DNA of 64,000 bases. Source: Octopus vulgaris. Lineage: Eukaryota. Both the position numbers and the translations under genes were made by a program. Numbering within the stretch: the stretch's first letter is position 1; every line of letters starts with the position of its first letter. The stretch is from the NCBI GenBank assembly GCA_951406725.2, contig OX597814.1:108562001-108626000 (forward strand), read 5' to 3'. The notes under the pieces were generated by a model, which was not told the origin of the DNA, did not search any database, and saw only the letters and a list, made by a program, of their open reading frames with translations. This document shows, piece by piece, positions 1 to 64,000 of the stretch.

Positions 1-11
1 CGAAGAAGATA

Positions 12-1112
12 GTGTCTCGAGACGGGTACAAGATTAAACTAAACCAGATGAAAGAATCTCTCGAAGAGATAGAGAAGAGAACGGTAATATTCAAAACATA
101 CCGTAACATAGAAAGGAAAATAGACTTTTCGTCGGAAAAGGAAGTGGAGGCGTGCCTACTACCCATCTGGGATAAAATCACATTTTTAACCAGGGGTAAG
201 AGGTACGGAACTGTGGAAACTAGGTTCAAGACAGAAGAAGAAGCGAGGGAACATTCAATGAAGCCCCTAAAAACAGGCACAATAACCCTTCTGCCTATCT
301 ATAGAGGAAGGCGTATTTCAAAAGTTACGGTTGCCAACATACCGCCGGAGATCGAGCCCGAACTGATAGTGGCTGGAGTCACTGCAGGACTGGAAGACCA
401 AATGGAAGTGCGTGATGCCACGGTGGTAGAAGCCAAAAAGTGGCATGGACAGAAAGTACAAATTATTGTACAGGCAGAGCAGGCCGCCTTGGAAGAGATA
501 GGCGAGGTCATTGAAATAGGAGAGAGCCGGATGGCAGTAATGGTGGAGGGCCGGAAGCCCAGGTGTTTCACCTGTGGCAAGAAGGGCCACATCAAAAAGG
601 ACTGTAAGCCGGCGGAGAAGGAAAAAAGCGTACCCACAAAACCAAGTGCTCAAGTGGCGGCTGCAGAGACGACAGCCGCAACAGAAGTAGGGGAGGGGTG
701 GTCACAGGTTGCTGCGACAAAACGAAAGCACAACAACCCCTCCCCGGAGAAAATTATAAGCAAAGAGAAGAGAGAAGTAAAGAAGGCGAAGAAGCCGGAG
801 AGGGAGAACAGGGTGTATGTGGCGATGAATACCGCAAACAGAGAAGTGGTACGCAGAGTGGAGACTCAACACGTCGAGGAGGTGGAGATGGAAGCGAAAG
901 GTGGAGGCTGGAGATGCTACGTGATGGGACTGAAAGGGTTCAACACGTATGCAAACGACTTTAGAAAAGACGTAGGCACACCCAGAATGAGCAAGGAGGA
1001 TGCCCTGAAGGACGCAGAAAGAAAGAACAACAACAACGCGCCGAGTCCACGTTCATCTGAGGCAGAAGAGACGGGTCCCCCCCGCCGGCCGGACCCAGAG
1101 GAAATAAGGTAG
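12..1112 (+). CDS. Element A ORF1, gag-like nucleic-acid-binding protein with CCHC knuckle (N-terminus probably upstream of the window)
   Basis: VEGRKPRCFTCGKKGHIKKDC (CX2CX4HX4C); the frame is open back to the window start; homologous to the other ORF1s in the array. Confidence 0.88.
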   Translation: MSRDGYKIKLNQMKESLEEIEKRTVIFKTYRNIERKIDFSSEKEVEACLLPIWDKITFLTRGKRYGTVETRFKTEEEAREHSMKPLKTGTITLLPIYRGRRISKVTVANIPPEIEPELIVAGVTAGLEDQMEVRDATVVEAKKWHGQKVQIIVQAEQAALEEIGEVIEIGESRMAVMVEGRKPRCFTCGKKGHIKKDCKPAEKEKSVPTKPSAQVAAAETTAATEVGEGWSQVAATKRKHNNPSPEKIISKEKREVKKAKKPERENRVYVAMNTANREVVRRVETQHVEEVEMEAKGGGWRCYVMGLKGFNTYANDFRKDVGTPRMSKEDALKDAERKNNNNAPSPRSSEAEETGPPRRPDPEEIR

Positions 1113-1119
1113 GCAAACT

Positions 1120-4100
1120 ATGGCTGTTTACGTTGGATGCATAAATGTGCGCGTCCTGGTAGCGAACTGGAAACAAGGTCGTTTTCTAAACGATATCAGG
1201 GCGCGGAACTTAAATGTAATTGTCGCTACTGAGACACGAATCGAAGGGCCAAGAGATCTACTCCCGCTCATGGAAGGCTACGAGAAATTTATTTCTCCTG
1301 GACGGCATGTGGGCGGGAGTGGGGTGTTGGTTCTGCTTAAAAAAGATAGTGTCGCAGAGAAAAAGTTGATTTTTTCTGATTCAGAAGGTAGGCTGGTCGT
1401 CTTAGATCTGACGTTCAGTTGTGGTAAAGAAATCAGGCTGGTGGCGGTGTATGCACCTAATACGGGTCAGACTGATTTTTATCGAGGCTTGGAGAAGTTT
1501 CTTGGCACGTCGAAATCCATAGTCATGTTAGGGGACTTTAATGCCATATTCGACGCGCGCGTCGATGGCATTGGCTCGAAAGATAGGAAACCAAACACTG
1601 GCTTCCGGGATCTACTGAGTCACTTTCAGCTGGTAGATCCCTACAGACTTGAATTCCCGAACGCTCCACAGTGGACGTGGCTAAGTGGCGACGGGTCTAT
1701 CGGGTCTTACATAGACAGAATTTTTATTAGAAAAATAGATAAAGGATTAGTTAAGTGTCCACAGTTTCACACGGTCAGTTACAGCGATCACAGGATGGTC
1801 ACTGGCGAACTGAACCTAGATAAGTTAGGTAGTAGGGGATCCGGCTACTGGAAACTCAATAAGTCCCTCCTGGCTATGGAGGAGTACAGAAAGCGGATCG
1901 AGTTAGTAGTGAAGAGGGCGTTAACCGGTTCCATTATTAACAACAAATGGTGGTACGCCCTCAAAAGAGCCATAAAATACGAGTCCGTTAGATACAGCAT
2001 AGGTCTAGCAACTAGCGGGCGTAAGAAAGAGATGGGGCTAGTTAAGGCCTTAGAGGAAGCCATGAGAGCTGGCGATGGGGCCCAGGTTAGGCTGAAGAGA
2101 CTGGAGTTGAACCAGCACCTCGAAGCCCAACATATGGGTTGTATCGTCAGAGCTAGAATTCGCGCAATGGGGTGCGAGGGTATCAGGGCTGCCGGATGGG
2201 CACGAGTTGTGGAGGCTCAACGTGGAAACGATTCCACAATTAAGTCTGTGACGAATGGGCGAGGTGATGTGATCACCGAACCAGAGGAGATGTGTCGGAC
2301 GTTTCAGGAGCACTTCGCTCGGCTCTTTGGGGGCGACGGCGGACCGGAGGAGAGGGTGGACCTAACGGACATCCTCGCCGGGCTGCCGCGCCTCTCGGGG
2401 CAGGATGCGGAGAGCTGTGAAGCGTTGATCTCGCCTGAGGAGATAGCTGAGGTCCTGGCCGACTGCGGTGAAAGCAAGGCGCCGGGGATCGATGGTTTAC
2501 CTTACGAACTATATAAAAGAATGCCAGACTTGTTCGGGAACGTGCTGGCCGGCGTTTTCACGAACTGGCGGCAGAATGGGTTCATTCCCAGATCTGTACG
2601 TCGGGGAGTGGTGACGCTGATCAGAAAGGACCCGAGCAAGGGGGATAACATAGACAATTTTCGGCCCATCACTCTGCTAAATACAGAGGTGAAGATTTTG
2701 GCCAAGGTGTTAGCGAAAAGGTTGACGCGTGTCGCGGGTGGTCTGATCGGGAAGGCACAAACTTGTGCGGTCCCAGGAAGAACCATCCAGGACAATCTTC
2801 ACCTAGTACGCTACACAATAGAGAGGTTTGGGAATGACTCTGGCAAGGGTGGGGCATTGGTCCATTTAGACCAGAGTAAAGCGTTTGATAGGGTGAACCA
2901 TCGGTACCTGGTGTCCGTGCTGGCGCAGTTCGGTCTGGGCATTGGCTTCCTCAGGTGGATCATACAATTGTACGATAACATCGACTCGATCGTTCGGGTG
3001 AATGGCTTCCTCTCGAGGCCGTTCCGCATCAAACAGTCTGTTCGTCAAGGGTGTCCGCTCTCCCCGATTTTGTATGTGATGGCTCTTGAGCCATTGCTGC
3101 GAAAGCTGAGCGCCATCCCGATGAATCCAGGAGGTGGAGGATCTGTGACATCGTATGCGGACGACATCACCATCATCGTGACCGAGGTGGAACTCCTGCG
3201 TAGTGTGGGAGATGCCATCAAGGCTTACGAGACGGTGACAGGAGCAAAGATTAACCGGGAAAAATCGGTCGGCTTGCAACTCGGCACCTGGAGGGGCAAG
3301 TCGATGCCTTCGAATAGCATCGTGGGATGCTGGACGGAGGGCCCGGTTAAGCTGCTAGGGATCTGGTTTGGTCCAGGTCTCCAGATAGAAAAGAACTGGT
3401 CTGAGGTGTCGGGCAAGGTGGCTCACGCGGTCGGGACTTGGTCCGGACGGTGGCTGTCCTTGAAAGGGAGGGCGGAGGTGGCCAATGTGTTTTTAGCATC
3501 GGTCATCACCTACCGCCTGACCGCCGTCCCTTGTCCGGATTCGTGGTTGAGCAAGTTGGAGAGACAGATCTTCCACTTTTTGTGGAAGGGAAGTGTTCCT
3601 CTTGTAAGACGTTCTATCTGCTGTCAGAAACCGTTAAAGGGTGGCTTGGGGATGCCTTGGCTGATGATGCGCAGAGATGCGCTGAGGTTAAGGCACCTTT
3701 GGCTCTACCTGGATGGTGAACGGGTGTGGTCCCCGCTTGCGAAGCAGATGTTCCCCAGCTTTGTCAGTTTCGGTGGCAGAGAAACCTGGTTTCGTCGCAA
3801 ACTTAGATCGAGCATGTGGTATTCGGAGTGCCATAAGGCACTCTGCCACTTCCGCAAGTCGGGCAATGCCGGCGGCTTTGGTACCACCGCAGCTTTTTAT
3901 AGCAGGTTGGTAGAGGCCGGAAATGACGATGCCTTGGGAAGGACCTTGGGCCTCGATAGAAATCAGTTGGACAGCCTGTTCCGAAGGACGTTCGGGCCGA
4001 AGACATTGGATAACTTCCAGAAGTCTTTGACCTGGCAATGTTTCAGAGGAGCTTTACCCGTTCGGGATAAACTCACAAGGCATGGTTGGAGTGGACCATC

Positions 4101-4506
4101 GAACTGCCCAAGATGCGAGCGGGATCTGGAAACAGTCTCGCACGCTATTGTTCAGTGTCCGAAAGTCTCGGACGTGTGGGTATATGTCGAACACCTGTTG
4201 TCGGACGGAAGAAGAGTACAGCTATCGGCTGAGACAATTATAAAAATTGACTCGCCTAGCTTTTTGACAAGTGAAGGTAAGCATTGCTTTCTCAGTACAG
4301 TAGCAGTAGCGAAAGAGTGTATATGGAAGACTAGAATGAAAGCGGTAAAGACAGGCACCGTGATCTCTGGCTCCGCCTTGGTGACCTATTTCAGGTTCCA
4401 CCTAAAAAGAAAGGTGGAGTTGGAGAAGAGGTGTCTGTCTGCGTGTGAGTTCGATAAAATATGGAAGCGTGTGACACGGTTGCTGCGAGTGAGAGGAGCC
4501 ACGTAA
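1120..4506 (+). CDS. Element A ORF2: apurinic-like endonuclease + reverse transcriptase + C-terminal zinc finger
   Basis: APE motifs CINVR, ATET, AVYAP, LGDFN, IDRIF, SDH; GSGYWKLN; RT motifs KAPGIDG, FRPITLLN, DQSKAFDRV, QGCPLSP, YADD; CPRC..ETVSHAIVQC; uninterrupted. Confidence 0.95.
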   Translation: MAVYVGCINVRVLVANWKQGRFLNDIRARNLNVIVATETRIEGPRDLLPLMEGYEKFISPGRHVGGSGVLVLLKKDSVAEKKLIFSDSEGRLVVLDLTFSCGKEIRLVAVYAPNTGQTDFYRGLEKFLGTSKSIVMLGDFNAIFDARVDGIGSKDRKPNTGFRDLLSHFQLVDPYRLEFPNAPQWTWLSGDGSIGSYIDRIFIRKIDKGLVKCPQFHTVSYSDHRMVTGELNLDKLGSRGSGYWKLNKSLLAMEEYRKRIELVVKRALTGSIINNKWWYALKRAIKYESVRYSIGLATSGRKKEMGLVKALEEAMRAGDGAQVRLKRLELNQHLEAQHMGCIVRARIRAMGCEGIRAAGWARVVEAQRGNDSTIKSVTNGRGDVITEPEEMCRTFQEHFARLFGGDGGPEERVDLTDILAGLPRLSGQDAESCEALISPEEIAEVLADCGESKAPGIDGLPYELYKRMPDLFGNVLAGVFTNWRQNGFIPRSVRRGVVTLIRKDPSKGDNIDNFRPITLLNTEVKILAKVLAKRLTRVAGGLIGKAQTCAVPGRTIQDNLHLVRYTIERFGNDSGKGGALVHLDQSKAFDRVNHRYLVSVLAQFGLGIGFLRWIIQLYDNIDSIVRVNGFLSRPFRIKQSVRQGCPLSPILYVMALEPLLRKLSAIPMNPGGGGSVTSYADDITIIVTEVELLRSVGDAIKAYETVTGAKINREKSVGLQLGTWRGKSMPSNSIVGCWTEGPVKLLGIWFGPGLQIEKNWSEVSGKVAHAVGTWSGRWLSLKGRAEVANVFLASVITYRLTAVPCPDSWLSKLERQIFHFLWKGSVPLVRRSICCQKPLKGGLGMPWLMMRRDALRLRHLWLYLDGERVWSPLAKQMFPSFVSFGGRETWFRRKLRSSMWYSECHKALCHFRKSGNAGGFGTTAAFYSRLVEAGNDDALGRTLGLDRNQLDSLFRRTFGPKTLDNFQKSLTWQCFRGALPVRDKLTRHGWSGPSNCPRCERDLETVSHAIVQCPKVSDVWVYVEHLLSDGRRVQLSAETIIKIDSPSFLTSEGKHCFLSTVAVAKECIWKTRMKAVKTGTVISGSALVTYFRFHLKRKVELEKRCLSACEFDKIWKRVTRLLRVRGAT

Positions 4507-4759
4507 ACATGCTGTAGGTTGGCTGCCGAGTTTCGGTGGGAATAGCAGGGCTCGTGGGGTCGGCAATCCTGGTGTTCCCGCTTCATGTGTTACCTTTATG
4601 TTGTGTTGTTGTTGTATATCATTCGATTTATCCGATTTTTTGTAATTTAAAAAAAAAAAAAAAAAGTTCATTTTTCTGTAAATACCATATGTGTCTCATG
4701 ACCCCAAATCATGATGTATTGTCCCATTCTTCGTTGGCCCCTTGTGGGTAATAAAGAAA

Positions 4760-6413
4760 TCGCGTTTTTTTTGCGCTCTGTAAAATTCGGTAAAAAGAAA
4801 AAAGAACAAAAAGTGAATGGTTGTTGGTGTAAAATTTTGAACATAGTTAATGCGGTTTCGCGTCTCACTGGTTCTGCGCGTTACACTTTTTCGGTTCGGG
4901 AGGCCGTTTTTCGGTCTGAGGCGACTATGAGCCGCCTCCATCAAGCGGAGGAGATGGAAGGGAGAATTTACTCTGAAATTTCGACGGAAGTATCGACATC
5001 TGAGGAGGAGTTGGCGGTGAAAAAGATGGAAGGCACCTACGCAGGTGTAACGAAGAAGTCAACGGAAAGAGAGATAGACCTGGCTAAGTTGGCGGGCCTC
5101 CAGGAGTTTGTGAAGGAGGACGAGAACGGTGAAGTTGAGCTGCTGCCTCCAGTAGGGCGCGGAGACTGGTTCCATCGTAGAACCATTAAATATAAAGTAT
5201 TTATGAATGGAGGTAGAAAGATGGAAGTAATTAACATGGAAGCAATTGAAGAGGCTCTCAAACAGACAGGAGAAGAAATTGTGTACATGACAAAAGGATT
5301 ACAATATGGAACCATAACGGTGCAATTTAAAAGTGAAAAGCAGCCAGGAATGTAGCAGCCAAGGTGGTGAGTACAGAAAAGATTTACTTGTTACCCTCGT
5401 ATCTGAATAGGCGGGACAACCAGAATTAGGGTGGAGGAATACCTCCACACCTAGAGGGCGAATTAATAACGGCTGCGGTTATAAAAGGAAATGAAGATAA
5501 AGTGGACATCCTCCACGCCATTATGAAATATGAAGGCGTGAGAGGTGCCACACTAGTTATGAACATTCAGCGGAGGCGGATGTTATAGAGAGGATTACGG
5601 ACAGTATAAAAACTGGAAATATTATTATGAGAGTGTGGGTGGAGGGTAGGGCGCCCAGGTGCTACAAGTGTGGCCAAAGGGGTCACATAAGAGCCTACTG
5701 CCCTCCCCCACCAAAGGAAAAAGAAAAGGAAAGCGTTGAGGAAGCCTCAGGAGAGGAAGAAAATAAACAGAAACAAACAGAGAAGGAAACGACAGAAGAA
5801 GAGGAGATGCAACAAGAGTGGAAAGAAGGGGGAACAAAGAGAAAAAGAAGGAAAAAGAAAAACTGTGCGAAGCCCCAACCCACCCCGACACCACCCATAC
5901 CCTTGGAGTCCCATCCTTCCCCTGCAAACAGTGATTCCACCCACTCCCCGCCTACAAGAAAAACAAAAACAGACACACAGAGCAAAGAAAGTCCCAAGAC
6001 CCATTTTTTATGTGTTATACATGGGAAAGACATACAAAACGTTAAAAAACGGGTGTTAACCAAGTGGTACGAACACGAAGATTGTAGCTACACGGCTGTG
6101 GATAGTGATGATACGGGTATATTGGCGAGAAGGTTTGAGGAAGAGGGTGTGTGTTGGAGGTCAGTGGAAATGAAAGATGAATGGATAGAGATGGCTAAAA
6201 GAAAAACGAATGTTGTGATAGGAAAAAAAGGAATACTAATTGGAAATGGGTGAAGAAGGACAGACAAGTGATGCTGGCGGATGGGGCCGTCGGTATCACT
6301 CTCATATATCATTTTCATATTCCATTTTGCTCATATATATGTAATTGTGATGTTCTATGTCCCCAATGTTTGTAACGTCCCCTCTATGTAGCCCCTAGTG
6401 GGTAATAAAGAAA
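4760..6413 (+). mobile_element. Element B: ORF1-only non-autonomous Tx1-like element
   Basis: Starts TCGCGTTTTTTTTGCGCTCTG like C; ORF1 homology only; ends GTCCCCTCTATGTAGCCCCTAGTGGGTAATAAAGAAA ~150 bp after ORF1. Confidence 0.85.
4927..6271 (+). pseudogene. Element B ORF1, split by several frameshifts (decay or assembly indels)
   Basis: Pieces 4927-5355 (TYAGVTKK, TKGLQYGTITVQFKSE) and 5627-6253 (VEGRAPRCYKCGQRGHIRAYC) are collinear with the C ORF1. Confidence 0.8.
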
Positions 6414-6431
6414 GAATGTAGAGAAAAAAGG

Positions 6432-8091
6432 TCGCGTTTTTTTGCGCTCTGTAAGATTCGGTAAAAAAGAACAAGGGGCGTTGTTGTTGTTGTGGAAATT
6501 CTGAACGGCGTTGACGCGGTTTCGCGTTTCGCTCGTTCAGCGCGTTACACTTTTTCTGTTTTGGCGGCCGTTCTCGGTCTGTCAGACAGAAGGAAATGGA
6601 CAACCCCAACCTGATGGGAGATACGGCTGCAGTTTTTGAGTCTTTAACAGACTTGTCTACGTCTGAGGAGGAGCTAGAAATAGCAGTGAGGAAAATGGAT
6701 CAGAAGCTGGGTTATACCTATGCCGGTGTAACCAAGAAGGCGGAAGAGAAAGGGGTCGACATGACCAAGTTGCCAAGTTACCAGAAATACATGAAAAAGG
6801 AAAGCGGTGAGGTGGAACTATCACCGACACCCAGGAGAAAAGAATGGTATGATAAGAGGACCATTGTTTACAGGGTGTTCGCAAACGAAAGGAAGAGGGT
6901 AGAAGTTGTAACCATGGAATGGATAGAGGAAGCCCTGCGAAGAACTGAGGAGGAAATAAATTTTCTGACTCGAGGATCCAAGTACGGTACCGTAGTTGTG
7001 CATTTCAAAACTGAGTCTGCAGCGAGGAAGATGGCGGCGAAGCCGGTGAAGTCAGAAAAGGTAACCCTATTACCTACGTATTTAAACAGGAAGATTACAC
7101 GAATAAGGGTGGAGGGAGTGCCACCAAACGTGGAGGCAGAATGGATTGTGGCGGCTGTGATCAGCGGCCACGAGGACGAAGTGGATATTCTCCATGCCTC
7201 GGTTAAGTCCGAGGGCTGGAGAGGCGTAACAGTGGAGCTGAACGTACAGGCAGAGACCGAGGTACTGGTGGACCTGACGGAAAGCATCAGACTGGGAGAC
7301 GTGGTCATGAGAGTGTGGGTGGAGGGCAGGGCTCCACGTTGTTACAAGTGTGGCCTGAGGGGTCACATAAGAGCCTTCTGCCCTCCCCCAGGGAAAGAAA
7401 TGGATTCCGAACCAGAGAGAGAGAAGCAGAAACCAGAGGAGAAGGAAACAAAGGAAGAGAATACACAGAAATGGAAGGAAGCTGGAAGTAAGAGGAAGAG
7501 AAGAATATGTGGAAAAAAAGAAAATAATATGGAACTCCAATCTACCCCAAAACCTCCCACACCCTCTGAGTCTCACCCTATCCATGCAGACATTGAACCC
7601 ACCCGCTCCCCCCCCAACAAGAAAACAAAAGAAAAAAAGAATACACACACACAAGAGATTGAAATCGAACCCAGGCCGTACATTTGTACTATGACTGAAC
7701 AGAAAGAAGTTAAAAGTCTAATGGAAGAGTATAAATGGTATGATGTTGGAGAGACTAGGTATGCTGTGATTGAAAAGAAGAACATAGGTGAGTTTATGGG
7801 GGGAGGTGAAAGATATAAGAATGAGCGATGAATTCGTGGAAAATATGAATGAGTATTTCGGAGTAAGAATGGATATGGAATTTATTCGTATTGGCAAAGA
7901 ACATTCAAGTGACTATGAAAAACAAAGGACAGGTAAGTGATGCTGACGGACGGGGCCGTTGGTATCGCTTTCATTTTATCATTTTTTTCGTTTAACAATT
8001 CATTTTCATAAAGTTTAATTATAATGTTCTATGTCCCCATGTTTTGTTATGTCCGCCATTCTTCGTAGCCCCTTAGTGGGTAATAAAGAAA
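6432..8091 (+). mobile_element. Element C: ORF1-only non-autonomous Tx1-like element
   Basis: 5' ~130 bp similar to B; single ORF1; ends GCCCCTTAGTGGGTAATAAAGAAA; no ORF2 sequence. Confidence 0.87.
6596..7831 (+). CDS. Element C ORF1 (411 aa; probably extends to TGA at 7940 if one G-run indel near 7800 is corrected)
   Basis: TRGSKYGTVVVHF, LLPTYLNRK, VEGRAPRCYKCGLRGHIRAFC; the alternative frame after the G run is open to ...RTGK*. Confidence 0.85.
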   Translation: MDNPNLMGDTAAVFESLTDLSTSEEELEIAVRKMDQKLGYTYAGVTKKAEEKGVDMTKLPSYQKYMKKESGEVELSPTPRRKEWYDKRTIVYRVFANERKRVEVVTMEWIEEALRRTEEEINFLTRGSKYGTVVVHFKTESAARKMAAKPVKSEKVTLLPTYLNRKITRIRVEGVPPNVEAEWIVAAVISGHEDEVDILHASVKSEGWRGVTVELNVQAETEVLVDLTESIRLGDVVMRVWVEGRAPRCYKCGLRGHIRAFCPPPGKEMDSEPEREKQKPEEKETKEENTQKWKEAGSKRKRRICGKKENNMELQSTPKPPTPSESHPIHADIEPTRSPPNKKTKEKKNTHTQEIEIEPRPYICTMTEQKEVKSLMEEYKWYDVGETRYAVIEKKNIGEFMGGGERYKNER

Positions 8092-8115
8092 TCAGATTTG
8101 AACATCTGGAGGAAA

Positions 8116-9885
8116 TCTATTTGCGTGTTGTTATCTGTGATTAGACGTTGAAATTTTGTTGTGTAAAGTGATTAATATCGCGCGAGGCGTTTGCCTCCAC
8201 GTGTGGAAACCTTCCGAAGAAGGTGAATTGACCCTCTAGTCATGGCGACTTACGCGGGGGTCACGGGAAAGAAAAATAATGATTCGTCGATAATCGTGAA
8301 GGATGTTTTCTTTGAGAAGAGTAAACTCAAAGAATATGAAAAGCTATTCAAAAGGGAGGGTGATAGCGTGAAGCTAATCCCCCCCGCGAAAGCAAAAGAG
8401 GACAAAGAAAACAAGACTGTAACATATAGAACACAAGACAAAAATACAAAGAAACTGGCAAGAGTGGAGATAGCAGAAATCGAAAAATGTCTGGGAGACA
8501 TAATGGGGAAATCGACCTACGTGAGTAGAGGCAAGAAATTTGGTACGGTGGAGGTGAGATGTGCAACGGAAGAAATTGCAGCCTCACTGGCTACCACTGT
8601 ACTAAGAGCGGAAACATTTATAATGTGGCCCTCATACAAGGGAAGAAGAGGGGTCCGGGTTAAAATCCCGAATATACCCCCAGAAGTAAAAACAGAATGG
8701 CTGGCAACAGCTATTCTAGGAGCAGCAGAAGAGGAAGTGGAGGTGGAATCCTTTAAGGAGTCCAACGCGATAAACTGGAGAGGATATGGGGTAGAACTGT
8801 GTTTGATGGCCACAAAAGAGGACATTGAAAGGTTCCCCTACAGAATAGAAATTGAAGATGAGAAAACCCTCAGTGTAATTGTAGAGGGAAGAAAGCCAAA
8901 CTGCTACTTGTGCGGGACAAGGGGGCACATTAAAAAAGAGTGCCCGTTATACGAATTCGTAGCGGAGTGCGAGCAGGAACTCGAAGAAAAGAAGAACACG
9001 GTAAATGAAAAAGAAAACATAGAAAAGGAAACAAAACAACAAGAGAAAGGAAATAATAAGTCAATGAAGGAAAAAGAAATAAAAGAAAAGAAAGAAATAG
9101 AACCAAAACAGAGTCAGGAAAAAAAAAGGAAAAAGAAACAACAGGAAAAAAACAAGAGAGAGATCAGAATCAAACGAAAAGAAAAGACGGCACACAAAAA
9201 GAAAAAGAAAAGGAACATAAAACACGAGAGAAAGAGAGAACAGACAAAGAACCAAAAAGACAAGAGAAGGAAGAGAAAGAAAAGAAGGCAAAAAGAGAGA
9301 AAGAGAGAAACAAAGAGAGGAGAACAAGGAAGAAATAAGCCCGAAAAGAAAAATGAAGGGAAAACGTAGGACGGAAACAAGATTACTGCTTCTACAAGTT
9401 AGTAACCTTCCATTTCTGCCCTGAAATGAAGAATTGACAAGTAATACGGAGGGACATGTGTGGGTCAACAGGATGACCGATCAGTGGCAGGAGACTGCTC
9501 TAATCCCCGAAGAAAGAGTCGCTGAGTTCCTCAGAGCTGCCGGTGAGAGTGTAACATTTTACACGAGTGTTCGAGTGAGAGAGCGGCTGCCTGAGGGCTC
9601 AGTGATAGACTTTAGAGAATTGAAAACTATCATGGAATATGTATAGAACTGTGAGAAGAGAGAGAAGAAAGAAGAGAAAAAAAAAAATATTGTGAAATAT
9701 ATGTGACGAAAATGTAACCTCTCGATTCCGGGGATCGAGTGGGCATTTACATCTCATTGTAAATATTCTTTCATATGTCATTTTTTACTTTTATTTTTTC
9801 CTTTTCTTGTCATTCGCTTTCTTATTTTAAGTTCCCCGATTGTATTGTCCCCTCTATGTTCGCCCCTTGTGGGTAATAATAAAAT
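8116..9885 (+). mobile_element. Element D: ORF1-only non-autonomous Tx1-like element with target-site duplication
   Basis: Flanked by CATCTGGAGGAAA at 8103-8115 and 9886-9898; ends GTCCCCTCTATGTTCGCCCCTTGTGGGTAATAATAAAA. Confidence 0.88.
8242..9369 (+). CDS. Element D ORF1 (C-terminus probably frameshifted in the A-rich tract; may continue to ~9646)
   Basis: MATYAGVT, SRGKKFGTVEVR, PSYKGRR, PNIPPE, VEGRKPNCYLCGTRGHIKKEC. Confidence 0.83.
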   Translation: MATYAGVTGKKNNDSSIIVKDVFFEKSKLKEYEKLFKREGDSVKLIPPAKAKEDKENKTVTYRTQDKNTKKLARVEIAEIEKCLGDIMGKSTYVSRGKKFGTVEVRCATEEIAASLATTVLRAETFIMWPSYKGRRGVRVKIPNIPPEVKTEWLATAILGAAEEEVEVESFKESNAINWRGYGVELCLMATKEDIERFPYRIEIEDEKTLSVIVEGRKPNCYLCGTRGHIKKECPLYEFVAECEQELEEKKNTVNEKENIEKETKQQEKGNNKSMKEKEIKEKKEIEPKQSQEKKRKKKQQEKNKREIRIKRKEKTAHKKKKKRNIKHERKREQTKNQKDKRRKRKKRRQKERKRETKRGEQGRNKPEKKNEGKT

Positions 9886-10108
9886 CATCTGGAGGAAATC
9901 AATTTTTTGCGTGTATAGTAAGTTATTATATTGTGTATATTTTCTCCATTGTGATCTACTGTGTGTCTAGCTGTCTTTCTGTGTTGTTGTAAAACTATTG
10001 AAGTCGGCCTTCGTGCGAGGGCTTCGTGTTGGTGTTTCCCCCTCCGTGGGGGAAAAAACTATCATTATCTTGGGTGTGCCAAGGGCTTGTTAAAGCCAGT
10101 TATCGGAG

Positions 10109-11104
10109 ATGGAATCCCCCATCTCGTATTCTCCTGTGACAAGTGATGCAGGATCACCGGCGGTGTCGCCAAAGAAAAAAGAGGCGGGGTCGCCAAAGGA
10201 AAAAGATATTCCAGCACCAGCGAGAAAATTTTCGGAAGTAGCTGGGAAGAAAATTAAAAAAATTAACGTGGACAACCTGGGAAAACATGCGGACTGTGTG
10301 TCAAAAGAGGGCACGGAAGTAACCGTGGCTTCAAACGCCCAAATACAGGAGGAAATTTCGAATAGGAGAATAATCTATAAGACATTCAGTATAACAAGCA
10401 GAGCAATACAAAAAATAGAGGAGAAAAAGATCGAAAACTGCTTAAAGCCGATAATGGATAAAATTACATATATCAATCGAGGGAAGAAATACGGCACAGT
10501 GGAGGTGAGATTCACATCAGAGGAGGTAGCGAAGAAGCTATCCATGGAACCCATAAAAGCGGAGGATATTGTTCTCCTACCCCTGTATAAAGGCAAGAGA
10601 ACTTCCAAGATCACAATGAACAACATTCCGCCAGAAGCGGATGCCGAAGTCCTGGTGGCAGCAGTTATGGTAGGCCTGGAGGAAAAAATAAACATCCTCC
10701 AGGCCACCGTAGAAGAAGAAGAATTCTGGAAAGGGCAAAAAATAATAATAGCCATACAAGCAGAAGTACAAACCCTGGAAGAGATCCCAGAGACTCTAAG
10801 GATAAGCGAAGATGAAAGAGTCACAGTCTTCGTAGAGGGCAGAAAGCCGAGGTGCTTCGGCTGCGGTAAGAAAGGGCATGTAAGGGCAGAATGCCAGCCC
10901 CAACCCAAACCGCAGGAAGCAGCTCAGCCAAGTGGAAAAGAAGAAGCCGTGTCATCAGAAACAGCGCTGGTCGGCCCAGGAGGGTCGACTGAAGGTGTGG
11001 AGGTGACAGAGGCAGCGGAACCAACGGAGGAGGAAAAAAAGAGCGAGGAAACGAAAAAGGAGGAGGGGTGGTCAAAAATCACTAGAAAAAAAAAGAAAAA
11101 CTGA
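10109..11104 (+). CDS. Element E ORF1 (true end probably near 11430; frameshifts in A runs)
   Basis: NRGKKYGTVEVRF, LLPLYKGKR, NIPPE, VEGRKPRCFGCGKKGHVRAEC; closest to the A ORF1. Confidence 0.85.
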   Translation: MESPISYSPVTSDAGSPAVSPKKKEAGSPKEKDIPAPARKFSEVAGKKIKKINVDNLGKHADCVSKEGTEVTVASNAQIQEEISNRRIIYKTFSITSRAIQKIEEKKIENCLKPIMDKITYINRGKKYGTVEVRFTSEEVAKKLSMEPIKAEDIVLLPLYKGKRTSKITMNNIPPEADAEVLVAAVMVGLEEKINILQATVEEEEFWKGQKIIIAIQAEVQTLEEIPETLRISEDERVTVFVEGRKPRCFGCGKKGHVRAECQPQPKPQEAAQPSGKEEAVSSETALVGPGGSTEGVEVTEAAEPTEEEKKSEETKKEEGWSKITRKKKKN

Positions 11105-11434
11105 AACCACCCCTCCCAAAGTAAACCAAAAAAAAAAAAAGGAGTCATTGAACTCATTTATGGCCGTTAAGGCCACGAACAATAGACTCGGAAATGTGTT
11201 GGTAGCGATGGCCAAAGTAGAAAAAATAGGAGGAAAAACGACTATGTTTTGTACAGAATAGGCCGGAAGGATTACGGACGGATAAAGTCCGAATTTTTCC
11301 ATGACGTAGGCCCGCTCAGAATGGATATAACATCTCCATATATATTCGAGGGCCTGCGTCAGACTCCCCCACGAGGCCCAGAAAAAGAGAAGGAAGAAGA
11401 AGAAAAAACCGAACCACTGATATAAAGGTAAGTA

Positions 11435-14400
11435 ATGGATTACATTTATGTTGGTTGTTTGAATGTGCGCGGCCTAGGGAGCAGGCTGGAAGCAAGGTCG
11501 CTTCCTGCATGATATCAGGTCGCGTAATTTAGATGTTATTGTTGCTACAGAAACCCGGTTAGAGGGGCCAAGAGGTCTACTCCCGCTGTTTGACGGCTAC
11601 GAGAGTTTTTTCTCTCCTGGCAGTCCTACAGGCGGGAGTGGGGTGTTGGTCCTATTAAAAAGAAACCGGGTTTCTGAGAAAAAGTTAATTTTTGCAGATC
11701 CAGAAGGTAGGCTGGTCGTCATGGATTTGACGTTCAGTAATGGTAAAGTTATCAGACTGGTTGCAATTTACGCACCCAACCATACAGGGCAAAGTGATTA
11801 TTTTCGTGAACTAGAAAACTTTCTTGGTACTTCGCATTCATTAGTGGTGCTAGGAGACTTTAACACAATTTGCAAAGCGGATGTAGATTATGTTGGCTCG
11901 TGTCCAGATAGAAAAGGCAACAGTGGCTTCATGGAACTGCTAAGCCGCTTTGAGCTAGCAGATCCTTATAGGCTGGAATTTCCGAACGCTCCATTGTGGA
12001 CATGGTCAAACAGCGACGGATCTTCCAGGTCATATTTAGATAGAATACTAATTAGAAAAGTAGACAGTAAAATAGCTAAGTGTCCACAGTTTTACCCGAT
12101 CAGCTACAGTGATCATAAAATGGTCACTTGTAAGCTTGACATAGATAAGGTTAAAAATAGAGGATCCGGTTACTGGAAACTTAATACGTCCCTTTTGGCG
12201 ATTAAGGAGTACAAAGACCGGATTAGGAATATAATTCAGAGGGCACTATCTGGTACCATCATTAATAACAAATGGTGGTACGCCCTCAAACGAGCCATCA
12301 AGTTTGAGTCTATTAGATATAGCATAGGAGTAGTGGCTAGAGAGGCTAGAAGGGAAACTACTCTAGTTAAGGAATTAGAGGAAGCCATGAAAACTGGCTC
12401 TGCGGCTCAGGTGGCGTCCAAGAGACTGGTGTTAAACCAGCACCTCGAGGCCAAACACATGGGCTGCATTGTCAGGGCTAGAATCCGTCATATGGGATGT
12501 GAAGGAATCAACGCCGTGAGATGGGCCCGAGTGGTGGAAGCTCAGCATGGTAACGATGCCACGATTCGATCTTTGACGAACCAACAAGGTGAGTTGATAA
12601 ACGAACCCGAGGAGATGTGTGAGGCCTTTCAGGAGCACTTCGCTCAGCTTTTCGGTGAGTGCGGCGGACTGGATAGGAGGAGGGCCTTTACGGACCTACT
12701 CGACGGTCTGCCGCGCTTATCGGGGCGAGATGCGGAGGGCTGTGAAGGGCCAATCACGCCTGAGGAGGTGGTTGAGGCAATGGCGGACTGCGGCGCGGGC
12801 AAGGCGCCGGGTTTGGATGGTCTACCCTATGAGTTATATAAGAGTATGCCAGACTTGTTCGGGCACCTACTGGCGGAGGTCTACGCGAACTGGCAGCAGA
12901 ACGGGCTTATACCCAGATCTGTGCGCCGGGGAGTAGTGACTCTCGTCAGAAAGGACCCGAGCAAGGGGGAGTGCATTGATAATTTCAGGCCCATCACTCT
13001 GCTAAACACAGAGTTGAAGATTTTGGCCAAAGTGTTATCGAAAAGATTGGCGCGTGTCGCGGATGGTCTGATCGGAGGGGCACAGACATGTGCCGTTCCG
13101 GGCAGATCCATTCAGGATAATCTCCATCTAATGCGGTACACTATAGAGGGGTTTAATAGTGATTCTGGCAAGGGTGGGGCACTGGTCCATTTAGACCAAT
13201 CTAAAGCTTTTGATAGGGTCGACCATCGTTACCTGGTATCTGCCCTGGCACAGTTCGGGCTGAGCCTTGGCTTCCTCAGGTGGATTATCCAAATTTATGA
13301 TAACATCGACTCGGTAGTTCGGGTGAACGGCTTCTTGTCGAAGCCGTTCAAAATCAAACGCTCGGTTCGTCAAGGGTGTCCGCTCTCCCCGCTTTTGTAC
13401 GTGATGGCTCTTGAGCCATTACTGCGAAAACTGAGCGGCATCCCGAGACAGCCAGGTAACGGAAAATCAGTGTCAGCGTACGCGGATGACATCACCATCA
13501 TCGTAACCGAAATGGACCACCTATGTAAAGTAGGCAAGGCCATAGAGGTTTACGAGACGGTGACAGGAGCAAAAGTTAATCGCGAAAAGTCAGTCGGCTT
13601 GCAACTCGGCACCTGGAGAGGCAAGTCGATGCCTCCTGACAGCGTCGTGGGACGTTGGACGGAGGGTCCGATTAAACTGCTAGGGGTCTGGTTCGGTCCA
13701 GACCTCCAAATAGAGAAGAATTGGGGCGAGGTAACGAGCAAGGTGGCTGCAGTAGCCAAGACCTGGTCTTGGCGGTGGCTATCCCTGAAAGGGAGGGCGG
13801 AGGTGGCCAATGTGTTTATCACATCGGTTATCACCTACCGCCTTTCCGTCGTTCCTTGCCCTGATTCGTGGTTGATCAAGTTGGAAAGACAGCTCTTCTA
13901 CTTCTTGTGGAAGGGCGGGAAACCACTTGTGAAACGCTCTACTTGCTGTCAACAACCGTTAAAGGGTGGGCTAGGGATGCCTTGGCTGATGATGCGCAGA
14001 CATGCGCTGAGGTTAAGACATCTGTGGCTCTACCTGGATGGTGAACGGGTGTGGTCTTCGCTAGCAAAACTGATGTTTCCCAAGTTCACTAGTTTCGGTG
14101 GATGGGAAACCTGGCTGAATCGTAGATCGAAACTTGGTACTTGGTACACGGAGTGTCGCAAGGCTCTCCTGCTATTCCGTCGCTCGGGCAACGCCTGCGG
14201 TGGGGGTTCCACCACATTCTTCTATAGAGGGTTGGTAGAGGCGGAATGTGAAGATACCTTGGGGGAAACCCTAGGTCTCGACGATAATCAGCTGGCCAGT
14301 CTGTTCCGACGTACGTTCAAGCCGAGGACACTGGACAACTTCCAGAAGTCTCTGGCATGGCAATGCTACAGAGGAGCTCTACCTGTTCGGGATAAACTCG

Positions 14401-14831
14401 CAAGGCACGGTGGCCAAGACAGTCCGATATGTCCAAGATGCGGGCGGGATAGGGAAACCGTCCCGCACGCTATTGTTCATTGTCCGGACGTGTCTGAGGT
14501 GTGGGTTTATGCCGAACAGCTGTTGTCAGGTACACGAAGAGTACAGCTGTCGACTGAGTCGATTACAAAAATTGACCCACCGGATTTCCTCGTGAATGAA
14601 GGTAAGTTTCGTTTTCTCGTTGTAGTAGCAATTGCGAAAGAAGTGATATGGAAGACGAGAATGAAAGGTTTACAGTCAGGCAAGTTCATCTCCGGCCCTG
14701 GTTTGATGAATTACTTCATCTTTCACCTGAAAAGGAAGATAGGGCTGGAGAGAATATGCCTGACTAGGAGAGTGTATGAAGAACGATGGAAGGATGTAGC
14801 ACGAAAGTTGCGAATGAAAGTTACAACATAA
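11435..14831 (+). CDS. Element E ORF2 (APE-RT-zf); one apparent frameshift near 11480
   Basis: ATG at 11435 gives MDYIYVGCLNVRGL, matching A's MAVYVGCINVR; a shifted frame gives WKQGRFLHDIR and joins the 1062-aa ORF containing GDFN, SDH, QGCPLSP, YADD. Confidence 0.9.
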
Positions 14832-15076
14832 ATGTAATACCAAGTGCAACCAAAAGTATCAGTGGGGAGGCGGGGCTCGTGGGGTCCGAGCTGAACCCGC
14901 ACCCACTCCATCTGTAATGTCTTCCGGTCTATTCCATCATTCGATTTTGTGTGTATTCTTGTAATTTCATGATATTTTTAAATCCGATTTTTGTGTAAAA
15001 ACCATCCGTATGTCTGACCCCAAATCAGATTGTTTTGTCCCCTCTATGTTTGCCCCTTGTGGGTAGTAATAAAACA

Positions 15077-15400
15077 ATCTGGAGGAAAGCACCATCGAGA
15101 AGTGTCTTGGTGCGACTATGAAAGATATCTAACCAGAGGCGGTAAATTCGCCACAATAGAAGCAAGGTTCGAGTCAACGGAGCGTGCAAGGGAGTACTCG
15201 ACTCGAACTTGCAAAGTGGAAATATTTTATTTTTACCTTTATATCTGGGACGTAGGACGTCCCGGAAAAAAATTTTAATGCCCCCCCACCCCGAAGTAGA
15301 GGTAGGTTGGATTGTAGCCACACTTCTATACAAGAGGGAGGACAAGATACAATTGATCGAAATTACAAGAGACGGGCTAACAATTCCAGTCTGTGAATAA
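15077..15400 (+). pseudogene. Decayed ORF1 remnant of an older related element; insertion target of D and E
   Basis: LEESTIEKCLGATM, YLTRGGKFATIEARFES, LFLPLYLGRRTSR, PEVEVGWIVA all match ORF1 blocks of A-E, with frameshifts. Confidence 0.8.
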
Positions 15401-15462
15401 AATAATATTGCACAATTCCAGCAAAATTCCAGTTTCTTTTGCGCAATCTTCGTGTATATATA

Positions 15463-16500
15463 CACTGGCCAAAATAAGTTTAAATTAGAAATTTACGGCA
15501 CTAATGAGCAATGAACAAAAATTTATTATTAGTATTGAGCTCCGTAGCCATTATTTTCAATTAGGGCCTTACAACGGCGGGACATGGAGTTCGACAAATG
15601 AGCAAAAAATCACTTGGAATGTTCTGCCATATTTCTTCAATAAAATTATATAATTGGGACAAATTTGCTGGTTTTTTAGCATGAACTCTTTTAGAAAAAT
15701 AATTCCATAAATTTTCTATCGGATTCAAATCCGGTCTCTGCGGAGGCCACTCAATAACCACCATATTATTACGCTCAGAATATTTCAAAACTTACCTAGC
15801 CATATGAACGGGGCAATTGCCCTACTGGAAAACAGATCCCATGGCATCTGATCATTTAAATATGGCAGCACATTTTCATTTATTAATTGCAGGTAGCCTA
15901 CACTGTTTGGTCTGCCATCAACTGAACCAACACCTAAGCTGCTGAGCGCGGGCCACACCATTAACACCCTCCCCCCCACACACACGCCACCTGCTTGCGC
16001 CGTTTTCTTGACACGTTTAGGATAGAATTCTTCAGTTGGACGGCGTCTAACATAAATCATTCCGTCTGATCCAAAGATGCAGAAGCAGGATTCGTTGCTC
16101 CAAAGAACTTTTGGCCAGTCTTCAGCCGTCCATTCCATATGGCTTTTAGCAAACTTGATCCGCTTCCACCGGTTCGTCTCAAAATTATCGGCTTCCTTCG
16201 AGCGATCCAACCGAACAGTTCAAATTCTTTTAAGCGGTTTCTGACAGTTTATGATGTAAAGCTTATGCCAGTTTCATCAGATAATTGCTTGCAAATGTCC
16301 ACTGCTGTTAGCATTCGGTTACCTTCAGAGAGCCTACGAATTCGCCAATCCATCAGTACAGTTTTTTTTTTGTCAGAGTGCCCGTTCTTTGCCAATCTTT
16401 GTATTGGCCAGTGGCTTGGTAAAGCTTCAATGCTTGAACACAAACCGTTTTGCTGCATCATAATTGCTTGTTAATATTCATGAAGGGCACATATTGCTGA
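15463..16500 (-). mobile_element. Decayed Tc1/mariner transposase
   Basis: FAKSHMEWTAEDWPKVLWSNESCF and WPPQRPDLNPIENLW, frameshifted; TA-CACTGGCC at 15461 resembles a Tc1 end; the other TIR was not found. Confidence 0.85.
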
Positions 16501-16879
16501 TGAAGCAACACGATCTTTGATCTAGTAACTGGGCAGAAACTACAATGCTTTCCCATAGCGAATTAATGTGTAACAATGGTAGATTATTAAACAAAACAGT
16601 GCAGTACGACCAGCCATATGACCACTCAAGAGTAAAAAAGAGAGACAGGCAGACGGAGAGAAAAAAGGAAAATGCCCCTTGCATTTGAAAACTATGGAAA
16701 TATATTTTTTAAAAAATTTCATTTAATTTTTCCCCAATTTAATTGTTTTGCATGCTTTACTCTAAGTTGAAAAAGTCGCAAAGTCTGAAACCGGTACTAA
16801 AATGTTCTTCATAATAAAATTATTTTAGCATTTTCTACCTTGTCCTATTTTCCTTATACATATCAACTCGTGTGTCACT

Positions 16880-16919
16880 TTTCAACCTTCTACACGCACA
16901 CACACACACATATATATAC

Positions 16920-16965
<46 letters not shown>

Positions 16966-17095
16966 AATTACGTGCGCGCACACGCACTCACACATACGCA
17001 CACACACACAAACGCACATACACGCACACATACATACGCGCGCGCACACATACATACGCGCGCGCACACACGCAAACCCACACACTCACACACTA
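16880..17095. repeat. (CA)n/(TA)n microsatellite (representative; many more, e.g. 19740-20077, 29810-31310, 38440-38510)
   Basis: Direct inspection. Confidence 0.95.
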
Positions 17096-17359
17096 TAAAA
17101 ACCCCATAAATTTAATCGTGGCTGTCCACTCACGAGCGAGTATACTTTGGTAACTTGTACGATACTTTCGTTAACTGCTTCAGATTGTTATGTAGTCACA
17201 GGCAGACATGGGCATCATTACGGTCACCTCACCATTGACAGTGTGAAATACGCAAAATATAACAGCTGGAGGGAATAGGAGAAAGAGAGGGAGTGGGAGA
17301 GAGGGAGAGGGAAAGGGCTGCACCAGTACTAGACTGGTACTTATTTACGGCTAAGTAGA

Positions 17360-18010
17360 CTGGACGGCCGATGACAGTACCACCTGATTGGCACTCGTGT
17401 CAGTGGAACATTAAAAGCACATCCGAACGTGGGGTGTAACTGGCCCACTTATGAGTACCCCCAATTCATTGGACAATGAACTTTGCTTGTGAAGACCTAT
17501 TGAGGCAAATGAAATCAAAATCGCTGACATGGCCGATGACAGATACGCCTGATTAGCACTCGTGCCAGTAGAACGTTAAAAGCATATATGAGTGTGATCG
17601 TTGCCTGGGCCACGGATTGACTCCCGTGCCAGTGACATGTGAAATGCACCACTCGAGTGTGATCGTTGCCAGTGTTGCTTTACTGGCACATGTGCTGGTG
17701 GTACATGAAAAACAACATTCGAGCGTGGTTGTTGCCAGTGCCGCTGGACTGGATCCCGTGCAAGTAGCATGTAAAAACACCTTTTCAGCATGGTTGTTGT
17801 CAGAACCGCCTGACTGACCCTCTTGCCAGAATCACGTAAAAGCACCCACTATACTCTCAGAGTGGTTGGCGTTAGGAAGGGCATCCAGCTGTAGAAACTT
17901 TGCCAGATTAGATTGAGCCTGGTGCAGTCCTCACCAGTCCTCAGTCAAACCATCCAACCCATGCCAGCATGGAAAGCAGACGTTAAATGATGATGATGAT
18001 GATGATGATG
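17360..18010 (+). mobile_element. Repeat family with internal ~55-60 bp subrepeats and (GAT)n tail (3' part of an RTE-type LINE or an RTE-dependent SINE)
   Basis: GAGTGGTTGGCGTTAGGAAGGGCATCCAGCTGTAGAAAC...GACGTTAAA(TGA)n; other copies near 23093-23640(-), 25485-25760(-), 28620-29075(-), 35320-35500(-), 37278-37450(+), 53925-54290(-); continuous with RTE coding sequence at 27.4 kb. Confidence 0.75.
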
Positions 18011-18796
18011 TATGTATTTATGTGTGTGTATGCATGTGTGTATTTGTGTGTGTGTATGAATGTATGTTTCCTTGGGATTTATTCTGAGGTTCTTTTGCTT
18101 TGCAGAATTCAAACTGGTCACTTAACAAAGTAATGAAGCTCTTTTGCTTAAGTTAATTGGTCGACGCACACACTTATGTTGTTGTTTGTTCCTTCTTGAG
18201 TCATGCCTGGCTCATAAGGGCCAGTTTTCCAGTTTCATTGGTGTATATGCTACCCACCTGGTTGGAATGTCATCTGTTGCTGGTGAGGTGTTAAATGCAG
18301 GGTTAGGGTTAGATGCAGGAGGAAAGAGTAAGAGAAAGTTGTGAAAGAGTCAGCAGAAGTTCGCCATTACCTTCTGCTAGAGTCGCGTGGAGCTTAGGTA
18401 TTTCGCTCGTAAACACATCACCCGGTCTGAGATTCGAACCCATGATCCCTTGACTGTGAGTTCACTGCTCTAACCACGTTTTTTTTTATATTCTCTCTTT
18501 GTTTATTTCCTCTTATTCCTTTCTGTCGAAGAGTGTTGGTTTGGAATGTAAAAGACTTTTCCATTTTTCCAGGGAGTCAAACTATTACACTTGTTTGTTG
18601 TTTATACACCTGTTTTCATCTTTTGTTTTTCTACAATTTCAACTGTAGGCACAGGCATGGCTGTGTGGTAAGAAGCTTGCTACCCATCCACATGGTTCCA
18701 GGTTCAGTCCCACTGCATGGCACCTTGGGTAAGTGTCTCAGGCCAACCAAACCTTTGTGAGCAGATTTGGTAGACAGAGCCTGAAAAAAGCCTGTA

Positions 18797-18848
<52 letters not shown>

Positions 18849-19024
18849 CGGTTATAAAATGAGATAGGGGTTGAAAATTCAACCGACCATGGGATAACAT
18901 ATATCCAATATACTGCTAGAGAGGTACCCAACAAGACTAATACATAAATGTTAAAAATTGCCAAGCAATTAGTTCATCTACTGTATTATGTGGGCAAAGG
19001 TAAAAATATTACCGTAAATTAATA

Positions 19025-19467
19025 CTACAAAATTAGAAAATGGAGAAACATACTTAAATCAATCAAACATCAACCATCAGATGATACCCAATCAATACTT
19101 TATTACACCATTACATAACAGTAAAGGCATTATACAAAATATATTATAAATATAATTAGACAAGGAAATAGAAATATAAAATATAAAATATAATATGTAA
19201 TTATATCATATCTGACAGCTGTTTCGGCAGAAAAGGCAAGCATGCCTCATTTAACCTATAAGCCATATAAGGCAGGTATAAATGAGACATTAACAAGGAT
19301 GCCCCACGGCCTCTTCAGAGAATTTAATTTATTATAAGTGTGAAAAAAAAAAAAAAAAAATTTTTTTTTAAATACATATAAATATAAAAATATAAAGTAT
19401 TGATTGGGTATCATCTGATGGTTGATGTTTGATTGATTTAAGCATGTTTCTCCATTTTCTAATTTTG

Positions 19468-19472
<5 letters not shown>
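19025..19472 (-). mobile_element. Short Penelope-like element remnant: ~80-bp inverted repeats around a hammerhead motif
   Basis: 19025-19103 is the reverse complement of 19392-19472, with a hammerhead core between them. Confidence 0.6.
19211..19321 (-). ncRNA. Type I hammerhead ribozyme motif
   Basis: Minus strand: UCU-CUGAAGA-GGC...GCC-GAAAC-AGCU-GUC-AGA; palindromic stem III, long stem II insert. Confidence 0.65.
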
Positions 19473-19514
<42 letters not shown>

Positions 19515-19740
19515 GTCATGCACACACACACACATATATATATGTATGTATATGTTTGTGTGTCTGTGTTTGTCTCCTTATCATTGCTTGACAACCGATG
19601 TTGGTGTATTTACCTCCCCGTTACTTAGCAGTTCAGCAAAACAGACCAATAGGCTCACAAGAATAAGTTCTGGGGTTGATTTGTTCGCTTAAAGGTAGCT
19701 CTCCAGCATGGCCACAGTCAAATGACTGAAATAAGTAAAA

Positions 19741-19799
<59 letters not shown>

Positions 19800-20154
19800 C
19801 TATATTTAAGAGATGAGGAATTATTTACATTATTTACATTATTTACATTTGACGGATATTTGTCCTCATCTTGTTTGTTGTTAATGCAACATTTTGGCTG
19901 ATATACCCTCCAACCTTCATCAGGTGTCTTGGGGAAATTTCGAACCTGGGTTCTCATGTATGTATGTATGTATGTGTGTATGTATGTATGTATGTGTGTA
20001 TGTATGTATGTGTGTATGTATGTATGTGTGTATGTATGTATGTATGTATGTATGTATGTATGTATGTATGTATGTATAAGTGCAGATTTGTATTTTTGCT
20101 TTATGTATGTATTCTCATGTATATAGCTACATATCTAAACATGCTCATATGTAT

Positions 20155-20410
20155 TTAAATGATAAACTTCTGGAAAGTTTTACAGATTCTTATAGTTCCA
20201 ATTAAGGCTTGGATCTGTAGTCTTCGAATTAGTTTTCTCCTTTCTGGTTTTAAGAAGCCTAATTTCTCAAGATTGGTATTTAGGAAGTGTGTTACATATC
20301 CCAGAACCCCAATAATTACAGGTATAAACCAGAACTTGCAATCTGGATAGACTAACTGTAGATTTCTCAATAGTTCAACATAGGTATTCTCTTTTTCACA
20401 GATCTTCAGC
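20155..20410 (-). mobile_element. 3' fragment of a restriction-like-endonuclease non-LTR retrotransposon (R4/Dong-like)
   Basis: KENTYVELLRNLQLVYP...FIPVIIGVLG...LQIQALIGTIRICKTF*, followed by a short UTR running into a (TACA)n array. Confidence 0.6.
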
Positions 20411-20527
20411 TGCAACAGCAGCAGCAGTGGCAGGGGCAGCAGCAGAAAACCAGAATTAAATAAAGTGGTTAAAGTGGTTAAGTTAGTTAAAGTGGTCGAC
20501 AGAATAAGTACCAGCCTTGTTATATAA

Positions 20528-20758
20528 GGCGGCAAGCTGGCAGAAACATTAGCATGCCGGGTGAAATGCTTAGCAGTATTTCGTCTGCTGTTACGTTCTG
20601 AGTTCAAATTCCGCCAAGGTCAACTTTGTCTTTCATCTTTTTGGGGTCGATAAATTAAGTAACAGTTATGCACTGAGGTTGATGTAATTGACTTAATTCC
20701 TTTGTCTGTCCTTGTTTGTCCCCTCTATGTTTAGCCCCTTTTGGGCAATAAAGAAATA
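20528..20758 (+). mobile_element. SINE with Nin/Deu-like central domain and a Tx1-type 3' tail; 18-bp TSD
   Basis: GGCGGCAAGCTGGCAGAA head, GAGTTCAAATTC B-box-like, CTTTCATC.TTTGGGGTCGATAAATTAAGT core; AGAATAAGTAYCAGCCTT at 20501-20518 and 20759-20776. Confidence 0.8.
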
Positions 20759-20799
20759 AGAATAAGTATCAGCCTTAAAAAAAAAAACAGAGAAAAACA

Positions 20800-21190
20800 T
20801 AGACACAGGAATGGCTTTGTGGTAAGAAGCTTGCTTCCCAACCACATGGTTCCAGGTTCAGTTCCACTGCGTAGCACCTTGGGCAAGTTTCTTCTACTAT
20901 AGCCTCAGGCCAACCAGAGCCTTGCAAGTGGATTTGGTAGATGGAAACTGAAAGAAGCCCATCATATATATATATGTATATGTATATATTTGTGTGTGTG
21001 TCTGTGCTTGTCTCCCCCACCATTACTTGACAACTTATGTTGATATGTTTATATCCCCGTAACCTAGCAGTTCGGCAAAAGAGACTGATAGAATAAGTAC
21101 TAGGCTTACAAAGAATAAGTCCTGGGGGTCGATTTGTTTGACTTAAAGGCGGTGCTCAAGCATGGTCACAATGAAATGAGTGAAACAAGG
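20800..21190 (+). mobile_element. Abundant tRNA-derived SINE family with internal microsatellite (representative copy)
   Basis: TGGTAAGAAGCTTGCTTCCCAACCACATGGTTCCAGGTTCAGT head; copies near 26340-26780, 31330-31670, 41035-41440, 59850-60240 (+) and 38045-38410, 39245-39600, 54375-54750, 57115-57503, 62750-63192 (-). Confidence 0.85.
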
Positions 21191-21329
21191 AAATGACTAA
21201 ATGACATACTGGAGTTGATTTGCTCCACTAAAACCTTTCAAGGTGGTGGTGCCCCAGCATGGCCACAGTCAAGTGACTGAAACAAATTAAAGAAAATATA
21301 ACAGAAAAACCCAAACACAACTTGATACA

Positions 21330-21735
21330 TTCTCTCCTCTCCTTCTCTCTCTCTTTCTTTCTGCCCTCTCTTCTCTCTCTCTCCTTTCTCTGCTCTCTCC
21401 TCTCCCCTCTCTCTCCTTCTTTCTCTCTCACCTCTTTCTTCTCTCCCCTCTCCCCTCGTTCTCCTCTCCCTCTCGCCTTCTCTCTCTGCTCTCTCCTCTC
21501 CCTCTCTTCCCCCTCTCCTTCTCTCTCTTCTTCCCTCTCTCTCTCCTCTCACCTCCCTTCCTTCTTTCTCTCTCTCTGTTTTTCTCTCCCCTCTCTCTCC
21601 TCTCCCCCTCTCTTTCTCTCTCTGCTCTTTCATCTCCCCTCTCTCCTTCTTTCTCTCCCTCTGCTTTCTCCTCTCCTCTCCCCCTCCTCTCCGCTCTCTC
21701 CTCCCCTTCTTTCTCTTCCTTTTCTCTCATCACTA
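21330..21735. repeat. (CT)-rich polypyrimidine low-complexity tract
   Basis: Almost exclusively C/T for ~400 bp. Confidence 0.95.
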
Positions 21736-22139
21736 CTTTATCCTCCCACAGCTTGAAAGACTCTCTCAGTGTTCTCACTATTTCCTCACACTCCTCCCCA
21801 CAGTAAACAAAACAAATAAATAATAAACTCTTGTTAAATTGTTTTAATTTTTCACTAAATTAAGAAAATTCCAGCACATTGGAAATTAATCGATAATGAC
21901 GTGTGCCTCAGACAGAAATAGACTTTCTTATCATTACTTAATTACTGTAATAAAGAAACAAAACCTTCACCTGAAAATGAATCGATAAGTTCTTTAAAGC
22001 ATTCTTGCTAATTTGGAGTGGAAACGCTTAAACTGCGGATCTTTAGGAAATAGAAACTCGCTTTGTAACCGCAGGGTTTTGGGTTCAAGTTAACCTGGTG
22101 ACACCTTGGGCAATTGTCTTCCATAGTAGCCCCGGACGC

Positions 22140-22650
22140 GAAATTTTTTTCCCCACGAGAGTTCTTGACCCCAGTTATGAACTCATTTGCATACAGCCAA
22201 TCAGAGCTCAACTATCAAACTAATTTATGATGATGATAACAAGTGATGGGCGATAAGGTAAGATCACTTGGGTAAGGAATGAGCATGTGTCTTTTCTCTT
22301 TTAAGAATGCTTGTTGTTCTTGTTCTTGTTTCAACCATGGCTGCCTCTATGTTGTTGTTTACTTTGTAAAACAGTAAGGGGAGAGGGATGCCGGCACATC
22401 ACCCTCTACCCACATCTTTACCATATGGGGCCCTAACAAAATCTGATAATAGGTATAGATGCAAATCTATCTAATTACTTGTCTCCTTCTAAAATCAGGC
22501 ATAACTTGGCAATCGGTCGACTTACAATACTGTTCTTCGTCTTGAGTTTACTTGGTTTTAACGTGACAACCAGGTGAAAGTGAGCTCTGATTGGCTGTAT
22601 GCAAAGGAGTTCATTGCTGGGATCCAGAACTCTCGTGGGATAAAAAATCG
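22140..22650. mobile_element. MITE-like element with ~68-bp inverted repeats
   Basis: 22143-22210 (CCCCACGAGAGTTC...ATTTGCATACAGCCAATCAGAGCTCA) is inverted at 22581-22648. Confidence 0.7.
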
Positions 22651-23161
22651 TGGGGGGATGGTGGAGGTAGAAACACTAAATTAAAATAACATTAGACAAT
22701 AATTATATTCACAGGAAGTTGTGAGGGATTGAGGTGTTCTCCAAATGTGTGGAACATTTGTGGCTACAGGGTAGGTATGGGGTATTGTCATTTGATCTGA
22801 CCTCATTATTCAATTTATGCAATTGATAAGAAAACCAACAAATCAACATCATCACTGAAACTCAGTCATCAGTTTCGGGTCAGTGATTATGTGCCCCCAC
22901 CATGAAAGTTCTAAGGTTCTACATGCATCTACCGATAATAATATCTTATATCTTTGAACTTTACATTGTCAAAGCAAGTGACTAAATCCACTGAGACAAG
23001 GAACAAATAAAACTACTGACCTATCCTATACCTACCTGAAAAGAGGAACACGCCTAAATAAGCACACTGGCTTACAAAGTTCTATATATATCATCATCAT
23101 CATCATCATCGTTTAACGTCCGTTTTTCCATGCTGGCATGGGTTGGATGGTTCGACTGGGG

Positions 23162-23519
23162 TCTGGGAAGCCAGGAGGCTGCACCAGGCTCCAGTCTGAT
23201 CTGGCAGTGTTTCTACAGCTGGATGCCCTTCCTAACGCCAACCACTTCGAGAGTGTAGTGAGTGGTTTTTAAGTGCCACTGGCACAGGGGCCAGAGGAAG
23301 CTGGCAACGACCACAATTAGTTGGTGTTTTTACATGTCACTCTGGGAAGCCAGGAGGCTGCACCAGGCTCCAGTCTGATCTGGCAGTGTTTCTACAGCTG
23401 GATGCCCTTCCTAACGCCAACCACTTCGAGAGTGTAGTGAGTGGTTTTTAAGTGCCACTGGCACAGGGGCCAGAGGAAGCTGGCAACGACCACAATTAGT
23501 TGGTGTTTTTACATGTCAC
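23162..23519. repeat. 179-bp tandem duplication inside a repeat copy
   Basis: 23162-23340 equals 23341-23519 by eye. Confidence 0.9.
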
Positions 23520-26500
23520 TGGCATGGAAGCCAGTCAAGGCAGCGCTGGCATTGGCCACGTGTGGATGGTGCTTTTTACGCACTACCGGCATGGGAACCA
23601 CAACTATAATTTCCATTTGATTTTGATTTTGATGTACTTCACTCAATATATATATGAATAGATTCTAATCAATAACATGAACCCAAATTTAATCAATAAA
23701 AATTTCTCCAAACAACCCACCTTTCAACAGAATTACTATTCCATTCAAACCCAGAAAATCAAAGATGGAGGATTAGCAAAGTTGTTAGAATGTCGAGAAA
23801 ATTATCAGCAGTATTTCTCTCTGCTCTCTTCTTTCAGAGTTCATATCCTGCCACAATTAATTTTGTCATTTGTCCTTTTGGGGTTGATAAAATTTTTAAA
23901 GAAAGAAAGAAAGAAAGAAAACTGGCACTCCATCAGTTACGACAATGAGAATTCACGTTGATCCAATCAGTGGAACAGCCTACTCATGAAATTAATGTGC
24001 AAGTGGCTGAGTACTCCACAGACACATGTAATCTTAATGTAGTTCTCAGGGAGATTCAGTGAGACACAGAATGTGACATGGCTACCATTGAACTACAGGT
24101 ACCACTCATTTTTATCGGCTGAGTAAATTGGAGCAACATGAAATGAAGTGTGTTGCTGAAGGACACAAATCATTGCCTAGGAATCAAACTCATCACTTTA
24201 CAATCATGAGCCAACTACCCTAACCACTAAGCCATGTGCCTCCATGGGTTGATAAAATAAAATACCATTTAAGCACTGAGCCCACTAGTATCGAAATGGT
24301 TGGCCTTGTCTCTAAATTAAAAGCAATTATTTCACAAGAAATTCATAGACTGATGACAGTTTCCTCTAAGACAGTGTTTGTGATCAGAGTGGAAGCCCCA
24401 TCACCCTGAAGGAAGAGGGGAGCAGTGAAATTAAATAAATAGGGAGCCGAAAAATTGCCGTGTCTGATAAAATTAAAATGGTTTTTGAGCTTTTTAAACT
24501 TATCCAATACCAAAACAGAAAGATGAATTGTTTTGATTGGAGACTCTTTTGTGTCTTTTTGATTAAACCTTTTGTTACCATATTTCTGTTGAAACTGTAG
24601 CAGATTCAAAACTGAATCACTGAATAGCCAAATAAACATCACAGCTAAACCACTGTCGATTCACGTGATTGGCCAATTAATCCACCAATCAGTGTCAAGC
24701 AGTCCTGTGATTCAATTTTCTAGAACTTTCTAATGAGCCTTATAAAAAGGTTGCTTTTGGTGGCAACTGAAGAATGATGAGACAGCCTTTCTAACATCTC
24801 CATTCTCATTTTATTTACCAACCGTTGGCAGATAAAAGACACAGGTTTTGTCACCATGAACATAGCACTATTGTTTTCCAGTCGTGATGGACCAACCACA
24901 GATTAATACATACCAGTTATATTGGCATAGATCCCAGAAGTATGTCTCTCCTGGTGTCTAATTGTCACTGTTAGTTTTTGTCAAAAGACCAATGCAAAAA
25001 GTACAATGTGCAGTAAATAAGGTGTCTGTTAATTGTTCATGAATGTTGTTAATAATTTTTTACTTGCAGAGCTAAAAAGATATTTTCATTCACAAATGAC
25101 ACCATCATGACAAAATAATCTACCTTTCTTTTCTTTCTTTCTTTTTCTTTCATTTTTTTTTTCTAGTTTGCTCCAAGCAATTAGGTAGAAGTGAGAGGTA
25201 GAGATAAGAAGCTGCGATCTTAAACATGAAATACTCAACAATTAATTGTCTTGTTTTTTCATGTAGCTGTTATTTTCAAATAGTTGTATTTCACATTACG
25301 TATTTATTTATTAATTGTATTGGAAAACATAAGTGTTATCGTGTATGTCATATTGAAACGTTTATACTGCAGAAGAGAGAAATGTTTTAGTTAACATCGT
25401 AATATGATAATTGTATGTAGATATTATAAACAGAATAAGGTAGGTAATTATATGGAAAGTTGTTTGCGTATCTGTTGATGTGTATCATCATCATCATCAT
25501 CGTTTAACGTCCGCTTTCCATGCTGGCATGAGTTGGACGATTTGACTTAGGACTGGCAAGCCAGGAGGCTGCACCAGCATCCAATCTGATATGGCAAAGT
25601 TTCTACAGCTAGATGCCCTTCCTAATGCCAACCACTCCGTGAGTGTAGTGGTTGGTTTTACACGCCAGTCAGGTGGTTCTGGCAATGACTATGCTCAAAA
25701 GGTGTTTTTATATGCTACCTGCATGGGAGACAGTCAGGCGGCACTGGCAACGACCACACTCAAATCATCTTTGTCAAAACTGAAATACGAGTCAGACATT
25801 TTGTTGTCAGTGAGCAGGAACATGACCGGTGATGTACCAATGTCCAACAAGGAATTGGAGAAGGACAAAAATTTCTTTTACAGAGGTATTACCAAATTTC
25901 TTACTCTTTTCTCCTTCTCCAAGAGTTATTGATGATAGCTATACAGAAAATTCGACATTCAGAGCTTAGAGACGAGTATAATTGTAAAAAATCTATATTT
26001 CAGCTATATAAGTTTTCAACATAACAGACTCATCAGCACCAGACAAGATGTTTCACAGTATTTCTTCTGGCTTTACGTTCTGAGTTCAAATTCTCCCGAA
26101 GTCGACTTTGCCTTTCATCCTTTCAGGGTCGATAAAGTAAGTACCAGTTGCACACTGAGGTCGATGTAATCAACTTAGCCTCCCCCACAAAATTTCAGGC
26201 CTTGTGTCTTTAATGGAAAGTATTATAGAAGTCTTCGTCTTCTTCCCCAATCTCCATTAAAATAAAACACTGTGGGCGCTGGTCTACATATTTTATACAA
26301 AAGATACATAATGGATGGATGGGATTCTACAAAATAATCTGGATTGTGGGCAAAAAGCTTGCTTCCCAACCACATGGTTTTGGGTTCTGTCCCACTGTGT
26401 GGAACCATGGGCGTCTTCTACTATAGCCTTGGACCAATCAAAACCTTGTCAGCGGATTTGGTAGATGGAAAATGAAAGAAACCAGCCATGTATGTGTGTG

Positions 26501-26977
26501 TGTATGTGTGTGTGTGTGTGTGTACGTGTGTGTGTTTGTTTGTTTGTTTGTTCCCCTCTCTCACTTGACAAGCGGTGCTGGTGAATTGCCGTCCCCATAA
26601 CTAATAGTTTCTGCCAAAGGGACCACCAGAATAAGTATCATGCTTTAAAAATGAATAAATAAATGAATAAGTAAATAAACAAATAAATAAATACTGGGGT
26701 TGATTTATTCAACAAGAAAATTCTCCAAGGCGGTGCTCCAGCATGACCGCAGTCTAATGACTGAAATAAGTCACAGGTAAAAGGTAGGAGGCACAGGCAT
26801 GGCTGTGAGGTTAGAAGCTCACTTTGCAACCACATGGTTGCAGGTTCAGTCCCACTGTGTGGCACCTTGGGCAAGTATTTTCTACTACAGCCCCAGGTCA
26901 ACCAATGCCTTGTGAATGAATTTGGTACTCGGAAACTGTACGGAAGCTCATCGCACATATATATATATATATATATG

Positions 26978-27745
26978 TATGATGCATGTGTACGAACAGC
27001 CATACTACATGGCAGTAAAACATGGGCTGTGACTGCTGAGAACATGCATAAGCTCGCAAGGAATGAAGCCAGTATGCTCCAATGGATGTGTAATGTCAGT
27101 GTGCATACTCGACAGAGTGTAAGTACCTTGAGAGAAAAGTTGAACCTAAGAAGCATCAGATGTGGTGTGCAAGAGAGACGACTGCGTTGGTATGGTCATG
27201 TGGCGAAAATGGATGAGGATAGCTGTGTGAAAAAGTGCCACACCCTAGTAGTTGAGGGAACCTGTGGAAGAGGTAGACCCAGGAAGACCTGGGATGAAGT
27301 GGTGAACCATGACCTTTGAACATTGGACCTCACCCAGGCAATGACTAGTGACCGGGACCTTTGGAAATATGCTGTGCTGGAGAAGACTCGACAAGCCCAA
27401 GTGAGACTGTAACCTCGTGACCTATGCCAGGGGTGTAACCAGCCCACTTATTCGTACCTTTCCTTCATTGGACACTAAACTCTGCTTGCGAAGACCTGTT
27501 GAGGCAAGTGAAATCGAAATCAAAATCAAATTCGATGACTGGCATCCATGATAGTGGAGCACTAAGAATACCATACAAACGTGATTGTTGCCAGAGCAAC
27601 AAACTGGCTCCTGTGCAGGTGGCACGTAAAAGCACCCACTACGCTCTCGGAGTGGTTGGCTTTAGGAAGGGCATCCAGCTGTAGAAACTGCCAGATCAGA
27701 TTGGAGTCTGGTGCAACCATCTGGTTCACCAGACTTCAGTCAAAC
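26978..27745 (+). mobile_element. 5'-truncated RTE-clade LINE 3' end
   Basis: YDACVRTAILHGSKTWA...RRLRWYGHVAKMDE...GRGRPRKTWDEVV, a typical RTE C-terminus. Confidence 0.85.
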
Positions 27746-29823
27746 TGATGTTGTTTATTTACATCCCCTGAATTTATCATTTCGGCAAAAGAATCCATTT
27801 GAATAAGCACCAGACTTTGAAAATATGTCCTGTAGTCGATCTCTTTGAATAAAACCCTTCATGGTGGTGCCCCAGCATGATTGCAGTCTGATGGCTGAAA
27901 CAAGTAAAAGCTAAAAGATAAAATTATCTCCTGTTCGATTAAAATAATGCACCAATTTCATGTGATGAGTGCAAGATAGGGAAAGGATGTTTGTAAAACC
28001 CTTTTTTGGTGATAAGTTACGAAAGGTTGGGCCCCACTGATCTGCGTTCATTTTTTCATGTCTATTTTTTTAAAAATTCCAGTACAGTGTCAAAAATTGC
28101 ATCAAAAAAGATGTCTTTCCAAATAATATTAGACAGTATCTGTAGCAAACAAAAACAAACTATACACACGAACAAGGCCAAGACATCCATCTGTTATCGC
28201 AGCATGTCAGTCTTGTTTATTATAATAGATATCGGTTTTGTCAAACTCGTGTGGAAAATATCACACACATCATTAATAACGTCTCGATTGTGTAACATGG
28301 TAGAGCCTTCTTATGAGATATATTATGATAAGAACCGTTTAGAATGTTATCAGATAAAAGATTATGCATGTTCTACGTATTTCAACTATCAACAAACTTG
28401 AATCCATCTATTCGTTTGATAACAAGGAATATTTGTGAAACATTTCAACTAAAACCTTTATCTTGCAAGAATAACTAAATAGACATGGGAACAGAAAGTT
28501 TTTTTTCTGTTTGTAGAGATCAGGGATGTTGTATGATGAACATTCAATCAAGAGTCAGTGAAATTCATTTTGAAATATCACCATTTAATACCATATTTGT
28601 GGCAGTTGTACCTTAGTTTCATCATCATTATCGTTTAATGTCCTCTTCCCATGTTAGCATGGGTTGGACGATTTTGACTGAGGGCTGGCGAACTAGACGG
28701 CCGCACCAGGCTCCAATCTTGATTTGGCAGAGTTCTACAGCTGGATGCCCTTCCTAATGCCAACCACTCTGAAAGTGTAGTGGGTGCTTTTTACATGCCA
28801 CCGGCACGGGGGCCAGTCAGGCGGTACTGGCAATGACATCGCTCGAATCTTTTTACACATGCCACCAGCACAGGTGCCAGTAAGGCGACGTTGGTAACAA
28901 TCATGCTTAAATGGTGCCCTTTTACGTGCCACCAGTACGGAAGCCAGTTAGCCGCTCTGGCAACGACCATGCTTGGATGGTGCTCTTGGCACCCAACTAG
29001 AATAGGCACAAGTACCAGTAAGGCGACGCTGGTAACGATCACACTCGAATGGTGCCCTTTTATGTGTCACTGGCACATTCAAATTAAGAATGATTGGTGC
29101 GCTTCGTTTGTATAAACCACTGTTTGTGCTGCAACAAAGGTCAGCACTTCACAGAAAGAATAGAAACAAATGATTTGAGTTCGTTTGTTTTCAATTTTTA
29201 CAGTGGAATTTTTGATATATATAAATATTTTCCCAAAAGAGGACATTTGGCTGAAAAATGAATCTTGTCTTTTGGAACCCGTGTCTTGTGCGATTGGATA
29301 AATAAACATCTGTTAAATACAAAGACATGCTGATATAGAAAGACTAATGGTGTATATCATATTTGCAAAGTACATAATTAAAAATACACTTGATATAAAA
29401 TGACAGAAACAAGAATCGTAGCTTTTTGAAAGAGGAGAAACCAAAATGGCGAATGCAAAATGGAGGCAAAGAGAAGATTGCTTTGCAATGGCAGAGAGAG
29501 AGGCGTGAGCGAGAGAAGGAGAGAGAAAAAGACAAACAGACAGACAAACAGACACGCAGACAGACTAACGGACAGACATACGCACAGACAGACGGAGACA
29601 GGGATGGTAGAAGAAAATGTAAAGAGAATTCGAAAGCGGGAAAAAAATATATATTTGATGAGTTTGAGATCTGAAATGTCGCCACACCCTTCCTATTGAA
29701 TAACTTCACATTATCTAATAACTGATATTTTTTTAATAAACCAGGTAGTTTTGCTGCGGAATTGGTCTATACACGTATATGAACACATGACGGGAGACGT
29801 CATTTCTGTATGTGTGTGTGTGT

Positions 29824-29862
<39 letters not shown>

Positions 29863-30003
29863 GTATGTGTGCGTACGATATGATTGTACGTACGTATGTA
29901 ATATGTGTATGTGTATATGCGTTATGTGAGTATGACTGTTGGAGCGTGTTTCTATTAGAAACAGCCGACGTGAACACGTAGGTGTGTGTATGTGTGTGTG
30001 TAT

Positions 30004-30066
<63 letters not shown>

Positions 30067-30515
30067 CTATATTCAAAAAGTGTGCTTTTGTTTGTGCCTA
30101 TGTGTGCGTAATCTTTCGAATGCGTGGTTAGCAAGAACAGCCATAAAGAAGAAGTGGTGTGTGTAAGTGTGACAAGCATCCATGTTTAGGATGAGTCAAT
30201 ACGTGTGTGCGTGTGCGTTCGCGTGTGCATGCGCATGTATGTGTGTGTGTGTGTGTATTTATATGTATATATATATATTCCTATTTTGTCTGAAAGTCCT
30301 TCCCTATAGCGTAAACACATTTACTGTTAGATCAAACCATTTTAAATTTCAAAAGCTACACACTGATTTCATTGACAGGTAGATTTTAAGAAAGGGTCGC
30401 TTTAATAAGCGTGTATGAGTGCTTATGTCTGTGTGTGTGTGTGCTTATACGTTTATCAGTTTGCATGTGTCAATACGCCTAAAACCCTGCATGTATGTCA
30501 GTAGGTAGCTGTATA

Positions 30516-30548
<33 letters not shown>

Positions 30549-30771
30549 GCTGCGTGTGCGTGTTTGCTAATGTCTGTGTGTGGACCTCTATCTAAGTATG
30601 AATGTCAATATAAAGACTGCGCGCGCAGACACAGACACACATAAAAATACGCATAAACATACACACATACACGCATAATCATACACACACACGTGCAAAC
30701 ATTATAGGTTTTTTTGTGTAGCTTCTCGTTTTAGTCTGCATCTGTTACTATGCCTGGAACATACATATATC

Positions 30772-30829
<58 letters not shown>

Positions 30830-30833
30830 CATA

Positions 30834-30877
<44 letters not shown>

Positions 30878-30890
30878 CATACATACATGT

Positions 30891-30967
<77 letters not shown>

Positions 30968-32699
30968 TATGTATACATACATATATACATATATAGATAG
31001 ATAGATAGATAGATAGATGTGTATGTGAACTGGGATGGTAGGGTATCGTTTTACGAGTGTGTTATTAACGTGTGTGTGTGAAAGAAAGATTACTTGTAAA
31101 CACACCTATGTTTAGCGTGTCAGTGTTTGAGCTAGCGTGTCTATGTGTGTAAGGGAGCCTTTTGTCTTCATAATCTACATTTTGTACGCGCATGCGTGTA
31201 GTGTATATATATATGTAAATGTGTGTGTGTGTAAGTGTGTGTCTGCGTGCGTGTGTGTACGTATATGTATACACACACATATACGTATGTATGTATGCGT
31301 GTATTATAAAGTATACATGTGTGGGTATGCGCGAAACACTCTTTGCAACCGCATGGTTCCGGGTTCAGCCTCCCTACACGTCACCTTGAGCAGGTATCCT
31401 CTGCAATAGCGCCGGGACGACCAATGCCTTGTGAGCGAATCTGGTAGATGGAAGCTGTGTGGAAGCCCCTCGTACACACACACTTGCACGCACACGCACA
31501 CAACACACACACACGTTTGTGTGTGCTTTGTCCCCCAACTACCATCACTTAACAAACTGTTGGTTTGTTTACATCTCCATAACTTAGTGTTTCTACCCAA
31601 GAAGACTAAAAGTCTTCAAGGCGGTGCCCCAACATGGCCAAGTCTAATGACTGAAACATAAACGATAAAGGACCTAAAAGCAATGAAATTTATAGATATC
31701 GTCATCATTTCACGTCCGTTTTCTCTACTGGCATGGGTTGGACGGTTGGACAGGATCTAAGAAGCCAGACGACCGTGTCGAGCGCCAATGTCTACTTTGG
31801 TATCGTTTCTATAGCTGGGATGTCCTTCATAATGCCAACCACTTTATCGAGGGTACTGGGTGCTTTTTTTTCAAAGCACCCATGCTTGTGAAGTTAGTAA
31901 TTAACATGCACAGTAAGATCCCTTAATGGAATGGGTGTGGGGTACAGTATTGAGGAAGGTGGCTCCATGCCAAGTGTTAAGAGGTTAAAGTATGACAGAG
32001 AGAGACAGGAACAGGTGTTTTGTTGTAGAGGAGACATGACCAGCCCAGAAGGAAACGGCGGGGGGGGGGGGAAGAATGATGGAGGGGCAGTCAGGGGATA
32101 CTCTGAAGGTACAAGGAGGTGGATGGAGAGAGGATAGGGATTCAAGGAAGGCTGATAGATGAGTTTGTGAAAGGGGAGTGACAGAATGTTGGAGATGAGA
32201 ATAAAAATGAATGCAGTGAATGGTAAACGTGGATGATAACATGGTCAATGGTGAATGTAAAGAAACAGAGGAATATTGAGCTGTTGTCATCATCTTCATG
32301 TTTCATGCTGGCATGGGTCAGACGGTTTCATAGGATCTAAATGGATCCAGGAAGATGATCAATGAAAATGGTACGGAAATGAGAATGAAGGAGGGAAATG
32401 GTTCCCTCGGTGTACTTGTGGTGCAAAGAACCAAAGGAATTAACATGTACTGAGAAGTTTAGGTTCTGAGTTCAAATGCAGCCGAGTCTCACTTTGTCTT
32501 TCATCCTTTTGAGGCTGATAAAATAAGTACCAGTTATACACTGGGGTCAATGTAATCAACTCAGGCCCACCCCACCCAAACTTGCTGGCTCCTGTGCCAA
32601 AGTTTGAGACTAATATGAACTGAAGAGGAATGGATGTCGGAAGAAGAAGGCATCATAGTGAAACATGATGTGGAGAATGTTTGATAGGGCTGAATAAGG

Positions 32700-33830
32700 T
32701 CTATGGACAGGATGCAGCATGTACAAGTATGGGCCGAATGTTCATAGGATGGATGTGATTTCTCTCAAGCACAGAAAATTGCCAATTGTCTCAGTCCTTT
32801 ATGAAGCTCAGTATCTTGAGATCAGCCTTCATCATTCATTCTATGTCTTTCTAGGTCTTCTTCTTCCTCAAGATTTATTTGTTTTAAGCAACCTAAACTT
32901 TATACAGCTCTCCTCATCCATGCACATCACTTGACCATGCCAATGCAGTCTTCTCTCTTGCTTACTACGACTGATTCCTCTTACGCCCAGTTTTTATCTC
33001 AATACATTTGCACTTTGTCATACATGCATACTGATATTGCACATCCTGTGAAACATACAAGCTTCATTCCCTTCTACTAACCATATCTCCTCAGGCCCCA
33101 TGTCTCACTGCAATGTAGCATTGCTTTTCAAATAAGCATCATGCAATCTGCCTTTCATTTGGAGAGAGTGTGTGAAAGAAAGAGACTTTCTTTTTTACCA
33201 ACAAAGGTAAGAGCTCTCTGAATTTACTCCATCCTATTCTAGCAACTATACTTTCAGAACATTCTCCTCAACTGTTAATTAGGTCACCCAGGAAACAGAA
33301 ACTATCTCTCACCTCAAGGCAGCCACCTGGGCATTCAAGGAAATATATTTTTTCTGTCCTTAGTGCTCATTGCTCCTCTGCATCTTCCTCATATAGATAT
33401 TACTCCACAGCTTGCTCTGGGCACATATTTCCTACATACGAACAGGGCCATTTCCCTGAAGGGAGCAAAGTCCTGTCTCTTTTCCTGCTTAATAGAACTT
33501 TGTTCTTTGCTAAGTTAACTTTAAGGATCTCTGATTTCAGGTTTTACTTCCACACTTGGAATTTCTTTTCTGATTCTAACAGATTCTGCTATGAGAACAA
33601 GATCATCAACATACAGTAGTTCCTAGGGGCAGCCAGTCTTAAGTTCCTCAGTTATAGCCTGGAGGACAATGATGAAAAAGAGGGGACTGAGAGCTGAGCT
33701 CTGATAAACATCTACCTGTACTCTTAATTTATCACTGTAATTGTAGTTAACCCTCACTCACAACACTTCTGAACATGGCTTGTGTGGCCTTCACAAGACT
33801 TTTGCCTACTCATAGCTTCCTTAGAGACCA
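32700..33830 (-). mobile_element. Decayed RTE-like RT fragment (further pieces at 34140-34310, 35880-36020, 36540-36780)
   Basis: The minus strand reads as degenerate ALSPLFFII / ELLYVDDLVL / FCFLGD blocks and resembles the 27-kb copy. Confidence 0.65.
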
Positions 33831-33885
33831 TATATATGTAATTATTAACAAGAAGAAGTGAGTGAACAAGTCCTTTTATTCCATC

Positions 33886-33993
33886 AATTTACAATTGTTT
33901 CATCATCTGAATTCAATCTCATGAATATTGCTGTATTATACAATTGATTCCTGAGGTGTCATTGTAAAGACATGAGTTTGATTCTTCAGAATT
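33886..33993 (-). ncRNA. Type I hammerhead ribozyme motif
   Basis: Minus strand: UAAUU-CUGAAGA-AUCA...UGAU-GAAAC-AAUU-GUA-AAUUG; all three stems can pair. Confidence 0.6.
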
Positions 33994-34559
33994 ATATATA
34001 TACAAGCCATTAGCAAATGACTGTTATACATTGGATGTAAGCATGTATGTATGACAAAATACAAATGTCTTGAGAGAAAAAGCTGGGCATAAGAAGAATC
34101 AAATGTGTTTTGCAAAAGAGATGACTGCTCTGGTATGAACATGTAATGCAGATGGACGAGGACAGTTATATAATGAAGTGCCAATCACTAAATGTGGATG
34201 GAGCTCAGAGAAGAAGGAGTCCCAGGAAGACATGGGATAAAGTAGGGATGACTGACCCCAAGAGGAGAGGACAAAGAACCAGGGTGACTGGCAATAGGCA
34301 GTGTTCAAGAAAATCTGCCCATTTTAGCAAAACTGAGATTCTGGAAGCATAATAAATATATATCCACAACTAGGTCTTGTCCAATCTCCTCCTCAAGCCT
34401 TCTTCCTACCTATCATCTCTCTCCCTATCACTGACCCCCCCACCCCACCTAACTTCAGTATTCTGATGTTGCAATTAAATTAGAGTAATCATGTAAACAA
34501 CCCCTCCCCCGCCACCACCATCAAAAAATTACCATAAGACTACTTAATAGGGATTTCAA

Positions 34560-35292
34560 GATTTGGCACAAGGCCAGTAATTTCAAGGGTGGGTGGTAAG
34601 TTGATTACATCGCCACCCCCTTGTGTTCAACTGGTACCTATTTTATAGATCCCAAAAGGATGAAAGGCAAAGTCAACCTCAGCAGAATAATAGCAATAAC
34701 CCTTTGTACTGGAGGCACAAGGTCTCAAATTGGTGGAAGGGGACTAGTTGATTACATTGGTCCCAGTGTTTCACTGGTGCTTAATTTATTGGCCCTGAAA
34801 TTATGAAAGGAGAATAATAACAATAGCGATTTCAAATTTTTGCCATAAGGACAGCTTGTGGGTGGGGATTACGTCGATTACATCGACCCCAATGCCTAAC
34901 TGGTACTTAAGTTATCAATCCTGAAAGGACAAAAGTTGACCCCAGCGGAATTTGAACTCAGAACATAGCAGCAGACAAAATACTGCTAAGCATTTCACCC
35001 AGCGTCCTAATGATTCTGCCAGCTCGCTTCCACAGCAGCAGCAACAACAACAACAACAATAGCAGCAGCAGCAGCAATGATAATCCTTTCTATTATAGGT
35101 ACAGGGCCTGAAATTTTGGGGTAGGGGTCTGGTCGACTACATCACTTCCTAGAACTTAACTGTCACTTAATTTATTGACCTCAAAAGACTGAAAGAGAAA
35201 GTTGATCCATGTTGACATTTGAACCTGAAACGTAAAGATGGATGAAATGCCACCAAGCATTCTGTCTCGCATGCTAACAACTCTGCCAGCAT
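34560..35292 (-). mobile_element. Cluster of Nin/Deu-domain-like SINE copies (others at 26030-26225, 32460-32610, 52795-53325, 60505-60650)
   Basis: Repeated ACTGGTACTTAATTTATCGACCC...GAAAG core on the reverse strand. Confidence 0.7.
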
Positions 35293-35616
35293 GCTGCCCT
35301 CATGTGGTTACTCAGATTAAAATCATCATCATCATCATTTAACGTCCATTGTCTATGCTGGCATAGGTTGGACAGTTTGACTAGGTCGGCACACTGGAAG
35401 GCTGCACCAAATTCCAGTCTGGTTTGGCATGGTTTTCTATGGTGGGATGCCTTTCCTAATGCCAACCACTCTGAGAGTGTAATGGGTGCTTTTACGTGTC
35501 ACCGACATGGGTGCCATTTGCATGACACCAGTATCTGCCACAGCTGTGATTTTGCTTGATCTGATGGGTTACCTTCTCAAGCACGGCATAATGTCAAAGG
35601 TCTTGGTCATCGCATC

Positions 35617-35830
35617 TGTGAGGCCCAACACTTGAAAGGAGCTCAGCCACCTCACCTCTGCGAGGCCCATTTGAAAGGAACTCAACCACCTTACCTCCAT
35701 GGGGCCCACTCAAAAGGAACTCAGCTACTTCACCTCCATGAGGCCCAACACTTGAAAGGAATTCAGTCACTTTACCTCCATCAGGCCCAACACTCGAAAG
35801 GTACTCAGCCACTTCACCTCTGTGGGGCCT
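35617..35830. repeat. ~39-42 bp minisatellite, about 5 units
   Basis: Units like GAGGCCCAACACTTGAAAGGAACTCAGCCACTTCACCTCCAT. Confidence 0.85.
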
Positions 35831-36778
35831 GACAGTCAAAGGTTGATGTTTTTTTATGTGCCACTAGCACAAGTGCACTTGGCTTGATGGGTCTTCTCAA
35901 GCACAGGATATCACCAAATGTCTCAGTCGTTAGTCGTTGCCTCTGTGAGGCCCAAAGTTTGGAGATCATGCTTCACCACCTCATCCCATGTTTTCCTGGG
36001 TCTACCTCTACCACAGGTGCCCAAAAATTTTGTTGTCAACAAATAAACAAATAACTGCTGATGTGGAAGCCAAATGATCCCAAAACACCTTTGGTGAAAT
36101 ATTTGACCAAGTATATAAGACACATGAACACCAGATGTATTTCAGTTCTTGAGAACAAGACAGTGAAGGGCTGGGAAGTGTTGAAAATGGATTTAAGAAT
36201 TTATTGTTCCAAACCAATTGCAAGAAAGTGAAAAGAAAATAGGAAAAATCTGTAAGAAAAAACAAAAAAAAACTGCAACACAGATATGTCTTTAATTAAA
36301 CACACACACACATATACACATATACATGCAAATACACACACACACATCTTTCACTTTTAACTTTTTCAATCGCTGGACTGCAGCCATGCTGGCCTACCAC
36401 ATTGAAGATGTTACAAGAAGAGGGAGTGGTAGAAAGATGAGATGTTGGAAATGCTTGATGGGACAGAATAGGTCAAGGGGCAGGATGCAGTATGTACAAG
36501 CATGGACAAAATGTTTATAGGACTTTTGGCTGCGATGGATCTGACTCCTCAAGCACATCAAATTGCCAATTGTCTCGGCCGTTTGTCATCTTCTCTATAA
36601 GGCTCAGCATCTTGAGATCAACCTTCATCACTTCACTCCTTAAGTTCCATCCTCTTTAAACAACCCAAACTTCTTTATGAAGCTCTTCTCATCCATTCAC
36701 ATACAAATAGTCTTCTCTCTTGCAGGCTGCATTTGGTCCCTTTTATGCCCAGTTTTTCCTCTCAATACATTTGCACTT

Positions 36779-37054
36779 TAGAAAATTACTATTTTAAATC
36801 TCACATTGAGAAATATTCAGCAACAGTACTTTGGAGTAAAGATTATTTGCCAATATAACATGGCAGTCCTGGTTTAGGACAAATGTAGCTGTAATTTAGC
36901 CCCAGGAAACATTGTCTCCAGCTGGCTATACGACACAATCTGTGTCCTTATATTTTCGAACAAGGGAATCTAGCATGTCTCCTGGGGCTAAATTACAGCA
37001 ACATTCATCCTAAACCAGGACTGCCATGTTATATTGGCAAACAATCTCTACTCC
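36779..37054. mobile_element. Fold-back MITE (family also at 57754-58060 and partially at 58190-58358)
   Basis: TGGAGTAAAGATTATTTGCCAATATAACATGGCAGTCCTGGTTTAGGA...CCCCAGGA arm is inverted at 36979-37054. Confidence 0.75.
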
Positions 37055-38441
37055 ATTTACACTTTGTAGTACATGCACTCTGATATTGCACTCCCAACAA
37101 AGCATACAAGCATCATTCCCCTCTAGTATTCAAGGCTCATGTATCACTACCATGTAGCATTGCTTTTCATAGTCTGTCTTTCACATCGAGAGAGAGAGAG
37201 AGAGAGAGAGCGGGAGGGAGAGAGAGAGGGAGAGAGAGGAGAGAGACAGAGAAAGAAACAGAGAGACCTTTTGTTACCCACTACACTCACGGAGTGGTTG
37301 GCGTTAGGAAGGGCATCCAGCTGTAGAAACATTGCCAGATCAGACTGGAGCCTGGTGCAGCTTCTTGGCTTCCCAGACCCCACTCAAACCATCCAACCCA
37401 TGCTAGCATGGAAAGCGGACGTTAAGCGATGATGATGATGATGATGATGATAAACCAGTCATGGGCAAACTGGGTCCTGCAATCTGTCCATGATTGGTTT
37501 AGCCGAACAAACTGACCCAGTCCCTTTATTTTTGAGTCTGGTACAGACTCCACCACTTGACAACAAGGTTGGTGTGTCTACGTCCCTGTAACTTAGCATT
37601 CCGTCAAAACAAACTGACAGAATAGCTAATAAATAGGTTCCAGTGTTGATTCATTCAGCTAGAATTTATTCAAGTTGGTGCTCCAGCATGGTCGCAGTCA
37701 AATGACTGAAACAATTAAAAGGTAAAACATAAAAGTTGCATGTATTCTTTTATTCTTTTGCTTGTTTCAGTCATTTTGGCTGCAGCCATGCTGGAGCACT
37801 GCCTTTAGTCAAACAAATCGATCTTAGGACTTAATCTTTGTAAACAGACTGTATGCAAAGCAATGCTACATGGTAGTGAGACATGAGCTGTGAATTCTTT
37901 GTAAGCCGACTACTTATTCTATCTGTCACTTTTGCTGAACCGCTAAGTTACGGGGACGTAAACACACCGACATCGGTTGTCAAACGATGGAGGGGGGACA
38001 AGCACAGACCCATACACAAATATATACATACACATATATATCTTTTCTTTTACTTGTTTCAGTCATTTGGCTGCCGCCATGCTGGAGCACCGCCTTTAGT
38101 CGAGGAAATCGACCCCAGGACTTATGCTATCGATCTGTTTTGCCGAACCGCTAAGTTGCAGGGACATAAACACACCAACATCGGTTGTCAAGCAATGTTG
38201 GGGAGTACAAATACAGACACACACACACATATATATATGTATGTATATACATACGACGGGATTCTTTCAGTTTCCATCTACCAAATCCACTCACAAAGCT
38301 TTGGTCGGCCCGAGGCTATAGTAGAAGACACTTGGCCAAAGTGCTATGCAGTGGGACTGAACCCGGATCCATGTGGTTATTATGCAAGCTATTTACCAAG
38401 AAGCCACGCGTAAATGTATGTATGTATGCGTGTGTATATAC

Positions 38442-38510
<69 letters not shown>

Positions 38511-41200
38511 TAAGTGTACGTGTGTATGTATGTATATATGTTTTTATGGATGTGTGTGCGCGTGTGTATATATGCAGAGATATATTTCATCTCGGATGTA
38601 TGTATATATGCGTGCATGTATATATTACACACACTCTTTGTTGTTGTTTTGCACCGGGTGAATTCTAGACGAGCAAACTTAGAATGAGAATAGGCTTCAA
38701 TCGAGTTCATTCCTTTTATTCAGACCACGTCTCTAGAACATTATTTTCCAACCTATCCTTCCCTCTTTCCTAAAGATAGAAGGAAAGAAGACGGTAGTGT
38801 ATGATTTGGCTGCTATTTCTAACAGGCCGAGCAACCCTGTCGACACTCCCTCATTAAGTCTCGTATTTAGCTGCTTTGTTCGCGTAAATAACAATGATTA
38901 ATAATTATATATAAACTATGAACACAGGATAAAATAATTTTTTTTAAAATATAATCTAATATACATTTTAAAAACAATTTATTATGATGATTTTAGTTCA
39001 TACAACTAATTAAGAATAAATATCCGAGGCCGTTTAACTATTTTTTTCCACAAGGAACTCAAGTAATTTTCTGCCATTATTGTGTAAAGGGAGGTAATCA
39101 ATAACCTGAAATGGCGGTGTTGGATAAATATTGCACAAAATATTGATTTCTTTTACTCAAACTTGAAATCTTACCCATTCTTGTGTTTTTAAAGGAGGGG
39201 GGGGATTTTCTATAATCGATATTGTTGACCTCAATATCTTATCTTTTATCTGTTTCAGTCATTAGACTACGGCCATGCTGGGGCACCGCCTCGACAATTT
39301 TAGTAATTATTTTTAAGTTTAGAATTTAATCTATCGGCCTCCTTTGCCGAACCTTTAAATTAGAGAAAGGGAAACAAACCAACACCGGTTGTCAAACGGT
39401 GGTGGGAGACAAACACAAGGACACACACACACACATACATACGAGGTGCTTCTTTCAGTTTCCGCTTGCCAAATCTACTCAGAAGGCTTTAGTTAGCCTA
39501 TGGCCATAGTAGAAGACATTTGCACAAGGTTCCATGTAGTGGGACAGAACCCGGAACCATGTGGTTGGGAAGGAAAACTTCTCAAGCACACAGCCACACC
39601 TTCGCCGAGATAAAGTGTTTCATTCTCTCAAAGAAAAATAAATGTTGACGACTCTGACAGGATTTGAACTTAAAACATTTCAAACCAAATTGCACCATAA
39701 TTATAACTTTTTCTGTGGCGTAAATGAATTATTTGGTAATCTAAAATCTGATGTGGGATAAAGCAAACGGAGAGTTTAGCTGGAATTGTCCGGTAAAAAT
39801 GTACGTGTTGAAACGATCCGCCGAGGGGTGGGGTCTCCATGTGGTTTGTGGGTCTGCTAGAAAAAGTAACTAGGTTCCCCAATAAATTGTACTATACTGT
39901 TAAAAAAAAAAGAAGAACGCATAAGCATAGATACATATCGCTTTAAAAGACGGGGTGATCACGGTTGGTATGCATCTGATCAAAGATCTATTGAATTCAG
40001 CTTGGACTCGGGCTAAACAACAGTACGAAACTATTAACTACTTTTGGTCTGGTACAGAGACGTGTCACTCTGTACTAGACCACAACTATGTTGTCTGAGA
40101 TAAACCAGCACATTAACTGTTTTTGTTCTTCCTGTTTTGGCGTGGAGGCATGAACATCACTAAGTCACGTCATTTTATTCTTTCATCTTCTACAGTTATA
40201 TAAATACTTGAAATATGACTCGAGAGACGTGAGAAAATAATTTCTTGCTTAGACACTGCGTATTATATTTATAAAAGAGCTGGAATAGATTCAGTGACAT
40301 TCATGCCTTCTCGAAAGACATCAACATGACCTCCACTGATGTGGAATGGCTTACAACAGCGAAAGACGGCTGGTGGGTTTTCCTCGCCGACTTAAATTTT
40401 ATAATCGTTAATTAAAAAATAAAACGATGTAAATAAAATAAATACGGCAGATTATTTTAAATAAACCGCCAAGAGTTAAAGTACAACTGCCTTTGTAATT
40501 CAGCTGCATTGGAGTGCACCGCAGTATACAATAATTTCATTATGTACATAACACGTATGTGTATTTTTATTGTCTGGGGAAGACAACACTACATTAAACT
40601 ATAAATCCAAAATCGAAGAAAACACGAATGAAGAAAGAAAGAGGGAAAAAATATGAATTCAACAAAGATTGGTCGCACACTACATAAAAAAAACCCTCAC
40701 TTGTATACGGTGTATACCAAAAATTTTGATTTCAAATTTTGGGGGAGGGGAAACGTTGATTACATCGATTCAGTACTCAACTGGTACTTACCGTATAAGG
40801 AACCTCGCCCCTTTTTTTTTGTCAAAAATTAGGTTAAAAAATATGGGAGTTTCTTATACATGGATAGTATTATAATCCCTTACAAAACTTTTTTTTTTCC
40901 AAATTGTAAGCCCCCAAAATTAGGGGGTTCATTATACACGTTAAAATACGCTATTTTATCGACCGCCTCGGCGGAAAATAACTTATTTCATTAATCACTG
41001 TTGAATAATCGTGACAATAATAGAAATGAATTCTAGGAGTGACTGTGTGGTAAGTAGCTTGCTTACCAACCACATAGTTCCGGGTTCAGTCCCACTGTGT
41101 GGCACCTTGGGCAAGTTTCTTTTACTATAGCCTCGGGCCGACCAAAGCCTTGTGAGTGGATTTGGTAGATAGAAACTGAAAGAAGCACGTCGTATATATG

Positions 41201-41231
<31 letters not shown>

Positions 41232-41517
41232 ATATGGTTGTGTGTCTGTTTGTCCTTCCCAACATCGCTTGACAACCGATGCTGGTGTGTTTACGTCCTC
41301 GTCACTTAGCGGTTCGGCAAAATAGACCGATAAAATAAGTACTAGGCTTACAAAGAATAAGTCTTAGGGTCGATTTGCTCGACTAAAGGCGGTGCTCCAG
41401 CATGGCCGCAGTAAAGTGGTTGAAAAAAGAAAAGAAAAAGAGCTTTATTTTGAGGGATTCGTTTTGGATGTAATGTGTGTGTGTGTTATTATTCCTAAAA
41501 CACATCAATACACGTAC

Positions 41518-43241
41518 ATCAAACGCTCGGTTCGTCAAGGGTGTCCGCTCTCCCCGCTTTTGTACGTGATGGCTCTTGAGCCATTACTGCGAAAACTGAG
41601 CGGCATCCCGAGACAGCCAAGTAATGGAAAATCAGTGTCAGCGTACGCGGATGACATCACCATCATCGTAACCGAAATGGACCACCTATGTAAAGTAGGC
41701 AAGGCCATAGAGGTTTACGAGACGGTGACAGGAGCAAAAGTTAATCGCGAAAAGTCAGTCGGCTTGCAACTCGGCACCTGGAGAGGCAAGTCGATGCCTC
41801 CTGACAGCGTCGTGGGACGTTGGACGGAGGGTCCGATTAAACTGCTAGGGGTCTGGTTCGGTCCAGACCTCCAAATAGAGAAGAATTGGGGCGAGGTAAC
41901 GAGCAAGGTGGCTGCAGTAGCCAAGACCTGGTCTTGGCGGTGGCTATCCCTGAAAGGGAGGGCGGAGGTGGCCAATGTGTTTATCACATCGGTTATCACC
42001 TACCGCCTTTCCGTCGTTCCTTGCCCTGATTCGTGGTTGATCAAGTTGGAAAGACAGCTCTTCTACTTCTTGTGGAAGGGCGGGAAACCACTTGTGAAAC
42101 GCTCTACTTGCTGTCAACAACCGTTAAAGGGTGGGCTAGGGATGCCTTGGCTGATGATGCGCAGACATGCGCTGAGGTTAAGACATCTGTGGCTCTACCT
42201 GGATGGTGAACGGGTGTGGTCTTCGCTAGCAAAACTGATGTTTCCCAAGTTCACTAGTTTCGGTGGATGGGAAACCTGGCTGAATCGTAGATCGAAACTT
42301 GGTACTTGGTACACGGAGTGTCGCAAGGCTCTCCTGCTATTCCGTCGCTCGGGCAACGCCTGCGGTGGGGGTTCCACCACATTCTTCTATAGAGGGTTGG
42401 TAGAGGCGGAATGTGAAGATACCTTGGGGAAACCCTAGGTCTCGACGATAATCAGCTGGCCAGTCTGTTCCGACGTACGTTCAAGCCGAGGACACTGGAC
42501 AACTTCCAGAAGTCTCTGGCATGGCAATGCTACAGAGGAGCTCTACCTGTTCGGGATAAACTCGCAAGGCACGGTGGCCAAGACAGTCCGATATGTCCAA
42601 GATGCGGGCGGGATAGGGAAACCGTCCCGCACGCTATTGTTCATTGTCCGGACGTGTCTGAGGTGTGGGTTTATGCCGAACAGCTGTTGTCAGGTACACG
42701 AAGAGTACAGCTGTCGACTGAGTCGATTACAAAAATTGACCCACCGGATTTCCTCGTGAATGAAGGTAAGTTTCGTTTTCTCGTTGTAGTAGCAATCGCG
42801 AAAGAGGTGATATGGAAGACGAGAATGAAAGGTTTACAGTCAGGCAAGTTCATCTCCGGCCCTGGTTTGATGAATTATTTCATCTTTCACCTGAAAAGGA
42901 AGATAGGGCTGGAGAGAATATGCCTGACTAGGAGAGTGTATGAAGAACGATGGAAGGATGTAGCACGAAAGTTGCGAGTGAAAGATACAACATAAATGTA
43001 ATACCAAGCGCAACCAAAAGTATCAGTGGGGAGGCGGGGCTCGTGGGGTCCGAGCTAAACCCGCACCCACTCCACCCGTAATGTCTTCCGGTCTGTCCCA
43101 TCACTCGATTTCTGTCCATTTATTGTAATTCATGAAAATTTTAAAACCCGATTTATTGTAAAAACCCATTCGTTTGTCTGACCCCATCATCAGATTGTAT
43201 TGTCCCATCTATGTTCGCCCCTTGTGGGTAATAATAAAACA
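41518..43241 (+). mobile_element. 5'-truncated copy of element E with a perfect 16-bp TSD
   Basis: Near-identical to 13353-15076; ACATCAATACACGTAC at 41502-41517 and 43242-43257; one-G deletion near 42427. Confidence 0.95.
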
Positions 43242-43365
43242 ACATCAATACACGTACGTTTATGTATTTGTCAATTTATATATAAAAATAATTTAACAGG
43301 AAACTGATTACTCAATACTTTTTAGTTGAGTACATCTTTTATTTAAGTTTTACAAAGGAAAAGAG

Positions 43366-43453
43366 TTAATGGTGACTTCGAAGTGTTGCCTGCTCGCCTT
43401 CGTTAGGCAATCTGACGAAGGCAAATAAGCCGAAACTTCGAAGTCATTATTAG
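43366..43453 (+). ncRNA. Hammerhead-like motif within an imperfect palindrome (Penelope-type)
   Basis: CUGACGA-A-GGC-AAAUAA-GCC-GAAAC-UUCGAA-GUC at 43412-43445; a degenerate mirror copy on the other strand. Confidence 0.55.
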
Positions 43454-44856
43454 CAGACACTTTCTTCATTTGGTGACTGGTTATTTCAGTATAAACCTGT
43501 TGACATCCAAAGAATATAAACACGCTATTTATAAAATATATACTTTAATCGCTGTCAACTTTGTTCCACAGCTCAAAATTCTTAGATGGTTGAGATTACC
43601 TCCACTTGACTTCGAGAGTTTCTAACATCTGCCGCTAGGTTTTCGTTTTCTCTCTCCCAGTAAGGGAGAAATTTTATCAAGTCGAGATAGTTGCATGATG
43701 TGCATATATGTAAACATTAATGACACATATTGTTGTAGAAATACGTGTCTACAGCTGTCTTCGTATCTCTAAACTATCAAACTGGCACTCCGTCGGTTTC
43801 TATGACGTAGGTTCCAGTTTGTCCGATCAACGAAACAGCCTGCTCCTGGAATTAAAATGAATGGCAGAACACTCTACAGACACGCGTACCCTCTACATAA
43901 TCCTCAGGGATATCCAGTGTAATACAGAGTGAGCTAAGGATGCCCCAAGGGTATTCGGCTCTCGTATGATCGCGATTTCTATTCCCAGGGGCGCGTTGTG
44001 CCCTTGAGTTTTATTTCACATTGCTCCAGTTCACTCAGCTGGCAAAAATGAGTTGTAGCTGTATTTCAAAGGGGCCAGCCTTGTCGCATTCTGTGTCATG
44101 CTGACTCTCCCTGAGGGTATTCGTTTCTGCGGAGTGCTCAGCCACTTACACGTTAATTCCACAAGCAGGCTGTTCCGCTGATCGCATCAACTGGGACCCA
44201 GTTTTTGTTTGAAATAAAGTCTTTTCTTTACTGGCATGTCAGTTTCGAAGAAGTCCCGTGATTCCCTCTCCTCACTTGGAGTTGGTTCCTATCACGACCA
44301 AGTAAGTGTTCTATCATCCCTGGAAGTAAGGGAAAATCCAATATATCAAGAACTTTGTATATTTTGGTTAAGTAGCGGCCATGCTGGGGCTCCGCCTCCG
44401 TCGGTTTAGTACAGGACTTCACAAGCAGGGCTCAGTGAAAACTTTTCGGAATTTCCTGTAATAAGGAACCTTTAAATAAATTTTGATAAAAATTTATTTT
44501 TGAAAACAAAAATATTTATAATAATAAATTATTATATAATCTTAAAATAAATAATCTGTCTTTGTTTCAATTTTTTGTTAAAAGGCGCCAAGGCTTGCCT
44601 GTAAAATATAGGAATCGAATCCGTGATATTTGGAAACTTCTATAACGGCTAAATAATATAAATCTGGTGTGTTATATCGATCTCAATAATTACTTGTGTT
44701 GCAGGAATCGGTAACAAGATCTAAAGCGACACTATTTACAGTCAACACCGGTCTTTAAACAGGTGTAAAGACAAATATGTCTACAAACTATTTAGTGTGA
44801 TATAATAAATATTAAAACTTTTCTATGACTTTATAATAAATATTCACAAGTATTGA

Positions 44857-45627
44857 GGGCGGAGGTAAAGGACATGGACCGCACCCGCTTTTGGTTTTTT
44901 GTTTTGCTTTTTTTTTTCTACAGAAACACTGCGGAGATTCCGAATCTGCAAAAGAAACTGGCATTTCAAAATTTAAATATCCCCCGCCCATTCCCCAATT
45001 TTCCACTTATTTTAGAAATTTTTTTTGCCGAAAAACGTAGAAAAATACGTAGATTATGATTCTGAAAGAAAAATTTCGTAAAATTTCAATTTTTCGAAAA
45101 TAAATAAACACCTCTTCCACTACGTCAGAGCATCTCTGACAGAAAGTGAACATGTGGTTGAGGGATTTTTGGAACTGAGAGGTATGTAAAAATTAGTTTT
45201 TCTTTTGCACGCACACACACGACAGCAAAATGACATTTAAAAAACTTTTTTTCTTGTTTCGTAATTCGTATTTAGAAAGTGGGTCTTCGGTTTGGCTGTT
45301 GTTTCTAGCTTGTCGTACTTTCCGGTTGGAGATACTTTTTTACGCCTGCTTATTTTAGTAGGAGGGGAGGGATTTATTATTTTTTTGTTCTTTGAAAAAT
45401 TGAAATTTTACAAATTTTTTTTTTCAGAATCATAATCTCCGTATTTTTCTACGTATTTCGCCAAAACAAAAAAAAAATCTTTAAAAAAAAAGGGGGGGGG
45501 GGGTAAATTTTGAAATGCCAATTTTTTTGCAGATTCGGAATCTCTGCAGTCGAAAACGTGGGTTTCTGTAGGAAAAAAAAAAAAACTAACCGAAAGTGGG
45601 TGCGATCCATGTCCTTTACCTCCGCCC
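44857..45627. mobile_element. Non-autonomous DNA transposon with ~250-bp TIRs and 9-bp TSD (Mutator- or Merlin-like)
   Basis: GGGCGGAGGTAAAGGACATGGA...TCCATGTCCTTTACCTCCGCCC; flanks AAGTATTGA / AAGTACTGA. Confidence 0.85.
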
Positions 45628-46522
45628 AAGTACTGAATACTTCTGCAAATTATTTATAAATTATTGGACCAAATCGTTAGAAGATGAGACTAATGCAGTG
45701 CAGTTGCATTCTGAATTCAAAATCCCGCTCATGTCGACTCTTCCTCTTATCCCATCGGTTTTGATAAGATAAAGTTTTGACAAGATCCGTCTTGTACTGG
45801 GTCGATTCTTCACTTTCTGAGTGTGGTAGATTGGTAGAATCGATTGAGTATTGGACTAATTGCTTTGCAGTATTTGTTCGGGCTCTTTACTCTGAGTTTG
45901 AGGTCAATTTTGCCTTTCATCTTCCGTGGTCGATAAAAAAGAATAATAATCAAGATTTATCGACCAACCCTTGCCTCTTCAAATTGCTGGCCTTGTGCTA
46001 AAACTAGAAATGATCAAAAGCGGTGGATTTGGCAGAACCGTCACAGCGTCGGACAAAATACCTTGCCGTTTTTCTTCTGACTCTTTACGCTCTGGGTTCA
46101 GATTAACTTTACTTTACAACTTTACAGAATCGCTAAAATAAATTACTATTAAAGTACTAGGGTAGATATAACCGACTAACACCCTCTCCTCACCCGCACT
46201 CATTGTAGGCTTTATGCTGGTCACAAATTATTGTGTGTGTGTGAGAGAGAAAGAGAGTGTGTGTGAGCGAGTGAATTGCGCTATAGTTTGTTGTTTCCCA
46301 TTCATTCGAGGTCAAATTTTGTTATATTTTCCTGTGTAGCATCTATTTATAAAAGTCAAAAGATTTATTTATAAAACTATCGAATATGACGCTCCGTTGT
46401 TGTGAGTAGAGGATGAGTGAAAAGGGAACCACGCCTACTAAATACAGGCTGTTGTCATTTTCGAGTTTAGCTTGCTGGGGCATCGGGCTACCTTTTGCAG
46501 AATACATTAATATATAAAAAGA

Positions 46523-46596
<74 letters not shown>

Positions 46597-46921
46597 AGAT
46601 AGCTATAGCTATAGATGCGTATATAAGTATGCATTTATTGTATAGAGGCAGTTTTTTCACTCTGGATAGCTTCTTGAAGTTATAATATAACACGAAACGA
46701 AAAACAAAACACAAAAAATACAGGTGATTTATCTGTTAATTTGTCAACAATAACATCAAAATAGACGTGCGTATTTTAAAATTCTATGTGCATCTGTATA
46801 TTGTCGGTGTTCTCATTCATCTGTATGTATATATGTGTGTGTTTCTGTGTGCGTGTGTGTGAGTCCTGTGGTATGAGTGTGTCAGGTGCCCGCGCGCTTG
46901 TGTGTATATGAACAAGATCAT

Positions 46922-47209
46922 GGTACTACTTGAGAACAGTGGTCCCGGTGCGCGCACTCGCGTATTCACGCTAGCTAGTCGACTAGTCGATCCTTACTTT
47001 GTGTTATTGTGTGTTATTTACTTTAATTTAAAAATTATTTACTTTGTGTTTTTGTTTACTTTGTTTAAGAAAAATTATTTGTGTAAAAAAATTATTTATT
47101 TTGTGTTTTATTTATTTTGCTACGTAGTCGTTGTAGGATCGACTAGTCACGACTAGCTAGCGCGAGTACACGAGTGCGCGCACCGGGACCACTTTTCTCA
47201 AGCAGTACC
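46922..47209. mobile_element. MITE with GGTAC termini and 9-bp TSD
   Basis: TIR with GGTCCCGGTGCGCGCAC...CTAGTCGATCCT; TSD CAAGATCAT at 46913-46921 and 47210-47218. Confidence 0.85.
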
Positions 47210-47273
47210 CAAGATCATTGTGTGTACACGGCAGGGGGTGGGTGTAAGTATGAGCGGTGTGAGCACATGATGT

Positions 47274-47724
47274 GGGCATTCCCTCGGAGATGGGATAGCT
47301 AAAGGTGAAAATGAAAATCGTTCTGTATGATCTGTTTGTTCGGCAATTTCCGTAAAAAAATATTTCTTTCATATTTTTTCAGCTGAACAGTGAAATACAC
47401 GATCGCACACGTACACACGCACACACGTACTCGTTGTCTTCATGTCCAGGAGCGAATTGAACAGACACACTCAAGCACATACACACACACACACATACAC
47501 ACACACGCAAATACACGTACATCTTTCTTTTATGTTTTCACGAATCGCTTATGTTTATGTATTTTTGGTGTGTGTATGTATATTTTTGTATGTATGGGTG
47601 TGTTTGTGTGTGAGCTGGAAAAAAATATTAAAGAAAAAAAAAATCTTACGGAAATTACGAAAGAAATAGATAAAACAACAATTTTCATTTTCACTTTCGT
47701 GATACCATCTCCGAAGGAATGCCC
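47274..47724. mobile_element. MITE with ~110-bp TIRs and internal (CA)/(TG) tracts; second copy ~48125-48545
   Basis: GGGCATTCCCTCGGAGATGG...CCATCTCCGAAGGAATGCCC. Confidence 0.75.
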
Positions 47725-48900
47725 ATTATGTTTACACGCTAGTATTCCATATTATATGAATTTTTGTGTAGTGTTGCACACTACTTGAATATCTAATGGC
47801 GAGACCTCCGTCCGTCCCGAAGTCCTTCCTATCTCGTAAATGTATATTATAATTTCCTTTCCTCTTTTTAAAGCTTAAAGTCGTATGGTATTTAGTTGTG
47901 TGCCGGAGATTTAAGTATAACAATGACGGACAAACTAATAATTCTCCTTCAGGTATAGGGACGCCCTGTTTGGCCCATTAATCTTGCATAAACAAAATGT
48001 CCAACCACAGATGTGTAAAGACGTGGAATTAAGCCCCTTATTTGAACAAGTAAAGGTTGGTATTAGGAAGGACATCTGGCTATAGAATACAGCCTTATGG
48101 AAAAAGTTGATGTATAAATGAGGGAGTATTTCTTCGGAGATGGTATCACGAAAATGAAAATCATTCTGTTTTATCTATTCGGCAATTTCCATAAATTCCT
48201 TTATTTCTTTTAAAGGGCTTTTTTTCAGCTTACGGACAGCTCACATACAAACACGCACGCACACACACACACACACACACAAATGTATAAACGTAGGTGA
48301 TTCGTGAAATCAAGAAAAAAAATGTATATATATTTGTGCGTATGTGTGAGTGTTACAGTGTGTATTTTCTCAACTCTCTCGTGGTCATGAAAGACAATGT
48401 GTGTGGTGTATATGTGTGTGTGTGTGTGTGAGACTATGTCTTACTGTTCAATCGGAAAATTTTTCGATAAGTATTTTTCACGGAAATTGCCAAACAAATC
48501 GATAAAATAACGATTTTCATTTTCTCTTTCCTCTGAAGGAATGCTTGGTGACAATGGTTGATGATGATAGTGGAGGGAGTGATGACTGATAGTAATGTTA
48601 GTGCTGGTGATGATTAATGATTGATTGGTGATGATGAGTAATGCTAATTGCTAACGATAATTGATTGGCAATGATTGTAGCTGGAGTGATGATTGATGAA
48701 AATGGCGTTGGTGGTGACTGATCGTAAATGACGATCATGTTTGAAGATGATTGATGTAGTGCAATGCTATGAATTTATAAGATGAATATTTTCAACTGAC
48801 TGACGGTAAATTATTCATTCCCTCTGTTTTAGTTTTAAAATTGAATTAATCATTATTCAACAAATCCTGTAGTTTGTAAGCTATTTGTTGTTAAATTTCT

Positions 48901-49139
48901 AGCCAAGAGAAGATGTTTTATTTGTCACATTCTACCAGTATACGAAGTTTAAAAGTGTTTAGTTACAAAGAAATTATTTTTAAAATTTGCGGGTCAAAGT
49001 GAAAAGATCTCAGAATTTTCTCAAGAAAGCCAAGAGAAAAAGATGTTTTATTTGACACATTCTACCAGTATACGAAGTTTAAAAGTGTTTAGTTACAAAT
49101 AAATCATTTTAAAAATCTGTCGGTCAAAGTGAAAAGATC
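48901..49139. repeat. Two imperfect ~110-bp direct repeats
   Basis: AGCCAAGAGAA...GGTCAAAGTGAAAAGATC at 48901-49008 and 49028-49139. Confidence 0.85.
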
Positions 49140-49318
49140 CAACAAATCAAGTTAATAGAGGATACACACACCCCACATTCTCACAAACTGAAATTTTCCT
49201 CTTAGTTGGAGAAAACTTAAACCTAGCGGCAATTGTCAGAAATCCTTAAAGAGAAGGGAGATAATTTGATACAATAGACAATTTCGAATGTCCGTGTTTC
49301 GAATCCAAGGGATAACTT

Positions 49319-49899
49319 GGTACAACTAGCGAACAATGGTCCCGGTGCGCGCATCCGCGCTAGCTAGTCGTAAGTAGTTGATCCTACAACGACTTGCGCG
49401 TATGTTTGTATTCCAAGGCTGAATACATATCAAAGAAAATTAAATAATATTTTTCGAACAAAGTAAATAAAACGCAAAGTAAATAATTTTTTAAACTAAA
49501 TAAATAAATTATTTGGTACTATTAGCGAACCGTGGTCCCGGTGCGCACACGCGTAGTCGCGCATCCGCGCTAGCTAGTCATGACTAGTCGATCCTTTGTG
49601 TTTTTGTGTTTTATTTACTTTGTTTAAAATTATTTACTCTGTGTAAAAAAATTATTTATTTTATGTTTTATTTACTTTGCTAGATAGTCGTTTTAGGATC
49701 GACTAGTCACGACTAGATGCGCGACTACGCGTGTGCGCGCACCGGGACCACTATTCGCTAGTAGTACCAATTATTTTTATAAACAAACTAAGGTTAGGGT
49801 TAGGGTTAAAAAATTAGGTTTAGGGTTAAGGTTAAAATGTGGTTGTAGGATCGACTACTTACAACTAGCTAGCGCAGATGCGCGAGTGCTAGTAGTACT
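49319..49899. mobile_element. GGTAC-ended MITE (TSD GGATAACTT) containing a nested relative at 49515-49768 (TSD AATTATTT)
   Basis: Both TIR pairs and both TSDs are visible; TTAGGG-like repeats at 49790-49833. Confidence 0.85.
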
Positions 49900-51691
49900 G
49901 GATAACTTTATACTTGTTTCAGCCCATTAGCCGTCAACATGATCAAACCAAATCTTTCCGATGGAGGTGTTGGTGGGCGAAATAAGCTGGGAGGATTGAA
50001 AAGGCGCAGATAAATTAGCAATTATAAAAATTTCACATGATTTAAAACTTTTATGTTATTATGGACATTATGGCGAAGGAAGAGGACCCACAAAATTCCT
50101 CTACTTTTTGGTTTAAGACTTTCTGCATATAATCTGTGACTACAGTAACAAACTTTTCCCCCGATATCTGTTATAGTTTTAATTAAAGTTGCGCACCATA
50201 TATATTTTATTCCTGTATTTCATTCTATTTGATCGGCCTCGGTAGGATGAAAAGCAAAGATAGTCTAGATAAGAACTGAAACGGAAGCAATTAAATACCA
50301 ACAATGTATCTAATCAAACACCTCACTGATTCCTGCCATAAACTGCCCTACATTTTGCAATAAATTAATTACATACTACGGCTAAGTTGAGGTTATTGAT
50401 ACGGCCAATTAAACACTGATAATCTGGTCTAATTTGAGTTCCCTTATTGTTTACTGTGAACACCAAACAAGTGAAATGGCCTGCTAGAAATAACAGTCAA
50501 ATGAGCTTCAAACAACAGCCTACTGTCTTAAAAATCGCGTCCACCCATTATAAGCCCGTAAAGTTATATTCTATAATCACAGCTGTCGACCAGGGTTGGT
50601 CTGATTATTTACAAACATCAACATTAATAACTAAATGCTATTTTATATGGGATCTTTCCATTCTATATCTTCTGTGTGTATAATATTGTATATATAATAT
50701 ATATGTGTTGTTAGCCTTAGCAGCGGTGCCAGTGGGACATCTATTCCGACAGACATGAATTGAGGCTAAGGTGAGTGAGTAAGGTTCATATAGTTATATT
50801 TAAACAGTGTTTTCACTTTGTCTAACAGAATTAATTAATTAATAATTAGTAATAATTAAACAGACGTGGGTGTTTTGTTGTTGTTATGAATATGCTTTAG
50901 TTGATCAATGATGAGTGAAAGCATTTTCATGTTTTAAGTTTTTACTCCCTTAAATTATCCAACAAAATTATGTTTTATATATCAATCAATTACTTAATTT
51001 ACAAAAATTTTTATAAAATATTTCAATTTGTGTTTTGATTAACATCTATGTCCGTGTATGTGTGTATATGTATGTGTTATAAGTGTTCGCAATTCTGGGT
51101 TAAACGTACAAACATGCCAGAGTATATGTATATATATATATATATTTCTGTGCCACTAATATGTAAACAAACTGTTTCTTTTTGTTGTCGAAGTTTTGGA
51201 AAATAATATTTCAAAGTAACTTTGGGGACTGAATGGAGGCCACAATATTTAAAATCCTCTTTCTATTTTAAAGTCAGTAAGTTCAATCAGGAAGGATCAA
51301 GCAATTGACTTCGATTACATTGGTAACATTTGACGTGTAGAATATTTATTTATATTGTGCGTGCGTGTTTATAAGATGTATGTATAGATAGATAAATATA
51401 TATGTAGGACCAGACTAAGACCTAGTGGGGCCAGTTGGCTAGGAGTGGGTCTTTTACGGTTGCAGATTCTAAAGGTAGTAAGATAACATAGTTCCATTAA
51501 ATTTAGGGACCACACACCATTTGAAGAGGCCTCAATTAAAAATTTTTTAAGGGACTCAGTTATATTTAATGGCTTTTTAAATATAAAAGGGTCCCCCTCC
51601 CCACTGTTCCTTGTAGGTAGGTCCTCGATGCCGCTCCAACACTTTCTCTCGGACTGTCTCTATCTCTCCTACCTTCCTCTCTTTCTTTTCC

Positions 51692-51797
51692 TTGCGGAGG
51701 TAAAGAATACGCACACCACCCGTTTTCGGCGTAAACCTAACCCTAAAACTAACCCTAACCCTAAACCACTGGGTGTGTGTATTCTTTACCTTCGCCC
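51692..51797. mobile_element. ~105-bp MITE with internal CCCTAA repeats; same terminus as the 44857 element
   Basis: GCGGAGGTAAAGAATACGCACACC...GGTGTGTGTATTCTTTACCTTCGC. Confidence 0.7.
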
Positions 51798-52169
51798 TTC
51801 CCCACCTGGTATAAACCACTTCACTTGGTTCTACCCCCTCTCCCAGCTGAGAGGTTTTTGCCTCAGGTTACTTGGCAACCCCACATAAAAATTACCCTGT
51901 ACACTCTGGAAGGCCATCCAGCCATTGACATCATACCAAAGCTGATACTGGAACTCGGTGCAGACCTCAGGTTTGCCAGCTCCTGACAAATTGTCCAACC
52001 CATGCCAGCATGGCAGGCGGACATTAAATGATGACGATGGTGATAATGATGATTAAATTAGCATGAAGTTTTGATGGAAGACAGTTTTAACTTATTTTCA
52101 TATTTGGGGACCCAAATATTATTTATTGATCTTTTCTTTTAGACACACATAGTGGTTTATTATTATTAC

Positions 52170-52775
52170 GTTCTGCACACCCTAGTCCAGTGCCCGAGTA
52201 TTACTGACCTGTGGGTTTATGTCGAACACCTGCTGTCGCGTGTAGGACGGATCTGGCTATCACCTGAATCCATTGTGAAGATTGCACCGCCGTCCTCTTT
52301 TGGCCGGGAGGGGCAGGCAATTTTTATTTGTCTAGTGGCTGTAGCGAAAGGGGTAGTATGGTGGACCCGTTTGAAAGGGCTAAAGACAGACACTTTCCTC
52401 TTTGGTCAAGCCCTCATCAACTTTTTCAAGTTTCACTTGAAAAGGAAGTTGAGGGTGGAGAGATTGAGGTGTTGCCTTGTAGCAAGTTTGTTGAGAGAAT
52501 GGCCAGTATGAAAGGGCCAATTCTGAGCATGCACCTGTAAAAAGGAAATTAAAGAAGAGCTCTTATCCTGCTGATCAGGCACCCGTGGCTTTTGTGGGGT
52601 TTTCCACAAGCACCTTAAAGTGCCTCCTCTATTGGGAGTTTTAATTTAATTTTTATTGTTTTGCTTTGTTTACACAAAGAAAACCCATTGTATCGTCCTG
52701 TTTTTGTCTTTTATGTTGTTGTATGTCATTTAATGTTTTTGTATGTGAAGCCTTGTGGCTAATAAAACAATAAAT
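52170..52775 (+). mobile_element. Older 3' fragment of a related Tx1-like element
   Basis: HTLVQCPSITDLWVYVEHLLS...VAVAKGVVWWTR...FKFHLKRK matches the ORF2 C-terminus of A/E; ends AGCCTTGTGGCTAATAAAACAATAAA. Confidence 0.85.
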
Positions 52776-53419
52776 TATTATTATTATTAATATTATGGTG
52801 GCGAGCTGGCAGAATCATTAGCACACCGGGCAAAATGCTTAGTGGTATTTGTTCCGTCTTTACGTTCTTAGTTCAAATTCCACCAAAGTCGACTTTGCTG
52901 TTCATCCTTTCGGGGTCGATAAATTAAGCACCAGTGAAACACCGAGGTCGATGTTATCAGCTAGTTCCCTCCCACAAAATTTCAAGCCTTGTGCCTATAG
53001 TAGAAAGGATTATTATTATTAAGGCACCAAGCTGGCAGAAACATTAGCATGCTGAGCAAAATACTTAGTGGTATTTTGTCTGTCTTTACATTCTGAGTTC
53101 AAATTCTGCCAAGGTCAACTTTGCCTTTCTTCCTTTTGGGGAGTCGATAAATTAAGTACCAGTTGCGTACTGGGTCGATCTAATCAACTGGCCCCCTCCC
53201 TCAAAATTTTGGCTGAGAAAGGCTGATGTAAAGCAGTGGAATTTGAACTCAGATTGTAAAGGTGGGCGAAATGCTGCTCAGTGTTATGCTTGGTTTGCTT
53301 ATGATTCTGCCAGCCCATAGCCTTAAATAAACTTAGAAATTTTAAAAAGCAACAAACTGAAGAATAGTTGTATATTTAAGAATTGAGGAATTATGTACAT
53401 TATTTACATTTGTCCTCAT

Positions 53420-53488
53420 CTGATGAAGGCTGGAGGATATATCAGCCGAAACATTGTTTCGGCTGATATACCCTCCAGCTTTCATCAG
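53420..53488. ncRNA. Two hammerhead-like cores in inverted orientation (Penelope-type terminal repeat; related degenerate copy at 19880-19930)
   Basis: CTGATGA-A-GGCTG...CAGCC-GAAAA/C pattern: + strand CTGATGAAGGCTGGAGGATATATCAGCCGAAAC, and a near-identical motif on the - strand. Confidence 0.5.
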
Positions 53489-53765
53489 GTGTCTTGGGGA
53501 AATTTCAAACCTGGGTTCTTATTCCTAAGGTATTTTTCTATGTTATTATTATTATACCCGTGGGCATAACTAACCCCAAGATTCCGAGTTCGATTCCAGA
53601 CAGTGACCTAAATAATAATAATAATATTAACAACAGCAACACTGAAAATTACCAAGTGTCTTCTACTACAACCTCAGGTCTACCAATGGTTGTGACTAAA
53701 TGTGATAGAGGGGAACCTGTCATCCATGTGTGTGTATATATATATATATATATCTTGCACCAAAA

Positions 53766-53802
<37 letters not shown>

Positions 53803-55683
53803 TAATGGAAAATTATAGAGGTGAACTCTTTTCAAGAAACAACAGTGTAGGGCTCAATTTATTGAACAATTAGATTAAGGTAGCAAAGTACTGAAGGCAT
53901 TAAAGTATACCGTAATATATATCTTCATCTTCATCATCATCATTTAATGTCCGCTTTCCATGCTGGCATGGGTTGGATGGTTCGACTGGGGACTGGCAAA
54001 CCAGGAGGCTGCGCCAGGCTCTAGCCTGATCTGGCAAGGTTTCTACAGCTGGATGCCCTTCGTAATGTCAACCACTCCAGTGTAGTGGGTGCTTTTTACA
54101 TGCCACCAGCACAGGGATCCAGTCAGGTGGCATTGGCACTGGCCATGTTCAGATGGTGCTTTTTACATGCCACCAGCACAGGAGCCAGTCAGGTGGCACT
54201 GGCATCGACCATGCTCGAATGGTGCTTTTAATGCATCACTGGCACAGGAGCCAGTTAGGCGGCACTGGCATCAGCCATGTTTGAATGTGTGTATGCGTGT
54301 GTCTTTATGCTTGTTTCCCTCCACCACCACCACCTCACAACCAGTGTTGGTTTGTTTAACTGAATGGTTCTTTTATCTTTCACCTGTTTTAATCATTAGA
54401 CTGTGGCCATGCTGTGGCACCACCTTGAAGAATTTTAGCTGAATGAATCAGTCCCAGTGCTAACTTTTTTTTAAAAATAGTACCTATTCTATCAGTTGCT
54501 TTTACCAAACCACTAAGTTATGTGGACATAAACGCACCAACACCAGTTGTCAAACAGTAGTGAGGGACAAACAAAGAAACATACACACAGACATATGACA
54601 GGCTTCATTCAGTTTCCATCTTCCAAATCCATTCCCAAGGCTTTGGTTGGCCCAAGGCTATAGTAGAAGACACTTACCCAGGGTGCTTTGTAGTAGGACT
54701 GAACCTGGATCATGTGTTTAGAAAGTTTCTTACCACACAGCCACGCCTGTTTAAATTTAGGTTATAAGTTTTTATTTTTTTATGTAAATGATTAATGGTT
54801 AATATTTTAATATTATTCTGTTTTTTTCTTTTTGTTTTCCAGATTTTCATGGCATGATGACAGATTCTTGAGAGAAATAATAGCAGTATGTGATACAGGT
54901 GCATGAATCTGGTGCCACAGTTAAGCCCTAAAATATTTCACATGATCTTAACATGAACCCTAAATACTTCAGCCCTGAAAAGTTATCTACCCTTAGAATA
55001 TAGTTCAGATATATTTCAATAATGCAGAAATAACAAGAGCACTCAGAGTGCAAACCTCCGCCCAAGGCAACACCAATGTCCTCTCAACAATTAGCCAGAG
55101 ATGATTTTTAGAATGAGAATATCTGAAATAAACTCAGCTACTCTCACAAATGAGAATGCTAAAAATGAACCCGACTGCTCTCAAAAATTAAGTAAAAAAT
55201 AGGAAAAATAATCCAGAATCCTTGTCTGATACTGGATCAATCCCAAAATCTAATCAGTTTGTACCAGTTACGAGGCCAAACATTCCTGAAAGTTTCATTC
55301 GAATCCATCCAGCTGCTCTTGAGATATCTTGTCCATGGACAAACAAACAAACACGACTGAAAACAATACCTCCGCCTTCGCTAAGGCAGAAGTAATAAAC
55401 CTTTAATTATCATGGCTTTGAATTTGCTTGGTTTTATATACTGATGCCAAATCCCCCGAAATCTAATGCAGTATATATATTTATACATTGTAATGTAGAT
55501 GTAATAGTGAACAACTTAAAGGTCACATGACTTATGAAATGAATCAGAACAATATATTTAGCTGTTAGTGTGGTGTGGAGGAGGTTAGTCGCCATTTTAT
55601 AGTGTTTTTATGTAAATCATTCTAACTTCCATTAGTACAGTGATAGACATTGAAGTACTAAATGTAATTTGACCTTAATAATT

Positions 55684-56736
55684 ATGGATAAGAGAAAGAT
55701 TGATGAGGTTAATTCTGGTGTTAAGAGGAGGAGGAAAGTGTTAACTCTGGACAGTAAACTGGAAATTATAAAAAGACATGAACGTGGTGAGAGTAAAGCA
55801 AAAATAGGACGAGATTTAGGAATGAATGAGTCGACTGTGAGAGCGATTCTGAAGAAGATTGATGACTATAAAGAAAAAGGTAAAGTAGCGTCAACTTTGG
55901 GTCTGCAAACAACAAGGAATAGAAGTCGGATTATGATTGAAATGGAGCATCTTTTGTCTTTGTGGATTGAAGATTGCAACCTTAAGCAAATTCCTCTAAA
56001 CACCATGACTATTAAAATGAAAGCTTTAAATATTTTCTCTGCAATTAAAAGAAATTTAACGAAAGAAAATGAAATTCTAACAGCAGCCGAAATGAAAGAG
56101 ACTTTTACTGCTAGTTCTGGTTGGTTTGAGAGGTTTAAAACTCGAACAGGGATTCACAATGTTCGTATAACAGGGGAGGCTGGCTGTGTAGACAAATATA
56201 CAAGAGACAAAGATCCAAACACTTTTAAAAAAATAATTGAAGAACGAGATTATGATGACAAACAATTATTTAATACTGATGAAATGAACTTATATTGGGT
56301 AAAAATGCCTTCGAAAACGTTTTTAATAAAGAAAGAAAATATACAAAAATCACAACCTTTGCTTGGTTTTGATGAAAAAGACGATAGAAATGATGAGGAT
56401 TTGTTTGAACCTCATTCAAAAGAATTAAGTGATGATGAACTCCTTAATTTAGATCGGGAGTGTGTGTACAAAAAAGCAGTCGGTCAAGCGGGCGATAAAG
56501 AGGAACAACAAAACATAGAAATTTCTGTAAAAGGACTTGATACAATGTTTCAAGAATTTGAAAAATTCAAACAGTTAATAATGGATATTGACCCTAACAT
56601 TGAAAGAAGAACAAAAGTTCAGCAGAACTTGGACAATGTACTGTCTTGCTACAAACAGATCCATGCAGAGAAAACGAAAGAAAACAATAAAAACGGAACA
56701 CAAATGACTTTGGATAAGTATTTTTCAAAGAAATAA
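55684..56736 (+). CDS. pogo/Tigger (CENP-B/TIGD-like) DNA-binding protein, 350 aa, lacking most of the DDE domain
   Basis: RRKVLTLDSKLEII...MNESTVRAILK (CENP-B N-terminal HTH), EMEHLLSLWIED...FTASSGWFERFK (second HTH), QLFNTDEMNLYW, then directly an acidic Tigger-like C-terminus; no stops. Confidence 0.82.
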   Translation: MDKRKIDEVNSGVKRRRKVLTLDSKLEIIKRHERGESKAKIGRDLGMNESTVRAILKKIDDYKEKGKVASTLGLQTTRNRSRIMIEMEHLLSLWIEDCNLKQIPLNTMTIKMKALNIFSAIKRNLTKENEILTAAEMKETFTASSGWFERFKTRTGIHNVRITGEAGCVDKYTRDKDPNTFKKIIEERDYDDKQLFNTDEMNLYWVKMPSKTFLIKKENIQKSQPLLGFDEKDDRNDEDLFEPHSKELSDDELLNLDRECVYKKAVGQAGDKEEQQNIEISVKGLDTMFQEFEKFKQLIMDIDPNIERRTKVQQNLDNVLSCYKQIHAEKTKENNKNGTQMTLDKYFSKK

Positions 56737-59700
56737 ATTAACAAAAATATCTATTTTGTTTCTGTCTTGTATTATTTATTTGCTGTGAGTGTTAAAACTT
56801 TCAGTCAATGTATTTCATATTATCCTCAAACAAGGTGATCTAAATTAAAACCATCCATGCTAATTTATATTCAAAATACCAGCTTAATAATGACAAAAGT
56901 TGTTTCCCTAAGTTCTTCATTATTTTTAAAATTAACTGAAACAAAGACAGTGTATTTCAACAGGAATATGGTAACAAAAGGGTTAAAGTGATCTAAAAAC
57001 CTTCCATCAAAATTTTATGTTATGTTCCAAATACCAGTTTAAAAACAACAAATTTCTTTATTTTCAAAATTAATTGAAACAAAAGCAGTGTTTCAACAGA
57101 AATCTCTCTCTTTTTACTCTTTTACTTGTTTCAGTCATTTGACTGTGGCCATGCTGGAGCACTGTCTTTAGTAGAGCAAATCGACCCCAGAGCTTATTCT
57201 TTGTAAGCCTAGTACTTATTTTATCTCTTTTGCTGAACTGCTAAGTTACGGGGATGTAAACACACTAGCATCGGTTGTCAAGCAATGTTTAGGGGGGGGG
57301 GACAAACAGACACACAAACACATACACACACACACATATATACATATATGCGACGGGCTTCTTTCAGTTTCCGTCTACCAAATCCACTCAGAAGGCTTTG
57401 GTTGGCCTGAGGCTATAGTAGAAGACACTTGCCCAAGGTGCCACGCAGTGGGACTGAACCCAGAACCATGTAGTTGGGAAGCAAGTTACATAGCACACAG
57501 CCAGGTAACAATAGGGTTAAAAGTGGTAACAAAATGAATTTTTACCAAATTCTGCCATTATTTTGCAATTCTTGAACCAGTTGTTGCATTTTTTTTATTG
57601 CCATGTTCAGTTAACATAGCATTTTCACAGATTTAATTAAATGTGTTCATTAGAGTTTTAATGTAACTCTCATGGATACAAATTAATGAGGGAGCCTGTA
57701 TGCGGTCACTTGACCTCTTAGAAAAAGCAACCAAAGTCTCACAAATCAAATCTTAGAAATTTCTATTTTTAAATCTTACAACATGAGATATTCAGCTACA
57801 GTACTTTGGAGTAAAGGTTGTTTGCCAATATAATATGGCAGTCCTGGTTTAGAACTAATGTTACTGTAATTTAGCCCCAGGGAACAACATTATCTGTGTC
57901 CTTATATTTTTGAACAAGGGAATCTAGCACCCCCACTCAGCTCAAAATAATATCTGTGTCCTAAACCAGGACTGCCATGTTATGGAGGCAAACAATCTTT
58001 ACTCCAAAGTACTGTTCCTGAAAATCTCGCATTGTGAGATTTAAAAATAGTAATTTTCTATTTTATAGATCAGTAACTAGTTGTCACTTTGAAAACTATA
58101 TATTTCGAATGGGAATTTGGCAGCGCCATCTCTAACTGAACAATTATTCTGTGCTGATGAAGGAAAATAATCTAGAAATCACAATACACAGATATTGTTT
58201 TGAGCTGAGTGGGGGTGCTAGATTCCCTTGTTCAAAAATATATGGACACAAATCGTGTCGTATAGCCAGCTGGAGACGATGTCTCCTGGGGCTAAATTAT
58301 AGTAACATCTGTCCTAAACCAGGACTGCCATGTTACGTTGGCAAACAATCTTTACTACAAATCAAATCTTGTGCAAAAAACAAAAAAGGTCTCATAAGGT
58401 AATATAATGAGATGGTCATGGCCGGAATGCCTTTGATCATTGATTTGGTCATTCAGAGTTGACCTGGAACTCATAAAAAAGGCTTCCATGAATAGAAGAA
58501 AATGCCCTGCCTCTGTGACAAACAGATATCTAATAATGGACCAATGAGAAGAGGAGGAGGAGGAAAACATGATCCTTTGAGAGTGGTTGGTTGCATAGAT
58601 GCAGACCACAGGGTCTTTGGGTGGTTTTAGTGGAGTTCATGTTGTTTCAAGCATTTGGGTAAGGTGTTTAGTTTAATAATAAACGCCTTCCTTATACCTG
58701 CCAATCTCAGAGGCCCTGAAAAATGACAGGGTCATGGGCCCTACCCCTCCATGATTGAACTTCAGAAAGAAAGGAAAAATATGTGGTTGATGATCTGTTC
58801 GAAAATTTGCAGGAAGAAGATGGTCAGGTGGGAATCCCAGGAAAAAAAAAAAAATGAAAGCCATCTGGGGAGAAAGGATTCAGTAAAGTGTTCAGGGTAA
58901 GGCCTGGAAAGTATGTCACAGATGGATGACACCATTAGATTGCATTCTGAGGGGTGTAAGGGTTCTTACACTTTTGTTTCACCACCATGAAAGAAGCCCA
59001 TGATGTGTGTGTGTGCTAGCATAGGAGACAGACATTGATGATGATGGTGGTGGTGATGGTAGTGGTGCATGTGTGTATGTCTCCTTGTTTTGACATTATG
59101 TGATGTTTGTATACGAGCCTTGCCATCATACAAGTGACAGCCTTTGTTTTCAATCTTCTGTGAAAACATGTCTATCCAAAGGGAAATATTACCGTGCTTG
59201 GAAACAGACGAGGATTGGTGTCAGGAAGAGCATCCAGCAGTAGATCTGTCTCAGAAAATTCCATCTGATTCATGCAAACATGGAAAGGTGGTCATTAAAC
59301 AATGATGATGATGATGTTGTTGTTGCCCATTAATGAGTCAGACTTAAACCATAATTATAAATTTCCTACTCAGTGAAACCCAGTGACTCATGTTTGGCTA
59401 TCTAAAATGTGCAGTTTTCATTATTGTAATTAATTTTAATTACACAGTCTCCTTTATTAACATTTGTTGCTTCTGTAATCTTAAATGCTGCCAACCTCCT
59501 CTAATAAATCTTAAAATATTGCATTGTTCTGGCGGCAGCTGTTCAAGAGGTCACTGATCTCAGAAATTTGTGAAGACGGCCATGAATGCAGCCTCTTTTA
59601 CCAGAGCAGGCCAACAGAACAGACAAACATAAAAGTGCTGCCCCTATTTTGCCTTCGCTGTGTTCACTTCTAAGACTCTAAAACTTTGGTTCTTAATCAG

Positions 59701-60000
59701 GGTCCGCATGACCCCTGTGGAGTCTATATGACCCTTGGGGGTCCACATAAGATTTTGGTGTTAAAATTTATCTGCAATAAATTGGTTATATTTCTTCAAT
59801 ACAAAATGAAGAAAAAAGATTTTAACCATTTTCCTATAAAACTCCTAATGGTGGTAAGAAGCTTGCTTCCCAACCACATGGTTCTGGGTTCCGTCCCACT
59901 GCATGGCATCTTGAGCAAGTGTCTTCTACTATAGCCTCAGGCCAACTAAAGCTCCATGAATAGATTTGGTAGATGGAAACTTAAAGAAGCCCGTCGTATA

Positions 60001-60035
<35 letters not shown>

Positions 60036-62957
60036 GTGTGTGTGTGTGTATAAATGTATATGTTTTTGTGTCTGTGTTTGTGCCCCACCATCGTTTGACA
60101 ACCGATGCTGGTGTGTTTGCTTCCCCGTAACTTAACGGTTCAGCAAAAGAGACCGATAGAATAAGCACCAGGCTGACAAAAAATAAGTCCTTGGGACGAT
60201 TTGCTTCAGTATGGCCGCAGTCAAACGACTGAAACAAATAAATGAATATATAATTAAAAAATGCTTTAAAAAAAAAAAAATCAAATGTCTACGAGGGTCC
60301 ATCTGAGTTAAAAGGGAATCAAAAGAGTCCATTGTTGAAAAATAGTTGAGAAACACTAAACAACTGATCGACATGCCAGAAATAGTAGTGAAATCTCTCT
60401 CAAACCACACCCTATTGTTCTAGTACAAGGACACTTGGATAATGTAATTATAATTATAATTTGTTTGTATATATTTATTTCTTGCGACATTTAGTCATTT
60501 TTTAATGTTCTGAATTCAAATTTCACCGAGGTCGACTTTGCCTTTCATCCTTTCGGGGTCGATAAATTAAGTATCAGTTGAGAATTTGGGTCGGTGTGAT
60601 CGACTTAACCACTCTCTCGACTCTGCAGGCCTTGAGCCCCAAATCGAAACTGATAAATAAACATTCAAACATAGTATAGTTTAATTATAAATCAGTTTAT
60701 TGTCATTGTATACGATGTATACAACTCATTGATATGTGTAGAGTAAATAAAATAACAGCGACTATTTCGCGTCGTTGATCTGCTAAGATTATTAATAAAA
60801 AGCAAGGTGAGAGAAGAATTTGCAAAAATTTTTAAGCCATATCTTCTTCTCTCCCTTAATATATATTACCGAGTTTGCTGCCTGTAATAGTTTTAACATG
60901 TCAAACATGAAAATTCAAAAATAAATACTTGATATTTTCTTTAGTTCTATACATCGCCAGAGAGATAAAGTTTAATTTCCGTCTCTATCTTGTTTCTCTA
61001 GTTTAGTATCATGTCTCATAAAATAGAGACAAGGTTTCTGATTGAAATAACCTTGGAAGAAGACACGGATGTTACACAACTTTTTTCCCCATTTCCTCCT
61101 CTCCTATAAATACCAGAACAGTTTTCTTTTAGCTGTTAAGGCCTTTCACACTTACGTAACAAGTCAATATTTTGAGTGTTGAGGTTGAACTTATTGATTA
61201 TAGAGAACTATTTTCTATCCGTCAAACAGTGCTACTGCAATTTACACCAGCAATTCATTAGTACATGTTTTAATCCAGTTTTAATTATAAAAAGTTCATA
61301 GTAGATGTCTGTAGAAAAACACTGCCTTTGTTTTAATTAATTATGAAAATAATGAAGTATTTTGTAAAATAACTTTATCATTATTAACCTGGTACTTGGA
61401 ACTTATATTAACATGGAAAATTTAAATTTGAATCCCTTTAAAATAGGAATTTTGTACCATAGAATCAAGGGCGGTCTTGGACTGGTTAGTATCAAAAGAA
61501 TGTTTTTGCCCTGGGACACTTGGTTCTGTCACATGTTATGAACAGAACAGCGCTACCTCAACATAATATATCATTTTTCCACTATATTCTTTCGACGAAG
61601 TTTTAACCATTATCTTATTATAGAAGACTTAAATATTCTCTTAAAAGTAATTTCGACAAAAAATTGTTTCTTTTTTTCATGTCTGCTCTGTTAAATTAAG
61701 GGCGAAATCCGCTGTAACCACTGACGGCTGTTCCTCATGTAGTTTGTCGAAGACCAACCTACACAGTAGTAGTTATTTCGGCTACAACATACTATTTAAT
61801 AACTAAGCTTGTGTTAATTATAAAATAAAATAACAATAACAGTGATTTATTATTCTTTAAAATAAAACTAATTGTGAACTATTCCTTAAAGGGCAAAAAT
61901 TGCTAATCGTAGGTTATGTCCCTTTAATTTGTGAGGGGTTCAAACCTCGCTGAAGTTGAACATTTCTTTGCTCCTGGGACCAATAAAACAAATACATAGC
62001 GAAGTACAGATAACCATATGATCGTTACCAAGTCATGTTCTGTGCATATATCACAAATCATTTTATTGAACTTGATTAGCTGAGACAGTTGACACCTCTC
62101 ACTCGCAATGTCTTCTGGATATTCTGGTATTTAAAGTAAAAAAATATTTCCACAACTCGTGTCATCTTCGTAATTAAACAAGAAAGAAGGATTAACAGCA
62201 CTTTTGCAGTTAAATAAATGAATTAACCAACGTTATTACCGAGAATGGACAATTCGAAGACCCAGTCTTCTATGACACAATTCTACGGATAAATTATATT
62301 TGATCGAACTTAAAGAAACGAAAAATCTAAGTCGACCGTCGCTAAATTATAATTACATTAACTAAGAACTTTATTATAATATGATAGATTATATATTAAT
62401 TTGTATTCATTATTTTATCCTTTACATATCAATTATATCGGTTTCTTAAAAATACGAAAATATCGCTAATAATAAATCAATATTTCATCAACTTTTCGAT
62501 CTCGTACTTATTTCAGTTATTAGACTGCGGCCATGCTGGGGCACCACCTTAAAGAATTTTAGTCGAACGAATCGACTGCTGTTTTTGTTTTGTTTTTAAA
62601 CCTGGTACACATTCTAGCAATTACTTTCGCCGAACCGCTAAGTTACCGGGACGTAAACACACCAACACGGGTTGTCAAGCAGTGGCGGGAGACAACACAG
62701 ACACGCTTTTGTGTGTGTGTGTGTGTGAAGTTATCTACTGTCAGCGTTCTCTTTTACTCTTTTACTTGTTTCAGTCATGTAACTGTGGCCATGCTGGAGT
62801 ACCGCCTTTAGTCGAGCAAATCGACCCCAGGACTTATTCTTTGTAAGCCTAGTACTTATTCCATCGGTCTCTTTTGCCGAACCGCTAAGTTACGGGGACG
62901 TAAACACACCAGCATCGATTGTCAAGCGATGTTGGGGAGACAAATACAGACAAACAT

Positions 62958-62994
<37 letters not shown>

Positions 62995-63001
62995 CACACA
63001 T

Positions 63002-63040
<39 letters not shown>

Positions 63041-63539
63041 GACAGGCGTCTTTCAGTTTCCGTCTACCAAATTCACTCACAAATCTTTGGTCGGCCCGAG
63101 GCTATAGTAGAAGACACTTGCCCAAGGTGCCACGCAGTGGGCTGAACCCGGAACCATGTGGTTGGTAAGCAAGCTACTTACCACACAGCCACTCTTTCGT
63201 TATTGTAGCTAATACGTTGTATATTGTTTCGTGTTATATTTAGAATAAATAATATATAAAACTGATTTTCTCTCTTGGAACTAAAGATACCCCAAACATC
63301 CGAGATATGAACGGAATTGCGGGCATTAATATAGACGAAGAAACAGGCGTTATTCTTAGTTTCTAAGGATTTTATAAATATCAAATGCCTTTGTGCGTGT
63401 GTTCCCGAACGCTTAATCCCATGTTAGGGCACGTGTGTGTGGTCGTCTGTATGTTTTGGTTAAACAATTTTGGGCTTCTCAGGATATGGTGGTGAAATAG
63501 ACAAGGGTGGAGAACTGGTGAAAATCATTATGGAGCTCG

Positions 63540-64000
63540 TAGGTACGATAAAATATACCTGCTTTCATGTGGGCAAGGGCTAAGTTTAGGTAGATATCTG
63601 GATACTGAGAGTTTTTAATATACTTTTTTTTTCCACTTTGCTATTCATAGCTTGCACTTTCTGCTATTTCTCAGAGATTTTTCCACTTTATGTTGTATTC
63701 CGTGCCTCTTTCCTTTAACGAGCATACGTGCCTGGCTAAGGCTGTGGCATTTCGTCTCTGGGGTATTGAAGGAAGACTTGGGGGGGTCTTTGTATCTGGT
63801 TCTAAAGGGACCTTCTTTCGCTCCCACATACAACCGCACGTTTAGTTGTTCATTCAGGCCTTTTGCTGTTACCTCTGCTCCATTTACGACTGTTTTCGTG
63901 TTACGGTGGTCATTAAGGGAACATGTGGTGTTACTTTTACATGAGCATACTGCCTGTGTCTCAGATATGTACCGACCTACTAGTATCTCTTTTACACTAG
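63540..64000 (-). mobile_element. Decayed Penelope-like element, GIY-YIG endonuclease region
   Basis: LYVGAKEGPFRTRY...SSF...LSQ resembles the YIG..E..FK.RY..H..SF block of Penelope endonucleases. Confidence 0.65.

Follow-up and report, generated by a model that had tools for sequence, protein, structure and literature searches.

Head-to-tail stacks of two-ORF and ORF1-only LINEs at a single position in a non-autonomous Helitron of Octopus vulgaris

How can several different LINEs of one orientation come to lie head to tail with almost no DNA between them, and why do some of them lack ORF2? This question is raised by the beginning of the window, the stretch of 64,000 nucleotides of Octopus vulgaris DNA analysed here, in which five such units (A, B, C, D and E) follow each other on the same strand:

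1..4760, plus strand: unit A, a two-ORF LINE of the L1/Tx1 group; 5' end about 465 bases ahead of the window
ending at 1112, plus strand: ORF1 of unit A, 446 aa from the first Met
1120-4506, plus strand: ORF2 of unit A, 1128 aa, open
4761..6412, plus strand: unit B, ORF1-only family; ORF1 frameshifted in the window copy
6413..6430, plus strand: 18-bp spacer between B and C, a duplicate of the Helitron sequence directly upstream of A, that is, the target duplication of B
6431..8093, plus strand: unit C, ORF1-only family; ORF1 (6596-7831) open
8094..8103, plus strand: 10-base spacer between C and D, leftover Helitron between the site of C (host 530) and the D/E site (host 540)
8104..9886, plus strand: unit D, ORF1-only family; ORF1 8242-9369; a 14-base copy of the landing site at its start
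9887..15076, plus strand: unit E, a two-ORF LINE beginning with the same 14-base site copy as D
from 10109 (ORF1) to 14831 (ORF2), plus strand: ORFs of unit E, frameshifted in the assembly
15077..15394, plus strand: downstream part of the host Helitron (host 540-857), the 3' end of which is missing in the window

The five abutting same-strand units proposed in the first-pass annotation were confirmed, with unit coordinates 1-15076 and spacers of 0, 18, 10 and 0 bases. The domain search and the ORFs also upheld its division into A and E, carrying ORF1 and ORF2, and B, C and D, carrying ORF1 only. The zinc knuckle ascribed to the ORF1s of B, C and D was recovered as a zf-CCHC match, which all five ORF1s have (three of the six ORF1 pieces below the curated Pfam cut-off), and the common 3' motif (family D9) indeed terminates all five units. 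D had been credited with a target duplication of its own; a 15-bp repeat (8103-8117 and 9886-9900) does flank it, but being the landing site as such, this repeat is found behind E too. In the assembly, frameshifts break up ORF1 of B; in E, a stop occurs early in ORF1 and the frame shifts at about 11476. Several of these B and E indels are absent from contigs of public runs and so represent private decay or assembly errors. The segment 15077-15394 was considered as a sixth element and rejected, being the downstream part of the Helitron that has its upstream half immediately in front of A. An Rfam scan of 1-16000 gave two chance matches only (E 0.55 and 0.84) and no ribozyme, and the ORF at 15788-16219 had no match in Pfam.

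ORF2 of both A and E contains the Pfam domains Exo_endo_phos, RVT_1 and zf-RVT, corresponding to an APE endonuclease, a reverse transcriptase and a C-terminal zinc-binding domain. Its best relative of solved structure is LINE-1 ORF2p (E 4e-66), with R2 far behind. ORF1 of these units has a CCHC knuckle and a ZCCHC3-like RNA-binding look-alike, the latter being a lead only, and 5' truncations and variable target duplications are found in the A/E group. Thus, A and E are non-LTR retrotransposons of the L1 group (L1/Tx1). The narrower assignment to Tx1 is our assumption, taken over from the first-pass annotation; no named Tx1 protein was present among the protein-search matches.

B, C and D belong to young multi-copy families, whose full-length copies have their own duplications and a LINE tail. 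As the first-pass annotation expected, they occur genome-wide without ORF2, which is found in none of the 157 mapped units. The mapped ORF1 clusters devoid of any ORF2 are B (59 units), C (52), D (46), H (5) and D2 (4), and in every other mapped ORF1 cluster ORF2 is present throughout; no ORF2 remnant was detected in the 27 tails searched. Calculated on copies with an open core (106 of 157), omega was 0.13-0.20 within B, C and D (pairs with dS of at least 0.05) and 0.11 between D and D2, so that the dN/dS check proposed earlier reveals purifying selection on these ORF1s (omega 0.11-0.20). In the assembly, 33 of the 42 full-length D copies lack an ORF1 open through the knuckle, and the commonest D ORF1 indel was not seen in short-read contigs. 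The ORF1s of B, C and D share 24-45% identity with any two-ORF element found; no closer parent than 45% emerged from 30 of the 150 scored ORF2 loci and the mapped arrays, and the C ORF1 core found no match among 5.8 billion proteins. B, C and D are not local deletions of A or E. They are not tandem duplicates of each other either, as had been claimed, and neighbouring copies are polyphyletic. B, C and D are HAL1-like, ORF1-only non-autonomous LINEs, although HAL1 in the strict sense is an internal deletion of an identifiable parent of the L1 clade.

The causal setting overlooked by the first-pass annotation is that the train lies inside a 1-kb non-autonomous Helitron, with halves of this host flanking the array in the window, the upstream one directly before A, and in the mapped arrays. 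The host is identified by its ends. Among 12 empty copies, the 5' end was found in 10 (A then TC in 9) and the 3' end, a hairpin and CTAG, in 8 (followed by T in 7). Host 540-857 is itself a decayed piece of an ORF1 from the LINE group to which the units belong. The same arrangement around the landing spot exists at over a hundred other places in the genome, exact junctions numbering 113 filled versus 209 empty, with none in reversed controls. By hand count of the first 100 D/E-type 3' ends listed, 78 are followed by the host site or its variant, 17 lie at unrelated sites, and 5 lie in or resemble a second, mariner-like host, for an empty copy of which a pattern search matched only the two filled loci. 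With 78 of 100 ends in one repeat, these elements form a target-specific family as defined in the accessible text of PMC4494074 (a single type of repeat making up over 20% of flanks). Some loci contain 5'-truncated copies and upstream host deletions. The 12-base variants of the junction were considered as locus-private mutations, which was rejected, as they recur across loci.

In our opinion, the train, in which a pair of two-ORF LINEs and members of three ORF1-only families share one Helitron site, was most probably built by repeated separate retrotranspositions, the ORF1-only RNAs likely borrowing ORF2 through the shared 3' tail. An origin mainly by tandem duplication, by transport of cargo with the Helitron or by misassembly is very improbable and has been largely refuted. 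It draws on a 17-unit array at C5:100.95 Mb, where a four-unit pattern repeats, and on a few neighbouring units only 0.2% apart, which indicate local duplication, as well as on the fact that no public contig spans the whole train. Against it, neighbours are polyphyletic: the nearest relative of a D copy is often in another locus (0.17% apart vs 7.9% to the neighbour). The hosts are more divergent than their cargo, since the five closest of 66 D pairs, 0.17-0.57% apart, occupy hosts 2.3-6.1% apart. Composition and truncation points vary by locus, and contigs from other public runs again show these types of junction. Moreover, one D clade stands upstream of the others in all six mixed arrays (from the tree; about 1 in 90,000 by hand). 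The order of families has exceptions, two D/E-to-B joins and one E-to-D join. Because neighbours are often unrelated and ordered by subfamily, trains appear to grow mostly by separate insertions. Since no significant age gradient was found along D arrays (first vs last copy, p = 0.46), we infer the direction of growth. Each insertion would leave the upstream host DNA intact and place a duplicate of 10-20 bases before the new copy, thereby regenerating the landing site, so that the next copy would usually land before the last one. Transcripts may begin within this duplicate or slightly ahead of it and thereby take it along to other locations. At C3:117.25 Mb, an E copy that lies outside the host has about 20 host-like bases at its 5' end. 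Unequal crossing-over would lengthen a train occasionally.

In the stacking scheme, ORF2 of A/E-type elements would recognise the common tail and prime reverse transcription at the site, while the half elements would keep ORF1 because it is needed in cis. Borrowing of ORF2 in trans is likely, the indications, all indirect, being the shared tail and the A>G editing marks. The tail motif has 87,452 matches genome-wide, and those loci that were read proved to be a very abundant SINE; therefore, it does not define a partnership of ORF1-only elements and helpers. Gathering next to helpers as such, suggested in the first-pass annotation, was not borne out: many trains hold no two-ORF element, for example those made up of five D (C1:118.74 Mb), of five C and one B (C1:68.1 Mb) and of five B (C2:158.83 Mb). 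It is the common landing site inside the Helitron that brings helpers and half elements together.

What selects this site may be viewed in several ways. The particle could be drawn to TATA-bound factors or transcription starts, the Helitron being hot through its TATA box, and we regard such tethering to promoters as a serious possibility, though short of probable. An analogy is TRE5-A of Dictyostelium, an L1-group element whose ORF1p, according to the accessible part of PMC5911963, binds TFIIIB (TBP, Brf1 and Bdp1). The TATA box of the host lies 29 and 39 bases upstream of the two main sites, and in a host variant without 533-835 the fixed distance is retained, relatives again being inserted 24 bases past the upstream anchor, which is intact (by inspection). 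In the stacking scheme, upstream host DNA, and not the sequence at the nick, would in part determine where insertion occurs. Of 13 off-host A/B/C insertions whose duplication could be read, 5 have a TATA box beginning at -29 to -31, the background being 2.3-2.6%; these counts were made by eye without a formal test, and the SINE-internal site L186 (TATA at -29) was excluded owing to its ambiguous duplication. On the other hand, no TATA was seen by eye in 13 off-host D/E insertions, the commonest host site is at -39 rather than -30, the window of -32..-28 was picked after the first cases had been seen, and the advance TATA prediction for new B-tail loci held in neither of the two readable ones (8 of 10 were unreadable or inside other repeats). 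The idea that a TATA box directs insertion to a point about 30 bases past it has only partial support. Tethering refines the stacking explanation and does not replace it. Plain sequence-specific targeting, in which ORF2 cuts a preferred Helitron sequence that the duplicate recreates, may be entertained tentatively. Most insertions are at one host base (37 mapped units end at 539-541), off-host targets often start with the same few bases, one E subfamily occupies a site outside the host that agrees with its own leader at 12 of 14 bases (C2:46.86 Mb), and Tx1 provides a precedent in the accessible text of PMC4494074. However, the junction duplicates drift by 3-5 of 12 bases and are still reused, the deleted host variant has other bases after the nick, and B arrays grow at unrelated sites. 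Finally, it is conceivable, though rather unlikely, that these ORF1-only LINEs form a guild of ancient origin, in which the divergent ORF1 proteins would be targeting adaptors tethering borrowed ORF2 to TATA-type Pol II core promoters. Insertion would take place at the start site, the promoter there would serve the elements themselves, and the subfamilies would be left behind in order of time, and the Helitron with its captured ORF1 scrap and TATA box would be a mobile landing pad.

Separate parts of this system are already known, and the following comparisons refer to the accessible portions of the cited papers. Crocodilian Tx1-Mar and SINEU-3 in Mariner-N4_AMi and Xenopus Tx1 in Tx1D (Kojima 2015, PMC4494074) likewise represent a LINE and its dependants favouring one site of a non-autonomous DNA transposon, and their tandem insertions also sandwich a target duplication. 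In contrast, the octopus host is a Helitron with the site in a captured ORF1 remnant, the dependants are protein-coding ORF1-only families (at least five), and the trains mix families and reach 10 or more units. Non-autonomous LINEs with ORF1 include HAL1 (L1), HeT-A (Jockey) and Ag-Sponge (CR1) (PMC5786205, PMC5753468). B, C and D similarly keep only a conserved ORF1 with a LINE 3' tail; unlike those listed, among which no Tx1-derived case is given, they are putatively Tx1-derived, have ORF1s remote from those of two-ORF elements and possess a common landing site. Drosophila telomeric HeT-A/TART/TAHRE arrays are also same-direction, head-to-tail mixtures of ORF1-only and two-ORF elements (PMC5537684), whereas octopus trains are interstitial, occur at many loci, have target duplications and belong to a different LINE clade. 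A telomeric array of the HeT-A/TART type was rejected for our train, which is mid-contig (108.6 Mb into a 225.7-Mb contig). TRE5-A and yeast Ty3 insert at a fixed distance from a promoter-bound factor as well; their association with Pol III genes was tested experimentally, while the octopus link with Pol II TATA boxes is a partial correlation only (PMC5911963). The octopus repeat annotation in the available text of PMC13282606 includes 13 recently active L1-Tx1 families without these features, and the library behind it may contain the present ones. In listings of the open-licence literature, neither ORF1-only Tx1-group families, nor a Helitron target, nor such trains or their combination were found.

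With several families that are long-lived and under selection, these data add one more LINE lineage to those with ORF1-only parasites, and they place mixed arrays resembling HeT-A/TART away from telomeres. The many filled and empty copies of one site, the swapped ORF1 modules and the short shared tail make two open questions testable, namely why non-autonomous LINEs retain ORF1 and which of the two, ORF1 or the endonuclease, is responsible for site choice. The succession of subfamilies may be recorded in ordered trains.

Passage through RNA has left a mark of its own, a sense-strand excess of A>G editing in 11 of 111 B and C copies (4 of 59 B and 7 of 52 C); none was detected in the 46 D copies. 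A>G accounts for up to 92 of 93 differences in the edited copies, in which RNA editing is preserved in DNA.

All five units that the first-pass annotation had assigned to one strand were found, on the plus strand and roughly at the proposed positions, in a train that occupies approximately 1–15076 of the window. The units and the neighbouring features are as follows:

to 4760, plus strand: unit A, a LINE with ORF1 and ORF2
4761–6412, plus strand: unit B, ORF1 only
6431–8093, plus strand: unit C, ORF1 only
8104–9886, plus strand: unit D, ORF1 only
9887–15076, plus strand: unit E, a LINE with ORF1 and ORF2
15077–15394: part of the host repeat, which continues the 5' half found upstream
15395–16600: a decayed element in place of the Helitron's 3' end, presumably Tc1-like; a Pfam scan of it gave no match
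41518–43240: a 5'-truncated copy of E (98%), in no Helitron, with an 18-base duplication
52185–52461: a fragment of an old LINE ORF2, 67% to A

The ORF2 attributed to A and E was borne out, both units encoding an endonuclease, a reverse transcriptase (RT) and zf-RVT, and a CCHC knuckle closes every ORF1 of the train. Among proteins of solved structure, LINE-1 ORF2p is the best match to A's ORF2, and the nearest named relative of the RT is from Argonauta hians (58%); the group is putatively Tx1. As had been proposed, one short tail terminates all five units, and the shared stretch includes 22–85 bases for most unit pairs and 167 for B/C. Frameshifts are present in B and E in this assembly, and several of those indels are absent from public contigs.

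B, C and D, regarded earlier as ORF1-only elements, are multi-copy families. The genome contains 1,463 candidates for D and 634 for B, and those scored (21 and 8, respectively) are mostly full-length and lie in arrays; exact tail patterns gave 131 matches of the A/C type and 38 of the B type. Among the 213 units with ORF1 and tail in the fetched regions, 200 were clustered, and ORF2 was always present in the A and E clusters and never in B (59), C (52), D (46) and two further ORF1-only clusters, H (5) and D2 (4); no ORF2 remnants were found in 27 tails. In the ORF1 core tree, B/C and D/D2/H form branches separate from A/E, their cores being 24–40% identical to other families, with synonymous sites saturated. 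ORF1 accompanies 29 of the 30 ORF2 loci examined, every one closer to A/E, and its best match to any ORF1-only family is 45%.

For pairs with dS of at least 0.05, omega was 0.20 in B, 0.18 in C and 0.13 in D, and 0.11 between D and D2. The ORF1 core is open in 53/59 B, 44/52 C and 9/46 D copies. The breaks in D mostly consist of a single base missing within a C run, and because this loss is not present in four short-read contig sets, the commonest break is probably an assembly error. Some E copies (L035, L038, L045–L046) with 98–99% identical ORF2 differ in their 5' UTR/ORF1 modules; tails are swapped between B and C also.

An excess of sense-strand A>G changes was found in 4/59 B, 7/52 C, 1/22 E and 0/46 D copies, accounting for up to 92 of 93 differences, which shows that such copies went through an RNA stage; ADAR would be the agent behind it. 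In three B arrays outside the Helitron (L134 region, L136–L137, L141–L142), the most upstream full-length copy is A>G hyper-edited. The tail itself has 87,452 matches in the genome, and at all five of these loci that were read (L208–L212) it belongs to a SINE, often in 184-base head-to-tail tandem units, so the tail is the mark of a wider network of dependants.

The host of the train is a non-autonomous Helitron, the 5' half of which lies ~1,130 to 465 bases ahead of the window start (C1:108562001). Empty host copies, ~1 kb long, end like Helitrons: the 3' hairpin with the terminal motif is present in 8/12 of them, and the 5' end in 10/12. One empty sister, located ~13 kb upstream (L032 6460–7642), has the same local landing-site variant. 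The middle of the host (~477–839) is a decayed ORF1 fragment, 28–43% identical to the group's ORF1s, and the landing sites fall within it. Using exact patterns, 209 empty and 113 filled junctions were counted in the genome, with 0 for reversed controls. From a list of 368 D/E-type ends, the first 100 were classified by hand: 68 are followed by the main site or a variant of it, 10 by the corresponding site in a host variant with a deletion, 5 by a second host or a look-alike and 17 by other DNA. This second host, presumably mariner-like, has been hit by units of types A, B, D and E, at several positions within ~70 bases (L122–L125, L147, L165, L193, L194, L201).

Judging from the junctions in the window, E and D would have inserted at host position 540 and C at position 530; B would have landed ahead of C, leaving an 18-base duplicate, and A last, at the 5' end of B. 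B/C are usually upstream of D/E (7 joins versus 2 reversed). The suggestion that ORF1-only units gather beside two-ORF helpers as such was not supported, as many trains contain no helper. Among 42 full-length D copies from 19 loci, adjacent copies are often not closest kin (for example, 0.17% from another locus versus 7.9% from the neighbour), and the hosts of close pairs are more divergent than the copies, which argues against hitch-hiking. One D clade is upstream of the others in 6/6 mixed arrays, two boundary copies are mosaics, and no age gradient was detectable along the D arrays (p = 0.46). At C1:93.3 and C1:133.8 Mb, the leading copies of the array are truncated and accompanied by deletions of upstream host sequence. 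Full copies precede truncated ones at C1:64.2 Mb and L167; thus, insertion in front of a resident can proceed without the resident's own 5' end.

The 12-base junction copy differs by several bases, yet is reused, and its variants recur across different loci, so it is likely a leader sequence of the RNAs themselves. An E copy outside the Helitron has ~20 host-like bases, and the host variant with the deletion is nicked at an unchanged 24 bases behind the upstream anchor. Insertion may be directed by promoter tethering, since a TATA box is located 29 and 39 bases upstream of the two main host sites and, by eye, starts at −29 to −31 in 5/13 off-host A/B/C sites against a background of 2.3–2.6%. 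However, the same position was occupied in 0/13 D/E sites (by eye, same background), and a forecast made for new loci failed at both readable ones (0/2). In our opinion, these results leave tethering as a tentative lead, next to a slightly less likely one, a weak preference of the endonuclease.

The train system is real, and the kinds that it varies are already known. Earlier work describes ORF1-only members of the L1, Jockey and CR1 clades of LINEs (PMC5786205; PMC5753468), Tx1 families that insert into DNA transposons and whose dependants, arranged in tandem, enclose a duplication (PMC4494074), mixed head-to-tail arrays at fly telomeres (PMC5537684) and factor-tethered targeting by TRE5-A and Ty3 (PMC5911963). 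No description of the combination was found in the open-licence literature searched.

At C5:100.95 Mb (L196–L199), outside any Helitron, a B/C array of 17 units repeats with a period of four units, which points to local duplication; GC-box-like and E-box-like motifs and no TATA were noted upstream of it. A segment of a C copy is inverted within a train at L102 (C1:74.68 Mb), and minimal insertions, with ~22 tail bases only and 16–20 base duplications, are present at L129, L131, L132, L153 and L160.

Follow-up and report, generated by a model that had tools for sequence, protein, structure and literature searches.

The window, a 64,000-nt stretch of the Octopus vulgaris genome (contig OX597814.1, positions 108,562,001 to 108,626,000), carries a stack of retroelements at one target: two Tx1/L1-type LINEs (A and E) and three ORF1-only derivatives (B, C and D). 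In the features below, which are numbered from the first letter of the window, S1 denotes a hairpin in the 3′ UTR and S2 the pairing of its loop with a strand farther downstream.

1..4760, plus strand: element A, autonomous Tx1/L1-type LINE starting ~460 bp before position 1; ORF1, which has a CCHC knuckle, ends at 1112, and ORF2 (APE-RT-zf) occupies 1120-4506
4761..6412, plus strand: element B, ORF1-only; this copy is frameshifted
6430..8092, plus strand: element C, ORF1-only; ORF1 at 6596-7831
8104..8115, plus strand: 12-mer resembling a target-site duplication, repeated at 9887-9898 and 15077-15088
8116..9886, plus strand: element D, ORF1-only; ORF1 at 8242-9369
9899..15076, plus strand: element E, autonomous type, young family; open frame 11477-14831
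15077..15350 (end approximate), plus strand: 3′ half of the host repeat in which the array is inserted, a decayed ORF1-like sequence
41518..43242, plus strand: 5′-truncated E-family copy; S2 43044-43050 / 43180-43186
52185..52775, plus strand: 5′-truncated copy of the distant family K; S2 GGGTTTT 52597-52603 / AAAACCC 52680-52686

The ORF2 products of A and E gave Pfam matches to an APE endonuclease, an RT and a C-terminal zinc motif. Pfam also found zf-CCHC in ORF1 of A, B and D, and the motif was recognized by eye in C and E; in the window copy of E, frames are broken where ORF1 ends and where ORF2 begins. These domains and the family-specific targets point to a Tx1/L1-clade group, the trees holding no named Tx1 reference. 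The ORF1-only families (B, C, C′, D, D′ and F) consist of ORF1 alone and a LINE 3′ end, and each occurs at many loci in 3-29 distinct variants. Because A shares descent with E, and B with C, in our trees, the five elements represent three lineages and not five samples. The E-family copy farther downstream is flanked by a 15-bp target duplication (41503-41517 and 43243-43257), and the tail of the K copy continues into (TTA)n.

Families E, C, C′ and D insert at ACATGGAGGAAA, while the flank is a different one in each of G1, G2, H, I, K2 and N. Elements are arranged head to tail in arrays, one type of junction occurring 173 times in exact form. Our first junction pattern matched this window alone, because the target is present here in a variant form. 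Complementarity between the UTR and the landing site was considered and rejected, since own-target matches were no longer on average than cross-target ones over the last 60 nt (mean 6.06 vs 6.06; 16 family/target pairs, 3′ flank only). Landing-site matches of 7-9 nt lie ~25-33 nt from the end in E, D, D′, G and K2.

The 3′ UTRs of the five stacked elements contain the following features, with z scores for S1.

4535..4582, plus strand: A, long 5′ stem S1 (z = -3.2)
4555..4561, plus strand: A, S2 5′ strand TGGGGTC
4700..4706, plus strand: A, S2 3′ strand GACCCCA, within a small hairpin at 4696-4714
4737..4755, plus strand: A, terminal hairpin and AATAAA; this block and ~20 nt upstream are common to a SINE
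6267..6300, plus strand: B, S1 hairpin with loop A-TGGGG, S2 5′ strand 6282-6286 (z = -5.6)
6361..6365, plus strand: B, S2 partner CCCCA, outside any hairpin
7935..7970, plus strand: C, S1 hairpin with loop A-CGGGG at 7951-7955 (z = -5.4)
8035..8039, plus strand: C, S2 partner CCCCA
9714..9750, plus strand: D, S1 hairpin (z = -2.4); the 3′ side of its loop has CGGGG, 9729-9733
9834..9838, plus strand: D, S2 partner CCCCG
14861..14907, plus strand: E, S1 stem (z = -1.5), with the S2 5′ strand TGGGGTC at 14880-14886
15016..15022, plus strand: E, S2 partner GACCCCA, within a small hairpin at 15012-15030
15034..15069, plus strand: E, linker, terminal hairpin and AGTAA, the portion common to the SINE
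6391-6403, 8068-8081 and 9862-9874, plus strand: terminal hairpins of B, C and D

A preliminary description of this DNA had proposed a fold common to all five elements, in which GGGG in a hairpin loop pairs with a downstream CCCC. The sequences and coordinates it quoted were identical letter for letter in 14/14 stretches, and the 11-bp stems of B and C differ, as it held, by changes that keep pairing, namely two one-sided ones (G-U to A-U and G-C to G-U). The pairing runs of C are present, but the pair 5′ of GGGG in the window copy is a C-A mismatch; covariation of the D flanks held for the 5′ C-G pair, but the sixth pair (A-T) borrows a base of the hairpin stem. In a look at expression, contigs of four runs showed no alternative letters at S2 positions, and were uninformative on ends or strand.

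The S2 helices of the ORF1-only elements are short (4-5 bp, about -7 to -9 kcal/mol, spanning 54-103 nt), and the 4-5 bp matches of B, C and D are not significant by themselves. When the downstream UTR was dinucleotide-shuffled 1000 times, 139-558 shuffles contained a perfect 5-nt complement for B, C, C2, C′ and D, and the families have shared ancestry, as would suit an account in which the G and C runs came about by chance or were inherited and their pairing was never selected. For the autonomous families, with their matches of 7-8 nt, 1-23 of 1000 such shuffles did as well.

Across 20 family types of the same genome, the one from which all pairing data come, a hairpin loop is complementary to a segment 54 to ~240 nt downstream. 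The families were chosen via ORF2 protein or the terminal motif, not via G/C runs, and 11/71 ORF2 matches were left out of the clustering with 3′ ends that were not recognized (insertions, truncations, decayed ends). We observed two-sided changes at four of the seven S2 positions: position 1 occurs as U-A, A-U, G-C or C-G, position 4 as G-C or C-G, position 5 as G-C, A-U, U-A or G-U, and position 7 as C-G or U-A. Among 10 distinct family states, 57/60 cells were Watson-Crick and 0/200,000 column shuffles equalled this, in a test that does not model phylogeny. The covarying long-range pairing of the preliminary description has, across these families, stronger support than the window alone would give. 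H and G2 lie among G-C families on the ORF2 tree, so that their changes are separate events.

Pairing was kept in 42/48 copies of family E and 23/29 of the A lineage. Family H has UGGGAUC/GAUCCCA in 5/5, G2 a G-U wobble in 6/6, K2 AGGGUUUU/AAAACCCU in 24/28 anchor matches, C′ GGGGG/CCCCC in 13/14 and D CGGGG/CCCCG in 14/14. Uncompensated mismatches occur in two lineages: 23/29 variants of family C have a C-A mismatch at position 1, and the family has spread nonetheless, while 2/5 copies of D′ have an uncompensated G-to-U change in the core. Old single copies also contain unpaired changes, and anchored K copies are exact in only 4/18. One alignment (A2), which leaves out K, K2, N and the ORF1-only families, shows one two-sided S2 pair; in it MAFFT misplaced the partner of three G-group rows, which count as gaps.

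In a blind test, families N and N2 (ORF2 57-58% identical to E) had S2 strands GCUUUUCUU/AAGAAAAGC, with 9-10 contiguous Watson-Crick pairs, or 14 with one bulge, which 0/500 shuffles reached in either family, and with no GGGG in either. With this outcome, and with four positions changed on both sides in separate lineages, the chance account is close to refuted. The complementarity is conserved, it has changed on both sides, and the terminal hairpin covaries; given the genome-wide families, the long-range pairing is beyond chance. The proposed conserved pairing is supported for the group, but GGGG/CCCC was too narrow a definition of it (GGGA/UCCC in H, and the K2, N and N2 strands above).

What is conserved is very probably a long-range H-type pseudoknot and not a G/C run. 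A hairpin loop and a downstream strand with compensatory changes make up that arrangement, and within the loop the S2 strand is on the 3′ side, as the geometry of such a knot expects, preceded by 1-2 loop nucleotides where S2 has 5 bp (B, C, D, F) and by 6-7 where it has 8-14 bp (K2, N). ViennaRNA does not model pseudoknots, and S1 and S2 forming together is a prediction. In D, E, A, G1, G2 and K the folding model finds competing local registers and does not leave the G-run fully unpaired. The local competitor of K2 varies (15 AACCTT, 5 AACATT, 1 unscored), and the distant partner is kept in 21/21.

A kissing interaction had been suggested for A and E, and there is indeed a small hairpin around the partner in these two, as in H, I and J (shortened in J), but none was seen in G, G1, G2, G3, K, K2, N or the ORF1-only families, and we rejected kissing loops as the general form. 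Where present, the small hairpin competes with long-range pairs 6-7. Rfam gave no match over the A-E UTRs at E up to 5 and none near the gathering score for the N UTR, and no HDV, hammerhead or twister layout was seen by eye.

The 3′ end also occurs outside the LINEs. A high-copy tRNA-SINE shares with them only the terminal 35-45 nt, and most of the ~93,000 exact terminal-motif matches in the genome are SINE (30/30 inspected). The features common to SINE and LINE group are the terminal hairpin and the target preference; the S2 partner strand was found in 0/118 SINE ends. A TGGGGTC in a local hairpin of the SINE body was judged coincidental, related SINEs with other tails having it too. Since the SINE lacks the partner strand, priming probably does not require the knot, and the ORF2 recognition signal proposed in the preliminary description is plausible but would not be an absolute need.

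Given the structure, we would put roughly even weight on the pseudoknot helping the element's own proteins to select the RNA as template. On the sense RNA, S2 (5-14 bp) would close the S1 loop and loop out a U-rich linker of 54 to ~240 nt, which would bring the knot to 13-45 nt from the terminal hairpin, in a compact arrangement of pseudoknot, linker and hairpin resembling the A-clade R2 module. The minimal signal for ORF2p docking and priming may be the linker and terminal hairpin, sufficient for the SINE, to which the knot would contribute affinity or correct folding; as LINE and half-LINE mRNAs would have to compete for ORF2p, selection would retain the knot there. The A-clade R2 protein is described as binding a 3′-UTR pseudoknot-hinge-stem, with compensatory mutations restoring activity (PMC11601368).

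The same pseudoknot might instead govern mRNA fate, protecting or defining the 3′ end beside AATAAA or acting in export or translation and not in ORF2p binding, which we regard as possible but doubtful. Elements that code for protein, presumably transcribed by Pol II, keep the knot whether they are autonomous or ORF1-only, and the tRNA-headed SINE lacks it; read-through RNA of the head-to-tail arrays would need a defined end; and ENE triple helices are described as stabilizing plant LTR retrotransposon RNA (PMC12501189; PMC13541005). Yet the S2 partner is found 35-80 nt upstream of the 3′ end rather than at it, A-E have no ENE-type U-rich internal loop between two stems with which to clamp poly(A), and the tail of most copies is a short AATAAAGAAA or AATAATAAAA and not poly(A). 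The loop of K and N differs from an ENE element in being terminal, and its partner is at least ~45 nt in from the end.

Zinc knuckles of retroviral nucleocapsid proteins bind exposed G-rich loops, and with a CCHC knuckle in ORF1 and the knot in all ORF1-encoding family types examined but missing from the SINE, it could serve as a packaging or loading signal for ORF1p. We consider this unlikely, as N and N2 have the G-run replaced and covariation indicates that pairing was selected and not exposed Gs. It is still less probable that S2 acts between molecules, as a dimer or chain by which ORF1-only RNAs ride with ORF2-encoding ones. Covariation is blind to cis versus same-family trans pairing, the B, C, D and F cores are compatible with those of A, E and G, and Ty1 RNA is described as dimerizing via kissing loops (PMC5454406); the geometry within a single molecule is nevertheless favorable, and C′ and D, although they sit at E's target, pair better at position 1 with their own partner than with that of E, which argues against mixed pairing.

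For template selection by the element's proteins, a tentative extension is that the Tx1/L1-clade group has a telomerase-like 3′-UTR pseudoknot, with a pyrimidine loop strand in the S2 major groove, on which the ORF2 RT would dock. The predicted U-A-U and C-G-C triples number up to seven in N/N2, four in K/K2 and two in A/E. A U-rich loop that could supply such a triple helix is a feature of one clade. UCUUUUC faces AGAAAAG in 24/25 N/N2 variants, a mirror-symmetric tract that an alternative duplex or duplication would fit as well; loop strand and partner tract are UUUU and AAAA in K and K2, and only CU and GA in E, A, J, I and H. A triple-forming loop strand is absent in G/G2/G3, and none is possible in the ORF1-only families.

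Our literature search returned no report of such a 3′-UTR knot for Tx1/L1, and a metagenome scan, directed at other organisms, gave one weak 41-residue match. A-clade R2 (PMC11601368) is a close parallel, a target-specific non-LTR element with divergent 3′ UTR sequence and the order pseudoknot, short linker, terminal stem. It is however a single-ORF element with a restriction-like endonuclease, whereas this group is of the two-ORF APE type, and its knot, which ZnF3 contacts, is packed into the last 65 nt, whereas the one here spans 54 to ~240 nt; the GGAAAAG hinge is absent from the window UTRs. ZfL2-1/ZfL2-2 (PMC4176376) and a monocot L1 lineage (PMC3747384) likewise have a compensatory terminal hairpin common to LINE and tRNA-SINE, described as single hairpins, in contrast to the long-range pseudoknot here. 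Telomerase RNA (PMC7583470, PMC13541005), which serves a related reverse transcriptase, has an H-type knot with a major-groove triple helix, and the U-rich loop strand of K, K2, N and N2 matches the partner's A-rich tract, but the knot here lies in an mRNA 3′ UTR and its triples are predicted only. Tx1L, Keno, Kibi, Koshi and Tx1-Mar (PMC4494074) are APE-RT LINEs with family-specific targets in other transposons or microsatellites; their tandem insertions surround a duplicated target, and SINEU shares their target preference; the main text of that paper has no 3′-UTR structure ("secondary structure" and "stem", 0 matches). HAL1, HeT-A and Ag-Sponge (PMC5786205) are non-autonomous elements that also retain ORF1 and the 3′ end, but the ORF1-only elements here are Tx1-type derived, with a shortened knot and S1 stems of their own.

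L1-clade elements are usually viewed as poly(A)- or hairpin-driven. To our knowledge, structural understanding of LINE template choice is confined to R2 and human L1. The group described here includes elements that are young and intact, in which the knot forms a natural allelic series (5 to 14 bp, with or without a possible third strand), and half-LINEs with the knot beside a SINE without it make its contribution beyond the terminal hairpin directly testable. The group may also be relevant to RNA-templated, site-specific gene insertion tools. If the triple-helical reading is true, the mode by which telomerase and R2 grip a pseudoknot would extend to L1-clade elements, and a natural series of knots would be at hand for testing template choice.

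The first 15,076 nt of the window (1-15,076) comprise five non-LTR elements stacked head-to-tail. A and E are autonomous Tx1/L1-type LINEs with an ORF2 encoding endonuclease, reverse transcriptase and zf-RVT, and the coding content of B, C and D is a zinc-knuckle ORF1 only. The array is inserted in an ORF1-like repeat that has decayed, some 30 nt behind a TATAAA (L064, ~490 bp left of the window; window 15077-15350). Further features are as follows.

41,518-43,242: truncated copy of E, with a 15-bp target duplication
52,185-52,775: truncated copy of the distant family K
55684-56736: pogo/Tigger-like transposase fragment, a 350-aa ORF that encodes CENP-B_N and HTH_Tnp_Tc5 domains

The preliminary description had proposed that in all five 3' UTRs a GGGG in the loop of a hairpin (S1) pairs with a downstream CCCC (the long-range helix S2), forming a pseudoknot or kissing loop. 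Every stretch it quoted is present in the window exactly as given. By itself the window is weak evidence for S2 pairing. Trees group A with E and B with C by descent. Shuffling produced a perfect 5-nt complement 139-558 times per 1000 for B, C, C2, C' and D, as against 1-23 times per 1000 for the 7-8 nt matches found in autonomous families. In the B/C group the S1 hairpin begins with CAGGTAAGT (window 7930-7938; most B/C/C' copies), which perfectly mimics a 5' splice site and has its intron side enclosed within the stem; E has the similar AAGGTAAGT where its ORF1 and ORF2 meet (11425-11433).

We searched the 2.8-Gb genome for relatives, which were gathered by ORF2 protein, by terminal or junction motifs containing neither run and, for K, by DNA similarity.

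S2 by family (5' strand/3' partner where given). Counts are of distinct sequence variants with S2 kept.
E, autonomous: UGGGGUC/GACCCCA, 42/48 (of the rest, 3 have a single change and 3 a partner that was not found)
A lineage, autonomous: 23/29, and 3 more with a U-G end
J, autonomous: 6/7
I, autonomous: 3/3
G1, autonomous: 8/8
G, autonomous: 5/7
G3, autonomous: 3/6
H, autonomous: UGGGAUC/GAUCCCA, 5/5
G2, autonomous: with one G-U, 6/6
K2, autonomous: AGGGUUUU/AAAACCCU, 24/28 anchor hits
K, old autonomous family: exact S2 in 4/18 only
B, ORF1-only: 7/7
C2, ORF1-only: 4/4
F, ORF1-only: 3/3
C', ORF1-only: GGGGG/CCCCC, 13/14
D, ORF1-only: CGGGG/CCCCG, 14/14
D', ORF1-only: with a G-U end, 3/5

The per-column majority over 30 K copies was UGGGUUUU/AAAACCCA. 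Two observations run counter to the model, a C-A mismatch at S2 position 1 in 23 of 29 variants of family C and a core change without compensation in 2 of 5 D' copies.

Among 10 distinct S2 states, with the ORF1-only strands anchored by the analyst beside the G/C runs, 57 of 60 cells were Watson-Crick, a level not attained in any of 200,000 column shuffles, although this statistic ignores phylogeny. A 24-row MAFFT alignment had 95.8% of S2 cells paired, with only one two-sided S2 pair, and its whole structure outscored all 500 shuffles on four measures and 498 of them on a fifth. Quick ORF2 trees nested H and G2 among the G-C families and placed the K/N clade as outgroup, so that the S2 changes are separate events. 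A blind query with an outside homologous protein, P0002, recovered two new families, N and N2, with ORF2 57-58% identical to that of E. In both, the S1 loop (22 nt) is complementary to a stretch that stops 44 nt short of the AATAAA end, giving 9 and 10 contiguous Watson-Crick pairs, or 14 with one bulged U (0/500 shuffles each). Of 26 N loci, 24 have the exact motif pair, one has a variant and one was unscored; it is exact in 4 of 4 N2 loci. S2 position 4 is C-G in both, and thus the G core covaries too. The conserved complementarity of the proposed GGGG/CCCC pairing therefore held up, but GGGG as the conserved feature did not. S2 is well supported by these comparisons as a real conserved pairing, and what is conserved is the helix rather than GGGG.

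Within the S1 loop, the 5' strand of S2 is at the 3' side, preceded by 1-2 nt for a 5-bp S2 (B, C, D, F) and by 6-7 nt for an S2 of 8-14 bp (K2, N). In A, E, H, I, J and G the number is 0-1 or ~5 nt and turns on the presence of a small inner stem. Few nucleotides before a short S2 and more before a long one are within the limits of H-type pseudoknots. The kissing loop fits only some lineages: E, A, H and I have a covarying small hairpin around the partner (alignment helix 4), but the G group, K, K2, N and the ORF1-only families showed none. This hairpin competes with S2 pairs 6-7 and may be an alternative fold where it exists. G-U pairs in G2, D' and S1 stems point to structure in the sense-strand RNA; against this, the C-A of family C would be a wobble if read on the opposite strand. 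Because folding models hide part of the S1 loop in several families, the predicted S1+S2 knot may need protein assistance to fold. One H copy (L332, minus strand) carries its 3'-UTR S1 loop unit in three tandem units. Autonomous families A to J carry a near-invariant CATTCGATT motif in their loop-3 linker (window 4620-4628, 14938-14946); no pairing partner was found for it.

Secondary to this main reading, the loop strand could possibly form a triple helix with S2. The 5' portion of the N/N2 loop, UCUUUUC, matches the partner AGAAAAG in 24 of 25 variants, and K and K2 have UUUU opposite AAAA of the partner. E, A, J, I and H retain CU(C/U)G against GA though its hairpin partner is poorly kept (alignment helix 2, 59% paired); the motif is absent from G/G2/G3. 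The triples that these strands would form are of the sort described for telomerase pseudoknots (PMC7583470, PMC13541005). The N/N2 tract is mirror-symmetric, which would also suit an origin by duplication or an alternative duplex, both possible.

Covariation extends to a terminal hairpin that precedes AATAAA (CCC/GGG, GCC/GGC, AUCC/GGAU, ACC/GGU). An 18-mer from it had 92,991 exact genome matches, and all 30 inspected belonged to a tRNA-headed SINE that joins the LINE tail at about position 15,034 of the window, within E. None of 118 SINE ends contained any of six partner motifs. H was inserted within the SINE with a target duplication in 3 of 3 full-length copies, and SINE sequence directly followed 45 of the 118 ends, at the same site that H uses; GGTAT was immediately 3' of the tail in 55. 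Since the SINE shares tail and target site and has no partner strand, an ORF2p of this group likely copies knot-less RNA. The insertion point of H is CGTATTTCGTCTG, with the target duplicated (L324, L332, L336; SINE copies L002-L030), and 184-nt tandem repeats of the SINE that begin there look like site-specific self-insertion.

Fixed targets differ among close relatives, being (TTA)n for K/K2 and (TATC)n for N/N2; others are GAAATTCGGCAAAG (G2), AGAGCTAACAA (G1), TTGGAT (I) and ACATGGAGGAAA (E). Family C was found at the targets of both E and G2, so helper proteins are lenient about S1 or S2 flanks. Pairing of S2 between helper and passenger RNAs is disfavoured, as C' and D strands fit their own partners better than those of E. 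Two shortened elements with an E-type UTR and no ORF2 end before it (L076 minus, end 2157; L339 plus, end 2627) suggest recent internal deletions, and the final 45 nt of the B/C group, seemingly traded among families independently of hairpin type, suggest tail swapping by template switch. Intact K2 elements form long pure tandem arrays (period ~5.87 kb), as does an ORF1-only element (1.68 kb); the loci with such arrays are G000 C47, C50, C4:93.80-93.83 Mb and L341.

Site-specific Tx1 families, ORF1-only derivatives and SINE-LINE common tails are already known (PMC4494074, PMC5786205, PMC3747384, PMC4176376); PMC4758252 and PMC11206666 contributed nothing further. A search of largely open-access literature turned up no description of a pseudoknot in the 3' UTR of Tx1 or L1-clade elements, and similar tails might be present in the supplements of PMC4494074 or PMC4824008.

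The success of the SINE without a knot bears on function. It fits a role of the knot in mRNA stability, which we consider rather unlikely, or one serving ORF1p, which seems more improbable still, about as well as it fits template preference; for this reason we place only about even confidence in template preference. For the latter, A-clade R2 offers a model: the R2 protein binds a pseudoknot-hinge-stem, and activity is restored by compensatory mutations (PMC11601368). In the reading we favour, the predicted knot, short linker and terminal hairpin would form one compact 3' module. Hairpin and linker would be enough for docking and priming; the knot would likely raise template preference for LINE and half-LINE mRNAs.

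Follow-up and report, generated by a model that had tools for sequence, protein, structure and literature searches.

The window, i.e., the whole stretch of 64,000 nucleotides of Octopus vulgaris DNA analysed here, harbours one copy of a dispersed host repeat that is occupied by five elements, A to E, compared with the two, D and E, named in the original prediction. The coordinates of all features are listed in the table below. Element A is the 5'-most unit of the array, and both its ORF1 and its ORF2 (1120-4506) are open. Elements B, C and D possess an ORF1 and no ORF2, and their 3' tail is common to the autonomous LINE. ORF2 of element E codes for an endonuclease, a reverse transcriptase and a zinc finger; it has a frameshift near position 11476, caused by an extra base that is absent from the contigs of four other runs. 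Element D is 0.45-0.6% apart from copies at three other loci, and element E differs by 0.5% from the copy at locus L136. The 16-nt host-sequence copy downstream of element B likely represents the duplication that resulted from the insertion of B. The host copy itself is missing its last ~180 nt, including the hairpin and the CTAG end. No A-to-G excess was found in units B to E of the window. The truncated E-family copy outside of the host has an empty allele, since position 41501 is joined directly to 43242 in the contig of run X9.

Table 1. Features of the element array and of an additional off-host copy in the window.
Feature	Position	Strand	Description
Element A	start upstream of window at L031:9538; within window 1..4761	+	autonomous L1-group/Tx1-type LINE
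Element B	4762..6414	+	ORF1-only unit; ORF1 frameshifted in this copy
16-nt host-sequence copy	6415..6430	+	second copy immediately upstream of A, one difference
Element C	6431..8093	+	ORF1-only; 438-codon open frame, weak zinc-knuckle match
Host sequence AGATTTGAAC and first 12-mer (8104-8115)	8094..8115	+	
Element D	8116..9886	+	ORF1-only; ORF1 from 8242, with zinc knuckle
Second 12-mer, D/E spacer	9887..9898	+	
Element E	9899..15076	+	full-length LINE; ORF1 10109-11104, ORF2 11435-14831
Third 12-mer (15077-15088) and Helitron-type host 3' part	15077..15394	+	ORF1 scrap
5'-truncated E-family copy	41502..43257	+	off-host; 16-nt duplication at 41502-41517 / 43242-43257

Elements A and E contain the Pfam domains Exo_endo_phos, RVT_1 and zf-RVT, which correspond to an AP-type endonuclease, a reverse transcriptase and a C-terminal zinc finger, respectively. 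A CCHC knuckle in ORF1 is a feature of the Tx1 clade; zf-CCHC scored over the cut-off in ORF1 of element D and weakly in C and E, and atlas neighbours with zf-CCHC were found as well. No named Tx1 relative came up in the protein searches. We provisionally take the window elements to be of Tx1 type, a label that follows the original prediction and general background on this clade, and the best solved-structure match of ORF2, human L1 ORF2p (E 4e-66), places the protein in the L1 group.

As originally described, the 12-mer ATCTGGAGGAAA is present before D, between D and E and after E; it occurs at no other position of the window, even when one mismatch is allowed. The mean count in shuffled sequences was 0.33, and three copies were reached in 0/100 shuffles. 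Among the empty host sites listed, this variant of the 12-mer is rare (4/200), and the triple is therefore a local duplication. Removal of D and E yields the joined sequence RFEHLEESTIEKCLG (read by eye), which is indeed related to ORF1: the counterpart of this segment in empty hosts matches ORF1 of A, C, D and E with 32-43% identity over 75-125 residues and best E-values of about 1e-17 to 1e-22. The leading TC in the joined string given in the original prediction is the tail end of element C. Upstream, ORF1-like sequence resumes only past A, B and C, just outside the window (L031:9500-9537).

An older resident ORF1 element had been proposed as the target; the ORF1 sequence is instead a Tx1-type scrap inside a non-autonomous Helitron-type repeat, which is found at 907 empty sites (551 + 356) genome-wide. 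Helitrons start with a 5' TC after an A and end with a 3' hairpin and CTAG before a T. The host has these end features of a non-autonomous Helitron: the 5' motif was counted by eye in 26/30 empty host copies and the 3' hairpin in 22/30, CTAG and then T are present in 16 of the 22 hairpin-bearing copies, and the fold of the hairpin has a z-score of -5.3. The number of occupied junctions amounts to 129 genome-wide; a hand count of the 100 listed ones gave 65 E-type, 28 A/B/C-type and 7 D-type junctions. The loci are dispersed along the contigs and do not have the telomeric location of HeT-A. Locus L106 is without an upstream host 5' part.

D and E are different elements that use one cut site, and this site is located within ORF1-derived sequence, as had been predicted. 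They are probably Tx1-type retrotransposons that arrived sequentially at one site in the Helitron-borne ORF1 scrap, E first and then D at the 5' junction of E. The preference for this site is strong, with 33/36 young E-type 3' ends located at the host site (53 ends listed, contigs C1-C3), which exceeds the threshold given in the accessible text of Kojima (2015), where a LINE is regarded as target-specific if over 20% of its flanks lie in one sequence type (PMC4494074). The original prediction had also considered self-family targeting. In such a case, the enzyme would recognise the ORF1 that related Tx1 elements carry, and the Helitron found here would play no part in site choice. The ORF1 origin of the site would fit this idea, as would the existence of a native donor family that is 74-80% identical to the scrap at the DNA level and the observation that, of 30 A-type 3' ends, about one in three runs into another element's 5' region or a recurrence of one (by eye). 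However, 47/49 occupied flanks are Helitron-type, two are cut short and none is of the native-family type; in a small native sample, 5/5 donor copies are uninterrupted, although 2-4 of the 12 bases in the native sites are unlike those of the host core. No array unit split at the homologous ORF1 position was found among the sampled loci, and hosts of the long subfamily share the same core, yet 0/37 classifiable occupied hosts are long. Self-family targeting is thus very unlikely. The short subfamily makes up an estimated 52% of the empty sites and all of the 37 occupied hosts that could be classified, and this bias argues for a further possibility, namely that the choice of the D/E site depends chiefly on an active promoter in the short host subfamily, or on pairing of an RNA leader with it, and that the endonuclease contributes a 4-base preference only. 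A TATA-like box precedes the D/E site by 36-39 nt, visible leaders start about 29-31 nt past this box, and 7/7 off-host loci whose E copy is young or very short start with AC-N-T and have little else in common. Against it, long hosts carry the TATA-like box too, and 0/6 E-type off-host sites have a TATA-like motif at -34..-27 or -42..-35. We give this proposal slightly less than an even chance, and it refines rather than replaces the sequential arrival of E and D at the Helitron-borne site. Conversion of long hosts to short-looking ones at insertion was considered and is not supported: of the 49 occupied hosts, 45 have a 3' part of short or mixed type, and in 4 it is mostly long-type. The latter four resemble some short empty copies.

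The shared site could also have been inherited if the Helitron copied arrays as cargo from few founder insertions. The occupied hosts are almost all of one subfamily and some unit orders recur (L141, L142), as would be expected from such a process, but elements that are 0-0.1% apart reside in hosts that are 3.5-5.8% apart, single-insert hosts contain different families, and the array content varies at nearly every locus, which leaves this explanation exceedingly unlikely. On the comparison of element and host divergence, the spread of a composite by the Helitron was rejected. Across the 49 occupied hosts, the mean difference is 5.6% and the minimum 0.9% (an earlier mean was inflated by the cut-short host of L107), while 23/29 terminal E copies have a relative elsewhere within 1.0%; host and element distances are hardly correlated (Mantel r = 0.10, p = 0.27). 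The insertions are regarded as independent because the elements are far younger than their hosts. A 3' transduction of E together with the host was discarded as well, since host 5' parts are found upstream at loci such as L104, L110, L111 and L112, each with its own deletion (among the matches listed). Coupled insertion of D and E had been suggested. Their arrival in one event, by template jumping or from a read-through RNA, or a multiplication of units by unequal crossover, is unlikely. A/B/C-type junctions are often without a visible duplication and some neighbours are only 0-0.3% apart, both of which would agree with it; however, the rare local 12-mer lies between D and E, no other locus has a D+E pair in which both members match the units of the window, and the two E copies at L135 are only 97.3% alike. 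A single coupled event is further disfavoured by the close relatives that D and E each have elsewhere beside other neighbours.

Sequential arrival of E and D is also in line with the structure of the junctions. The 3' junction of the insertions is constant. Duplications of 16-19 nt are found at most off-host or truncated copies; off-host exceptions are one duplication of 10 nt and one that was not found. A 20-nt target-like leader is present on E copies outside the host, and at the off-host locus L135, it is found on both E copies, the downstream one of which is nearer to L136 than to its own neighbour. The spacer at L136 is a hybrid. Single spacer variants recur at two to four unrelated loci, and 46/67 D/E spacers across 33 arrays are unlike the local host 12-mer (hand-coded). 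It had been considered that the 12-mer might be a constant part of the element termini; this is partly so, since a target-like block of 12-20 nt travels with the 5' ends of elements (L135, L136 and recurring variants). Because this block also moves with the elements, the 12-mer cannot be read as a simple duplication; it is likely what is left of a duplication of 16-19 nt after trimming at the place where it pairs with the element's target-like leader.

The arrays, which contain up to 9-10 units, likely grow toward their 5' side, like the R1 arrays of Drosophila, and the D/E units are separated by the target duplication as in R1-type arrays. One non-host variant is repeated before divergent units, for example seven times at L108, five times at L147 and three times at L118, and unit 1 of L108 is 0.11% apart from a unit of L153 that has a different spacer. 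In 6/6 mixed arrays, the variant precedes the host-like spacer; this order is also expected from 3' growth and decay, and only the runs of identical variants discriminate between the two. Among the units listed, element age showed no steady fall toward the 5' end and no clear trend along the arrays. Near-identical neighbours (0-0.3%) at L120, L142, L147 (units 3-4) and L153 fit local duplication equally well, and the diverged array C10 breaks the unit order.

These data suggest a mechanism in which the enzyme of the E lineage would make two nicks, one in the bottom strand where AC-N-T begins and one in the top strand, about 16 nt further downstream. As full-length RNAs would start within the upstream target sequence, the cDNA would anneal by its end to the 16-nt overhang; trimming of the tip that stays unpaired would leave 12-15 nt and sometimes write the leader variant of the donor into the new site. 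Since each 5' junction would thereby rebuild the target and be reused, the arrays would extend 5'-ward. The ORF1-only units B, C and D likely borrow ORF2 via the common 3' tail. About 30 nt behind the host TATA-like box lies the likely insertion point of a second lineage, of A type; a TATA-like motif at -34..-27 is present at 7/15 A-lineage sites compared with 1.5 in shuffles (p = 0.0005). This landing position would be upstream of the D/E site and would thus account for the order of A/B/C before D/E. The order of insertions at the window locus would be E, D, C, B and A. A broader scenario can be put forward only tentatively and is rather doubtful as a whole: the Helitron may have turned a retrotransposon ORF1 scrap into a dispersed promoter and landing pad, and the place just behind its putative TATA-like box would be contested by two LINE lineages, which differ in their targeting rules, along with the ORF1-only units that depend on them. 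A newcomer would take over the transcription start and displace older copies downstream, part of the pad would be inherited in its RNA and direct it to similar pads, and only the subfamily without the 5' region of the donor would be used.

Published precedent exists for each separate ingredient of this system. In the accessible text on Drosophila R1 (Stage and Eickbush 2009, PMC2718515), head-to-tail copies with a duplication between them and target sequence carried off-target are described as well, together with two features that are probable in octopus, namely new copies entering the duplication in front of a resident one and annealing of upstream-target transcripts; a fixed small deletion is 9 bp long in R1, and many first junctions of the B/C type here have one of 8 bp. 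The target of R1 is 28S rDNA, one locus type, whereas the target in octopus is a dispersed transposon-borne scrap. Further differences are the use of one site by several families, the predominance of ORF1-only units, the heritable spacer variants and the L1-group protein; the system of the window works like R1 and is not R1. The portions of Kojima (2015, PMC4494074) consulted report Xenopus Tx1L in Tx1D, Tx1-Mar/SINEU in Mariner-N4_AMi and Tx1-9_AMi in Harbinger elements, where a Tx1-type LINE and its non-autonomous partners likewise favour one site in a non-autonomous DNA transposon. No Helitron target is named in these portions, and the Helitron-type host, the origin of the site from the LINEs' own lineage, the 9-10-unit arrays and the ORF1-coding partners set the octopus system apart. 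HAL1, HeT-A and Ag-Sponge also possess an ORF1 without ORF2 and a tail common with an autonomous partner, and HeT-A forms head-to-tail arrays; the arrays here, however, have an internal position, flanked by the parts of a split host element, instead of being telomeric (PMC5786205, PMC5537684, available sections). According to the available part of PMC3774820, a target-derived 5' RNA was proposed to anneal and to serve as primer for the second strand in R2 with an upstream 28S leader, but R2 has another endonuclease class and another target. The LINE copies of green-algal Zepp clusters also gather among their own kind, in one nested cluster per chromosome as opposed to many ordered arrays per contig (PMC3446292, accessible text). 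A LINE that targets a Helitron-borne LINE scrap was not found in the titles and abstracts listed, and subscription papers, Repbase entries or supplements may hold one; the main text of a 2026 octopus repeat paper, as far as accessible, contains no match to 'target' or 'nested' (PMC13282606).

Since one site can be compared across about 900 empty copies and more than 100 occupied ones, and between subfamilies that share the same core and differ in their use, the system provides a large natural data set, which bears on the poorly understood joining of LINE 5' ends and on site choice beyond the endonuclease. The spacer variants are a record of donor and insertion order. In this system, one transposon makes a niche for another out of the latter's own sequence.

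Exactly three copies of the 12-mer that bounds the LINE units D and E are present in the window, at the stated positions, compared to 0.33 expected by chance; its middle copy, the spacer, parts D from E. Three further units, A, B and C, which have a common 3' tail, are stacked upstream of D/E. The best solved match to ORF2 of A is human L1 ORF2p, and Tx1 is used as a provisional label. An abundant SINE-like repeat shares a terminal tail motif with these LINEs (L031:555-790, many copies in L124, and window positions 20734-20751; L-numbers denote other loci of the genome). A separate open frame in the window resembles a Tigger/pogo-type transposase in its N-terminal region.

Features of the D/E array, its host repeat and the separate open frame in the window
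Feature	Position	Strand	Content
12-mer before D	8104-8115		
D	8116-9886		ORF1 only
12-mer between D and E (spacer)	9887-9898		
E	9899-15076		ORF1 and ORF2, the latter encoding endonuclease, reverse transcriptase and zinc finger
12-mer after E	15077-15088		
Host 5' half	directly before base 1		
Host 3' end	stops at 15394		
Open frame	55654-56736	+	360 codons

Using the E tail and its downstream flank as query, the same junction was found at 40 scored places. Empty copies of the site lie in a repeat that is roughly 1.0 or 1.6 kb long and has ends of Helitron type: counted by eye, the 5' motif is present in 26 of 30 copies and a hairpin in 22 (hairpin z -5.3), and 16 of these 22 end with CTAG followed by T. 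A scrap inside this host repeat matches Tx1-type ORF1. Two exact patterns yielded 551 and 356 empty sites, and a junction pattern yielded 129 occupied sites; a hand count of the 100 junctions listed assigned 65 to E-type, 28 to A/B/C-type and 7 to D-type tails. The native donor family of the scrap survives at five loci, where a full ORF1 shares 74-80% identity with the scrap; at four of these loci, ORF2-like sequence lies behind the ORF1. The target site is empty in all five donor-family loci, and the 49 occupied flanks comprise 47 Helitron-type, two cut short and no donor-type sequences. The older ORF1, originally read as that of a relative, is instead a Helitron-borne scrap. Where the captured scrap ends on its 3' side, the host has a second site, at which D-like partners and a lineage related to E but older are stacked with their own spacer (L116, L250, L251, L057).

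All 37 classifiable occupied hosts belong to the short host subfamily (12 more are not classifiable), whereas the estimated share of short copies among empty sites is 52% (two samples, 6/28 and 18/18 classifiable). The divergence of long copies is no higher than that of short ones. Taken together, these results show that local sequence alone is insufficient to explain the choice.

Targeting was assessed on the complete listing of E-type tails for contigs C1-C3 (53 tails). With an identity of 95% or more across 300 nt or more, 36 of them counted as young, and the other 17 were older or short. Either the host site or a copy of the spacer comes next in 33 of the 36 young tails, and neither does in three; one older or short tail is followed in this way, with one more at a second site of the host. 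Terminal E copies differ by 1.0% or less from a copy elsewhere in 23 of 29 cases, the mean mutual difference of occupied hosts is 5.6%, and E-copy distances show no correlation with host distances (Mantel p 0.27). The insertions are independent and targeted, and the elements re-target without the host. A contig of sequencing run X9 lacks the window's E copy at 41.5 kb; in this contig, 41501 is joined to 43242 with a single duplication copy. Outside the host, E copies that are young or very short occupy seven loci, all of which start with AC-N-T, which suggests a short core preference; endonuclease loops are known from earlier work to shape target choice of such kind (PMC1950540). Other shared flanks recur for A-lineage and older copies, some followed by ORF1-like sequence (L207, L210, L217, L221, L223, L224, L231, L259), pointing to other array systems.

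The reading of the 12-mer as a target duplication holds only in part. Its ATCTGG form is found in four of 200 empty sites, among the matches listed, and in all three window copies; therefore, the 12-mer was duplicated locally here. However, a target-like block is also carried at the 5' ends of the elements. The off-host locus L135 has two E copies that are only 97.3% alike; in both, a host-like leader of 20 nt follows the 16-nt duplication. The L136 spacer consists of five local bases followed by the L135-type leader. Several spacer variants are shared among two to four unrelated loci, and 46 of 67 hand-coded D/E spacers in 33 arrays are unlike their own host copy, a tally that leaves out array C10, the two-host stretch L264-L265 and A/B/C-type junctions. 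Duplications are mostly 16-19 nt long in truncated and off-host copies (range 10-21, repeat-inflated values left out) and 12-15 nt in full-length D/E copies. The element RNA would start in target sequence, and its cDNA would pair with the top-strand overhang, a scheme also proposed for melanogaster-type R1 (PMC2718515) and R2 (PMC3774820). By eye, the flank upstream of the L135 site, which was hit twice by E, contains motifs similar to CCAAT, E-box and TATA sequences, the last at about -38 to -40 with two mismatches. The most recurrent spacer variant (L107, L119, L121, L128, L143, C10), read together with the upstream tail, resembles a putative YY1-type motif and might function as a start-site element for the unit that follows.

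At several loci, divergent units are each preceded by the same non-host variant (seven times at L108, five at L147, three at L118, and others), and the L118 variant, which is linked to one E subfamily, recurs as a copy before the two upstream D units. These runs favour a route in which a newcomer enters where the 5' end of a resident copy meets the target, as published for R1 arrays (PMC2718515). The near-identity of some array neighbours counts against such entry, no age gradient was found along arrays, and the variant-first order of all six mixed arrays is equally expected from 3' growth with decay. A/B/C-type units precede D/E-type units in 11 mixed-class loci, one of them the window; C10 departs from this order. 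For the window locus, we infer the arrival order E, D, C, B, A. A TATA-like motif is present at -34 to -27 in 7 of 15 A-lineage sites compared to 1.5 in shuffles (p 0.0005, this position range being one of six tried), in one of nine older sites and in none of six E-type sites. The host TATA-like motif precedes the D/E site by 36-39 nt and the A/B/C junctions by about 30 nt; an A/B/C unit seated behind it would displace the D/E site from the motif, thereby producing the A/B/C-then-D/E order.

A further unit family of about 1.8 kb, very young (0.06-0.2% between most loci) and without match among the reference units, lies mostly near array 5' ends (L109, L141, L142, L143, L149, L151). Certain C-type 3'-tail variants are followed either by a 70-nt host repeat or by another unit that always starts from one internal cut position (L117, L145, L154; L120, L121, L143, L154), suggesting insertion into a resident unit whose 5' part may have been lost. 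The D-type unit 7 of L121 (12389-14141, oriented, extended stretch) shows 48 A-to-G and 7 other differences against five relatives, the pattern that would be expected of RNA editing fixed by reverse transcription; window units B-E show no A-to-G excess.

Tx1 families with a preference for a DNA transposon (PMC4494074), ORF1-only partners of LINEs (PMC5786205, PMC5537684) and LINE clusters (PMC3446292) are already known. A LINE target consisting of its own ORF1 spread by a Helitron appeared in no title or abstract listed by searches of a library of mainly open-access papers. What is added here by test is that the native donor family is not hit at the five loci covered, that occupied hosts show a subfamily bias, that the leader is carried to off-host sites and that the elements re-target without the host.
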